From Dipteris shenzhenensis (Eukaryota), in NCBI GenBank assembly GCA_047967505.1, contig CM106538.1: 64,000 nucleotides of DNA; one strand, given 5' to 3'. Made by a program: the position numbers and the translations under genes. The stretch's first letter is position 1, and every line of letters begins with the position of its first letter. The notes below the pieces were generated by a model, which saw only the letters and a program-made list of their open reading frames with translations, searched no databases and was not told the DNA's origin. Shown in pieces: positions 1 through 64,000 of this stretch.

Positions 1-834
1 TAACATATACCCTAAATGCGCACGTTTCCACACATCCACACATGAGGTGTACACATTGCCTGGTCGTTAACATACCAAGGAGAAAGTACGTAAGCAATCC
101 CTTCACATGGCATATCACCAACAGAAATGTCACAGGTAGTCCATTTTGTTTTGTGATTATTAGCAGCAGTGATTTTATTTCACATACGAAAACTAGATGC
201 GACAATATGCCCAGGATGGCTGCTATCCATTGACCATTTTCCATATTCATTTATTGTCCCCATATATTTGTTTCCCATTGAATAGAATATGCGGCTATTG
301 ATGATGCCTCAGCTTGGTATGCATTGCAGTACCTCAATCCTGAGGCACAAACTTTTGTCCAATCTTCTTGTTGAATACAGCTTTCTAGCATTAATGCCAT
401 TGTATTCAAGGGGCCTGCATACTACAGCTGTACAACCAAACACAATTACCCTCAACTTTATTCTTTTACACTTGATATCATACGGCCCGAGAAGGCTGCC
501 ACATCTCAGCTTACAAAGACAACTGTAAAAACCCAGACGATCACGTAGACAAGTATTGCCTTTAGAGAAGGCACATCAAGCATGTAGCCAAACCTTTCAT
601 GGTGTGAAGTCTACTGATAACAGCATGGACAGCCAGAATACTTCTTTTCCCTCATGGCAATAAGAACCAGCAGCTGCTAGCTTTCTGCAAAGAGGGAAGA
701 CAGCCATGACCACCTTCAACAAATCATAACTGGCATCATGAATGGAAGCTTCTGGTAAAGAATGTCACGTACCTACGCAAATTTTCTCCAAGCCTATCAT
801 CAACAGGGGGCACGTAAAACTTGGTATCCCAACT

Positions 835-915
835 TCAGCTAGAATCAGGTGGAACTGGTGATGATCTCAGAAGCCTTTCAACCTCATCATTAACCTCAGC
901 TTGCAGTCTCCATTG
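835..915 (-). CDS. Exon 12, terminal (QWRLQAEVNDEVERLLRSSPVPPDSS*)
   Basis: AAACAG| acceptor; TGA at 837-835; W.LQAE.NDE.ERLL C-terminal family motif. Confidence 0.88.
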   Translation of the reverse strand, partial: QWRLQAEVNDEVERLLRSSPVPPDSS

Positions 916-1751
916 CTGTTTCAAGTACACAGTGCAAAGGCATAAAACCAGAATCACACAAGCCAAAAATATTACATTCAGACAATAAAAGAGTGCCTTA
1001 CACAATAGCCACAGTCAAGTCAATTCGAATCCAAGCCATTGAGACCCTTGCAAATCCTGTCTCTTTCAGAAATGATTGTGAAAAAGCTCAAAAAATATGA
1101 ATAACATACAAAACTGTTTTTCTTTTAGTGACAAAAGAAATTGCACGGAATGCCAACGGATATTGCGGTGAACGTGGTGCATGAGCTCATCTCCTGAATC
1201 AATTCTATGAGAGTTAAATGAACCTGGCTAATCAAGTAAACTTCACTTTAGTGGAGATACTACCTACCTTTAGTTAACTTTTCCATTTTTGAACATGTAT
1301 ACGAAGCATAGTAAGAGTTACTGTAGATCATGGTGTTCAACTCCAACAGAATATAACCCCTACCTTAAGGAAACAAGTTAGGCTTGTGCCCTGACATGAT
1401 CCCCGTCTGTCTGTGCAATCACGTCATCCCAGCGCTTCCAACACAATGCATGTGCTGGCTGGTCACGATCTTTTTTATTCTATTTCCTAAGGTTGTCCCT
1501 CCTTCAGCGATATTGTTTCTCAGTGATTGCAGGTCTGGAGCATCAATTATCAACCGAATATGCTCCAATCTTATAATTCGCACATTCTAATTGAGTGGAT
1601 AGCGTTTTTCTATGTCAGGCTAATAGGAGATAGAGCATATCTCAGGAGTCACCAACCGCGTGCTTCTCCTTGCACCCTTCAGGCATGCATTCAATGCTGG
1701 ATCATCACCCTCCTTTGAGGAGAAGATGAATGAACTTTGTTCTGACACCAC

Positions 1752-3106
1752 TGTCACACGAAGCACAAGATAACCCTCCAAAAACTCGCACTTTATACGT
1801 AGAGAAACTCACTTGAAAGAGCCGGAAATCGATCTCAAGAACTGAAATTGAAAAACACAGCAAAGCTTACCTCAAAGAGCTCTTGCAGGAGAAGAGCGTG
1901 CGCCACACTAGGGGCCATAAATAAGGGCTGGACCCCAATAGGATTTTGTTACTGACAGAGAAGACGGATTACAAGAGTTGGTTCGCGAACGAATTGATCC
2001 ACTCCAAATAAAGCAATGAGCATGAGGGCTCCTCCATAATCCATTAATAGGCTTCGTGGCCTGCTTTTTATTTCACAAAATCAAGCCTTCTGTGCAAAGA
2101 CTTATTGATAATAGTGGTATTTTGCTAAAACTAGAGGCTCCTCAAAAAGTTGGGCGCTCAACTTAAAGTAGCCACGTTTCAGATGCTAAACTTTTCAAAA
2201 ACTTACCTTTTCTCGTAAAATGTGGGGAACTTTCATATAATTTTTTATTCTTGGAGCCTCTCGAGTACCGGTCCGTGATATCCCCTCTCGTCTGAACAGT
2301 TGTCCTCGATTGAATAGGGCCTTGTTATGTTCCGATCAAATCCTTTCCTTTGCTATGCCCTTTTATTCTTGCAAAATTTCTTTTCCAGGTGCTCTCAGAC
2401 TGGTCTTCTTGTATACTCTTGTATGTCTTGTGCTATGCCTTGAGAAGTTCCCACTCCTAGGTTCATCCTTGCCTAGGATGTGGTTTGGCTTTGGAAAGAA
2501 CTTCCTGTGTCCTTCGAAAGTCAAAGAGTAAACCTGTAGCAGTCGATAAATAACTTTTAACTGGATAGAAACAGGATCTTTTACTTAGACTTCTCCTGTT
2601 GACTTTTGATCAATCGCTTAAGTCTTTGTTTATCTTGTTCTAACCAAAACTTTGACTTTCACTTCACTCGTTGACTTTGGTCAAGGTCTTAAGTCTGCAA
2701 GTCACTCTGGCACTAGGCCGTGACTCACTCTCGGAATGTCATGCGGTGATGGCACTGGCCAGAATGTGATTGGATCAAGGAGATTTGAAGGCTTACACTT
2801 CAAATATGGCTACGGCAGAAGGGAAGCCCTATTTGCACAGACAGGTTCTTTATCACCTCTAGGCTATTGCATTTGATATGGCTCAGATTGTGGTTCCTGG
2901 CTACATAAATATCTAGAACTAGGTAGACTAATGTCCAGATCAATTTATTATGACAGAGTTTTAGCTGAGTAGTTAATATTGGCCTCGGTCTGGGCGTACA
3001 AATCTTTCTCAAGCCCCTCTATATGAGTGGTAAATGAACAAAGGTACCCAATGCTCATGCCTTCAAGTCTCTAAATTATGCCTCAGGTGCTTGAACAATA
3101 CCGACA
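1752..3106 (-). mobile_element. LTR (~1.35 kb) in intron 11, with a PPT-like tract on one side and a PBS-like site on the other
   Basis: Termini TGTC...GACA. On the minus strand TGGGGGAAACTGAG (3120-3107) precedes it and TGGTGTCAGAA (1750-1740, iMet-PBS-like) follows it. Confidence 0.55.
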
Positions 3107-3730
3107 CTCAGTTTCCCCCACTCATTCACACTCAGACTGGAGCTTGTGCTACTTCAGCCTCTGACTGGAGCTGCCTGTTTGCAAAAGGAAAGAATAAGAT
3201 AACTGTTGATATTGAAGGAGCACGCTAAGAGAAATGCCCTCCACTAGTCGTGCTTGTCAAGGTAAACAACCACTAACCAACTCTGCAATCTATGACCTTT
3301 ATCTATCTATTGATGTGCAAACGACTCAATAGGAGTAATGGTCCCATTTTAATTTCTTTGAACGGCTAATTTCAACACAGAAAATAAAAGAGAAAGGGTA
3401 AAATGTAGCATGGGAACATGTACACATGGAAAAACCTGCATAGGACAGAAGGCTTAAGAGTCTCTAATGGTCACTGTCTTTCATCGGTATACAAGGGTCC
3501 TTGAAAGTTGAAAACAAAGGTAGGACCAGACAGTCTGTCATCAAGAGCTGGATACATGCCTATGTTTATTGCTCAATGCTATCATCTGGCAAGACCATGC
3601 TCAAACCACAGTTTTCAAGTCCCTAAAACCTTAGCTTCTCCTCTCAAGGACAAAGACGCAAAATATGCAGTCACTTGAAATGAATGCACCACACCTTCTG
3701 TGAAGCCACTATAAGTTTAAGGAAGCACAC

Positions 3731-3784
3731 CTTCTGTAAATTTTCAATTTCCATCAACTGCTCAATTTGTTCTGCTATACTAGT
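3731..3784 (-). CDS. Exon 11 (TSIAEQIEQLMEIENLQK)
   Basis: TTGCAG| and AAG|GTGTG. Confidence 0.88.
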
Positions 3785-3887
3785 CTGCAAAATGATACAC
3801 ATAAAAAGGCCATGAATGTATCCACCGGAAGTAGAAGATAATAAAGCCGTCATAAACAATGAACCCAGAAAATTGTCCTGCACTTAC

Positions 3888-3959
3888 CACAGCACCTCCG
3901 GATTCTGCAGCTAAGACATCTGCATCCATCTCAACTTCAATCTCGATCATAGAAGCTAC
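3888..3959 (-). CDS. Exon 10 (VASMIEIEVEMDADVLAAESGGAV)
   Basis: CACAG| and GTG|GTAAGT. Confidence 0.9.
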
Positions 3960-4053
3960 CTGTGATACCACAGAACGAAAGGTACGAAGCTGAAAACTGA
4001 ACACTATTGGAGACATAGTTACAGTTAGAATCCTCACAAAAGACAGACTTCAC

Positions 4054-4141
4054 CTTTGCAAAGCTGTCTATTAGTTCCAGCCTGGCTGTTAATCGCTCAT
4101 CCAGTCCTGCTCGAGCTTTTCGCACTCTCTCCATTCGGGCA
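4054..4141 (-). CDS. Exon 9 (SARMERVRKARAGLDERLTARLELIDSFAK)
   Basis: TTTGATAG| and AAG|GTG. Confidence 0.85.
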
Positions 4142-4243
4142 CTATCAAATCCCCGACAAGCAAGGCCAGTCCAGAGTGAGCAACCCAGATCATTCTCTTT
4201 TCTCCCCCCAATACAATAGATATCTGAAACTGTTATATCCAAC

Positions 4244-4311
4244 CTGTAAGTTGGCTCCCTGACAGCCTCCATCTTGTTCTGCAACTGGCACATCCGAGCC
4301 AGCATACGCAC
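4244..4311 (-). CDS. Exon 8 (VRMLARMCQLQNKMEAVREPTY)
   Basis: CTTAG| and CAG|GTT. Confidence 0.88.
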
Positions 4312-4574
4312 CTAAGTACCATCCAGGCATGAAACATTCTCTCAATAATGTAGCATATAAGAGGTGCAACCATACTTAACACGAAATCACATTGTTTTAC
4401 AAATATGACACTTTTTTGCCCATCTTTGTCAGTCCAAATATGCTTTCAACTGGGAACCTTTGGGTTCACTGACTTAAATTTTAATAGAAAGCCTTTGATT
4501 GGAAGATAAAGGTAAAGTCTCCTCTTGAAAAAAATTATACATTGATCAATGTGGAAAAAGGAGCAGAGAAAGAC

Positions 4575-4682
4575 CTCTTCTGCAGCACCCTGAGTCAGAT
4601 CGTTAAGACGTGCCTGCAAAAGCTCATATTGTTCAAGCAGCTCCTGTCTTAAAGCCATTGCATCAGCAGTCCTTTGAGGAAG
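4575..4682 (-). CDS. Exon 7 (LPQRTADAMALRQELLEQYELLQARLNDLTQGAAEE)
   Basis: TTTTGCAG| and GAG|GTCT; coiled-coil-like sequence. Confidence 0.9.
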
Positions 4683-4935
4683 CTGCAAAAAAGGATGCAG
4701 TACATTAGCAGGAAAATCCCCAATGAATAAATAGCATATACACATACATCATTTCAATAGAGGTAAGTAGTCAAAAGAAATAACAAGATCAGCACACTTC
4801 AGTCAATTTATTATCAGCACTTCCACATATTTCATTAGAGGATGGAAGCTAAAATTGCAACAAATGATTTTCAACCACTGTGCCACTCTAACCCTCCATC
4901 TTAAAGAGCAAGCAGGTGCAAAAAAAAATCCATAC

Positions 4936-5355
4936 CTGATTCAAACGAGGTAGAATGAAAGCATTTGCCGCAGTTCCAAATACAGCTGCAGCCGCCACTC
5001 CAACAGCAATAGTTCTTGGAAGAGTTGGATCAATAAAAGATGTGGCAGCATCACTGCCTGCTAGCAGAAATGCTGTAGGAATAATAACTGAAGCGTCCAG
5101 CGCGGCTCCACTGCCAGACTTTGGAGGAGCACGCAGTAAAGGAGTAATGCGTCCTGTAGCATGGTTTGTCATGGACATCGGTTCACTTGGACGCCATCCT
5201 GGAGCTCTGGCACTAACCTTGAAGGGACCAAATCCCCTAGAGGAGTTTACTGGTGCTGCAGATGCTACTGTTACTCGTTCCCCTTCTTGTGCTGGGATAT
5301 CCACTGACCCAGTGGCAAACCGGTGAGTTCGAGCAAGCCCATCTGGAGCCATAAC
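4936..5355 (-). CDS. Exon 6 (VMAPDGLARTHRFATG...FILPRLNQ), includes hydrophobic segments
   Basis: Inside ORF 4888..5403; CACCAG| and CAG|GTATG. Confidence 0.9.
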
Positions 5356-6186
5356 CTGGTGATGGCCAATAATTGAAGATAATAACAAGTCCTTCAGGCA
5401 CAAGTATATGCAGCCACTAAATATGAAAAAACTATAATAAATGTGTTAATGCTCAGAAAGATCATTACACAAGCATCTGCAGGTTGACAACAGAGATTAA
5501 TTCCATGCAGGAGACACAACTATACAACTGCAGTGGTCTTCTAAGCACAACGGACAATGTTACAAAGTTCTAAATGTTGGTAAGAAAATATTGGGTCCGC
5601 TTGATAGGTTCAAAGCATTAGCTCCATGAACTCCAGTGTTTGAGACGCTAAATTTGAAAATAAACATGGGTTCATTGATATATGTCTTAGCATAGACAGA
5701 GAAGTGGGCTACCTTCAGTCCAGCAGTCATTTCACAGGGGGGTCGCTATCACTTCTGTAGGAAAATCTCATACTCAAATAAAACAAAGGCTAGTAGTGGA
5801 GAACATAGCTACTCAAATCTGCTTATTGCAATCCCTTCAACCATCAGAATTGTAGAGAGCTATATTTTCATCAATTCAACATGCTCACCAAATAGACTGC
5901 GAGCAAAGCTCCAAAGAAGGAAACAGTCAACAAAAAGCAACACTACAAAAGATAAGAGCTAGCATAATAAGCTGCTGCAACTTGCATTAAGCCTCAAAAG
6001 ATGCTACCATGTTCACATTCCTATACGTGCCATCAAAACTCACTTGGCGTACATCAGACAAATTCTCCACTAAAGCTATCAACAATGTGAGGTCACAAAA
6101 AGCTTTACAATAGTTATCATGCATATCAGCTATAAAGTTATTATGCAGCAAAAGTGATGTAAAGTCTGCAATGCAATGGAATTTAC

Positions 6187-6271
6187 CACAAAAGAGTGCA
6201 CTGCAGCAGGAAAAGGCTGCTTCTTCAGCTGCAGCACTCTCAAACCCCTTTCAATAGCTGAAATGTTCATA
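6187..6271 (-). CDS. Exon 5 (SMNISAIERGLRVLQLKKQPFPAAVHSFV)
   Basis: TTTGCAG| and GTG|GTAAAT; phases 2 and 0 fit the neighbouring exons; PAAVHS motif. Confidence 0.88.
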
Positions 6272-7399
6272 CTGCAAATAACACCACATCAGGTAAGATG
6301 CAAGAACGGGTTCCTTCCACTGTCCACTAAATTATTTTTAAGGTCTGCAAATTTTCAAACTGTTGTTTTTCTCCATGTGAAGGGCATACGCACAGGTGAC
6401 TAGCAAAATTCAGACACAGCTCAAGGTCATAGAACCAGAGAGAGCAGAAACTTGTTTCATAACCATAGTTCATTGAGCAGAACTGGAGAAAGTAAATCTA
6501 GCTGCGTTAAGTCCAAAAAAAGGGTCATACAATAACATGTGGGCTAGCAGACATGTTTACTTTGAATAAAGGCTATTCAGTAAAACCTGGAACGAAAAGA
6601 AACGAATTTGGGTTATCAAAATCAGTAAAATGAAAAGTTTGACATCCAACCATATTCCAAATAATTGGAATAAGCTAGATGCAGTGTTTACGCTTGCAAG
6701 ATTAGTGCATACACATCGTGACTGATCAAGAGTTCAAAACAAGAACATGTAGCATGCAGCAAATAAAATGCAGAGAATATATTATAACCCTGATTTCAAA
6801 ATAAAACCCTGGCTCCATCCAAAGATGCTGTAGGGACAAATATCCCTCAGCAAGCCATACAGCCAAGTTACTGTTAAAATACTTTCTTCAAAGAATTCTT
6901 TGCACACATCTCTCACGTAGAGGATCCCAGAAAGAAACATTAATAAAAGTTCATGACATAAGAATACTAGAATTTTTTCATTACTGGTCTCACAAAAGTC
7001 ATGAAGCTTTACCTCTTTTCCTCTGATTGGAAGTTCACCTAGTTAGTCAGTCAATAAGATATCAGGATTTAATACAAGCAACCAAGCATCAACTTCTGGC
7101 CAGCTTGGGAGCCGACCAAAACAGCTTCCTTGCCATTTTGTAGGTCTCTTGCCATTCCTGTCCAATACATGGAGTCCAGCACGTGTCCCTCAGACTAGGA
7201 ACAAATCTCGACCATGCAACGGGCCTGGTACATGGCTGATATTTGGATCAATCTGCTATACTTAATGATAACATGATTATAAAAAAATGCTTATCTGGAT
7301 CAATCTCCTATACTGAATGGTAACACGACTATAACAAAATGATGCTGAGCCTTGATGTGCTTTGTGTGACCATGGAACATAGGAGTCTTTGCCATGATT

Positions 7400-8000
7400 G
7401 TCACAAATGCAGATGGTGGAATCCTGCTAACAATAATACGTGTCAAACTGCCTCACATGTCAAAACTGCAAGCAGCTTGCTACTTTGACTCCATCGATGA
7501 AAGTGCTACTTTTGGTTGCTTCTTGCTGGGCCATGATATGAAATTCTCTAGCACTTGCCACAAGTAAGGCTCACTAAGGCTGCATCATAATGGCTTTTGA
7601 GTGTGGCTCCTATCCCATATAGGTGGAGTCCTCTGTGCCTCTAAAGTAAATCAGCACCCCAATACTGACTTCTAGTGATTCTCCCTTGGCTGACTAAAGA
7701 AATGGCAAGATCTTTGTCAAGACAATCCAATGCATCTAGCCCATCCACTCAATTCCTGCCCTATATTAACATTTGTTCTTGGTTGCCTCCATTGCTTGCA
7801 ATTGAGTTCATGCATGTCCCTACAACGGAGCAGTTTCAACCTAAGCCCCAATTCTTCAATGAATCTCTTCTATATTCTTCATCTTTTAGGAATAGAACCA
7901 CATCATCCTATGTGTAGAGATCTCGCTCTGCAAACTCCACATATATATATTATATGGCATGCAACTATTCTCTTGGATGATGCAAGAGAGCATCATGACT
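7400..8000 (-). mobile_element. Degenerate Ty1/Copia RT-RNase H remnant
   Basis: Minus strand near 7480-7550 reads FISWPSKKQPKVALSSMESK, similar to Copia ISWxSKKQxxVALSSxEAE. Boundaries approximate. Confidence 0.5.
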
Positions 8001-9211
8001 TGTAGAAGTTTGAAGTCTTGCAATCTTGCTCACTCGTCCTCTCTAAGTTCTATTGTCCAAAAGCCTCCTATATATAGAGCTGTTGTCAGAATAAGGAGTC
8101 AAAAACAAGGGACTTTGTATTTTCACACTGGAAGTTTGCCTAGAAGCACTGTCATTCCACCCTCGCTAGTGATGCATGTCCTCTAGTAGCATGCCTACGT
8201 TACAGGTTTCATGATGAACTTGCGGCCTATGAAAATGAATTCCAAGCAAACATATGTCCTGACTATTTCAACCAACTAACCTGCAAAGTGGAATGACTCG
8301 CGCTACTGTTGAGCCTTATTTAATATAGAGCCCAAAAAGGAAAATGGAAGGGGGGAATCCATGTTTCACTCCAATAGTGCTGCTCACCACCTCAGATGGT
8401 CCATGTGTGGTGTGTGGACTTTGCTGCCTCCTCATAGAAGGCGATGACTACCCACATGATGTCATGTGCAAGACCTAGTGCTGAAGTCATGAGATGAGGA
8501 GGGCTCATGGTACTACGTTGAAGATCTTCTTGAAATCCAGAAAGCAATGGCATACTCTCCATTTCCGATGTCTCGCCTTCTATATGGGAGTTTTGAGGGT
8601 GAAAATGTGTCATCATAGAGCCATCTCATCTGAAACCTTCCTAGCACATCACTACCATATTCACTCACTCAATTTACTCACTAATAAATGCATATCAAGT
8701 GTTTACATGTATGTCTTGGTCATCAAATCGCCAACCATGTTGTCACGCAAATTAGCAATAGTCTGTATTCATAAGATCCCCTGCCATATAGATCATTTGT
8801 GCTCCACGAAGTAAGAAAGCCATTACAAAAAGCTTCATTGAAGAGCTTGCTAGGGTTGGAGTAGTTTCGCCCAACCACGCCTCAAGATTCTGCTTACAAG
8901 CCTTCGTTATCCTTGGCGTTGCCATCTACAATTTCTTAATAGCTTCTTTCAAGCCCAGAGTTCCAGCCTCATATCTTTGGAATTATTACCATAAACTGTT
9001 CATGACACACAAGAAGCTATTGTTTCTTGTGTCTCATAAGTAGTGGTTTGTTCCCTAAATGCCACTATTGCCTAAGCTCTTTGGACTTGTCATCGTGCCA
9101 ACCATTTTTAGGGACAAACCCTTAGAGTGGCTTCCCCATGGACTTGTTTGTGTAGAGGGAGAAGTGTGATACGGCAATGGGATTGATTGGTGAGGAGCTG
9201 AGCTTTAACAT

Positions 9212-10056
9212 CTATGGTCGGTTGTCTATGTTCTCCATGAGTAAAGAGAGAGAACTCAGCTGTCCTAGGTCCATCATGCCAAATTTCCTTGCCAATTGCT
9301 TCTTTATGGCTGTAATTCTTGCATTATAGTTTCTTGTGATGATCAAGTCATCAACATGTATGATTATGATCCGTACAGCATCAAAAGCTGGCGTTAGCAA
9401 GTCCGTACACCTCCATACTGCATTAAATGTTCCGTACAGGTCCGTACAAGTATGCAGATGCATTAAATGCACCCTATGGATGCCCGTATAGGCCGTACAG
9501 CTATGCGAAATTTCTTACAACAGGCGGCTACCCCACGCGTCAACCCGTACAGCAATCAATGCTGGTAAAATGCACCGATTTCTGAAAAAGGGGCTCCAAA
9601 ACGTTGATTTTCTATGCCAAATGGAAATGCTCGAAACAGCACTGAACCGCTTCAGCTCGCTGCAAATGCCTTAAGAATGAACCAACCAGCAAGAATGAGA
9701 GCTCCAGGGGCAGCCAAACAGCTTGGAAAAGCTGTCAATGGTTGAGGGAATGGATTCCTAACCTACTCTAATACCACTGTAGGCTAGGGCAAGCAATGGA
9801 AGCTCAAAAATGAGGGAGAGAAGAAAAAAAACGAGATGCTATAATGAAGTGCTGCAAAAACTGAGTGGAGGCTCAAAAGAGAGCCAACATAACAAAACCC
9901 CTAGGGCTAAGTGCCCTAACTAGACTAAGTGTCCTAACTATCCTAAGTGGTACATGTACTAATCGTACCAATTGACCTGATTGACTGTAACTAGGCCTAC
10001 AAGGCACATACCAAGGAATAAGTGGCACCTATGGATATCCCATAGAATGGCCTATA
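9212..10056 (-). mobile_element. Internally deleted Copia remnant: 5' LTR 9778..10056, PBS 9765..9776, CCGTAC-rich leader, RT fragment
   Basis: PBS TGGTATTAGAGT. The LTR shares TAGGACACTTAG and a T(G/A)TAGGCCAT terminus with the 31341 LTR. ORF 9212..9472 reads IIIHVDDLIIT...KFGMMDLGQL. Confidence 0.65.
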
Positions 10057-11653
10057 ACCCTGTGGTCAACAAGCCTTAAGTATGGACATTGCATGCAATT
10101 CAAATACTTTATTTACAACCCTCATCATCCATCCTCCTCCTCAAGCTTGTCGTCCACCTTCATCCTCGAGCTTGTCCTCCTCAAGCTCATCTTCCATTCT
10201 TCTCCTTGGGATCGGCTTCCTCAATCTCATGCTCCATTCTCATCCTCACACTCCACCCTCGTCTTCCAAGCTCCAAAGTCCAGTCCTGCTCCCTCTAGGA
10301 TTTATAGATAATAAGTTCCCAAAGTAGTAGAAGAAAAAAGGATGACAGGAATAGGAATCCCTGTGCTCATGATTTTCAAGAGGAAGAGAATAGCTCAAGA
10401 GTGAAAGAGAGAGTGCAGAACATTGTGAGGTTCCTGATGGGGAGCTTCCAGGTCTGCAGGTGGTAGGGGGTCTTGATGTAGAAATCGAGATCGTCCAAAT
10501 TTTGCTATGATACAAAGGTAACAAAATGAAGACACTATGCTTCCTGTTTTGTGCTGACCCATAGGCCAGTTGAACACAACAAAAAACATTGAGAAATCAG
10601 GGAGAGAAAGAAAGCATGCAAATACAGTTTAGAGTTGCCATAGTATCACTTTCTTCTCTGATGATTACAATCTCACAAGTTGCACCATAAAACTTTCCTT
10701 GTATGTACAAACATGTAGGTTGCCTAATTCCCAGCCCCCCAATATGCTAATCTTAGCGAATAGGCACTTTGGCAAAATAAAAAGTTGCACATCTCCCTTT
10801 TCTCTAGTTGACTATGCATGCGAGTGTCCACTACAAATTTGCTAAGATGGTGTAGCCTGATGAGTGTTAAATCTGCAAGCAGAGGGTGAAACCCTAGGGT
10901 TGCCCACAGCTGCAACAATAGTCCTATGGGGATGACATTGGCTTCAAGACATGGATAGATACCAAAGGAGTACATATAGAGTCATTAATGAATGTGTACT
11001 ATTAGTGAAACACTGGTGAATGTATACCATTTGTGAAACACTATACACCATTGGTGAAATATCCTCATCTAACCTGGCCAATTTGATGTAAAATGGTAGA
11101 TGCTTTCACATTTTGGAAGAAGATTAAGGAGAGAGAAACATGCCATACAAATCAATTTACCCATAATCTAGGAGGCAGTTGGAAGAGATCCGTGGGATTT
11201 TCTTTTGGCGTAGAGTGCAATATCATGTCTTCTCTCATACTCGAGACCTGACTTTCTGTTAAAAATAGGAAACTGTTTTGTATAGCATTACTATGACACA
11301 CCTAGCTAGCCACCATCTAGGATTGCTGTGCTTTTTTCCAGTCGTGAAAACATCAACGGTGCAAATGGATTACACTAGTCCTATTATTAAATTCCACTTT
11401 GTTTTTTAATGTGCATGCAGAGGCATGGGCGTTTCTACACCCATACCATTCTTTCAGCACAATATAAGCACTCTTTGAAACAACCTTTTTGACAGCAACA
11501 ATAGAGAAACAAACTGCTATGTAAAAGTGACCGAATGTATACAGTAAGTCTCGAGCCTAAATACAATGTAGAAGCTTCACAAAAGAGTTTGCAAGACATG
11601 CATCCAATAAACTTGAAAAACTTATAAAAAAAGAGCAAGTTGACAGGATTAAC

Positions 11654-11733
11654 CTTATGGACTCAGATTCACAGCTCACAACATCTCCAGAGATGAGCTC
11701 ATATTGATATCGACACTTAGAGCATGGCACCAG
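11654..11733 (-). CDS. Exon 4 (LVPCSKCRYQYELISGDVVSCESESI)
   Basis: TTGCAG| and AAG|GTTAAT; carries the second CxxC; inside ORF 11557..11790. Confidence 0.88.
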
Positions 11734-12032
11734 CTGCAATGCTGCAGGAATTAGTGAGCCCATACATATGAACCCAATGAAAAGCAACACTACAAAACAT
11801 TTTGCTATAATGTGCCAGCCATATTATCTTAAACTTGTTGGGAAACGAACTTAAGATTGATCATTTGATAAAACAGGACTTGCAAGCAGTCAAACATGTA
11901 GTAGTAGCCATGGAAATAAATGGGATGTCTTCAATCATGAAGACATTTAGCATGAAAACAGGAAAATAAAAGGCTGGAATTTTGGAGGATAAATGCTATA
12001 GGTCTTCATGACAACATGGCAGGAATTAATCA

Positions 12033-14190
12033 ATGGTAACAAAGAAAATATTGGATAATCTATGGCATGAAGCAGGACGAAAAACAGAATTTTACAGGAA
12101 AGAGATCAATCCTATGCTGAAATATGAGAGACTAGATCACCTTAACGAAGATATCTCAGTGTTCAAGAGACACACAACATGCATAATGAGGACCAGCTCA
12201 CATGATCTAGAAGTGGAAAGTGGCAGTTGGATAAAACCAAAGCTCCCACGAGAAGACAAAATATGCAAGTAGTGAAGTAGAAAATGAAGAACACAAACTT
12301 CTGCATTGACGAGCTTATATGCACATCAGGGAGAAAAACCCTATGGATGCCATTTCATTCAACAACATACAAGACCTTTTTGTCGACCAGCCAAACAGCT
12401 AGGATCATATTTGAAGGAGGTTTTGGGGCACTGACACAAAACCTTGGACATGGCATGCAAGCTAGCCAGACAAATACTAGTCTGATCGACAATCCTAGAA
12501 CATCAACCAGCTATTCTGAGAGCAGTTATCAGCATTGTCGATCTGTCCCATGCATTCTCTTGGGTCTCCAATGGAAATTAATACAAATCGTATCATATCA
12601 TCTCATCTTATCTCTCTCACAAGCTATGGGTTGAGACAACACAAGCAGAGGGCATTTCACGTGAGAGACAGATCTGCACTTTATGTGAGGAGACAAGAGA
12701 CATAGGAGCACTTTGCATTCAGATGCCCTATAATTTATGAGATCCGTGGATGGCATCACTATCTATTCGGTAACGGCTTCGGCCCACTCAAAGAGTTCCT
12801 AGCACACCCTGATCGGGACGTGTGACCACCTTCCTTCTTGACTCCCAGAGACATAGACATTAGCTCATGATGCAAGCATAGAGGAGTGCACAAGAGGGAC
12901 CTTGTCATAGCCAAATTAGAGGATGATCACGGATTTGTTCTTTGATGACCCAGGCCAAGAGCAGCAGGGGACTAGACGTAGTATGAGACCCAAAGTGCAC
13001 AACTCAATAGACCCAACGACACTCACATGAGAACTGCAGACATCTCTCTATTCGACGTGGGGAGACAGCCCATTGGGCTCACGGTAGCACTAGTCAGACA
13101 CTGGGCTACCTTACAGAATCTGCATAGGAGGGAGGGACCTACACAACCTTAGCATCAGCAAACCATCCTTGATTTTCTTCTTCAGGCAAGCTCATCTTGT
13201 CTCTCCTCACTCTTCCGATGGAGTTGTTCCCATCGACATCATACATGAGTCAAGTCACTCAGATGGATTACTAACCAATCGGTAAATGACCAGGGACTTC
13301 CCCTCGTTGTTCCTTATTTTTGTTTTCTCTCTCTTGCAAAGCGACAGCATAATGCATTTATTTTTGCCGTCATTTTGTGTATGGGTGCTCGTTTAGTTGG
13401 CCCATCCCCTTTCATTGTATTGTGGGTTTTTAAAAGTCCTATAGACCCTTCAGCCTTGTGTAGACGTTAATAATCTCCATGACACTGGCAGCAAAGGGAG
13501 GCCAAAGATGCTGGTATGCACGTACTTGCAAATGGCTTGAGAGCCGCCTTGGGCTCGATATAGACAAGATACCACCCTTCCAGTCAGCGTTGACATCATC
13601 TCTATCCTGCTCACATACCACGAGGTGAACCAAGTCATCTGAGAGGATCTCCTATAGTCACATAGGGAGCTCCCCCTAAAGCTTAGTTTCTGAAAACCAC
13701 TGCCTACGGATTTCGAATGAGGGCTTCATCGACCCACATAGATATACACGGATCCACCTCGCTTACTCTACCTAAAGAGGGCCGCATTTGCACCTTGTGT
13801 GACTCCCGGGAGATAGAGTCAAAGGAGCATTTCGCTTTCTGGTGCCCAATGTACTATAAGATTAAAGGCCGATACCACTACCTTTTCAAAGATGGCTTCA
13901 GCTCTCTACCCACTCTCCTATCCTCTACCCAGACTAGAGATGCTCCGCAGCCTTCATTCATGAGGTCGTACAGCAGCACAGAGCAGTTGCACAAGGCCCA
14001 AACGGGAGATCCCGACACACACACAGACTCCACTCAAGAGCACAATCACTGAATTTTTCCAGCCAGACAGACTTCTACGGGCCATACAGGCTCATAGCCA
14101 CCAGGCCCTATCACAGTGTTTCTACCACCACTGCAGCCCCACACACCATCAACCCTCTCCTAGGGCTGAAGATCTCACTGGCCTCTACTC
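12033..14190 (+). mobile_element. Cluster of three 5'-truncated RTE-X/L2-like LINE 3' fragments
   Basis: Repeated C-terminal motif RTSSH.L.VE.G.W...PREDKIC / RICTLC...E.KEHF.F.CP.YY.I.GRYH near 12190, 12660-12780 and 13770-13900. Confidence 0.7.
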
Positions 14191-14199
14191 TCATTTGGC

Positions 14200-16375
14200 A
14201 CAAAACAAATTTCGTTTTTGAGCTTCTAGTAGCCCTGGCAGCCCACACATTGCCTTGGTAGTCAAAAATCAGCAAGGCGATATGATAGAATATCCCTAGA
14301 GCACTTCCCCAGCTCGTGACTTGACTCTCCCTGTTCTTATGTGGTCCAGAAAACAACCCTCCAATAAAATTTTGACTTTTCTGCTTGCTTTTTGGCCTCC
14401 ACAATGCCAAACAGGTGTCTTGTGCTGATTTTAGAAACCTATACCCAAAATAGCAATTTTTAATTGCACCACACTTTTGACCTCCTGTTGCACACTTTGG
14501 TCCTAGGAATTACTTGCCTAGTAACTGGGCGCACATTCACAATTTCCAAGAGCCCACTAGGAATTATAATCCCACGAGTCTCGTGCACAAGGCCACACTC
14601 TCGCGCCCCAGAGGCTCAAGGTAGTCACGCGTAAATTACGGGAGTCGCAAATCAAAAGTCCCATAAATTCATGTCCTCGTGACATACCCCCCTCTTGAAA
14701 AAGAAGGCAAACATCCACGATTTCCTGCAAACAAAAACAATAGCAAAAGAAAAAGAAAATAGCAAAGATTAAAACCAAATCTGAAAGGACCCAATGTACT
14801 TTTTAGCCTTGCCTTCTGAAAACGCAACAAGACATAATCACTTGCATTAATAACCACTTCACGACAATGTTTGTCTATTTCCCTCTTGTGCTTGTCTTGT
14901 GCCCACTGAAGTGCTTGCTTCACCTTATGATAAGCTACATCCAAGCTTTCCACATACTTATCAGCCTCAAAAATTTTATCTTTGGTTTGTAGAATGGGTG
15001 GAATCTTACGACTGCCTTCCACTATCTTGAATGGAGCTTTATCTGTAGAAGAATGTACCGTGTTATTATATGCATACTCAACCAACGGTAGAAATTTCTC
15101 CCATTGTGACTGGTGCTCCGAAACATAGCATTTCAGCAAATTCAATGCTGTGGAATTAGCCTTCTCCGATTGCCCATTTGACTGCGATGCAAAGCAGAAG
15201 AAAACTGAAGACTAGTGCCCATTTTATCAAAAAGCCAAAATGAGCTGGTCATGCGAGGATCTCTATTACTCATGATAGACTTGGGCATGCCATGATATTT
15301 AAAAATATTAATAAATAACTTCGCCATATGATCTGCCCCAAGTAGGGGTCCCAGGCAAATCAAAAATAAAGTCCATGGCTATGCTTTCCCATGGTCTATC
15401 TGGGATGGACAAAGAATGTAACAATCTTAGAGTCTTCCAATCACCTTCTGATAGGTCATGCATGTGCGAACATATTCTTCAGCATCACCACACAGCGTAG
15501 GCCAATAAAAGAAATGCTCCACCGCCTTAACTGTAGCATCCCCGATGTCCTGCATATGGTGGATCATGACATTCACTCATGACCTTTTGCCTCAACTGCT
15601 GGGTGACACACAGCCTGCCCAGCATCATCATATAAGCACATAATGGTCATGTTTCTGCCCATTGCTAAGCTGATCATAAATTCCAGCATATTGCTCATCA
15701 TCTACATATTGATCCTTCATAACCTCAAGCTCATTCTAATAGGCAATTGTCACAGCTGAAACTTGCAGCTTTTGGGACAAGGCATCCGCGACCACATTCT
15801 TCTTGCCTTCAACATGTACAATCTGAAAATGAAACATAGACAAGAAATTTGCCCACCTCATGTGCTTCTCAGACAACTTGGACTGCGTCAAAAAGTAATG
15901 CAAGGACTAATGATCCGTTTGGACCGTAAAATCAGCTCCAAGGAGATAATGTTTCCAGGTAGACAAGGCATGAAGTACAGCCAACATCTCCTTCTCATAG
16001 ATCTGCAAATGCTTCTCAGCTGGCTTTAATATACGACTCTCATAGGCTACAGGGTGCCCATCTTGTGTTAGAACAGCTCCAATACCATTCTTACCACAAG
16101 CATCCGCGTGCACATGAAAAGATTTTCGCAAATCGGGTAAAATCAGCACCGGATCTGTTATAAGTTTATGTTTCAACTCCTCAAAAGAGTCATTCTCTTC
16201 CTTTGTCCACCCAAACTCCCTTTCTTTCTTAGACAGAGTATGGATAGGAGCTGCAATATTTGCAAAATGACGGATAAAGCAGCGGTAGTATGAACACAAG
16301 CCCAAGAAACTGCGAACTTCATGCAAGTTCTTCGGTTGTGGGCAACTCCTTATGGCTTCCACTTAAGCTAAATCC
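14200..16375 (-). mobile_element. Truncated Ty3/Gypsy (RNase H-integrase, PPT, partial 3' LTR from 14684), same family as the 47787..56826 element
   Basis: ORFs 15907..16362 (VRSFLGLCSYYR, HADAC, PVAYESR), 15142..15363 and 14669..15145 (LPLVEYAYNNTVHSST). PPT AAGAGGGGGG precedes TGTCACGAGGACATGAATTT. Confidence 0.85.
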
Positions 16376-18519
16376 TGTTAGAATTATTATCATATTCTAG
16401 GCAGTGGCCAATGTATTGTAATAAGTAGGTTAGGGGCACTTTTTCTCTTTGAGATTTTTCCCCCTAGCCACAGTCCAATCCCTAACTACGGTTAGTAGAT
16501 AGAATAGGGTTTTGTCACTTAGACAAAACCCCTCACTCTTTCTTTGTACTTACTCATTCTACTCATTCTATTTAGTACACTTACGTTTACTCACTCTCAC
16601 TCTTGCTCATTGCTCACCTTGCTCCCACATTAGGTGTCAGAGCGGGTTTTCCCTGCTCTTGCTCCTGCTATACAGCTGCCTCCAAATCCCGTCCTCTAGC
16701 TCCAACTCACGACCTCCATTTTGTATAGTCCGTACGACTGAACGATTCCGTACTGTTGTCCGTACCGCCGTACGTTTCTACTGACGCCATCCATACCAGT
16801 CTGCACTGCCGTATTGCAACATTCGTACTCTGTACAGCAGGCGTCAACACCGTACTGTTATTGGTAGTCCGTGCGCCTATAGCATTCAAGCCTGCCGTCA
16901 TCCGTACAGCATCAGAACCGCATGTGCGAACTGCATCCATACTGTCGTACAGCACGTTTCGTACATTCTTGTCAGAACTGCCGTACAGTTTCAATACAGT
17001 CATCCGTACACATAATGTGTCGTACCATTTCGTCCGTACAAGCTCACTGATAGTTCCGTACTGTCAGTTCGGTACAGGTTGAAGGTGTCCGTACATTTTG
17101 CAGAGCTTTCCTTGCATGTGTTTTTGGCAAGCATTCTTGCAGATAGCCATTGTTTGGCTGGCATTTTGGGAGCAAATTTGGGGCTTTTGCATTTATTGCA
17201 AAGAATTGCACAAATTTGGGGCTTTTAGTTCATTTGCCCCTTTTAGGTACAATTTCTTGCAGAAATTTCGGGCTTTTGCATTTCGGATGCAATTTGGTAG
17301 TTGAAAGAGCATTTGGGAGATTTACAAGCAGTTTTGGACTCAATGTGAGTCATTGCATACTTTTGCCACTTTTTGTAGATTTTCTTTGTAAATTTTTTGG
17401 CATTTGTAGAGCATTGTGGTGCATTTCTCCTCTGCTGCTGTGGGAGCCATTGGAGCAGCAGCTGCTCCAATTACTTGTGCTGCATTTTGACCTCTACCCC
17501 TGCCTCCAGTTGTAGAAGTGACAGGTGTAGCCACAGAATCTGGCCTTGCTTCATCTCCATTGACATAGTCCCAAAGATGTCTGCGAACCAAGATGTTGCG
17601 AACCATAAACTCCACAAGGAGTAGTTGGCGCCATCCAATTGATCCTCCTGTGTGAGGACTCCGAACACCTTCAGAGCCATTTTTGCCAAATAAACTCAAA
17701 AAACACATCAAACTAGACGAGTAAGATCCCTTCCTGGGATGTAAAATGCACTACCAGAGTTTGCAAAAAAAAATCTGCCCACAGTGACAATTACTGCCAC
17801 AACCTATCAAAGGCTTTCACATTCAATAATGCAAGACCTCAAAGGCAGCTTGGGAGATTTTGGAGAGTATGTTTGCAACAAGACATGATGCCAGAGTTTC
17901 CTTCCTGAAGAGAGCTCTATCTCATACGCATATGGATGAGGGAGATTCAATGAATGCTCACCTTACAAAGCTTCAAGATTTGAGGGAGTAGTTGCTGAAT
18001 ATAGATGAAGTTATTCCACTACCACTCGGAATTCTCTTCCTGAGTCTTATCTTGGTTTCCACACCTCGCTGAATTTGTCATTCAGGGGAAGCAACAATCC
18101 TCTTTCTTTTCACGAGTTAGTAGGACTTCTGTTGCAGGAAGAGCAGACAAGAAGAAATATGGCAACATGGGCTCACAAGCATGCCATGCTTTCTAAGTTT
18201 AAGCCCAAAGGAAAAGGGAAGCAAAAGCAACATGCCAATCAGCCCGCACATATGCAGCCCTCTTATAAGTCTAAGGGTGATGCAGATAAGCCTGAAAGGA
18301 AGGGCATTTGTCACTACTGCAAGAAGCCAGGTCATTATATTGGTGAATGCAAGAAGCGCATAGCTAAAGAAAAGAAAAGGATTCCGGTATGACTGTGTCA
18401 GATGCATCAGCTCCTAATGCATATGATCGGGGAGATGTTACAGCCAACTTTGTGGAAGAGCACTATGCCTTTTTGTCTTGCATCTCAGATTTTTCAGTGG
18501 ATAGTTCAGATACTACAAC

Positions 18520-21500
18520 TGAAGGGGGAAGGTGAGTGGTAGATGTACAAGAGGGAGAGAGTAGGAGAGAGAGAAGACTCCAAATGTGCGGGTGTGAAGT
18601 GATGAGCCACACCACAAACTCTTAAGTTTTATTAGGATTAGGTTTTTCCCCCTATGACTGTCTTAAGACAGTCATAGGTGTCATAACTTTAATAAAGGGG
18701 TGGCAATGTGCCTTTACCCCAACAACCTCCCACCTAAAGGCCAATATGCCTAAAGGGGAGAAAAGAATAAAAATTACAGCAATATACAGTTACTGTATAC
18801 AAGACCATAAAATAAGAGTGGTCTCATCCTAATCCCATGATGTGGCGGCAATGTGCAAACCGCTCTGTAGGCAAGCTCTTAGTGAGCAAATCTGCAGGAT
18901 TATCATCAGTATGCACCTTCACAAGCTCAAGTCGCTTGTCTTCCAGTACCTCCCTGATGAAATGATATTTCACATCTATGTGCTTGGTCTTCTGATGAAA
19001 GACCGGATTCTTTGCCAACATGATAGCACTCTGACTATCACAATGCAAAACTGGCATATCTCCTGTAATGCCCAAGTCTCCCACCAGCCGAGTAAGCCAT
19101 ATTGCTTCCTTGCAAGCCTCAGTGGCTGCAACATATTCAGCTTCAGTAGTTGACAGTGCAACGCATTTCTGCAACCGAGACACCCATGATATAGCACCTC
19201 CTGCAAATGTGAAAATATAACCGGTAGTAGACTTCCGGTTATCTGCATTCCCTGCATAGTCTGAATCTGTAAAACCATGCACCAATGCATCCTGCCTACC
19301 ATAGCATATGCACAAGTCTTTGGTACCCTTGAGATACCTCAAGACACCTTTCACTGCTTCCCAGTGCCGCTTGCCTAGATTTGCCATATACCTGCTGATG
19401 ACTCCCACCGCAAAAGCAATATCCGGACGGGTGGCAACCATGGCATACATCAAAGAACCAACTGCAGATGCATACGGAACCTTGGCCATTTCAGCCTTAT
19501 CATCATCTGATCTGGGGCTGTCCTTACTGCTGAGTTTTAAATGTGGAGGCAACGGGGTACTAATAGACTTCCCCCCCTCCATTTTAAACCTCTGCAGTAA
19601 TTTGTCAATGTACTCCTTCTGTGACAGAAACAAAAGTCCCTTGGACCTGTCACGAGTAATCCTCATGCCAAGAATATGGTTGGCATCACCCAAGTCTTTC
19701 ATGTCAAAAGACTTATGCAGTTGTTTCTTTAAAGCACTAATCTCATGCTGAGATTTACTGGCAATCAGCATGTCATCCACATATAGAATGAATAGCATCA
19801 AACTGCCATCCTTTGCCCGTTTGGTGTACAAGCAATGATCGGTTTCACACCTATGATACCCTTGAGACTGCATGAAGGCATCAAACTTCTTGTACCATTC
19901 TCTTGGTGCCTGCTTGAGTCCATACAAGCTCCTTTTGAGCTTACACACAAGCTGCTCTTTCCCTTTAACAGCATATCCCTCTGGCTGACTCATGTAGATC
20001 TCATCATGGAGATCTCCGTGAAGAAAAGCAGTCTTCACACCCATCTGACATAAATCCATGTCCTCATGAGCAACAAGAGCTAATACTGCTCTCAAAGTAG
20101 TCATCTTGACGACAGGGGAAAAGATCTCATCAAAGTCAATGCCCTTCTCCTGCTTAAATCCCTTGGCAACCAATCTGGCCTTATACCTCGGTAAAGCATT
20201 TGAATCCACTTTGACTTTGAAAACCCACTTGCATGGCAAAACCTTTCTGCCTGCAGGTAGCTGCACCAAGTCCCATGTATCATTTTGAAGTAAGGAGTCC
20301 ATTTCTGACTGCATGGCTTTCTCCCACTTCCTTTTCTCTGTTCTTCCCATAGCTTCCTTGAAGCTGGAAGGCTCACCACAATCTGTCAGCATGATAAAAT
20401 CAGCCACATTGTTGGCTCCTGGAACAAACCTGTCAGGAGGCCGTTGTACACGGGTGCTCCTCCTAATAAAATGTTCCGGATTAGGCTGCTGTCCAGCCTG
20501 TTCGTCATGCATGACGGGTGGCTGTACCACCATATCTGGCTGTTGTACAGCCCCATCTGCTGGCATATCCAATGGTGCATCATTGGCAAAATTTTCTGGC
20601 TGATTTCCAGCCTGTATACCCTCTTGAACAGGGTTATCTGCAGCAGCCTGCTGCTGCATATAAAAGGGCATTCTTTGCTGTCCAACATCATCATAAATAA
20701 CCCTCCTGTATTCCACAGGTTGCACGGGTTCCTTGTGTACACTATCCTCTTTAAAGATGACATCATTGCTGCGTATAATCTTCCGTTTAACGGGATCCCA
20801 TAACCTGTACCCCATTTCACCTTCGTCACCATAACCCATAAAGATGCATCTGATAGACTTTGGCTCCAGTTTGGTGCGCAGTTCTTTGCGTACATGAGCA
20901 AAGCACTCGCAGCCAAATACACGTAAGTGCTTATATGAGGGTGGCTTGCCAGACCACACCTCCTCTGGCACTTTCAACTCCAAAGCCTTGTTTGGCGAGC
21001 TGTTAATAATGTGAACTGCTGTTTGCACGGCTTCTGCCCAAAAGCCATGGGGCAATGCAGCATAAGACAACATACATCGAGCCTTCTCCTGAATAGTTCG
21101 ATTCATTCGCTCACTTACACCATTTTGAGATGCATTATGAGGGGCTGTGAGATCCTGTTTGATGCCCTTAGCTTCGCAAAATTGCACAAAAGCATGTGAC
21201 ACATACTCACCCCCATTATCGGATCTGAGGCATTTCAGCCTGCGACCTGTCCGATTCTCAAGCTGAGCGACAAACTTCTTGAAAGCATCTAAGGCATCGC
21301 TTTTATGCTTTAAGAAATAGACCCACACTCTGCGTGTGGCATCATCAATAAAAGTAATGAAATACTTTGCACCCCCTAGTGATAACTGTGGCATCTCACA
21401 CAAATCAGTGTGCACTAGATCAAGCGGTGCTCTATTCTGGGGAGTTCTCCTCTTATGAGGAGTCACAGAATGCTTGCCAAATATGCAATGATCACAAGTA

Positions 21501-24500
21501 GGCAAGTCTGAAAAAGAAAGAGACGGCAGATAACCCAAACGTGACAGTTCTTGCATTCCTTTAACAGACATGTGTCCCAACCGGCTATGCCACAATGAAA
21601 CCTTTGGCAGCTCGGTTATGGCAACAACATGATTACCCACACTGGAAACATAAAGAGGGTACAAGGTATCACTCTTAAAACCCTCAGCCACTACAACCTG
21701 GCCATCAGTAATCACCCATTTGGAATCCCCAAATGTGGTGTGGTAACCACTGTCATCCAACAAGCCAGTGCTAATCAGATTTTTCTTGATTTGCGGCACA
21801 TGGCGAACACCATCAAGCATAAATGTGCGTCCATCAGAGAACACTATCTGTATACTGCCAATCCCTGCAATCTGACATGCATAGTTGTTCCCAAGGTGAA
21901 CAACTCCATGAGTACCTGTGTAGGAAGTAAACCACTCCCTATGAGGAGTAACATGAAAAGAAGCACCTGAATCCAAGAGCCAGGTGTGCATGTCATGGCC
22001 ATCAATAACCAATGTGTGTGCAATTACAGCAGAAGAACATAATACCTCATGTCTGTCACTGTCACTGTCCTCTGCTGCAACATTCACTGCATCCAAGTCA
22101 TCTACCTTGGCCTTGCCTTTGCCTTTGCTTCCACTCCCTGCATCCTTTGTTTCAGCCTTCTGGGCTTTCTGATCCCGTATAAACTTGAAGCACTTAGACT
22201 TCACATGTCCCTTCTTGCCACAATAAAAGCATTCAATATCCTTTATACCACGGGACTGACTGCGGGATTTAGACTTACTAGCAGATCTCCCCTTCTGCTG
22301 AGTCCTGCATCTTTCCTGTACCTGCAAAGCATTTGAAGACTTGCTGCCAGCATTATTCTTTCTGCTCATCTCCTCCATAAGGAGAGAGCTCTCCACATCA
22401 GCATACATAAGAGTGACATTTGAATTAGACAGGGTGGTCTTGAAAGTGTCCCAACTCTCAGGAAGGGTACACAACAAGAAAGTAGCCTTGAACTCCTCAT
22501 CAAGGTTCAACCCCTGTGCAATCAGCTGTGTAAAGATGGCATTGAACTCACTCAAGTGTGAGGTCATAGCTGTACCTTCCTTCATGCGAAGATCAACCAG
22601 CTTCTTCAACCAATACACCTTACTGGCTGAACTCTTTTGTGCATACAACTCTGCTAGCCTCTGCCATACACCATAAGAGGTCTTTTCAGCCTGAACATTG
22701 TACACAAGAGAATCACTGAGAGTAAGCATGATAGCAGCCCTCGCGGACAGATCTAGCTCCTCCCATTCATCATCTGACATCCCAGATGGCTTGACACCCT
22801 TCACCCTCATGGGCTTAGAAATCTTCTTAAGCAGAAGTACATTCAAACACTGTTCTGCCCATAATGCATAATTGTGTGCCCCTTCCAACTTCTTTATGTT
22901 CAGAATTGATGATTCATTTCCCCCTGATGCCATATCAGATAAGGAAAGTACCTGACTCCCTGTAAGTCAAGAAAGACTGAATAAAATTCTGATTTCTCAG
23001 AAAAAACCTGCTCTATCAAGAGCCAGGAGCACTCACAATAGTGCTGTTTTTTACTGTCAGAAAATCTGCAGCACAACAGAAAATTTCTCTCCAGTTACTG
23101 TACCTTCTGACACACTGTACCGTGCTCAAATAGGCATTAAAAAAAAACAGTAATTTCAGAATGCTGCAGCTGCTCCACAAGTGCTTTAACAGTGCATCAA
23201 CAGCTGACAAAGCACAAAACACTGCTGTAAACACTGCTGCACTGCTGTCCTGATCACTTCTCCCACCTCGGATGAGGTATTGCACTGATTTAATATGCAT
23301 AAACCACTTGGCATATACTGTTTTGATTACCGGAAAAAAAAAAAAAAAAAAAAAAGAGCTCTAGACACTTCAGCCTGTCACAAAGCCTGCAACAGAAAAT
23401 GGGATAAATCCCAAGCAATTACCCTTCTGCCAAGGGAATAAAATGCATCTGAAGATCTCTGACAGTAACCCAAGTGCTCTCAAGCAAAATCTGGGCAAAA
23501 GCCCCTTGATCTGACACTTGTACCAAGTGAAAACAACCTCAACAATGAGGGATAAGGCATACAATGTGCAAATCTCTCTGACAAAATCAACTAACAGTGT
23601 AATGCAAATACTACCCTGTGTAGAAATGACATACACAGATCCCAACGTACAAACACTCAATGAGGAACCTTTTGAGCACTGTCAACGATGGACAGTTAGG
23701 GACCGAGTAAACTCGATGCGCCCTGGCCAAGCGTGGCTCAACTGAGGTTCTCTGAGTGTTGCACAAGAAATGTGACCTGCAAGAAAATGTCACCTCCACA
23801 CTGCGGAAATCGAGACAAATGTGTGCACTCTGGCACCACACTACCTCAAGGCATACAAAGCATCAACTGCTGGGCAAAAGCCCTATGATCTGCTCACCCG
23901 TAAACTGAGATTCAAACCCAGTAAAAGCATATATCCTCTGCAAGATCAAGGCATTACCTTCCCAAAACAAAATAACTGTGCAATCAACCACACACTGTGG
24001 TTCTGGTCACCTCAAGCAAGAGGGAGATGAAGGTACTTGCTGTACTTTCAAAAAAAAACAGTTTTGAGAACTGAAAAATGATCCTGAATGAAGAGCAGAG
24101 TGCTCTTTTTCCTTCTCTTTCTTCCCCAGAAAAAAAAACTGATGTACCTGCTGTACTTTCGTACTTGTGTACCTGTGCAGGGTACAAATGTACCTGCTGT
24201 ACCTATGCAGGGTACAAATCCAAGGAGAAATTTCAAAATGTACTCCTCTGACGCAGATCCAAAACAAAAAAGCACCTTCCTGTCGAAAATCCCTGACACA
24301 GCTCCCTGTCATAGTCCGTACGGTGGCGTCCGTACGGTACGGTCGCCTGTACGGTGTCCGTACGGCTGTACGGACGGCCGTACGTCCGTACGATACTGTA
24401 CGGCGTGCGAAATGACGCGTGCGCCTGCTGCCCGCTCTGCTGCCCGCCTACGAAATGGCGCGCTGCTGCGCCCCCCGCACTGCCTGCTGCAGCCCGCTCT

Positions 24501-24842
24501 GCTGCTGCGCTGCTGGTGCGGCGCTGCCGCCCTGCTGCTGCCCGCTCTGCCTCGTTGCAGCCCTGCTGGCCACTAGGGCAAAGGGGTAGGGAGTGGGTAG
24601 ATGGAGTGGAGAGGGAGGGGTAGGCTCTGATACCAATTGAAGGGGGAAGGTGAGTGGTAGAAGTACAAGAGGGAGAGAGTAGGAGAGAGAGAAGACTCCA
24701 AATGTGCGGGTGTGAAGTGAAGAGCCACACCACAAACTCTTAAGTTTTATTAGGATTAGGTTTTTCCCCCTATGACTGTCTTAAGACAGTCATAGGTGTC
24801 ATAACTGTAATAAAGGGGTGGCAATGTGCCTTTACCCCAACA
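18520..24842 (-). mobile_element. Young full-length Ty1/Copia (Tnt1/Tork-like) LTR retrotransposon nested in the older Copia
   Basis: 205-bp LTRs 18520..18724 and 24638..24842 (3 mismatches by eye); TSD ACAAC at 18515-18519 and 24843-24847; PBS TGGTATCAGAGC 24635-24624; PPT AGGTGGGAGGT. Confidence 0.97.
18824..22933 (-). CDS. Copia Gag-Pol polyprotein (1369 aa): gag, Zn knuckle, protease, integrase, RT, RNase H
   Basis: Unbroken ORF with CFYCGKKGHVKSKC, WLLDSGAS, HTDLC...RSDNGGE...NGVSERMN, YVDDML and TDSDYAG. Confidence 0.95.
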   Translation of the reverse strand: MASGGNESSILNIKKLEGAHNYALWAEQCLNVLLLKKISKPMRVKGVKPSGMSDDEWEELDLSARAAIMLTLSDSLVYNVQAEKTSYGVWQRLAELYAQKSSASKVYWLKKLVDLRMKEGTAMTSHLSEFNAIFTQLIAQGLNLDEEFKATFLLCTLPESWDTFKTTLSNSNVTLMYADVESSLLMEEMSRKNNAGSKSSNALQVQERCRTQQKGRSASKSKSRSQSRGIKDIECFYCGKKGHVKSKCFKFIRDQKAQKAETKDAGSGSKGKGKAKVDDLDAVNVAAEDSDSDRHEVLCSSAVIAHTLVIDGHDMHTWLLDSGASFHVTPHREWFTSYTGTHGVVHLGNNYACQIAGIGSIQIVFSDGRTFMLDGVRHVPQIKKNLISTGLLDDSGYHTTFGDSKWVITDGQVVVAEGFKSDTLYPLYVSSVGNHVVAITELPKVSLWHSRLGHMSVKGMQELSRLGYLPSLSFSDLPTCDHCIFGKHSVTPHKRRTPQNRAPLDLVHTDLCEMPQLSLGGAKYFITFIDDATRRVWVYFLKHKSDALDAFKKFVAQLENRTGRRLKCLRSDNGGEYVSHAFVQFCEAKGIKQDLTAPHNASQNGVSERMNRTIQEKARCMLSYAALPHGFWAEAVQTAVHIINSSPNKALELKVPEEVWSGKPPSYKHLRVFGCECFAHVRKELRTKLEPKSIRCIFMGYGDEGEMGYRLWDPVKRKIIRSNDVIFKEDSVHKEPVQPVEYRRVIYDDVGQQRMPFYMQQQAAADNPVQEGIQAGNQPENFANDAPLDMPADGAVQQPDMVVQPPVMHDEQAGQQPNPEHFIRRSTRVQRPPDRFVPGANNVADFIMLTDCGEPSSFKEAMGRTEKRKWEKAMQSEMDSLLQNDTWDLVQLPAGRKVLPCKWVFKVKVDSNALPRYKARLVAKGFKQEKGIDFDEIFSPVVKMTTLRAVLALVAHEDMDLCQMGVKTAFLHGDLHDEIYMSQPEGYAVKGKEQLVCKLKRSLYGLKQAPREWYKKFDAFMQSQGYHRCETDHCLYTKRAKDGSLMLFILYVDDMLIASKSQHEISALKKQLHKSFDMKDLGDANHILGMRITRDRSKGLLFLSQKEYIDKLLQRFKMEGGKSISTPLPPHLKLSSKDSPRSDDDKAEMAKVPYASAVGSLMYAMVATRPDIAFAVGVISRYMANLGKRHWEAVKGVLRYLKGTKDLCICYGRQDALVHGFTDSDYAGNADNRKSTTGYIFTFAGGAISWVSRLQKCVALSTTEAEYVAATEACKEAIWLTRLVGDLGITGDMPVLHCDSQSAIMLAKNPVFHQKTKHIDVKYHFIREVLEDKRLELVKVHTDDNPADLLTKSLPTERFAHCRHIMGLG

Positions 24843-27587
24843 ACAACTACTATTGAGGATGATCCATATGCTTTCTTGACTTGCAGTTATGATCCTTCAA
24901 AGGATACATGCTTTCTCAGTGTCAATGAGACACTGAATACTTGGTATTTTGATAGTGGTGCTTCTAAGCACAGCACTTCTTAGAAGAGCCTTTTTGCATC
25001 TCTACATCCTCCACCTACTAAAAAGAAGGTGACTTGTGCAAATAATTCTTCTTATTCAGTGTGTGGAGTGGGGGATATCATCCTCGCATCCACTAAAGGC
25101 ATAGAATTTCAGAATTTCAGTTGTTCTTTATGTGCCAGGTATAAAGAAGAATTTGCTTTCAGTGTCCTCTCTCAATAGAGAAGGATTTCAGGTTATATTC
25201 GATGATGCTAAGTGTGCACTCCGAGACAAAGAGAATGACTATGCTTTGATGTTGTCTGGCACTTTGTATCGGGGTCTTTTTCAGCTTGACATTTATGAGA
25301 AAAGATCCGATCTTGCATTTTCAATGAGCACTCCCACTGCTGCAATGCAGAATGCGGAGTTATGGCATGCCAGGTATGGGCACATGAGCTATGGCAACTT
25401 AATGACACTTCAAAAGCATGCTATGGTTAATGCATTGCCTCCTTTGGAGTCACCTCCTCCTCATGCATGTGAGGGTTGCATCCTTGGCAAAATGCAAAGA
25501 CTTCCTTTTAAGAAGGATGGTGCAATAAGAGCTACTCGAAAATTACAGCTCATACACAGTGATGTCCGCGGACCCATGAGGACACCTGCTTTTGGTGGTT
25601 ATCTCTATTATGTTACATTCATAGATGACTTCACCAATTATACTTGGGTCTATGGTCTTAGGGCAAAATCAGAAGTGTTTATGCATTTCAAACACTTTGT
25701 GGCTATGGTTGAGAATGAGACAGGACTCAAGATGCATACACTTCGCACAGATAAAGAGGGGGAGTATATGTCTCATGAGTTTTAGGAATTTTTGGAGGAG
25801 AAAGGCATCACGCATCAGCTTACAGTGAGGCTTACACCTCGGTAAAATGGCAAAGCTGAGCGCAAGAATCGCACTCTTATGGACATCGATAGATACATGC
25901 TCACTAGTAAGAAGTTTCCTCACAGGTTTTGGCTCAAAGGTCTCATGTGTCAAATTATGTTTTGAATTGGACTCCCACAAAAGCTTTGAAGATAATCACT
26001 CCCTATGAGGCATGGCATGGGAGAAAGCCTTCACAGGATAACTTCAGAGTTTTTGGTTGAGTTGCATATGCCTACGTGCCTGTGGAGTTTCGACATAAGT
26101 TTTCAGATAAGGCACTTAAATGCATTTTTATTAGGTATAGTGCACAAATCAAAGGCTATCGTCCCTGCACTCCTGCTTCTCGCAAGATTTTTATGAGTAG
26201 AGATGTTATATTTTCAGAGAATTCAGCACATACACATGCTGAATATACTATTCCAGCTTCTTCAAACGATGTTTCTGAGGCGATGCTTCCTATAGCATTT
26301 GGTTCCCCAGCTGAGGCTCATGCTGAAAATCAGAATTTACAGCAACCTCCTCCTGATCCACATGCCCCGATTCAGCCATAGGCTGATTTTGTACCTCCAC
26401 AGGGTGTGGATGTAGTTGTCATGCAAAAGATTCAAGAGATACACACAGCCAAAACAGTTCCGAATTGGTTGCTACAAACTCTTAGGGAGAGTAGGCTTGA
26501 GGCACCTTTGCCTGGCAGGACTCGTAGTGCAGTAAGGCACGCAGGGGGGGCCCTTTCTGTTGAGACAGCTTATGCAAGTACTCTTCTTGATAAAGAAGAA
26601 CCTGACTCTTTTGAAGAAGCAAAGGATAATGTGCATTGGATGCATGCCATGCACAATGAATTGCAATCCATTGAGAAAAATCAGACTTGGGATGTTGTGG
26701 ATGTGCCACCAGGTAAGCATGCCATTGACACCAAGTGGGTTTTCAAAGTGAAAAGCGAGCCAAATGGAGCCATTGACCGGTACAAGGCAAGGCTGGTTGC
26801 TAAAGGCTATGCATAGAAGAAGGGCATAGATTATGAGGAGACTTTTACTCCTACATCCCGAATGACCACCATAAGGTCAGTTATTGCCATGACTGCAAAT
26901 TTTGTTTAGTGGTAATTGTTTCTTTTTGGGCAAAGCTTGCATTTCTTGGCTGAGCAAGAAGCAATCTACAATGGCTACTTCCTCATGTGAAGCTGAGTAC
27001 AAGGCAGCTTTCACAGCGACAGTAGAATGTGTTTGGCTGCGTCGTTTGTTCACTGATCTTCGTCTCTTATTGGAGGGTCCTTCTCCAATTCTCACTGATA
27101 GTTAGAGTGCTATAGCAGTGGCAAAGAATCTTGTGTTTCATGCTCGCACAAAGCACATTCAAGTTCATTATCATTATGTCAAAGAGAAGTTGCATGCAGG
27201 GGAGATCAGTATGATCTATGTGTCAACACATGACAATGTTGCAGACATCTTCACCAAAGCACTTCCACGTGAGAAGTTTGAGGGATTTCGTGGTGCCCTA
27301 AACTTATCTCCTTTTAGTGATTGATCACTACCTTGTACATCACGTTGGCACTGCAGGGGGGTGTTAGAATTATTGGTATATTCTAGGCAGTGGCCAATGT
27401 AATGTAATAGGTAGGTTAGGGGCACTTTGCCTAGTTAGATCCCTAACTACGGTTAGTGGATAGGATAAGGTTTTATCACTTAGACAAAACCTCTCACTCT
27501 TGTACTTTCTCACACTCATCTATTGAGACGTTTGCACCTTCTTGCTCCCTTGCGTCCTACTTGCCCATTTCCTTCAGGGGGATGGCT

Positions 27588-29925
27588 GAGAGAGAGATAT
27601 ATTAACGTCGTGAAAGGCCTCGCGGGCCTATGGGACAGGGTGCAAAGTACACCAAAAGGAAAACTCATACAAGCCTCAAAGGGCTGGAGCAAAGGGTGCA
27701 CTAAGGCCCTAGCTGAAATAAAGAGCTCAATAGCTCAAGCAAAAATCAAGTACAAAACATATGCTGAAAGCTGATACTCAAAAGCCGAAACTCGATACTA
27801 TGGTGACTCGTCTATGAGCAGTGAAAATGTCTCGGATCTATGTGTGTCGGGTCTCACGATGTGGTGGCAGAGGGGGACACGGTCTCCTCGATCTCTGAAC
27901 TTGCTAAGCTATCTTCAGAGTGATCCCTTGTCTCAGGCAGTCTCCTCTAAGGAAAGCTGTGATAGGTCATACCTCAATAGAAGGTGCTCTTTCGCTCTCC
28001 GTGTCGCGGGTGCCCTCCTCCTCCTCCTCCACCCAACTATGTCCTGGAGGAGGAGGAGGAGAATGGCATAAAAGGAGGAACTACCCGCATATCAGCTAGC
28101 TCCTCCTCCACTCCACTATGTCTTGGAGCTGGCTCAAAAGCATAAAAATCTATGACATGCCGTTCTGTCTCGTCAACCTCTGTGTCCTCTAGTCTGGTCG
28201 CCGCCACCTGTTGCTCTCTGGTCTATCGTAGCAGAGTCTCCCTGTGTCGGTGCATCTCGAGCAGATAGAGCCCAATGCAAACCTGATAATGGAAGTGGAT
28301 CAGCCGTGATAGTGTGTAGAAGCCGCTCCCATCCTGATAGAGACAGTGGTATCGTCCCGTGATCTCATAGTAGACTGGGCAGGAAGACAGAAAATGCTCC
28401 TCTGTCTCAGTCACTCCCAACGTGCACAACATGTGGATTCGTTGCTCTCTGGGTCAATCCTCGGCTAATGGGATGAAACCCGCATCTATCCAATGGCAAT
28501 CCTCTATACATGTGAGACTCCTCTCTCCTCCAGGTACTGGGCTCTGATAATGAATCCTTCCTCCGAGACTCTCAAGAAGTGGTCGTGGTAGAATTAGGTC
28601 TTGGTGGGGACTCGGGAGCTCCTGATCTCCCCGCCAAGTTCGAGATGTGTGGAGCTGGAGGAGATCTAACTGTATGATACGATTAATCTCATCTCGTGGG
28701 ATCGACTCACGAGGTGCATCGATGCTGAACTGAAAAGAGGGAAGCATGTCCATCTAAAACCCATGGCTGGCAAACCATGTGGATATGCGTGCATACCATG
28801 TGTCCACTCCGCTTTCAGCTAGTCGTCTGGATGACTCCAGGGCCAACCTCGGTAGTCTCCAGTGGGGTAAGTCCCAGACTATATGAATGAATGTCATTGT
28901 CTGGAAGATGGCATCAATCTGTAGTGGTGTCATGGCGAGCTCTGCATGTACTTTCTCATGTGGAACTGAGGGCTTACTCCGAATCATCCTAGACTCCATA
29001 GTCACATGTAGCCGCTCAAATCTCCTCCAGTTGCCATCCATAGATCACATCCCCGGAAGTGTGCTGCATACATGGCAGTCGGTCACACTTGTGTATCGAA
29101 GAGCCAGCACTTTGTCGATGGATCTTGAAAGTGTGCATGGAAGCACTGTCTCTCCAACCGGGCCAGAGCACCTTGTCCCCGTGTGAGTCGGTCCTGGGTT
29201 ACATGGGTCATAGTGAAAAGGGGTCCTGTGAAGACCGCTCCCAGATATGTGTAGGATTGCACTATCTCCACTGGCTCGTCACGATAAGTGAAGCCGAGTC
29301 GATAGAGCACTGCGTGTGAGGTGTTGAAGACCATAACCTTGGTCTTCCCAAGATTAACTGTCAGGTCTCTCTCTATGCAGAACCCCTCTAGAGCCTCCAG
29401 GTGTCTCTGTAGTCCCTCCGTTGAAGATGAGATGAGGACTATGTCATCAGCATATAGCCATATCTGTATCATGAGATCGGAGTCTATGAAGAAAGTGATC
29501 TCATAAATGTAAATCCCCTGCTTCACTTCGATAGTACTCTCAACCCAATCCGATAGACCACCTAGGGCACGAGCTCTACCTCTGACTGACTCATATAGGC
29601 TCATCACCCCCCAGTCAGTGTCTCTAGAATCTGCATTTCTTGTAGTCTCTTGATCATGCGGGATCGTGGGACAGTTTCTAAGGCCTTCCGAAAGTCTAGA
29701 AAGCATGTTTAGACTTTCTGGTGTCTAGACCTCACCTCCTCAATAGCCCTCAAAGTGAAGATGTGGTCTAGGGGTAGAATGCCGCCTTAGGAATCCTGCA
29801 TGTCCTAGTGCCCGCTGCTCCCAAGTCTCTGTATGACTGCTGAGCTCCCTCTCTAGTACTGGTCCATAAATCTTGGCCAAAGGGTGGCTAATCATGAGGG
29901 TACGGTAGTTCCCAGTATCCATAGG

Positions 29926-29927
<2 letters not shown>
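27588..29927 (-). mobile_element. 5'-truncated RTE-X/L2-like LINE with a (TC)n tail
   Basis: RT motifs GNYRTLM, VKQG and LYADDIVL...VNLGKTKVMVF; C-terminal CTLG...EEHFLSSCPVYYEI; frameshifted. Confidence 0.85.

Positions 29928-29977
<50 letters not shown>
29928..29977. repeat. (GA)n microsatellite
   Basis: Directly visible. Confidence 0.95.
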
Positions 29978-29979
<2 letters not shown>

Positions 29980-30345
29980 TATTAACGTCCACGGGAGACC
30001 TCGCGGGCCTATGGGACAAAGTGCACAGAAAAGCGAACTCATACAAGCCTCAGTGGACTGAAGCAAAGGGTACACTAGGACCCTTACTGAGTACTAATCT
30101 ATGCTAACAAAATCATAATCATAATCATAATCATATCATATCAATCAATCTATCCAAGCGCTAGGACGAAATCGAAGCTTGGTACACACACACACACACA
30201 CACAGATTAAGGCCCGTGGGAGTTCTCACGGGCCTATGGGACAGAGGGCACAAAAAAATGAAAGGTAATACAAGGGCTAGAGAAAAGGGCGCGCTAAGGC
30301 CCTTGCTGAGTACTAATCTATGCTAGCAAAATCATAATCAATAGT
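29928..30345 (-). mobile_element. Two short copies of the same LINE 3' end (SINE-like), with (TC)n and (TG)n tails
   Basis: CTC(G/A)CGGGCCTATGGGACA...ATACAAG...AAGGG...CTA.G.CCCT..CTGA recurs at ~27620, ~30000 and ~30225, each next to a microsatellite. Confidence 0.75.
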
Positions 30346-30483
30346 CAACCAAATGTCAACTGAAACAACAGAGAAAATCAACAAACAATAGGCTTAGAAA
30401 CCAAATTAAAGCAAATAGCATTTAAAAAGGGTCTATGTTCAATCTTTCCAAAGATATCACTTGACAAACAAATGAATGTATAC

Positions 30484-30561
30484 CTGTATGCCATGGTGTG
30501 GTTGTACAACTGCTAGTGAAATACCACAAGTGGGGCATTTCACAACTTTTCCAAAAGGTAC
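30484..30561 (-). CDS. Exon 3 (VPFGKVVKCPTCGISLAVVQPHHGIQ)
   Basis: 78-nt exon, TTTTCTAG| and CAG|GTA; too short for the ORF track; carries the first CxxC. Confidence 0.88.
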
Positions 30562-31340
30562 CTAGAAAATGCAAAACAACTTAGACGACAAAAAATATGT
30601 ACTACAAAATCAAACAACATTAAGCACACTAAGCACAAAGACTATAAATAACCACAAGAAAAGTGAACAAGAACCCTCGCGAAAAGTAACAAACTCGCAC
30701 AAACTTTGACGGCATAAAAGGTCAATTATCATTTGTTCAGTACTATTGGCAAGGCTTATACACAAGCATCCAATAGATGGCTTACCCCCAAACCAAAAAT
30801 TAAAAAACAAAAAAGCATGCTAGGGCATTAACAAAATCATTGTAGCATTTATCACAACTAAGTTATTAGCATACATAAGTTTTGATCAAACTTCATAGTT
30901 CCTAAAGGGTTGAAATTATGTAGCTCCTTGGATACTTTTTCATATGATGGATTCACAACATTCATATGATGGATTCAAGCATACATTTGAAACTCCTCAT
31001 GGATTCTCTTTCATTTTGAAAGACCTTCATCTCTAATGTCCTTCCTAGAATTTTATGCTTACAATGTTTTGTTCATGCTACTTTTACACATGCCCTGCCA
31101 ACTTCAAATGCACCTTTAACGAAGCTTCCCAAAGAAGCTAAATAAAAAGGGAGAAAAGACAACCAAGAATAGACCCTAGAAAAACAGCACCAAAACAAAT
31201 TTTATCGACAAGAAGAGGGTGTGTAAGATCTCCTATAGAGTGGCCTTCGACCCGAATTCTCCACCAAACCAACACATTCATAGTCCACCAAACCAACACA
31301 TTCATAATCCTTCACATGACTCGCCTTCTCCTATCATTTG

Positions 31341-34300
31341 TGTAGGCCATCTCCTGGTGGTTCTAGTGATGCCCTATAGGCCATGGTATGTTCCTTCTAG
31401 GCATAAATATAGGCACTTGTAGTGTTAGTGCCTTTTAGGCCACATAGGACACTTAATCCTATGTGACACCTAGGACACTTAGTCCTAGGTCTAGGTACAA
31501 GTACTTTGTACTCTCTATTTTCATTATCCTAGTTGACGTGACGGCTAAGACAAGAACGACTCTTTGCTACCTGCACTCTCTCTTTCATTCGATCCTACAG
31601 TGGTATCAGAGCCTCTCTTGAACATGCCTAGGAAAAGGTTTCCTTGCCTGTTTCCCAAATTGACAGGCTTCACAAACCTTGTGCATTTCTGCAACCTTGA
31701 ATTTAGGCACTCCTGCAACAATATTTTGGGCTTGCATTGATTTAAGTCGCTGTATATTAACATGACCAATGCTTTTGTGCCAGATATCAATATCTGAACT
31801 ACACCGGTCCCATGTGCAAACATTGCTGCACTCAATTCAGGCATGTCCGCATCCAACGTAAACATCGTGCCCTTCTTCTTTCCTTTTGCTATCAAGCGAC
31901 CATTATTTTTCATATCCTCAACAAAGCATCCATGAGGATTAAATCTGACCTGCAAGCCCTGCTCAACCATCTGACCAACAGAAACCAGGTTCTTGGTGCC
32001 GTACATTTTCGTACCTGCGTCGATGTACATCAATACTGCTCTCCGTACTTGCACTACGTACTTGTCCGTACAGGGTATCGTACTGTGCTTCGCCATAGAA
32101 CAGACGTACTGTGACTCAGTACTTGACACGCCGCACCTGCATGCGGGAACGTACCTGCTCCATACAGTTTTCGTACAGCGTACCAGCATTGTACCTGTTC
32201 AGTACACCATACTTGCCTCCTAACTGCATCCGTACAGCCGTACGTTGGATACAGTCACCTGCTCCGTACAACTACCATACAGTCACCTGCTCCGTATAAC
32301 TACCGTACAACCGTACATTCTGCTCAGTACACTATACCGTACAGTCACGTACTTGATCTGCCAGTACAGATCGTATTATTCCCGGGATTTCAGTACAGGT
32401 TTGACACGTGTGAAATTATTTGCAGAGTATTCTCAAAATTTGGGTCTTTTGAGGGCTTTTGCTCTCCTTATCTTCCTTCTCCTGTTTGAAATCTTCTCAA
32501 GCTATTTCAACAGCTTGGAAAGCCTACATTTTGAGGTCCATACTTTGGGACAGGTGTACTTTTGCACTCAATTTGTGGACAGCAAGTCCTAATTTTGCAG
32601 TTGCAAGCCTTGAGGCTTTTTTTTTTTTGGATTTGGTCTTGCAATTTCTCTTTTGATTGCAATACATTGGGACAGATTGGAGTACATTGAATCACATTTG
32701 CAGGACATTGAGTCACATTCGCATACATTGGGTCACATTTGCAAAAATTTCAGCAAAATTTGGGGCTTTTCTGCATTTGCCCTCTTTTTGGCCTATTTGC
32801 CCTCATTAAATTTGGGGCTTTTGCCATATTTGCTGTTTTTGCAATAACATTTCCTGCCACAGTCACATTTGGGTCAGATCTGCATTTGCCCTTTGTTTTG
32901 GGTTGGAAATTTGTAGATATTTGCTGTCATTTTTGAACAGCCAGCTTTTTGCAGTGATAGCCTTGAGGCTTTTGGGTTTTCAGCTCTTTTTCAAGGTATC
33001 ACATTTGCTATGGCTGGGAACAATCAAGATCTATTTGGCATTCTTCGTGAAGATGATAAGTTGGATAGCACCAATTATCTGATGTGGTCTTATCTCATGA
33101 AACATATTCTTGTTGCAAAGCATTTGTGGAATGTTGTTTCTGGGGTTGACCTGAGGCCAGCCAATGCTACAGTGGTTGCCTCTACTGTTGGTCCCTCTGC
33201 AGGGGGTACTCATCCTGATGCCTCATCTTCTAGCACTCCTGCTACTACTCTTCCAACTCAGGAACAGTCAAGATGGCATGCAAGAGATGCAAATGCACAT
33301 TCATGCATTGCTTTATCATGCAAGAGAATCATTATTCCACACATCCGGTCTTGCAGGACAGCAAAGGATGCTTGGGATAAAATTGGCTTCTCTCTATCAG
33401 ATTCGCAATGAAGCACGTGTTGCATATTTGAGAAGGCAATTACAGGAAGTCAGTATGAATGAAGGTGACTCTATGGATGCATACCTGACAAAGGTCAAGG
33501 ACCTCATGAAACAACTTGCCAACATTGATGAGGTGGTGCCAAATTCACAGCTTGTCAGTACCACACTGAATGGACTGCCAGATACATATCAAGGGTTTGC
33601 TACAACCCTTCGATTAGTGGCCATGGGTAATCCAGACCACTATTCTTTTGATCAGCTAGTTACTTTGCTTTTGCAGGAAGAGCAAAGTCGAGCTAATAGA
33701 CAAGCCATTATTCCTGATCATGCATTTGCTTCACAACAGATAGGAAGAGGCAAGGCTTCCAAGCCTATGGGCAAGCCAAAATCTGCACATAGCAGCTGCA
33801 ATTCCTCCCATGCATCTAAAAATACAACAGATAAGTCAAAGAAGAAAAGATGCAACTATTGTCACAAGCCTGGACATGACATTTCAGAATGCAGGAAGCG
33901 CATTGCTTCAGAGAAAAAGAAAGCAGGATTGACAATTAGTGCCTCACATGCTATTGAATCCCATGAGCCAGCAGATGCTTCACATGCACATGCTCTTCAG
34001 GATGATTGGGCATGGGCTGTCCATTGCTCCTTTGATCCCTCCAAAGCTGATGCATTCTTTACTGCTAATGATGCTCAGTCCTGGTACTTTGATAGTCGTG
34101 CTTCCAAGCATGTCACATCTTGCAGACAATTGTTTCACTCTTTAGCTGATGCACCTCGAGGGGGAACTGTCACATGTGCTAATAATGCTTCATATGCTGT
34201 AAATCTATTTCAAGTCATCCTGTCACTTTGACAAATGTTCTCTTTGTGCCTGGAATTGAAGTCAACCTGATCTCAATTTCAGCAATTACTACTTCAAGTT

Positions 34301-37300
34301 TCAGAGTGATTTTTGATGGCTACAAATGCCTAGTTTATGATCTTCATGATGACAATGCCATAGTTCTCACTGGCACTTTGCAAAAGGGGCTTTATCACCT
34401 TGATCATCACTCAACTGCACTTTCTATTGAAGCATTTGCCATTTCAGATTCACAGCTTGCTGAAACTCATCTTTGGCATGAGAGAATGGGCCATCTCAAT
34501 TATAGAGCTCTTGCAAAGCTACATTCACAACACATGGCAAATGATGTACCTCAAACTCACACAGTTTCCAAACATGTGTGTGAGGGTTGTCTTTTGGGTA
34601 AGATGCATCGGTTTCCTTTTCAAAAAAAAGGTCCAAAACTCTCACAAAGGAAATTACAGCTAGTGCACAGTGATGTCTATGGCCCAATGAGGACAAATGC
34701 CATTGGGGGGTACAAATATTTCATAACTCTCATTGATGACTTCACAAGATATTGCTGGATATATCCTTTAAAAGCCAAATCTGAAGTTTTCTTATATGCT
34801 TTCAGAGGTGGCTGAATATGGTTGAGAATGAATCAAATGCAAGCTTGTCACCCTCAACATAGATAGGGGGGAAGAGTATATGTCAAAGGAGTTTCATGCA
34901 TTTCTGTCTTCACGGGGCATTATTCACTCATGCACTACTCCTTACACTCCTTAGTGAATCCTGTTTCTGAAAGGAAAAACAGGTCCACAATGGAGATGGC
35001 CAGATGCATGCTTAAGGCCAAGTCTTTGCCCAATAAATTTTGGCTTGATGCAATGACGTGTGCCAACTATGTGCTGAATAGATCACCTACACGGGCATTG
35101 AAGATTGTTACACCTTATGAAGCATAGCAAGGTAGGAAGCCTTCACTTTCACACATGAGAGTTTTTGGGTCTCTTGCATATGTTCATGTACCATCTCAGC
35201 TGAGACATAAGCTTGATGACAAGGCAATCAAATGCATATTTATTGGTTACAACCAGGAGAGTAGAGGGTATCAGTTATACCAACCAAATACTGGGAAGAT
35301 TATTGTCAGTAGAGATGTAATCTTTGCTGAACATTCAGCTTCTCCTCTTGTGGACTGCAAAGCTAAGCCAGATGTTGACATGTTTGATGCCTTTGAATCT
35401 TGGTTACCTCTACCATCCTCAAAAGAGGACTTTGACCAGCAACATGAGCCTCCTGCAGGCCCTCCACCAAGCAATAATCAGCCACTACCCCATGCTGATT
35501 TGCAGGTTTCTCTTCCGGTACAAAATGATCCCACTATTCATGATGCTGTCATTGAAGAAAGAGCTGTAAATAGACAGCAAAGGCAGGTTCCCAAATGGCT
35601 TCTTGATACATTGAGGGACAGCAAACAAGATCAGCCTTTTGCTGCCCCGACAAGATCAGGGAATAGACAGATGCATGGTCACTTTCTTGAGTTTGCACTC
35701 CTTGCTACAGCATGCAATGAAGAGCCCTTGTGCCATAAAGATGCTTTTGACAGCAAAGAGTGGATGGATGCAATGAGAGCTGAGTTACAATCCATTGCCA
35801 AAAATGACACATGGGAATTGGTGGTACCCGGTGGGTCTACAAATTAAAAAGGAAATCTGATGGCAGTATAGATCGACACAAAACCCGTCTTGTTGCAAAA
35901 GGGTATGCCCAACAACAAGGCATTGACTTTGAAGAGACATTTGCTCCTACATCCAGGATTACTACCATTAGATGTGTCATTGCCATTGCAGCCCATCATC
36001 ATTGGCAAGTGCACCAACTTGACATCAAGACTGCTTTTCTTCATAGGGATTTGCAGGAAGAAGTATATGTCACACAACCTCCTGGCTTTGAGGTTGTTAA
36101 TTCTGAAAATAAGGTATGCCAGCTTAGAAAAGCCCTTTATGGTTTAAAGCAAGCCCCCAGGGCATGGTATGCCAAAATTCATGCACACTTACTATCCCTT
36201 GGTTTTCAGAATAGTCCCACAGAACCCACTCTTTATGTCCGTGGGAGTGGATCTGATTTTTTAGTGCTGATTTTATATGTGGACGATATGCTCATCACGG
36301 GCCCAAATACTCAGCAAATTGCAGCTTTCAAGGCTAATTTGCAGCAGATTTTTGACATGTCAGACATGGGACAGCTCCATTATTATTTGGGCATTCAGTT
36401 TGCTCATGTTGAGGGGGGTATCATGATGTCTCAGTCCAAGTATATTGAACAGCTCCTTGATCGTTTTCAGTTTGAGGATTGCAAGCCAATCTCTACTCCA
36501 GTGGACCCTGGCTTCAAATTCTCAGCTCATGATGGGAGCCCACCATGTGATATCACTCTTTATCGGCAAGCTGTTGGATGCCTTATTTATCTATGTCACA
36601 CCAAACCTGACTTACAGTATGCAGTATCTCAGCTCAGCAGATTCATGCACATGCCCAGTTCACAACATTGGCAGGCAGTGAAGAGAGTCTTCAGATATCT
36701 AAAGGGGAACTCAGGATTTAGCCCTCTTCTATGGTGATCAGGGTTCACTTACCATGCATGCTTACACGGATAGTGACTGGGCAGGATGTTCCGACACCAG
36801 AGTGTCACATACTAGTAATTGTTTTTTGCTTGGCAATTCATGTATCTCTTGGCTCAGCAAGAAGCAACCAACAGTTGCCACATCTAGCTGTGAGGCTGAG
36901 TACAAGGCAGCTTTCACCGCTACAGAAGAGTGTGTTTGGCTTCGACAGTTACTTACAGATCTTGGTATTTGCCAGACATCCTCCACTATTGTCTACACTG
37001 ACAGCCAGAGTGCTTTGGCCATTGCGCATAACCCAGTGTTTCATGCGCGTACCAAGCATATTGAAGTTCACTATCATTATGTTCGGGAGCGGTTGTCAGC
37101 AGGAGACATAGAGTTGTCCTATCTTCCCACAGAGGACAACATAGCATATATGTTTGCAAAGGCACTTCCTCGTCCCAAGTTCGAAGTCTTCCGACAGGCT
37201 TTACACTTGGTTCCCTTTGTTACATGATCTGACATCCCTTGTACATTCATAGGTGGCTATATCCTTTCGGATGAACATGTGCCACCATGACCAGAAAATA

Positions 37301-37614
37301 CCAAGTATCCTGAGACGTTTCCAGAGTACTTCAGCCCATCCCATGGAGGGGGGTTTGTAGGCCATCTCCTAGTGGTTCTAGTGATGCCCTATAGGCCATG
37401 GTATGTGCCTTGTAGGCATAAATATAGGCACTTGTAGTGTTAGTGCCTTTTAGGCCACGTAGGACACTTAGTCCTATGTGACACCTAGGACACTTAGTCC
37501 TAGGTCTAGGTACAAGTACTTTGTACTCTCTATTTTCATTATCCTAGTTGACGTGACGGCTAAGACTAGTGCGACTCTTTGCTACCTGCACTCTTTCTTT
37601 CATTCGATCCTACA
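31341..37614 (+). mobile_element. Full-length decayed Ty1/Copia LTR retrotransposon in intron 2
   Basis: 259-bp LTRs 31341..31599 and 37356..37614 (about 9 mismatches); TSD ATTTG; PBS TGGTATCAGAGC 31601-31612; PPT GGAGGGGGG. Confidence 0.95.
33010..37227 (+). pseudogene. Frameshifted Copia gag-pol
   Basis: Fragmented ORFs 33010-34231 (CNYCHKPGHDISEC, WYFDS), 34228-35847 (integrase), 35811-36737 (QLDIKTAF, YVDDML) and 36754-37227 (RNase H). Confidence 0.9.
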
Positions 37615-37804
37615 ATTTGAAGGAAGGCACTAGAGCCATAACCCTCTCACATCCACCAAGCCCAATCTCGATTCTAGACATGGTAACAACATATGGAAGG
37701 TTTTTTAGTTTTAACATGAAGCTGCCACGGCTCAGAGTCACACTTTTCTATAGGCAAAAGTATCACTTATGTAATGAAATGGTCTTTTTTTTCAAATAGA
37801 AAAT

Positions 37805-38947
37805 TGTTAGAAATCGACCAACAAAGGGTATGTACAGCGGAAGACTCATAGAATAGCCCAAGAGTTCACACAGTGCGGTGTGTGGAATCACAAACTTCTT
37901 AACTTAATGTGCATCATATAGATGTGCAGACTCATCATAGACAATGAACCAGCTAGATATAGAAGCCACCAAAATAATATATATCCGTCCAAAGCTATGG
38001 ACACAATACAAAAGAGATAGATCCAGAGTCCCACCAATGGTATGGTAGTCTGATCTTACCACAAGGTATGTCTCTTATCTGCCAGCTATCTCTAGACTCG
38101 AGCCCGCGTGCTCCACCTTGAGCTTCTACAGACTTCCTGTCCATATCAAAACACCTTGCTGCCCTACACGACAGCCAAGGTTCAGCCCTGGATAAACTCT
38201 ATCTGCAGCAACTCCTAGTCTCCTCTGCCTCCTAGATGTAGGCCTGAGGGTGTGAGTATAGCTGCTCCTGCTGCTCCTCTGATGGCTGACTTGTTGAATG
38301 AATTATGCCCCCCCAAAGGGCTCCTTTTATAGGGGCAGATGGCTCCTCAAAGTCCACTGACCAGCAGGGTGCTGGCCGACTTAACTGCCCCTCCAACCAA
38401 CCCCACCAGCCCTTGTTTATAGGGCTGTGGGCACACCTCTTAGGGCTGTGTGCTGGCCGACCTAGTTGGCCAGCCGACCAGCCAGCTTAGCCCTATATAA
38501 GGGCATGCCACTGCCCACTAGCAGCCCTTCTTTGCTGCGCCACCTGGCCTCCATGCAAGCGCCTCCAAGATCTGCTGGTTCCGCGTTCAACTAGGCCATG
38601 TCCACGGATCCAAGGATCTGCACCAGTCCCGTACAGGCACGTGTACTCACCCGTACTAGAGAAGCTGGTGTTCCGTACTGTTCCTTCAGGGATCCTCCAC
38701 CTCAGTGCTTTGATCTTTGTACTGCCCACATGACAGCCTGTTTGCTGTCCATGTGGCAGCCCCTTTTCTTCTCTCTTGGCTGTGAGGTGCTGTCCATGTG
38801 GCAGCCCCCTCCCTTGCTGTATTGTTGTTTGATCCTCATGGCAACCACCATGTTTCCCATGTGACCATCTCTCAGATCCTAGGTCCACCTCCCCCCCATG
38901 CTATCCTCATGTGGGGGATTACAGATGGGGAGGTGACCTTTCCAACA
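37805..38947 (-). mobile_element. Solo LTR (1143 bp)
   Basis: Termini TGTTAGAAA...TTTCCAACA; TSD AAAAT on both sides (37800-37804, 38948-38952); TATA-like CTATAAAAGG on the minus strand near 38330; no coding domains. Confidence 0.85.
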
Positions 38948-39129
38948 AAAATAACACCTTTCATGCCAACCTTAAGCATGTCCAACTACAACTGACATAT
39001 ACTCATAGGGATGATTACTCTAGGTTGTCCCTAAACCCAACCCAAGGCTTATCTCAAGAACTTTGCTTAATTTCCTATAAACTAGCTTGTAGCCATAGGT
39101 CTTGCCTCTTCTTATTTGTCCTCTAATTT

Positions 39130-40830
39130 GATGAGATGACGATGGCACCATTAGGTCCATGAAGCCGCATTAGAAGATGTAAAGAATGTGCTCTCCTAAA
39201 GTCCATCTACATTCTCAAAACCTACATTTAGAAATAAGTCAAGAAAAGTCTCATACTACATAGATGATAGCAACGAGTCAAAGATCAAGAGTCAAGACTT
39301 GAGTCTCATGTTTCAAGTACAAGTGTTCAAACTTCAAGGTCCACAATTGCCTAAGATTCCCCCCGGTGTCATCTTCATCCATCGGAACCTGAACAAATGG
39401 AGGCTTGGACTGAAGGCATTTGAGTGAACGACCTGTGATGAGATGGAACATAGGAGGAGCAGCAAGTGCTTCAGTAGCAAAAGATATACATCGTGCAGAG
39501 AGAAAATGCAAACTCACAAAAACTGACGACCAAGTAACCACGTGAGTATTGTCAGAACTGCAACAGCAGACATGACAATGGTTGGACGGCAATGTCAGAA
39601 GGGCAATTTTAAATATGTTTCTGGTTGGAGCATGTAGACAAAACTAGTCGATGACCAGCAAACTGTCAAGACAGATTTATAATAGTGGGAAGATCTGCAT
39701 TTGATTAATTAAAGAACAGACATGAGAAATGAAGGAAACGGCCTGCAAAGACGAGGAAAATGACAACTATTCCAAAAATAAAAACCTGTTCAGCAAGTTC
39801 TCCAAGCGAATGGCGACGAAATCTTATTTGGTGACAGCTGCAGTAGACTTGCGTTTCCCTTTAATGTGGCAGTGACCTGATCATCGACAACAGATCTGGA
39901 GTGGTGCCTTCTTGTCCAACGATAAAAGCATTCTTTCAATTTTAATGTAAAAGAGTGGCAGTAGTAGAAAACAGCACCGTTTACTGAAAGATAATGATGA
40001 CAGCTCTTCTTGGTCGCTGTAGATAACAGCAATGCTGCTTCAGGAGCGTAGATAGAATATGATTGTCGACTGTTATAGCCTAGCATCATTGGCGACGTTT
40101 TTCAACAGTGGCAAGCAACATGATAATGGTGATGCGAATCTGCAAGGCAACTTGAGAAAGCATCGTGATATCAGCCTTAGGAAGACATTGTGAGCACAGT
40201 GCCAGCGTGGGAAGAGCTGCAGAAATCAAAGGTTGAAGCTGAGCAGGATGGCAACATCAGATCTCCTCCTCCTCTTTGGTTTTGTCCTCTTCCTCTTTGA
40301 AACCAGTAGTGGAAGCAGGAGGCTACTGGTGAAGGAAAAGAGCCATGATAGAGAGAGAGAGAGAGAAAGGAAGTATGCAAGGGTAAGTTGATAACACCAA
40401 AAGATCAAGTGCAATGATCACAAATAGAATCCAAGTACATATAGGCACAAGGACTATATCTTTGACAATAGCTATGATGCCATGTCCATGAGCTTATCCA
40501 CTCCCAAAGGTCACTTGACCCTTCAAACACTCCAAAACACAACGAGATAATATCTAATACCCACAGAGCAGAAGCCGGCTGAGATGCAGATGTAGGAGGC
40601 AATTCAAGCTGAGGATCCAATATATTGTAGACTCGAAGGAGGAGTTAGACCAGATGCGAACCACGGATTGGTTTGAGGATGATATTTCTCCATCTTCCTC
40701 TTCAAAGGACACAGCATCTGATCATAGTGATAAGGGTGACAACAGACATTGAAGTAGGCTTATCTCTAGAGTTTAGGCCCTTGGGTCTAAAGAATAGAGA
40801 CAATTCGTTTCTAGCGCTCCAGCAGCCCAG
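39130..40830 (-). mobile_element. Possible highly degenerate Copia-like pol remnant
   Basis: Only weak motifs on the minus strand: FVYMLQPE (~39620-39645) and ISFATEALA (~39465-39490). Boundaries uncertain. Confidence 0.3.
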
Positions 40831-41042
40831 CTACTTATATGTTTTGTTATAAACTTATGATCCATGGACCATGTATATTTCATATATATTTTGACTCTTC
40901 CAGTTTTGAGTCTTTACTCTTGAGCATTTTCAAATTGGCATTGAAAGTGTTGAAATTTAAAACTTGAATCTTGATTTAATCATGCACGCACAGTGACACA
41001 AACACACACATGCATAGAGGACACACACACATTATAAATGTA

Positions 41043-41165
41043 TGCGTGTGTGTGTGTTGGGGGGGGGGGGGGAGCTATGAATGTAAATGCTTTCTTAATG
41101 TAAATTTCCTTCTACCCCCCCAAAAAAAAATGTGTGTGTGTGTGTGGGTGGGGGGGGGGGGGGGG

Positions 41166-41198
<33 letters not shown>
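41043..41198. repeat. Compound microsatellite (GT)n, poly-G and (GA)n
   Basis: Directly visible. Confidence 0.9.
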
Positions 41199-41203
<5 letters not shown>

Positions 41204-41530
41204 ATAATTGACAGGTTCTATATTAATAATTATGGATACAATATTTTACATACTTTATATGCATTTCCAGGTGAAACTCCTATGAAAATTACGAAATGTT
41301 TCTGTTTGAAACCTACAAAACAAGTTTCACACAATGGTTCTCGAAACTCAGCCTTTGAAAAACTCAGCCTTTTTTTCGTACCCTTGTAGTCACTTCTTCA
41401 CCGCTTAACTAGGAGTTTTGTTTCTAAAGCATGCTTCATTTTATGATCGACTACTTTCATTTCTATTTCGAACTCTATCTCTAATGCAATGAGCCCAAAG
41501 GGCAACCAAAAGAGAGGTTACACCCATTAC

Positions 41531-41694
41531 CTCATCACCAGTAGGAATGCCACGGCGTTTAACATCGCCAACTGTTCGTATGGCATCTGTAACTCGCAAG
41601 GATGCAGATAGTCCCCTTACTAGAGCAATGTAGGTCTTCACATCTGGTGGAGCCCATCTCCAACCCACCATTAAATCATCCCCAACACTATTTC
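41531..41694 (-). CDS. Exon 2 (GNSVGDDLMVGWRWAPPDVKTYIALVRGLSASLRVTDAIRTVGDVKRRGIPTGDE)
   Basis: Acceptor TGATAG|, donor GAG|GTAATG; PPR-like PDVKTY.ALVRGL motif. Confidence 0.88.
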
Positions 41695-42029
41695 CTATCA
41701 AAACAAAGCAATCATCATAAAGAGATCAAGGCCAATGGCACAAATGCTTATCATAGCATAAATTGCACTCATGTATGTAATGAGAGGAATATATTTTTCA
41801 ACAATATACACACACATGCCAATATATAAATAAGGAAAGAAAAAAAACCAACCACAGATCCACAACTTTGTTAAAGCTGAAAGCTTTCAAAATATATCCA
41901 GATGAGTCGAGGAACGTGCCAAACTCATCCTTTGAAAGCTTTTAAAATATCAAAAAATAGAGCCAATATGTACTTCAAAATCTTTATCACAGCATTAATT
42001 ACTGCCACATGTGTAAAAAAACATGCACC

Positions 42030-42714
42030 TCCCTTGATCCTGAACTGGTCCTTCAGGCAAGCTTCCTGCAGCTCCAATCTGCTCCCAGAACTGGTACTCC
42101 AATGGATGAGCAATGAGGCCAAGAGTGCTCCCTTTTATAGGGCTGGACGCCCTCCAATTCTGCCTGGCCAGACTGGCTGCCCCACTAATCTGTGGGGCCG
42201 ACCCTGTTGGGCTGGTTCTGGCCAGCCTTTGCTGGCCTGCTGGTCCCGCCTGGCCACATGGCACACAGCCAATGACCCAGGCCATACACAGCCCCTGTTG
42301 GGGTCTATTCTTGCCCCGAACTTGTCCATATCCTCTGGCAAACAGCCGCCTGCAGGTCCTCTGCAACCCGCCTCTGTTCTGGTCCTGTCCAGGCCCTGGA
42401 TCCTCTGCCCACAGTGCCATACAGCCTGCTGCATCATTCCGTAAATAACCACACACAGGCACCTCCTGTCCGTACTGCTGAATTCACCCGCCACACTGTG
42501 AATCCTGCACAGATCTGCTCCAGAAAGTCCCTGCCAGCCACGTGACTGTTATCTATATGCTGCCATGTGGCAGCCCTTTGTTCCATGTTAGATCTGACCA
42601 TGTGGCATTCCAGATCAATGCTCACATGTCTTCCAACACACACTGGTACACCTCACCTTTGCTCTCCTCATCTGCGGACTCACAAATGGGGAGGTGACCA
42701 CACAAATTCCAACA
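42030..42714 (-). mobile_element. Partial LTR related to the 37805..38947 solo LTR
   Basis: Shares the GGGGAGGTGACC...TTCCAACA terminus, CCTTTTATAGGG and CCATGTGGCAGCCC boxes. Confidence 0.65.
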
Positions 42715-45700
42715 CATACTGCCAGGTAGGCTTCACAAACGAAAGGTGCAACCATGAAAAGAGAGCTGCCAGCCCTCATTCTTCATCTCATCCAATAACA
42801 GCACTAGCCGTAGCTACAGCAGCAACACCAGAAAGGTCAAAATTCAGTAACACAAGACATGCAGCACCGTATATGTGACACACAGGCAACGACCACTTAA
42901 CAAGCATTAGATAGCACCTTCTTCTCCAATGTTACCGATGGCTTTGACTAGGCGCTTCCTTATCTAAGCTCGTCACAGTAGGAGTGTTTCTTTTCTCTTT
43001 CTTAATCTCCATAGTCACCTAATTTCTAACCCATTGAATCCTTGCCACCCTTAGGCTTACCCTAATCGGGCTCGCGATTGCCTTTTCATCTTGCAAAGAA
43101 GGCCTTATCTTCACCTCAACCATACATCTTTCTCTACAGCCTCCCCCCTGCAACACCAAAGGCCCATCTCTTTAAAAGAAAGAGGCTTGAAGTAGTCTCC
43201 AGCTGTAATGTTGTGACAAACCCTACGAAACTCTTGAAAAACGAGCATGGGCAACTCAGTCATGTCCACTCTTGTGACCAATTGCTATCAAATGCTCCTT
43301 GATAACCTTTAACTGTGTGAGATTGTTTTACTCCCTATCCCCATCCTCAAGTGGACAATTGATTTTAGAGGAAGAGGATGAAGACTGGCGGACAGTCTAC
43401 TGCACTAAATGGAGAAAGGGGGGCCTTGTATAGGCTGCAACTCTCCCCCTATAGCATTTCAGTCAGAACGTAACATGACCTCGGATAGGTCAATGACAAG
43501 AAATCGTTAAGAGACCAATGGTAATGTATATATTTTTGAAGTGTTATAAGGATTGGTCAAGGATTTAGTTGTTGAGGTCTTCAATGATCGGAGTCCAAGA
43601 TGATAGGAGGCTCCAAGGCTCCCATGCACAATAAATGGGTTAATTCCTTAGCCATGCTGCTTGGGGCAAGTGCCTAGGGGCAAAGATGAGGTTCGTGATT
43701 AAAAATGACCAACGGGGTTTTATTGAATATGCATGGGAAGGGGTTTTAACGTTAGCCAATGGCCAAATTTAGCAAGGTTTCTAGGGACATGGGAGCATAA
43801 GCTTACACACTCGATTTGAAAGTGCATCCATTTGTGTGATTGAATCACCCAAGCCGGGCCATTGGGAACGCAGCAGAGGTGTGAAGTTTGTGCAATTGGT
43901 TGGGTGGATAAAGTAACTCCGACACAGGTAAGTAGTTCAAGCAGAGAAAGTGATCTTGATTGTAACATTTTGGTATTAGAGCATAGGAAGCGTGGATAAA
44001 TGAATGCTATTGAGCAGAAGATCCTGCTGATGGAGAATGGACTGCATTTCTGAGTTGACCATCTTGTGACGACAAGTAAGAAAAAGATGTGCATAAAAGA
44101 ATCATCTAGATTGGTGTGTTGATCGTAGTATTTGGAGTAGGGGCAGACGTTTGTAGCACGTCAGTGTGAAAAGAAGATAGGGTGCAAACTAAGTGGAACA
44201 CAAGGGGGCTTGTATCATCGTGGTGCAGCATAAAGCAGAGCAAGTGAACTCTGCTGGAAATCTCAAGTCCATGTGGTCATTCACAACAATGGTTCTCTTT
44301 TGCATTTACTTGACGAAGATCGCCTCATGATCATCAATAGTGTCGCCCAAACTGTAGCTAACTTTACAGTCACCGTCAACCTCAAATCATAGACCTTCAT
44401 AACTGTTGCGATCAACCATGCCTAAGTCACTCACCGAGTTGCCCGTCAACAGAGTTGGTGGTCATCATACACCTCGGCTCAATCAATTGTACCACTCACT
44501 CAGTAACTACGTCACCCTTGTGGCTAGCATTCATCCTTGAGATGCGTCGCTTCAATAGACCGATGGAGGTGTGCATCAATTGCTACAACAACCTGACCTG
44601 AGCACCTTGCATTTGTCTTGCTCCGCTCAGGAGATAGCTGATACGTTTTCAAACTGAACCTCGAATTGCAGATTGAATCAAGGAGTTGTTTCCATGTCTC
44701 AATCGGCTTTATGTTGTAAGCAGTTTTAAGTTCTAGTTATTGCGAGTTTTGAAGGCAACGCTTGAAAAGCATCAATAGATATACATAAAGAGTTTTAGGA
44801 AAGAGAACGAAAGAGAAAAGGTCACTAAGGCTGCAGCCTGCATAGGAAGCCTTTTATTCCTTTTGAATTCAGTTTTGGTTAGAATTTTGGAATTCCTTTG
44901 GTTCGTAAGTTACAGTTTTTGTAGTTATTTGGATTGCAAATATTCCCCTAGTATAGGTAAAAGGCACTAGTTTTAGTCGTCGCTCGTGAATTGGGGTATT
45001 TTCAACTTTCAGAGTTTGCTGTGACTTCCCTAGCATAGGGAAAAAAGATCAATTTTTGGGTTTAGTAGAGTTTTTTTTTAATAACCCAACCAAACAAACC
45101 AACACAAGGCAAGGTCAAACTCAAATTGGATATGGAAAGAGAAAACCACTTAGAAATAGAGGTAGATGACAATATGTCTTGTGTGAACCCCATAGCATAG
45201 GGTGTCCACCCAATACAATAGGTATCACCCCATGGCACATGAACTAGTTCATTAAATCCTAGAATTGAGAATTTAGAGGAAGCCTTATAGCAGTTAATGG
45301 CAGTTAATGGGACAACAACATCATGCTAAGAGAGGGCAAGAAGAATTATGAAAAGCCATTCAATCCTTTATTGGTAGACCCTCAAGGGAAGAAGAAGTGA
45401 AAGGCATCATAGAATCAGACTCCAGTGCCCATATAATGGAAAGAGAAAAAGCCAAACAGCATGCCATAGCCAATTATAGGCTTGTGGGTAGAATGGTTGA
45501 TAGAAATTTGGACTTCATTGAAGCATGGCTTCACGAGTGGGACGAGGAGTTTGCCATATGTGAATTTCATAACAATATAATGATGCTCCGAGAGGACATG
45601 CACATGCTTACAAAAGCTCTAGATAGGTGGTGGATGAAGTAGTAGAAAGATAATGTGTCTCTAGTCACTTGGAAAAAATTTAAACTCAAGTTTAGAAAAC

Positions 45701-46917
45701 AGTTTCTATTGCCGACGAAGCTCCAAGAGCATGGGATGACAACCGGTATGTCAGACAGAGGAACTTATTAGATATACTGATAAATTCTAAGAAATTGTAA
45801 TGAAAATCATTGATCCATTACCACAATTCGTCCAAGTCAAATATTATATAGCAATAGCAATTGCATTAAACTATGAGGATCAAACCAAGTGGTTTTGCAC
45901 GCCCTAGAGCTCAGAACGAGTTCCTAACGAATCTAACTCTCCAAAGGAAATTTGTGAGAAAAGGGATAGTGCCTGGAGCCAATAATCAAGCCAAGAAGGC
46001 TAGAGTAATTGGCAGTATTTCACAACCAAGTACCACAATAGGATGAAAATAAAAACATCCCCATGGAAGCCCGGGCTTGAAAGCAAGAAGCTTTCACCTT
46101 CTCAAAAAATTTAGCTAACTCATGAACAAGAGTTGTATGCCGTGACCTATGCTTTGAAAGCATGGAGACATTATTTGTATGGTGCAGATCTTTATGTCAA
46201 TGTCAACCATGACACTCTAAAATATTTTTGTACACCTTGATTTGAGTGACCACCAAGCGAGGTGGGCAAAACTCACGTGGGAATTTCATATGGAAATTTG
46301 GTACTGAAGAGGGAAGGATAATAAATTACTGATGCGTTATAGCGCATTATGCATCCTACGAGTTTCTCAGTATTAGAAAGTGTTCTAGTGAATGAAGTAA
46401 AAGAGGACAAGTATGTCTACATGCTCATTATGATTAAACTTGGGGTTATAGATGACCTGGCACCTAGGGAAGGCCATACATGTGCAAGGTATATCATAGA
46501 TGATGTTATGCTGAAAAGAAATGGCACGGTAATCAGAATGATCTCCGCCAAAAGATCATTCATCAATGCCATGATAGACCATGTGCGGAACATCTACATG
46601 TTGAAAAGATACTTCAGCTCGTAAAGCGTGATTTCTTTTGGCAAAAAATGAAAAAGCATATTCATGAATATGTCACACAATCTTTTTCGTGCTAGGTTAG
46701 TAAGGCAGAATAGGGGAAGGCACGTGGCCTTTTACAACCATTGGAAATGCCATCAGGTAGATGGGAGAGCATTTCCATGGATTTTATAGTTGATCTGCCA
46801 CAGACACAAGGAGAATATGATTCTATCATGTGATGGCTAACTTTATTCCGACCAGAGAGTCCATAACCGAGTCAATAACTGCCCCACAAGTGCAGATTTG
46901 TATCTAAATAAAGTGTT

Positions 46918-47499
46918 TTGTTCCAGATCGATGACATCTCCCCAGCCTACCGGATACAGGGTCAGAGCATTCGGAGGATAGAGCTTCATGAGGCAGTCCC
47001 TCCTGATAGCCTAGCTCCCCTTTCTCCTCCACAGCACAACGTTTGGGAGGTAGTAGCCAGTATCACTGCGTGGAACATTTGGGTGGCTTGTTGCAGTCTC
47101 GTGATGGGTAAGCATCAGGTTCCAACCTACCATGGTCGCCATCTGGCAGGATATCATCTATACTCTACGCTCCACCTTACGCTCCACCTGGAAACGTGGG
47201 ACTCTAGGCTCTAGAGCGACTATTGAGCGGCGTGCTCGTTTCTGCAAGGCTTGGCCTGCAGGAGTCTTCTGCATCTTCACTCCACGAGGGATTCGCTAGT
47301 TGTATAGTCCCCCAACTTCGTTGTTAGCCCTAGTACCAGAGATTCCCTAGGCAGTGAACTTGGTTTCTCTAGAACAGGCCGGTTTTTCTTTCAGCCTTTT
47401 ATGGGTTTTTTTCATACTCAGCACCTTCGGGGCTGCTGTTTTGTATGAAATCTTTCAAGCATTAATAGAAGGTTCCTTTCTTTGCAATAAAATAAAATA
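46918..47499 (+). mobile_element. 5'-truncated L1-like LINE inserted in the Gypsy integrase
   Basis: 12-bp TSD AAATAAAGTGTT (46906-46917, 47500-47511); (AATAA)n tail; L1-type C-terminal W...AWNIW motif. Confidence 0.8.
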
Positions 47500-50281
47500 A
47501 AATAAAGTGTTCTGACAACATGGATTACCGAAATCCATGGTACCAGACAGGGATATGAGTTTTACTAGTTAGTCTTGAATAGCTGTATTTCGCACAGGTA
47601 GGACTAAGTTACGAATTAGTAATAGGGATCATCTTGAAATGGATGGTCAGATGGAAAGCGTCAACCAAACTTTGGATTAAGGCAAGGTTCTTGGAACAAG
47701 TGGTTGAAATTACTAGAATTTGTCTATGATGATAGAAAGCACTCGTCCGTAGGAATGAGTCCAATTATGGATTTAGACTTGCTAATTTTCACGGGGACAT
47801 GAATTTCTAGTTTTAGGAATTCACGGTGGCTACTGATTACATATGTAAAGGACATTTCAGTGCAATTAATTCCATGGGCCAAGGCCAAGGATCTGAGGGT
47901 TAAAAGTCCAGTGACTTGCACGGCAAGCAAGGGCAACTATTATTGGCTCAAGTGGATTGGGGGCTAAGTCAGGGCTGGCTGAGCTTTCTCTCATATCACA
48001 ATCTCATATTTCTTGCTTCCCACCTATCCACGCACCTTTCGGGAGAGATCTACCAAGTCTAGGACAGCAAAATCGCACTTCCTAGAGGCTGCTACAGGAA
48101 ATCGCAATTCATCAAAGCGGTTCCGCGAGCTGGTTTATCAAATCACAATTCATCTGGGTGCTGCCAGGGCATGCGTTTCTAGTTTGTGCACTGATTCAGG
48201 CTGTTTTCCGCTTCCAGACACTGCTCTGGCTTTTCACGGACTGTTCCAGCCAATTTCGCAACCTCCAGGAACTCCCCAGCCTATTCTGGAATTTGCAATT
48301 TGCCAGAGAGCTCTTCTAGCAAATCACTTTTAGTTTTGACCTGGGCTGTTCCGGTGATCTCAAGCACTCCGCTTTCAAGTTTCCTCATCTACCGGGCCAT
48401 CTAAGTGCTTCCACGGTTGGTGAATTTCTCTAGGAGGCTTCCGGACTTGCCGATTCTCTTCCAGCAGGTTTTCCAGGGCTGCTTTTGCTGATTTTGCCCT
48501 GCTAAGGTGCCAAGGAATTTCATTTTTCCATGCTTGCTGATTTTCCCAAGGCTTCCCAAGCTTTCAAATCGGTTGATTGCTTTCCGGGAGCTTTCCTACT
48601 GCTTTAGATCCTTTTTCTTTGCGCAGCTAGCCTTTCTGTTTGCCAGGAACAGCCAAGTGTGGTTGTTTTGCTGGCCTCTGTCTTGCTAGGACCCCCTTAA
48701 CGGGTATTTAGATCTACCAAGGCAGATTGGGCTGATTTGTCTCCTGCCAAGACTCCTCCAATGGATATCAGAGCTGCCAAGTTAGAACCCTCAGCTAGAT
48801 TCAGAAGAAGGGCTGCTGTGGAATGTTACACTGGACTGGGATGCCTTTTCTATGATTGCATAGCAGGACGGAAGCGCCTGTCAATGGATTATTCAGTTGC
48901 CTGTCTGTGGGCTAATGCACTGCGGTGCTTTCTTGTATTTGATTGCCTTCTAAATAAAAGATGAAGAAATACCGAAAGGGGCACTAAGTTTAGGGCCAAT
49001 CTTCTGTCTAGTGCAAGACAAGGGCGATCTAGCTCGCGGGTGTTGTGTTCTAAGTTGATTTGGGTTGCTGTGGGAAGTTCTAAGAGGCTGTAAATTAAGT
49101 ATTTGCTGGTTGTTATCTATTCACTATCCTTTGGAGATCCCGAAGGCCAGTTACAGTGGTTCTGTTGCCGGGACATCGCCATCTTCTTCAAGAGGGTGAG
49201 CCCGTGGTTCTGTTTGGGTCAAGACAACGAAACTGGTTGTTGTAATAAATTTGCAGCCAAGAGAATTTTTCAGCCATGGCACATAGCACGGATGCTGAGG
49301 AGAAATCGCAGTCTTTGGATTATACTGAATGGTGGGAGGAAGATGATGAACACCCTGTTCGGAACATGCCACTAAGGGTTCTCGTCATGAAGATGAAGAG
49401 GTTGAGGAGCCAAATGCGGATGAACAGTTCAGAGCACAGTTGCAGGGAACCGCTCAGACTTTTGCACAGTTGATGCAGGATCCACGCTCTGCAGAATTGG
49501 TGAATGCACCTTTGAAGCCTAAGAAGAAGAAGAAGAAGAAGAAGAAGCCTCCGTAAGCTGGCATAATGCCTCCTGCATTAGGTATGGGTGGAAATCCCCA
49601 GAGCTTTCCATCTTACGATTCGGGACATCAGATTTTTCCTCCATCTTCTATGCCCACAGGTTAATTCGGATGAGGTTCAGTGTTTCAGACGATGGTCGGA
49701 CAGCCTAAGCAAGGCATGGGGATGCCTGGAAATTTCCCTTATGGATTTCAGCCTGGCATGCAAGGCTATCAGGGACAGATGTTCGGAGGTATGCCAACTA
49801 TGATGCCCAACATGATGTATAGAAACATTGCGATGCAGCCAGGGAAGCAGAATGCTATGCCCGGTATGATGGGGAATTTTTCGGGAATGCCTAGAATGAA
49901 CATAATGGGACTAGGAATGGTCAATCCCATTGTGATAGTGGACAGGGTGTCACAAATCTTGGCAACATGATGCAGCCTCCGTATTTACAGCCACCTGCCT
50001 ATGATAATCTCACACCCAAGGGAAAGCAGAAAGAGTATAAAGAGGATGGTTCAGTGTGAAATTTGACACTTTTAATGGGAGCCAAGATTGGTTGAAATCT
50101 CTCACCTTTATTCAGTAGTTTGATGGAGCATAATCAGGTGGGAACTTTACCGAATCGTCCAAAATTCGAAAAGCCACCATTTTCTTGAAGGGAAACGCTT
50201 TGCAATGGTGGACAAATCTTCTTTTGCAAGGGAGAGCACCCACCACATGGGTGGTCTTTTCAGCTGCGTGGTTGACCACCA

Positions 50282-51414
50282 CATATACCTAGATGAATCC
50301 AGGAACATTCCCAAACTCATCCTCTAAAAACACAACATAGTGCAGTTTCAATCTCATGATAGTCACTCACAAGGTTGAAAACCATAAACTCCATCATGCA
50401 TAGCAGGGACTAGCTACTATGACATCCCCACTAACGTCATCAGCGCCCAATACTGGGTGTAGAGCATAGTATAAAAATATGCTCTCACACATACAAATCC
50501 ACACACCCACACATACTTGAGCATCCATTTATACAAAGTCTTCGTACTGAGTTTCTGTCGGCACTCCGGAGGTGAAGGGCAGACTCACCCATGACGAAGG
50601 CTAGCACTAAAGGAGAAGGCTAATCAAAAGGTAGTCCAAAATCTCTTCATTCAAGCTACAACTGCTTGTGAAGTCTATAAACGTTTTCATTTTAGTCTCT
50701 CCCCAATGAGCATCTAAATCTAAATCTAGCTGATAGGGCAATGCACCATTTACGATAGAAAGAATTATCACAATACCAGCAAGCCGCAACTTGGACGAAA
50801 ACTTCACAAGGTGAAATTTGCATGTCCGCTAATACGGCAGAAGCATATACCTAGATGAATCCAGGAACATTCCCAAACTCATCCTCTAAAAACACAACAT
50901 AGTGCAGTTTCAATCTCATGATAGTCACTCACAAGGTTGAAAACCATAAACTCCATCATGCATAGCAAGGACTAGCTACTATGGCATCCCCACTGACGTC
51001 ATCAGCGCCCAACAGTGAGTGTAGACCATGGTATAAAAATATGCTCTCACACATACAAATCCACACACCCACACATACTTGAGCATCCATTTATACAAAG
51101 TCTTCGTACTGAGTTTCTGGCGGCACTCCGGAGGTGAAGGGCAGACTCAGCCATGACAAAGGCTAGCACTAAAGGAGAAGGCTAATCAAAAGGTAGTCCA
51201 AAATCTCTTCATTCAAGCTACAACTGCTTGTGAAGTCTATAAACGTTTTCATTTTAGTCTCTCCCCAACGAGCATCTAAATCTAAATCTAGCTAATAAGG
51301 CAATGCACCATTTAAGATGGAAAGAATTATCACAATACCAGCAGTCCGCGACTTGGACGAAAACTTCACAAGGTGAAATTTGCATGCCGCAACTTGGACG
51401 AAAAATTCACAAGG
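50282..51414. repeat. 562-bp tandem dimer inserted in Gypsy gag
   Basis: CATATACCTAGATGAATCCAGG starts at 50282 and 50844; the copies are near-identical; a ~40-bp duplication sits at the right end. Confidence 0.9.
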
Positions 51415-51755
51415 TCAAAGTTGACATCATGACGGCTTGGCATAAGTTGGATGCAGAGAATTGCCGTAATTTAGAGAAATATAACAAGAAATTTTGGGAA
51501 GCCCTGTTGCTAGTTAGTTCCTATCGTCATGTTCCATTGTCTGAGCAAGTAGAGAAATATTGTTGTGGATTGCCAAAGGAAATTTGAGACTTCTATACTA
51601 AGTCCAAGGTTTCTCATATGTCGAAGTCGATCGAGAATGCCAATACAGCTTATGCTTTGCTACAGGGCGGGACCACTGATTTTAAGGGCAGCAATAGAGA
51701 AGAATTCAAAAGGAAAAAAGAGTTCAAAAGAAAGGAGGACTTCAAAAAGAAAGAT

Positions 51756-53170
51756 TTGGTAGAGTCTCGAGAGCTACTTTGGTTGTGGGACAGCGGCGTG
51801 TATAAACACTGAAGACGAAAGATAGCTGAAGAAGAAATATATATCACCAAAGGAACTCAATACAAAAGAAGAGATATCTGCGAAAGAAACTGTGGAGGGA
51901 GCGAACAGCAGTCCTCCAGAGCAGTCAACTGAAGTCGGCTCTGCACTAGCTCCACAAGTGGGAACTGAACTAGATCTGTTGCCAGAAGAGCAAAGGTTTG
52001 CTACAGATCTGCAAAGAAGGGCAGCAACAATAGAGGAGTAAGTTGATGCTGATCTGGAGCAGCTACAGGAGAGGATGATGGAGTGGAAGCAGAGGAGGCA
52101 GAGAAGTTGGAGAGGATGCAAGAGCAGAGGTAGAGGAGGCAGAGATGCTGGAGAGGATGCAGGAGCAGAGGCAGAGGAGGCAGAGATGCTGGAGCGCAGG
52201 TGTGCAGCAGCCTGTTCCAAAAGTGATGTGGTAGCCAGGGGGCTACTGCCTTTTATAGGCCTGACCCAAGAGGTCGGCCAGCTGGTCGGCCAGCTCCAGG
52301 TCGGCTAGTTCTGGTCGGCCAATTCTGGTCGGCCACTTCTGGTCGGCCAGTAATGGTTGGCCATTTTTGGCCTTTCTGGCCACTTGTTTGGTCCTGGCTT
52401 CTGCGTTTGGAGATTCCTGGCTTAACACCCCCTCTCAATGTCCAAGGTAGAATGGTTCCAAGGGTAATCAAAAAATGGTTCCAGGGGTGATCTATCTTCT
52501 TCATCTGCCTTTTTTTTTTTTTAATAAATGAATAAAGTGGTAAGAGGGTTTTCATTTAGATGGAGATGCCTACAAAGTAGGTTTTCATCTTCGCTAAATG
52601 CCCAGTAGTGATGGTACAATCATAGAGTACAGAAAGAGAGGTGCTTAAGGAGTGCCCTCGCAGGGGATTTGTTCACTTCCTTTAAGCACTAGTATACAAA
52701 AAAAATACTGCTAAGGAGAAGGAGGCGGTACACCAATCCCAAGCCGTGGGCTAAGATGCTCAAGAATAGGTCGGTTACCCGGCTTGGTAAGAATGTCATC
52801 ATGATTATCGGCAGCTGGAACATATATCAATCGAATAGTACCCAATTCCACTTGCTCGCGAGTACAATGAAAGTGTACGCCAACATGTTTGGTGCGGTTG
52901 GAGAAAATGGGATTGCCGGTGAGAGCGATGGCACTTTTGTTGTCGACGTAGAGGACCGTTGGTTCAGTACAAGGAAAGTGTAGCTCTGCCAGAAACTGCC
53001 GGAGATATATGGCCTCTGTGGTACAATCATACAAGGCACGGTATTCAGCCTCAGTAGAAGATCCAGCAACAGTTTCTTGTTTACGGCTGAACCAAGAAAC
53101 AGGTGCCGAACGAGAAAATGTAGCCGCCATGAGAACGGCGATTGTCCGAGTCACCAGCCCAGTCGAAATC
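51756..53170 (-). mobile_element. 3' fragment of a Copia (RNase H, PPT, 3' LTR ~51756..52427) in inverse orientation inside the Gypsy
   Basis: ORF 52711..53154 reads PVSWFSRKQETVAGSSTEAEY...RTKHVGVHFH...DILTK; PPT GAGAGGGGG precedes TGTTAAG at 52427. Confidence 0.8.
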
Positions 53171-56100
53171 AGTGTATCCCTGTAGTGTTAGATGGAGTTG
53201 GGATGGATCCGGCGAAGGTTGAAGCGATCAAAAATTGGCCACCACTCAAGAACATCCACGAAGTACGGAGCTTTCTTGGGTTGTGCTTGTACTATAGGAG
53301 TTTTATTCGTTACCTTGTTGAGAATGCTTCACCTCTGCATGCTTTGCAAAAGAAGGGAGTATCTTTTCGTTGGGCTTCCAAAGAAATTGCAGCTTTTGAA
53401 GAGCCGAAAGAAAAGTTGTGTTCTGACCCCATCCTAATCTTGCCAAATTTGAGAAAGCCTTTCGTTGTCCAGTGTGATGCATGCGGCAACAACATTGCAG
53501 GAGTTCTTATGCAGGATGGAAGGTTCGTTGCTTATGAGAGCAGGGTGTTGCAGCCCACAAAGATGAATTTTCATATTTATGACAAGGAGATGCTTGCTGT
53601 AATTCATGCTCTCAAACAGTGGAAGCACTATGTGGTGGGTGCTGATTTTTATGTTTAGATGGATCATTCTTTGCTGAGGTATTTTCTCACACAGAGAAAA
53701 TTATATGAGAAGCATATGCGCGAGGCCAACTTTCTGTCTATGTTTCATTTTCAGATTGTGCGTGTTCCTGGGAACAAGAATGTTGTTGCAAATGCACTCT
53801 CTAGAAGGCCAATGCCGGATGCGGTATCCAAGAAACCACAAGTTTCTGTTGTTTCTATTGCCTATCATGATGAATTGGATGCCATGAAAGAGCAATACGC
53901 TTCAGATGATGACTTTGCACGGGTATATGATCAGTTGTCTGAGGGACAGAGGAATGATCATTATGCTCTTCGAGATGGTTTTCTGTTGATGCATGGCCAT
54001 TTGAGTGTCACATAGTAGTTGAGGGCCAAGGTAATGGCTGAAAGTCATATTCCACCTTATGCAGGACACAAAATGTGAATTATGACAAGCAGAAAACCCC
54101 TGGACTGTTATAGCCACTCCCCATTTCGAATAGACCGTGGCAAAGCATTGCTATGGATTTCATCTTTGATCATCCTCGTACACCATCAGGTCATGATGGT
54201 ATCTGGACCATTATTTGCACGTTCAGTAAACACGCTCATTTTATTCTGGTGAGGAAGAAAATTTCAGCAGACCAGATGGCAAAGCTTTTCATGTCTCATG
54301 TTTTTAAATACCATGGAATGCCACAATCTATCATTAGTAACAGGGACCTGCGGATAACAAGCTTATCTTAGAGAGGTTTGTTTGAAAATATGGGTACTAC
54401 GCTGAATTTCTCATCCTCATTTCATCCACAACGGGAAATCTAAAGAGGCCAATGGCACTGTCCTTGATCTCTTGAAGTGCATTGTTTCGGATCACAAGGC
54501 AAAATGGGAGCAATACTTGCCACTCATTGAGTTTGCCTACAACAACACGGTTCAGACTTCTACAGGAAAGGCTCCTTTCGAGATTGTAGAAGGATACAAG
54601 AAAGTTCCGCCCATTTTGCACACCAAAGATAAAATCTTTGAAGCTGATAAGTTTGTGGAAAACTTGGATGAGGCTTCCAAGATTCACAATGCGTTCCATG
54701 TGAGTCTTTTGAAACCATTTTAGGGAGATGTGCCAGAGGATATGCCTCCTAAAGATCAGCCTGGAGTTGAAGAATTGGATGAAATTTTGGTTCTGGAACA
54801 GATTCTAGCACACAAGGAACGCAAGGTAAAAGGTAGAGTTATCCGTCGCTATCTGGTTTAATTCAGAAATTATGTTGATGCGAAGTGGATGGAGGAGACT
54901 GAACTGACAGATTCACCTCACTTGTTGCAGCTCTACCTAGATACATTTCAGCTTGAGCCGACTTTGGTTGGGGCTCATTCATGCTCAGCAAAGTGAGTGT
55001 CTGGAGCATTGCCTAATGCTCAAGAGGGGGGTAGCCCTCCACTCCCTTGGTTCAGACCGTCCGGATATCTAGAGGTACTGTCGGTCTCACCCGAGGTACC
55101 GCTTGCTAACGGTATATCTACTGATAGACTTCTGGATCAGTGTACCAATCACTGTCAGTTTCTCTTTGTATATTTGAAATGGCTGGTTATCTCGAGCTCT
55201 ACCGAGCCATCCCTTGTATATATTTTCTGATTTTTCTATGCTGTTTATGCATTTCTGATGTTTCAAGCACATTTCTGATTTTTCTATGCTGCTAATGCAT
55301 TTCTGACATTTCAAGCACATATCTGAACAGGTACTTGTAATCTTGGCAGAGTCTGCCACTCAGTATTTTCATTTTTCTGATTTTTGTACTTGCTGTTTTG
55401 AATCAGCAAATGAGGACATTTGCTGTGTTTCAAGAGGGGGCTCTGTCATGGGGACTGACCTGGCCTCGAACTGATTAAATCTGTAAAGGATACTTCAGTG
55501 CAATTAATTCCATGGGCCAAGGCAAAGGATATGAGGGTTAGAGAGGGGTAAAAATCCAGTGACTTGCAGGGCAAGCAAGGGCAGCTATTCTTGGCTCAAG
55601 TGGATTGGGGGCTAAGTCAGGGCTGGTTGAGCTTTCTCTCAGATCAGAATCTCGTTTTTATTGCTTCCCATCTATCCACACACCTTCCGGGAGCTAGTTT
55701 GTCAAGTCTGCCATCACCCAGGAGCCTTGCCAGGTCTAGGACAGCAAAATCGCAATTCCTAGAGGCTGCTACAGGAAATCGCCAATTCTCATCAGAGCTG
55801 TTGCGGGAGCTGGTTTATCAAATCGCAATTCATCTAGGTGCTGCTAGGGCATGCGTTTCCAGTTTGTGCACTGATTCCAGCTGTTTCCCGCTTCAAGACA
55901 AGGCAATTCACTGCTCTAGGTGTTCACGGGCTGTTCCAGCCAATTTCACAATCTGCAGGAGCTCCCCAGCCTATTCTGGGATTTCGCAATTTGCTAGAGA
56001 GCTCTTTTGGCAAATCGCTTTTAGTTTTGACCTGGGCTGTTTCGATGATCTCCAGCACTCCGCTTTCAGGTTTCCTCATCTGCCAAGCCATCCAGGTGCT

Positions 56101-58249
56101 TCCAGGGTTGGCGAATTTCTCCCGGAGGCTTTCGGACTTGCCGATTCTCTTCCAGCAAGCTTTCCAGGGCTGCTTTTGCTGATTTTGCCCTGCCAGGGAA
56201 TTTCGTTTTTCCATGCTTGCTGATTTTCCCAAGGTTTCCCGAGGTTTCCAATCGATTGATTGCTTTCCGGGAGCTTTCATACTACTTCAGAACCTTCAGA
56301 TCCTCTTGCTTTGCGCAGCTGGCCTTCTATTTGCCAGCAACAGCCAGGTGTGGTTGTTTTGCTGGCCTCTGTCTTGCTAGGACTCCCTTCAGAGCTACCA
56401 AGGCATATTGGGCTGATTTCTCTCTTGCCAGGACTCCCCTAGTGGGTACTAGAGCTGCCAGGTTCGAACCCTCAACCAGATTCGAAAGAAGGACCGTTAT
56501 GGAATGTTGCACTGGACTAGGATGCCTTGTATGTAATTGCATAGTAGGACGGAAGTGCCTGTGAACAGATTATTCAATTTGATGTATGTGGGCTGATGCT
56601 TTCTTGTATTTGAATGCCTTCTGAATAAAAGATAAAGAAATACTGAAAGGGGCACTAAGTTTAGGGCCAATCTGGTGTCCAGTGCAAGACAGGGGCGATC
56701 GAGCTCTCGGGTGTTGTGTTCTAAGTTGATTTGGTTTGTTGTGGAAAGTTCCAAGTGGCTGTAAATTGGGTATTTGCTGGTTGTTATCTGTTCACTGCCC
56801 TGTGGAGATCCCGAAGGCTAGTTACACTAATCCAAGTACAGTGGGGGTTTCACAAAAGGTACCTAGTGCCACAAATCATATAATCCAGATATGCAGAGGA
56901 TGTTGGAACTGGCAAAATCGAGCATCTGCCAAGCTATGGGTAGAGCTAAGACATGCAAATCAGAAAATATCTTTTAGAGGATTTAAAGCAGGAGAAAATT
57001 TCTTTCTCAAGATTCCTCACACACTAAGTCCTTAGCTACTAGAGAATGCATGAGGTTATCACCTTGATATCGTGGGCCGTGGTTAATTCTAAAGAGAATA
57101 GGTGATGTTGCAGTTACCACAAGGTTGTAAAGTGCATGGAGTGTTTCATGCGTCTTTGTTAAAATGATTTGCAAGCGACTAATTTACTAATTGATGAAAT
57201 TGTTATGTTACAAAAACTAGACAAAATTGGAGCATGCAATCCAACAAGAATCCTAGACCGAGGAGAAATTGCTGTTTGGAACCAGAAGATACCTACGGTA
57301 ATGATTGCTTGGCATTGTCTTCCTCTATTTGAGGCTACTTGGGAATCTATTTACCAAATGCGGAGAGGATTCCCACATTTCAGCATCGAGGACACTAATG
57401 CTTGAAGAGGAACGGAATGTCATGTTCCAATCAGAATGTGGCATGACCTCAAATGGGTCAGTGACAAAAAGTCCTTAGAGAGACCAATGTAATGTATATA
57501 AATGTAAATAGATGGTTGTTTTGATATGTTACAAGGAATGGTCAAGGATTTAGCTGTTGAGGTCTTCGATGATTGGGGTCCGCCGACAAGAATGCTCTGA
57601 GGCTGCCATACATAGAAAATGAGTTAGTTCATTAGCCATGCTCCTAGGGGCAAGTGCCTAGGAGCAAAGATGAGGTTAGCAAACTAGAATGAACAAAGAG
57701 GTTTAATTGAATATGCATGGGAGGAGGTTTTCAACGTTAGCCAGTGGCTAAAGTTAGTAAGGATCTTCTAGGGACATGGGGGCATAAGCTTACACGCTAT
57801 GATTGAATATGTGCTTGTTTGTGTGATATTCTCTCACTCAAGCTGGGCGATTTGGAACACAGTAGAGGTGTGAGGTTTGTGCAATTGGTTGGGTGGAGAA
57901 AACTCGTACACACATGAGGAGTTCAGCCAAAGAGGGAGAACTTGATCATACCACTCCCCCCCCCCCCAACTTTGGAAGTCTGGATCCAGGCTGATGGTCA
58001 TTTTGGGCTGTTTTACAAACCCATGTTTGGTTTGTGATACACCCAAGCAAGGCCCTGGTCTACATAAGGGTCCGCTGGTCCCTTCTCTTTGTCTTGGATA
58101 TACAATGATGGCTGAGGGTGTCATTTGCTGAAATAGCCTGTCCCTTGCTATTGTAGCCTCTCTTGTGTTTTCTATCTTGCTCCCTATGGCTGCCTCCGGC
58201 CCATGTCAGACCTAGGAGCATGTCCATGGGCTGAAGCATGCCCATGACA

Positions 58250-58870
58250 TCCCCTACTGCTAAAGTTTAAATAGAGTTCAGGTCTGCAAAAACCTCCTTG
58301 AAAATTGGAGACTGCTCTGCAAGGACGGACATCTAAATGGTTGACCAATGGTGGCAGCTACCAACAGGTTGGGCCACCGAATCCTGTTCTATGATTTCAT
58401 GGCAGCCATCAAAGATTGCCCTACCAGAGGGGAAAAAACCAGATCCTAGGTCATGAAAAGACCAGCTACTAACTTTGGTTGAAAAAGTGTGGAAATCATC
58501 ATAAGAACCTTGGATTTGCCTCCTAAATCACTGACTGTACTGATCCAATCATGCCAATTCAATAGGGCATTATAGTCTAAAAGCCATGATGTTCCTAGTA
58601 TAACATATGCTCATCCCAAGCTGGTGACAATAAATGACCGCTCCTTTGCCATCCCACTACTGCAGAGCTCAACATCAAGGGCTACTGTATGAGTTCTAAC
58701 TGGGGCAAAGAGGTACCAAATGCAACTGTGCAACTGTCTCAGATTACATAGTGGAAAGATTGACCTCAGCGACCAGAGCATTATCTATCAAATCCTATGA
58801 ACTACCACCATCAGAGAGAACTATGAGTTTGTGTCCTCAATCTAATGCATAACACACGGATAACTTCAAC
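58250..58870 (-). mobile_element. Degenerate Gypsy protease/linker remnant
   Basis: Minus strand LIVLSDGGSS*DLID (~58790-58830) resembles the D(S/T)G protease motif; IFKEVFAD near 58290. Confidence 0.4.
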
Positions 58871-59943
58871 TGAATGGGATGCCCTAACTAGCCTCCCCTC
58901 TGCAGTGTTTCTACTGCCATTGTGATAGCGACAAGTACACCATGGTGAATACTAGATGAGGATAACACTACTTGTCGTGACCTTGTCCATGGCAGTAATA
59001 GGCAGTAATAATAGAGACGGTCCTTGTCATGCCCCTGATTTTCCTCTGCATTGAGGAAACTACCATAGTTCCTATCTACTGGGGTTGTGCTAGCTGTTGT
59101 TAATGCTAGGCTTACTACTAGGCTTGTGGACTCCTAGTACTTCTTAGTGAGGGGGTTAAAAACTTGCTCATGAGGTTAAAGTTTTAGGTGAGCTCATTTC
59201 TACATCCATATTGGTAGGAGGCGTAAGGGGTATGCTGTAAGAGGCACTTACGGTATGAGACTAGTAAATTCTAGAAGCGTTCGGGGTAGGAATCCAAGCA
59301 AAGATTTCATTCTTCGACACTTTATAGTGTCTTGTTATACGGCTTCGACTACTCACACGTTCATCCTAACGGCATCTACTTTCAAATGCAACACACTGGC
59401 ACCATTCATCAACTGCGTAAGATATGAGTTGGAAAGCTTAAACCATAATCTACATCATGCATAGCATAAATTACATGCTTTGGCAGCCCTTCTAAAGTCA
59501 GCAGTACTAGAAGTAGGTGCACAGCAAACAACGTACTTATTTTAACCACATCTCCTCAGATAATGGGCCAACTCAGCCGTGAGCAGATCCAAACAAATCT
59601 ATTCCTCACATATACCTTCCTATCTTATGAATAAAATTTTTAATAAACCAAGCAAATGAACAAAGTCCTCGCAATCATCAATCACAGCCGCTGCAAATGG
59701 ACACCATATGACACACAGAAACACAAACTCAAAGAAACATACTTTTTGAGTAAGGAGCTTGTCGGGAAAATGCTAGAATGAATCAGCAGAAATCAGAAGC
59801 GGCAACAACTGCAGTACTACAGTAGCTCTTTTTTTATAACCGGCTGGTCACACAAGCTTACACTGATAGAAGTGATCAAGACAGGCCCATAAGCACATTT
59901 GCCTTTCAAGATAGGGGAGACAGGGATGAGACAGGGTGGGCGT

Positions 59944-59944
<1 letters not shown>

Positions 59945-59973
<29 letters not shown>
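59945..59973. repeat. (GA)n/(CT)n microsatellite ~100 bp into intron 1
   Basis: Directly visible. Confidence 0.9.
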
Positions 59974-59978
<5 letters not shown>

Positions 59979-60070
59979 GAGATTCCAGTTCTACTCAAAT
60001 TAATTCACAGAATTAATATATCATTGCCAAATGGGATGGCAAAAAACACAATCTATAAGCTGAGACCAAC

Positions 60071-61145
60071 CTAAGTTGCTCTCAACTCGTCTTTGAATTT
60101 GGCTGCTGCGCATGGCACTTAGAATTGAAAAGGCCAAACCAATGTTGCTTTCCGCCAAAGCGGCTTGAATGAGTTTGGAACACTCTTCGCTGCCTATGAT
60201 ACCAGCAGGTTCATTGTATCCTTGTGTTATAATTGCCATAGCAACGTCCGCACTATCTGCAAGGGCTGCTTTTCTCAAAATCTCTTCATCCTCGAGAGCA
60301 GATTGAGGGTTAAAGACAGAAAATCCCTCTCGAATACGCTGCCCACCGTTAATCCCCGAGTCCTTCCCAGATTCATTTTGTGTAGCCTCCAAATGCTGAT
60401 TAGTAGCTCCATCCGCATCTAGCGTGGCTTCGATTGCAGCTGTCGCAACGTCCGTTTTTGTTTTCGTTATCTCAATACTACTTGTAGCATCCACTCCTTC
60501 GTCTTTAACCGTGTTGCTGAAATCAACCTGCCGTTTACGAGCCGCCTGAGTGCATAACCTCCAAAAACCTCTACTCAAAGACAGGTATCGGCCCAAATGT
60601 CCGACAACAGCCATAAAAATGGACAATTCCACCTCTGTTAACCCCATTCTTCCATTTACCAAACGCAGATTGCGTTCGTGCAGGGAATTCCGCTTCCCCA
60701 TTGGTCCACTTTTTTTTAGTTCTGGAAGACAGATGAATGCTCGTGCCTTGCGTAAACGCTCCTTGCTCATTGATCTCACAGTGTAAAACTGTACGTGCTC
60801 AATCTGTGTCATTAACTTTGAGCTTGCCCGACTGCCTTCATACTTAAAAAGCCTTGACGCTTCTTCATTCAAGTGTCCGTTCGCTCCCAAATGCTCCCTG
60901 AAGTTCAGCGGGGCAGCAAATTTGGAACGTTTTCTACGACACAACAAACTTACCGCCTTCTTCGATCCCCTCGAGGAGGCAATGGAATAACCAGACCGGC
61001 TGTCAATGCGTGAAGATGCATTGTAGGATGGATTTATCTTTGAACGAGGAACAATCCGTCCGCCTGGAAAGACTCGTGCATCCGAGGCTGAGCTAGCCTT
61101 TATGCCAACGGACTCAGCAAAAGGCCGGGCTATGGCAGAAGCCAT
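60071..61145 (-). CDS. Exon 1 (MASAIARPF...RRVESNL), transit-peptide-like N-terminus plus first PPR-like helices
   Basis: Lies in ORF 60021..61175; first in-frame ATG at 61145; donor TTAG|GTTGGT; phase 1 matches exon 2. Confidence 0.8.
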
Positions 61146-61205
61146 CACACATAGCTGGCGGCGACACAACTGCAATCCAAGGCAGGACGATTCTCAACTG
61201 GAGAA

Positions 61206-61238
61206 TCAGTACACGAAAGAAGGAATGGCGTTCAGCAT
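61206..61238 (-). promoter_or_regulatory. Candidate uORF (MLNAIPSFVY*), in frame with the main ATG and ending 60 nt upstream of it
   Basis: ATG at 61238, TGA at 61208-61206; transcription start unknown. Confidence 0.35.
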
Positions 61239-61899
61239 TCCTGCCTTTCAATGGAGGATTTGAAATGTCGAGAAGGGCGACCTGAGGGAAGTTGAGGAAG
61301 AATTATCAGTTGATTTTAGCAGAAGAAGAAGAAACAAGATATCATGATTTTCTCCTTTGTGGATAACATTGCACCCCATGAGGATTTGGATACACACAAA
61401 TATTACTTATAGGGAAATGAAGCTCCCAAAGGACTTCCCCCCCCACACAATGTCCTCTGAGTCTTCCTCTGAATCTCTCAAGCACTCGTGCACGCTCCCA
61501 GATCGGAACGTCCCACTCCAATCGTTCCCCCACATGTCAAATGGTTATCCTCGACTCCTATCTTGCCATGGGTAGTGGTCCGTGTGCGATTTAAAGGGGC
61601 GGCTTGGGTACTAACAAAATGCAACAATCAAGAGCTTGCATATAATGCTATAACATACTCACCACCAAGTTGCCTATTTATTTGTGTATGCCATCGTTCA
61701 TCAAGGGGGGAAATGGGGAGGCTATGTTGGCATTGGGCAAGGGGTGCAAGGATAAATGACTTTTCAAGCCTTGAAGAATTTTTTCCCAAGGGTGGTGTGA
61801 CAAGATCATGAAGGGCAAGGTTTCTTGATGGCTCTTGGGCTAAAGAGGAACAATTTCAACCTTGCTCTTAGACACTCAAGTTTTCTTTAGGGAATTTAC

Positions 61900-64000
61900 C
61901 CATACATTCGTTGCCTCCAACACAAGTGGTGGTAGAGCACAATGTTCAACTAAGGCCAAAGAAGTTTCTAAATCCCTCTAGTGTGTTAGTGACAATTGAG
62001 CAAAAGACCCTTTCTAGAGGTCATGGAGGTTGGCTCTTTCTTGTAATATGTGTCTCTTTGAAGAATGACAAAGAACTGAGTGTCTGGCAAAAGGGAAATT
62101 GGAAAAAGTAGAATCACCAAAGACTCTACGATTACGACCTTTCCATAGAGTCCATAGTGCTAGTAACAATGCAGAAGAAAACTAACTCAAACTCCTATCT
62201 GCGTGGGTGAATCCCAAAAAGCCAGAAATGCTTGCCAAAGGTAGCAGTAGAAAATCTAGTTCTCAAACACTATTGAACAAGACCCAAAAAGTCTCTATTG
62301 TGTGGACAATTCCAAAGGAGATAAGGCACATATTCCTGTGGAGCCAAACATCGGTGACAAACAATAGGAGCAATGTGTCTGCATGCTAAAAGCTATCCTA
62401 ACAGAAAGATCCCTAGCATCATGTACCACAAAAAGAGTTGTTGTCAAAGTGGAACTTTGGAACTCCAAAGATGTTGCAATCTCTTCCTCCACCACTTCAC
62501 TAGGCGATTCATGCGCCAGAGTTGATTTGCCTTATTAGAAACCGAAGGTGGGGGCAAAAGAACCTTATACAGAGAAGATACAGTAGTATGAGATAATCTC
62601 AAAGGACGGGCTGGATGAACCTGGGGAATGAAAAGTCCAATCTTCAAGCCTACCTTGAAGCTCAAGTGGAAGTACCAATAGAAAGGGCTGAAGCATGTGA
62701 GCAATGGTTTCCCACAAAGGGTGATAATGAAATATTTTATGACGGCCAAAGGAAAAGATATGCTGGTACCATCATCATGAATTTGAAACTAATAAAGTAG
62801 GAACATCTAGGTTCCTATAAAGCCAACAGAGGATCAAAGGCCTTCAACCAATGTATACTTTCAGCCCTTAAAGAATTGCCCATGCCATTCCAAGTGTGAA
62901 AGGATTGCTGGAGACCAAAGGATAGCCTTTGATCTTGCCATCAATAGTGCCAAGTAAAAAATCCCATTGAGTGGGCTACCAATAACCAAAAGCAGAGGTA
63001 ATTTGCAAAAGTAAAGAGTGCATCATGGTAGCCCAAGGTTGATCACCTTGCAGAAATTGCAACATCATTTTGCCCTTATGAGCAAGGATATGCAGATGAA
63101 TGTTGAGAATATTTATACCCCCATGCATCTTTGGCGAGCAAAGACGTTGAACTGAAAGCAATCTCAAACTTTTTTTACCATGTTTGGAATGCCAAAAAGT
63201 TTCCATAATGGCTGACATAAAGCATGTAAGGTCTACCTTGTCAAACATGATCAAAGACAAGTAAAACTAAATATATGCCACCAAAATGGATTGGACTATT
63301 CTTAGGTGAGCGTATAATGGCCAAGGTGCCAGTTTTCAGTACTCCAATTTTTTCTTCATTTTTACAAGCGCTAAGTCAGTTTGTTGATGAATGAGTAATC
63401 GTTTAGCCCAAAGTATAACCAAGATGATGAAGTAACTAAGTAGGCAGAGCAATTTCCCCCAGACATAAAAGACAATGCCAATCTTTAGAATGCAATGACA
63501 AGAGCTTAGATTTCTGAAAATTCACATGTAGACCAGCAGCAACCATGCCGTATAATGATAGAGTATCCATAAGGGAAGAAAGGTCCCTCTTAGTATTCTT
63601 TGAGTAGAAAAAGAATCATTAGCATATGCCTGAGCAACCATAGTATGACTTTTAGGAATTTCCAATCCATGCAACATGTTTGTAGCCACAAGATGATCCA
63701 TGTATTGAAGCATTCTATGTGTGGCTATTGCATACAATAGTGCACTAAGTGAAAATCCCCGACAAACTGAACAATAAAGAGTCCAATTATCAAAAATATC
63801 CCTGGACAAAATACATGCAGCTTTACTGTCATTATACAACTAGTAAATAACAACAACATTTTCGTTGCAAACGCCAAATCTTTCATGTCTATGAAATGAA
63901 ATCCCATTGAACCATGTCAAAAGATTTGACAATATTAACCTACAGTAATAACACATCTTGCTCCGTGTAATTGGCATTTTCTATCCCAAATATAGGCATT
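61900..64000 (-). mobile_element. Decayed L1-clade LINE ORF2 upstream of the gene, running off the window end
   Basis: LSALLYAIATH...AQAYANDS (RT YADD-like) and SPKMHGGINILNI (PKxxGGLG-like); many stops. Confidence 0.75.

Follow-up and report, generated by a model that had tools for sequence, protein, structure and literature searches.

A dense leader cluster of host-factor sites is already known from the retrotransposon gypsy, and clusters of repeated motifs (RMs) from the Sirevirus elements; the CCGTAC(A/G) arrays in Copia leaders described here resemble both. The enhancer of the Drosophila copia untranslated leader region (ULR) is a regulatory region in a Ty1/copia leader that lies downstream of the 5' LTR and binds host proteins; it shares its placement with our arrays, from which it is set apart by its motif, its host and a much smaller number of repeats. 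In gypsy, the 5' UTR of the leader contains 12 Su(Hw) sites to which a host zinc-finger protein binds; both this binding and insulator activity have been demonstrated (PMC2493044). Sirevirus RMs (Bousios et al. 2010) are found outside the coding regions of these plant Copia elements, which have 8–32 copies of a dyad-symmetric, CpG-containing short word; elements with very low overall similarity still share this word, its clusters coincide with CpG islands, and a cis-regulatory role has been proposed (PMC2829016). In host genes, the SBP-domain cis-element is given as CCGTAC(A/G) (PMC6508781, citing Liang 2008 and Franco-Zorrilla 2014), and 11 GTAC motifs are reported in a banana miR397 promoter (PMC6848093). 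As for transposons, one source lists an SBP-box only in a Pogo DNA-transposon set (PMC8725346), and no description of GTAC or SBP-box arrays in LTR-retrotransposon leaders was found in the literature, judged mostly on titles and the beginnings of abstracts.

We analyzed a window of 64,000 nucleotides from Dipteris shenzhenensis (contig CM106538.1), in which four Copia elements carry such arrays. Like the gypsy leader, they present a dense set of short, degenerate motifs with variable spacers in the 5' UTR of an LTR element, between PBS and gag; they differ from it in kingdom, superfamily (Ty1/copia here, Ty3/gypsy there), motif and site count (up to 24 here), and their sites are putative. The arrays also form CpG-rich islands as the Sirevirus RMs do (o/e 1.04–1.36 versus 0.28–0.35 for whole elements). 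However, RMs precede the TATA box within the LTR and also occur ahead of env, while the present arrays lie in the PBS–gag leader and no env-like ORF was seen. The RM signature CGG...CCG is absent; the word here, tCCGTACag, is asymmetric save for its GTAC core, with CCGTACGG palindromes only in block B1 (see below), and it equals a documented transcription factor consensus. With SBP-box or copper-response promoter clusters of the miR397/398 type, the arrays share the GTAC core, the CCGTAC(A/G) extension (PMC6508781) and multiple copies, except in block B2, where the sites are limited to the core. Those host clusters lie upstream of genes and are far sparser, whereas 17–24 sites are packed here into less than 410 bp of transcribed transposon leader. 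No GTAC cluster was found in 12 contaminant or related loci from a prokaryotic-genome collection (at most 6 per 400 bp); just one of them, or perhaps two, reach upstream of gag, outgroup Copia leaders that likewise have no array, and the comparison therefore carries little weight.

Element A and its leader array

The densest array belongs to a Copia element at 31.3–37.6 kb (element A) with the following parts.

31336–31340 and 37615–37619: 5-bp TSD, ATTTG
31341–31599, plus strand: 5' LTR with TG...CA ends, a 259-nt direct repeat 97% identical to 37356–37614
31601–31612, plus strand: PBS TGGTATCAGAGC, exact match
31613–31997, minus strand: antisense pol fragment from a different Copia element, gag_pre-integrs (Pfam, E 2.4e-13)
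31999–32396, plus strand (sense strand of element A): array A, with 24 GTAC, including 17 CGTAC, 9 CCGTAC and 8 CCGTAC(A/G)
32400–33009, plus strand: T-rich leader 3' of the array, with three AAATTTGGGGCTTTTGC-like words and a 20-nt tandem repeat of 4.2 copies at 32657–32743
33010–37227, plus strand: gag-PR-INT-RT-RH in several frames (broken), by Pfam on successive ORFs
37356–37614, plus strand: 3' LTR, direct-repeat partner of the 5' LTR

The Pfam families follow in the order Retrotran_gag_2, Pol_BBD, gag_pre-integrs, rve, SH3_retrovirus and RVT_2; the gag ATG stands at 33010, and the gag domains begin in the same frame at about 33061. We take the PBS to be of the initiator tRNA-Met type. 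The closest named relative of the RT is a fern protein (63%); the nearest polyprotein relatives sit on short contigs (4–16 kb) at 52–69% identity, and plant proteins rank highest among the named relatives. The initial annotation had placed the array between PBS and gag, and there it lies, but the 385 nt from the PBS to the array turned out to be antisense Copia pol. This fragment covers the protease end and the N-terminal integrase zinc finger, is 25–35% identical to the PR/INT of elements A, B and C, and has no second DNA copy within the 64-kb window.

The claim of about 24 GTAC in about 400 bp, far above chance and mostly CGTAC, was borne out. We counted 24 sites at 32001–32396, 17 of them CGTAC, against a background outside the four arrays of 155 in 62,671 bp, or 1.0 per 404 bp (Poisson P ~6e-25); dinucleotide-preserving shuffles of the 404 bp of array A (n = 2000) contained 7.4 GTAC on average and 15 at most. 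Nearly all copies of the motif are on the sense strand, with a CGTAC:GTACG ratio of 17:1. Two further claims stood only in part. The spacers had been called non-tandem, and indeed they do not make a regular minisatellite, but TRF finds a 28-nt repeat of 2.2 copies at 32249–32309 and an 8-nt repeat of two copies. CCATAC variants, taken as decay by CpG deamination, do exist, but they are few (3 in array A, 2 in C and 1 in D), and array A departs from the word most often as CAGTAC (5 sites), a change that deamination does not produce; the CpG-decay reading thus rests on few sites.

Further arrays in diverged Copia elements

The other arrays and their carriers are listed below.

24033–24401, minus strand: array B, 20 GTAC in two blocks, B1 and B2
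24398–24318, minus strand: block B1, 9 CCGTAC(A/G)-type sites, several of them palindromic CCGTACGG
24240–24033, minus strand: block B2, 11 (A/G)GTACA sites, core only
24624–24635, minus strand: PBS TGGTATCAGAGC of element B, exact match
18516–24844, minus strand: element B, a complete Copia element with LTRs at 18516–18726 and 24634–24844, 98% identical
16730–17094, plus strand (sense): array C, 17 GTAC, including 15 CGTAC and 11 CCGTAC
16380–16630, plus strand: 5' LTR of element C, partner at about 27366–27520
9371–9550, plus strand (antisense to element D): array D, 6 sites, all tCCGTACA
38629–38722, plus strand: cluster E, a fifth, small cluster with 3 CCGTAC and 2 further GTAC in 94 nt

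All four carriers are Copia elements with an initiator-tRNA-Met-type PBS, and their Ty1/copia assignment is borne out by the LTR pairs of 97% (A) and 98% (B) identity, the PBS, the gag-PR-INT-RT-RNase H order and, in element A, the TSD ATTTG. Every array lies downstream of its PBS (31601, 24635 on the minus strand, 16632, and 9776 on the minus strand), 90–385 nt further in; on the gag side, gag of element A starts at 33010 and the ORF of element B at 22966 or below. The same enrichment in the same position had been proposed for three other Copia elements, and arrays are indeed present at 24033–24401, 16732–17094 and 9373–9550; array D departs from the pattern, since its motif is on the strand opposite its LTR and PBS and it stands past the T-rich part of the leader, not before it.

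Array B (24030–24405) has 20 GTAC against a shuffle mean of 2.3 and a maximum of 9, and in its block B1 the CCGTAC(A/G) motif occurs in both orientations. Element B, which has an intact 1380-aa gag-pol ORF at 18827–22966, is nested within element C, and the latter resumes beyond the insertion at 24845–27100 (PR/INT/RT, plus strand). Array C (16730–17095) begins about 90 nt past a PBS-like AGGTGTCAGAGC at 16632–16643; it has 17 GTAC (shuffle mean 4.9, maximum 12), again almost always on the sense strand (CGTAC:GTACG 15:2). In array D (9370–9552) the 6 GTAC do not exceed every shuffle (mean 1.5, maximum 6), but all six are CCGTACA, and these 6 CCGTAC stand against 0.13 in the average shuffle and never more than 3. 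The PBS of element D (9765–9776) and its LTR (about 9900–10054) are both on the minus strand, and the array adjoins a minus-strand RT fragment at 9250–9373 (internal deletion). Array D is the only clearly reversed case, and its carrier is a deleted, dead copy.

The carriers were said to be clearly different Copia lineages, and this proved correct: RT identity between elements A and B is 44%, falling to 32% for PR/INT and 26% for gag, and their LTRs are unrelated. Over pol, identity is 26–44% for A/B, 49–54% for A/C and 34–49% for B/C. An LTR element with the same PBS type (PBS at 43971; superfamily not assigned) has no array. A TATA-like ccctatataaggg precedes cluster E by about 135 nt; pairing the cluster as an LTR with 42.3–42.7 kb was rejected on poor alignment.

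The shared word and its CpG

The unit shared by the arrays is the asymmetric word t-C-C-G-T-A-C-(A/G)-g. We pooled 56 sites (24 from A, 9 from B1, 17 from C and 6 from D, leaving out the 11 core-only sites of B2) and found C at −2 in 40/56, C at −1 in 47/56, A/G at +1 in 39/56 and G at +2 in 30/56; at GTAC sites outside the arrays, C stands at −1 in only 19 of 155. Information content is confined to 8 positions and is about zero at −8 to −4 and at +3 to +8 around the core, where the flanks are random. The full 7-mer CCGTAC(A/G) occurs at 8 of 24 sites in A, at 6 of 20 in the sense direction plus 5 on the other strand in B, at 7 of 17 in C and at 6 of 6 in D. Counting both strands, 32 of the 33 matches in the window fall within the arrays, which make up 1.3 kb or 2.1% of it, and the remaining 62.7 kb contain it once. 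The initial annotation had related the arrays to SBP-domain factors through the GTAC core; the relation goes further, as the consensus equals the SBP cis-element given in PMC6508781.

An end-to-end alignment of the arrays, or a degenerate minisatellite, had been named among the outcomes that would refute the reading. By blastn with a word size of 7, no end-to-end alignment was obtained among the arrays; the best was A versus C, 63% over 142 nt, and arrays B and D had no array match except one of 54 nt driven by palindromes. The only solid similarity between the leaders of A and C is in the T-rich part past the array (76% over 88 nt). Nor is there a regular minisatellite: site spacings range from 5 to 102 nt, no single period fits any array, and similarity is confined to the word and does not extend to the spacers. 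TRF (minimum score 30) detected no tandem repeat inside arrays C and D and only short sub-repeats in A and B, those of B being 30 nt × 2, 20 nt × 2.4 and 8 nt × 4.2. Recurrent spacer 8-mers numbered 10, 4, 2 and 4 in the four arrays against at most 0.21 expected, so that part of the site count is due to slippage and not to independent retention. Rather than a minisatellite, each array is a cluster of motif plus spacer, with some segments duplicated locally. The word they share may stem from convergence, deep inheritance of a motif-constrained module, or old recombination.

The CpG content separates the word from its surroundings. CpG o/e is 1.18, 1.04, 1.36 and 1.09 in the four arrays, while it is 0.28 for the whole of element A, 0.35 for the whole of element B and 0.09–0.33 in the neighbouring leader and LTR. 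Within the arrays themselves, CpGs outside the motif are depleted (o/e 0.30–0.59). Motif CpGs have thus been kept while non-motif CpGs were lost, which indicates selection on the word CCGTAC(A/G).

Candidate factor and other explanations

On the strength of their position, enrichment, asymmetric consensus, lack of alignable similarity and motif-limited CpG retention, all of which are observed, the arrays look less like a repeat that arose by chance than like a control module under selection. Our leading reading, to which we give slightly less than an even chance, is that each is a homotypic cluster of putative sites for a host DNA-binding protein, most probably of the SBP domain (SPL/CRR1-type), kept by selection in the 5' leader of several deeply diverged Copia lineages. 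Action at the level of DNA, the identity of the factor and an effect on expression are what we infer here. The antisense motif in D and the two orientations in B1 fit a DNA site and would not be tolerated by a linear RNA signal. SBP domains are zinc-binding, as Su(Hw) is, and the host is assumed to have SBP genes as green plants do in general. Against an SBP enhancer, array sites downstream of the transcription start are unusual, though not unheard of, for plant enhancers. The same reading is weakened by the sense-strand bias of A and C, which a signal in RNA would predict too, by the dead state of the only clearly reversed copy, by the share of sites owed to slippage, by the many sites short of the full 7-mer, and by the array-free leaders of the LTR element with its PBS at 43971 and of the outgroup Copia elements.

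Under SBP docking, the factor would load at many sites, about one per 16 bp over about 370–400 bp, immediately past the 5' LTR promoter, and the bound array would act as a downstream enhancer or docking platform, with transcription of the element tracking the activity of the factor. Small local duplications would add sites and point mutations would remove them, a course of evolution partly visible in the arrays. Lineages with enough CCGTAC(A/G) words would keep transposing; word and CpG would persist while the spacers randomise.

A more specific version, which we consider possible but rather doubtful, is that, in a non-seed land plant, selection preserves in several Copia lineages of ancient divergence a leader array with retained CpG and up to 24 putative SBP-box sites as a methylation-sensitive downstream enhancer, which would tie transcription to SPL activity (reproductive phase change; cells forming spores or gametes) or to copper status via SPL7/CRR1-type factors. 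If so, the arrays would correspond, in plants, to the leader modules by which Drosophila gypsy-type elements target tissues, and tens of sites per copy in many copies could form a genome-wide sink for SBP factors. SBP/SPL docking would also provide a concrete, testable route by which retrotransposons set the time and place of their expression (phase change and reproduction, or copper stress), and an uncommon instance of a transposon family whose regulatory logic is directly legible in its sequence. More generally, conservation at the level of the motif can outlast alignable similarity in the non-coding DNA of transposable elements, which bears on how their regulatory modules are sought, and where copies abound, much of the high-affinity binding that a genome offers one transcription factor family could reside in them.

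The arrays could instead dock a factor outside the SBP family, or have a role in chromatin as an insulator or boundary similar to gypsy Su(Hw), an anti-silencing platform or the target of a host repressor. We judge this unlikely, even though all evidence for a selected double-stranded DNA motif applies to it equally. The retained CpG in every site would make binding methylation-sensitive; we know of no plant protein equivalent to Su(Hw), and this counts against an insulator. The anatomy, a repeat cluster in the 5' UTR, is that of the gypsy insulator (PMC2493044), and a modelling paper reports a bHLH preferring CCGTAC (PMC13234004), so SBP is not the sole candidate. On the other side, the sole consensus we could document for the exact 7-mer is that of SBP (PMC6508781), and nothing in the window tells the chromatin roles apart.

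A signal in RNA is improbable in our view. The repeated CCGUACAG in the genomic RNA leader would then bind Gag/nucleocapsid for packaging or a host RNA-binding protein, or the GUAC palindromes would promote RNA dimerisation. The arrays do lie in the transcribed leader from PBS to gag, where retroelement packaging and dimerisation signals are usually found, and the sense-strand bias of A and C, with sense copies in B as well, agrees with this; array B moreover folds far better than its shuffles (z −6.5). However, the motif of array D is antisense to the transcript of its element, and arrays A (z +0.64) and C (z −0.24) show no excess structure; as no excess fold is shared across A, B and C, a structure-based signal was dropped as the main reading. 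A 4-nt palindrome would probably be too short for stable kissing or dimer contacts, to our knowledge there is no RNA-binding protein with CCGUAC-type specificity, and Rfam and tRNA scans of the 64-kb window gave no match.

We regard it as quite improbable that the arrays are a neutral, decaying micro- or minisatellite, renewed by slippage and tolerated in the leader, with a coincidental likeness to the SBP-box; if they proved non-functional, they would make a modest note on the turnover of leader repeats. The local tandem duplications in A and B and the excess of recurrent spacer 8-mers speak for it, and tandem repeats are common in the untranslated regions of LTR retrotransposons. Against it are the missing period, the random flanks around the 8 informative positions, the near absence of the 7-mer elsewhere and the loss of neighbouring CpGs while those of the motif are kept, together with the recurrence of the same word in four lineages whose leaders are unalignable and whose pol is 26–54% identical. 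A coding role of the arrays was rejected, as the overlapping ORFs in several frames match no Pfam family and the word, read directly, has no stop codon in any frame, so that open frames over the arrays are a by-product.

GTAC enrichment in four Copia leaders

The window contains LTR retrotransposons nested in one another, and no host gene was recognised when every ORF of at least 70 aa was scanned against Pfam. GTAC occurs 222 times, versus 123 expected from shuffles, and the surplus clusters in four short stretches (arrays A–D) in the 5' leaders, between primer-binding site (PBS) and gag, of four Copia elements (A–D).

Features of the carriers and arrays
31341–31599 and 37356–37614, plus: LTRs of element A (97% identical, TG...CA ends, flanking duplication ATTTG)
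31601–31612, plus: PBS of A, exact TGGTATCAGAGC
31613–31997, minus: first 385 nt of leader A, pol piece from another Copia in antisense (gag_pre-integrs, E 2.4e-13)
32001–32396: array A (array start 31999), 24 GTAC sites
From ATG 33010, plus: gag-PR-INT-RT-RH of A, frameshifted
Minus: element B, complete; LTRs 98% identical, exact PBS at 24624–24635, intact 1380-aa ORF
24033–24401: array B, 20 GTAC sites
Plus: element C, 5' LTR end ~16630, degenerate PBS at 16632
16732–17094: array C, 17 GTAC sites
Minus: element D, PBS at 9765–9776; LTR distantly A-like (61% over 163 nt)
9373–9550: array D, 6 GTAC sites

The 62,671 bp outside the arrays contain 155 GTAC sites (1.0 per 404 bp), a rate at which the 24 sites of array A have a Poisson P of ~6e-25. 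These counts confirm the initial annotation, which had reported about 24 GTAC in ~400 bp between PBS and gag and enrichment in three further Copia leaders. As a control, each stretch was shuffled 2000 times with its own dinucleotides kept, which is harsh because the dinucleotides already hold the bias; the GTAC enrichment is real. The four arrays contain 38 of the window's 44 CCGTAC/GTACGG hexamers and 32 of its 33 matches to CCGTAC(A/G); 3 more of the hexamers lie in a small cluster at 38629–38673.

Observed counts, shuffles and CpG content of the arrays
Array	GTAC, shuffle mean (max)	CCGTAC, observed	CCGTAC, shuffle mean	CpG observed/expected	CpGs in CGTAC/GTACG
A	7.4 (15)	9	0.59	1.18	18/27
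B	2.3 (9)	5 (+7 GTACGG)	0.15	1.04	15/21
C	4.9 (12)	11	0.42	1.36	17/30
D	1.5 (6)	6	0.13	1.09	6/12

Organisation and relationships of the carriers

The leader of element A is ~1.4 kb long, and array A starts exactly at the junction with the antisense pol piece; the leader beyond the array is T-rich. The piece (31613–31997), only 25–35% identical to PR/INT of the window's three elements, comprises the end of protease and the integrase zinc finger of another Copia lineage and fills exactly the gap between the PBS and the array's first CCGTAC. Because the LTR ends of A are intact and a target-site duplication is present, the chimera may itself have transposed; a transcript of it would be the complement of mRNA from the donor lineage. 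Downstream of the array, Tandem Repeats Finder detected a 20-nt repeat, TTGCAGTACATTGAGTCACAT (4.2 copies, 77% matches, 32657–32743).

Array B lies ~220–600 nt inside its PBS; between the two, a GC-rich CAG/CGG-like triplet run (gcagcagcagggcggcagc...) with several Tandem Repeats Finder periods occupies 24420–24600 on the minus strand. Array C starts ~90 nt past the PBS, and the leader beyond it is T-rich, as in A; element C is interrupted by the inserted B, and its PR/INT/RT resume at 24845. Past the array, the leaders of A and C each have three copies of a AAATTTGGGGCTTTTGC-like word found nowhere else in the window (17174–17279 and 32436–32824; 6 matches versus 0.4 expected, with up to 2 mismatches). 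The order differs in element D (9250–9776), in which the PBS is followed by ~210 nt of leader with the T-rich part and then by the array, whose motif lies on the other strand, and a deletion fuses the array to an RT fragment. A pol fragment adjoins the array's first CCGTAC on the same side in A and D, and the array edge may be prone to rearrangement.

All four recognisable Copia 5' leaders in the window carry an array, and their elements are widely diverged: A and B share 44% identity in RT, 32% in PR/INT and 26% in gag, with 49–54% for A/C and 34–49% for B/C. An LTR element with the same initiator tRNA-Met type of PBS (43971), of no recognised superfamily, is without a GTAC array, as are one or two outgroup Copia leaders from contaminant contigs. 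The carriers are plant-type Copia. The best named relatives of B's polyprotein are plant proteins with at most 45% identity (Ipomoea), while the best named match of A's RT is from a fern (Adiantum, 63%), with seed-plant proteins at 55% or less among the matches listed. The module may have arisen by convergence, deep inheritance or ancient recombination, which are indistinguishable from one window.

The repeated word, its candidate factor and selection

We built a GTAC-anchored matrix from 56 sites (A 24, first block of B 9, C 17, D 6), reading each array on its CCGTAC-carrying strand; the 11 sites in the second block of B, which have the core only, (A/G)GTACA, were excluded. The pooled sites have T at -3 (28/56), C at -2 (40/56), C at -1 (47/56), A or G at +1 (31/56 and 8/56) and G at +2 (30/56), with information content of ~0 beyond -3 and +2, while C at -1 is present in only 19 of the 155 background sites. 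Therefore, the unit is an asymmetric 8–9-mer, tCCGTAC(A/G)g, in unrelated spacers of 5–102 nt. The initial view that the spacers form no simple tandem repeat holds for C and D, where Tandem Repeats Finder detected none, and for the mostly unique spacer sequence, but A (28 nt x2.2, 8 nt x2 only) and B (30 nt x2, 20 nt x2.4, 8 nt x4.2 only) contain sub-repeats. Together with recurring spacer 8-mers (A 10, B 4, C 2, D 4, versus at most 0.21 by chance), they indicate that local duplication feeds the arrays. The arrays could not be aligned end to end with one another.

SBP-domain factors are encoded by green plants. Their cis-element is given as CCGTAC(A/G) in a passage of PMC6508781, citing Liang 2008 and Franco-Zorrilla et al. 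2014. Each array is most likely a homotypic array of predicted host-factor sites, with SBP/SPL as the leading candidate, though the assignment to SBP itself stays tentative, a little short of probable. Such a factor would dock on leader sites just downstream of the LTR promoter, the array would serve as a docking platform or an enhancer downstream of the promoter, affecting expression, and selection would maintain it while duplication and mutation turn over the spacers. That a different DNA-binding factor is involved, or that the arrays have a role in chromatin, is unlikely. In a passage of PMC13234004 GTAC is called the SBP core, and a CCGTAC preference is inferred for one bHLH.

The word probably acts as DNA. 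A double-stranded site fits best because it tolerates both orientations and needs no fold; in the first block of B the motif is on both strands through CCGTACGG palindromes. Folding of arrays A and C does not exceed that of shuffles (z +0.64 and -0.24), and the far stronger folding of array B (z -6.5) is due to its palindromes. The sense-strand bias of CGTAC over GTACG in A (17 vs 1) and C (15 vs 2) would suit an RNA-level signal, to which we give little credence, as A and C lack excess fold, Rfam gave no match, and the motif in D is antisense; in D it also comes after, not before, the T-rich part. The RNA reading keeps some weight because D is a dead, deleted copy. Within-array strand bias is also expected from local duplication.

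CpG observed/expected is 0.39 in the window, 0.28 in A, 0.35 in B and 0.09 in A's post-array leader, but 1.04–1.36 in the arrays. The excess comes wholly from CGTAC/GTACG, and non-motif CpGs inside the arrays (0.30–0.59) are depleted like their surroundings; the motif CpG is kept in lineages that lost most CpGs. Purifying selection on the word within a transposing lineage would fit this pattern, as would protection from methylation, and the word is likely under selection. A neutral repeat, for which the sub-repeats and recurring 8-mers might speak, is improbable, as free drift does not predict motif-limited CpG retention. The CCATAC variants, earlier read as deaminated CCGTAC, do exist, but deamination-type variants are few (CCATAC 3, 2 and 1; CTGTAC 1), and deamination does not yield CAGTAC, which with 5 sites is the most frequent variant in A.

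Parallels and further observations

By anatomy, the closest known system is the gypsy leader, with twelve Su(Hw) sites in its 5' UTR according to a passage of PMC2493044. Among plants, the nearest parallel is the repeated motifs of Sirevirus, described in part of PMC2829016 as a dyad-symmetric word with a CpG, present 8–32 times in the LTRs of Copia elements and upstream of env, kept across otherwise dissimilar elements and coinciding with CpG islands. The present arrays differ from the Sirevirus motifs in place (PBS–gag leader) and word, and match a documented transcription-factor consensus. The openly accessible literature covered, mostly as titles and abstracts, gave no description of GTAC/SBP-box arrays in LTR-retrotransposon leaders.

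Three GTAC cores lie within 17–19 nt in the 3' part of the A and D LTRs (31495–31511, 37510–37526, 9950–9968), which are only 61% alike, and in B (24663) and C (16546) the LTR has a similar word, TTGTACT, 30–90 nt before the PBS; GTAC words may also matter inside the LTR.

The large element at 43600–57960, with the initiator-Met-type PBS at 43971, has LTRs (43605–43912 and 57589–57901) ~80% identical, and in its first 3 kb Pfam recognises none of the ORFs. Nested in it is an element with ~1.2-kb LTRs (47895–49155 and 55543–56826, ~90% identical) and Ty3/gypsy-type RNase H. A 390-aa open frame at 60024–61193 (minus), for which no Pfam family was found, has just one relative in the database, a distant one with 44% identity across 57% of the query. 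Finally, a small cluster of three CCGTAC and two other GTAC at 38629–38722 lies ~135 nt downstream of a TATA-like ccctatataaggg, in a GC-rich stretch of no recognised TE type, and may represent another such case away from the recognised Copia leaders.
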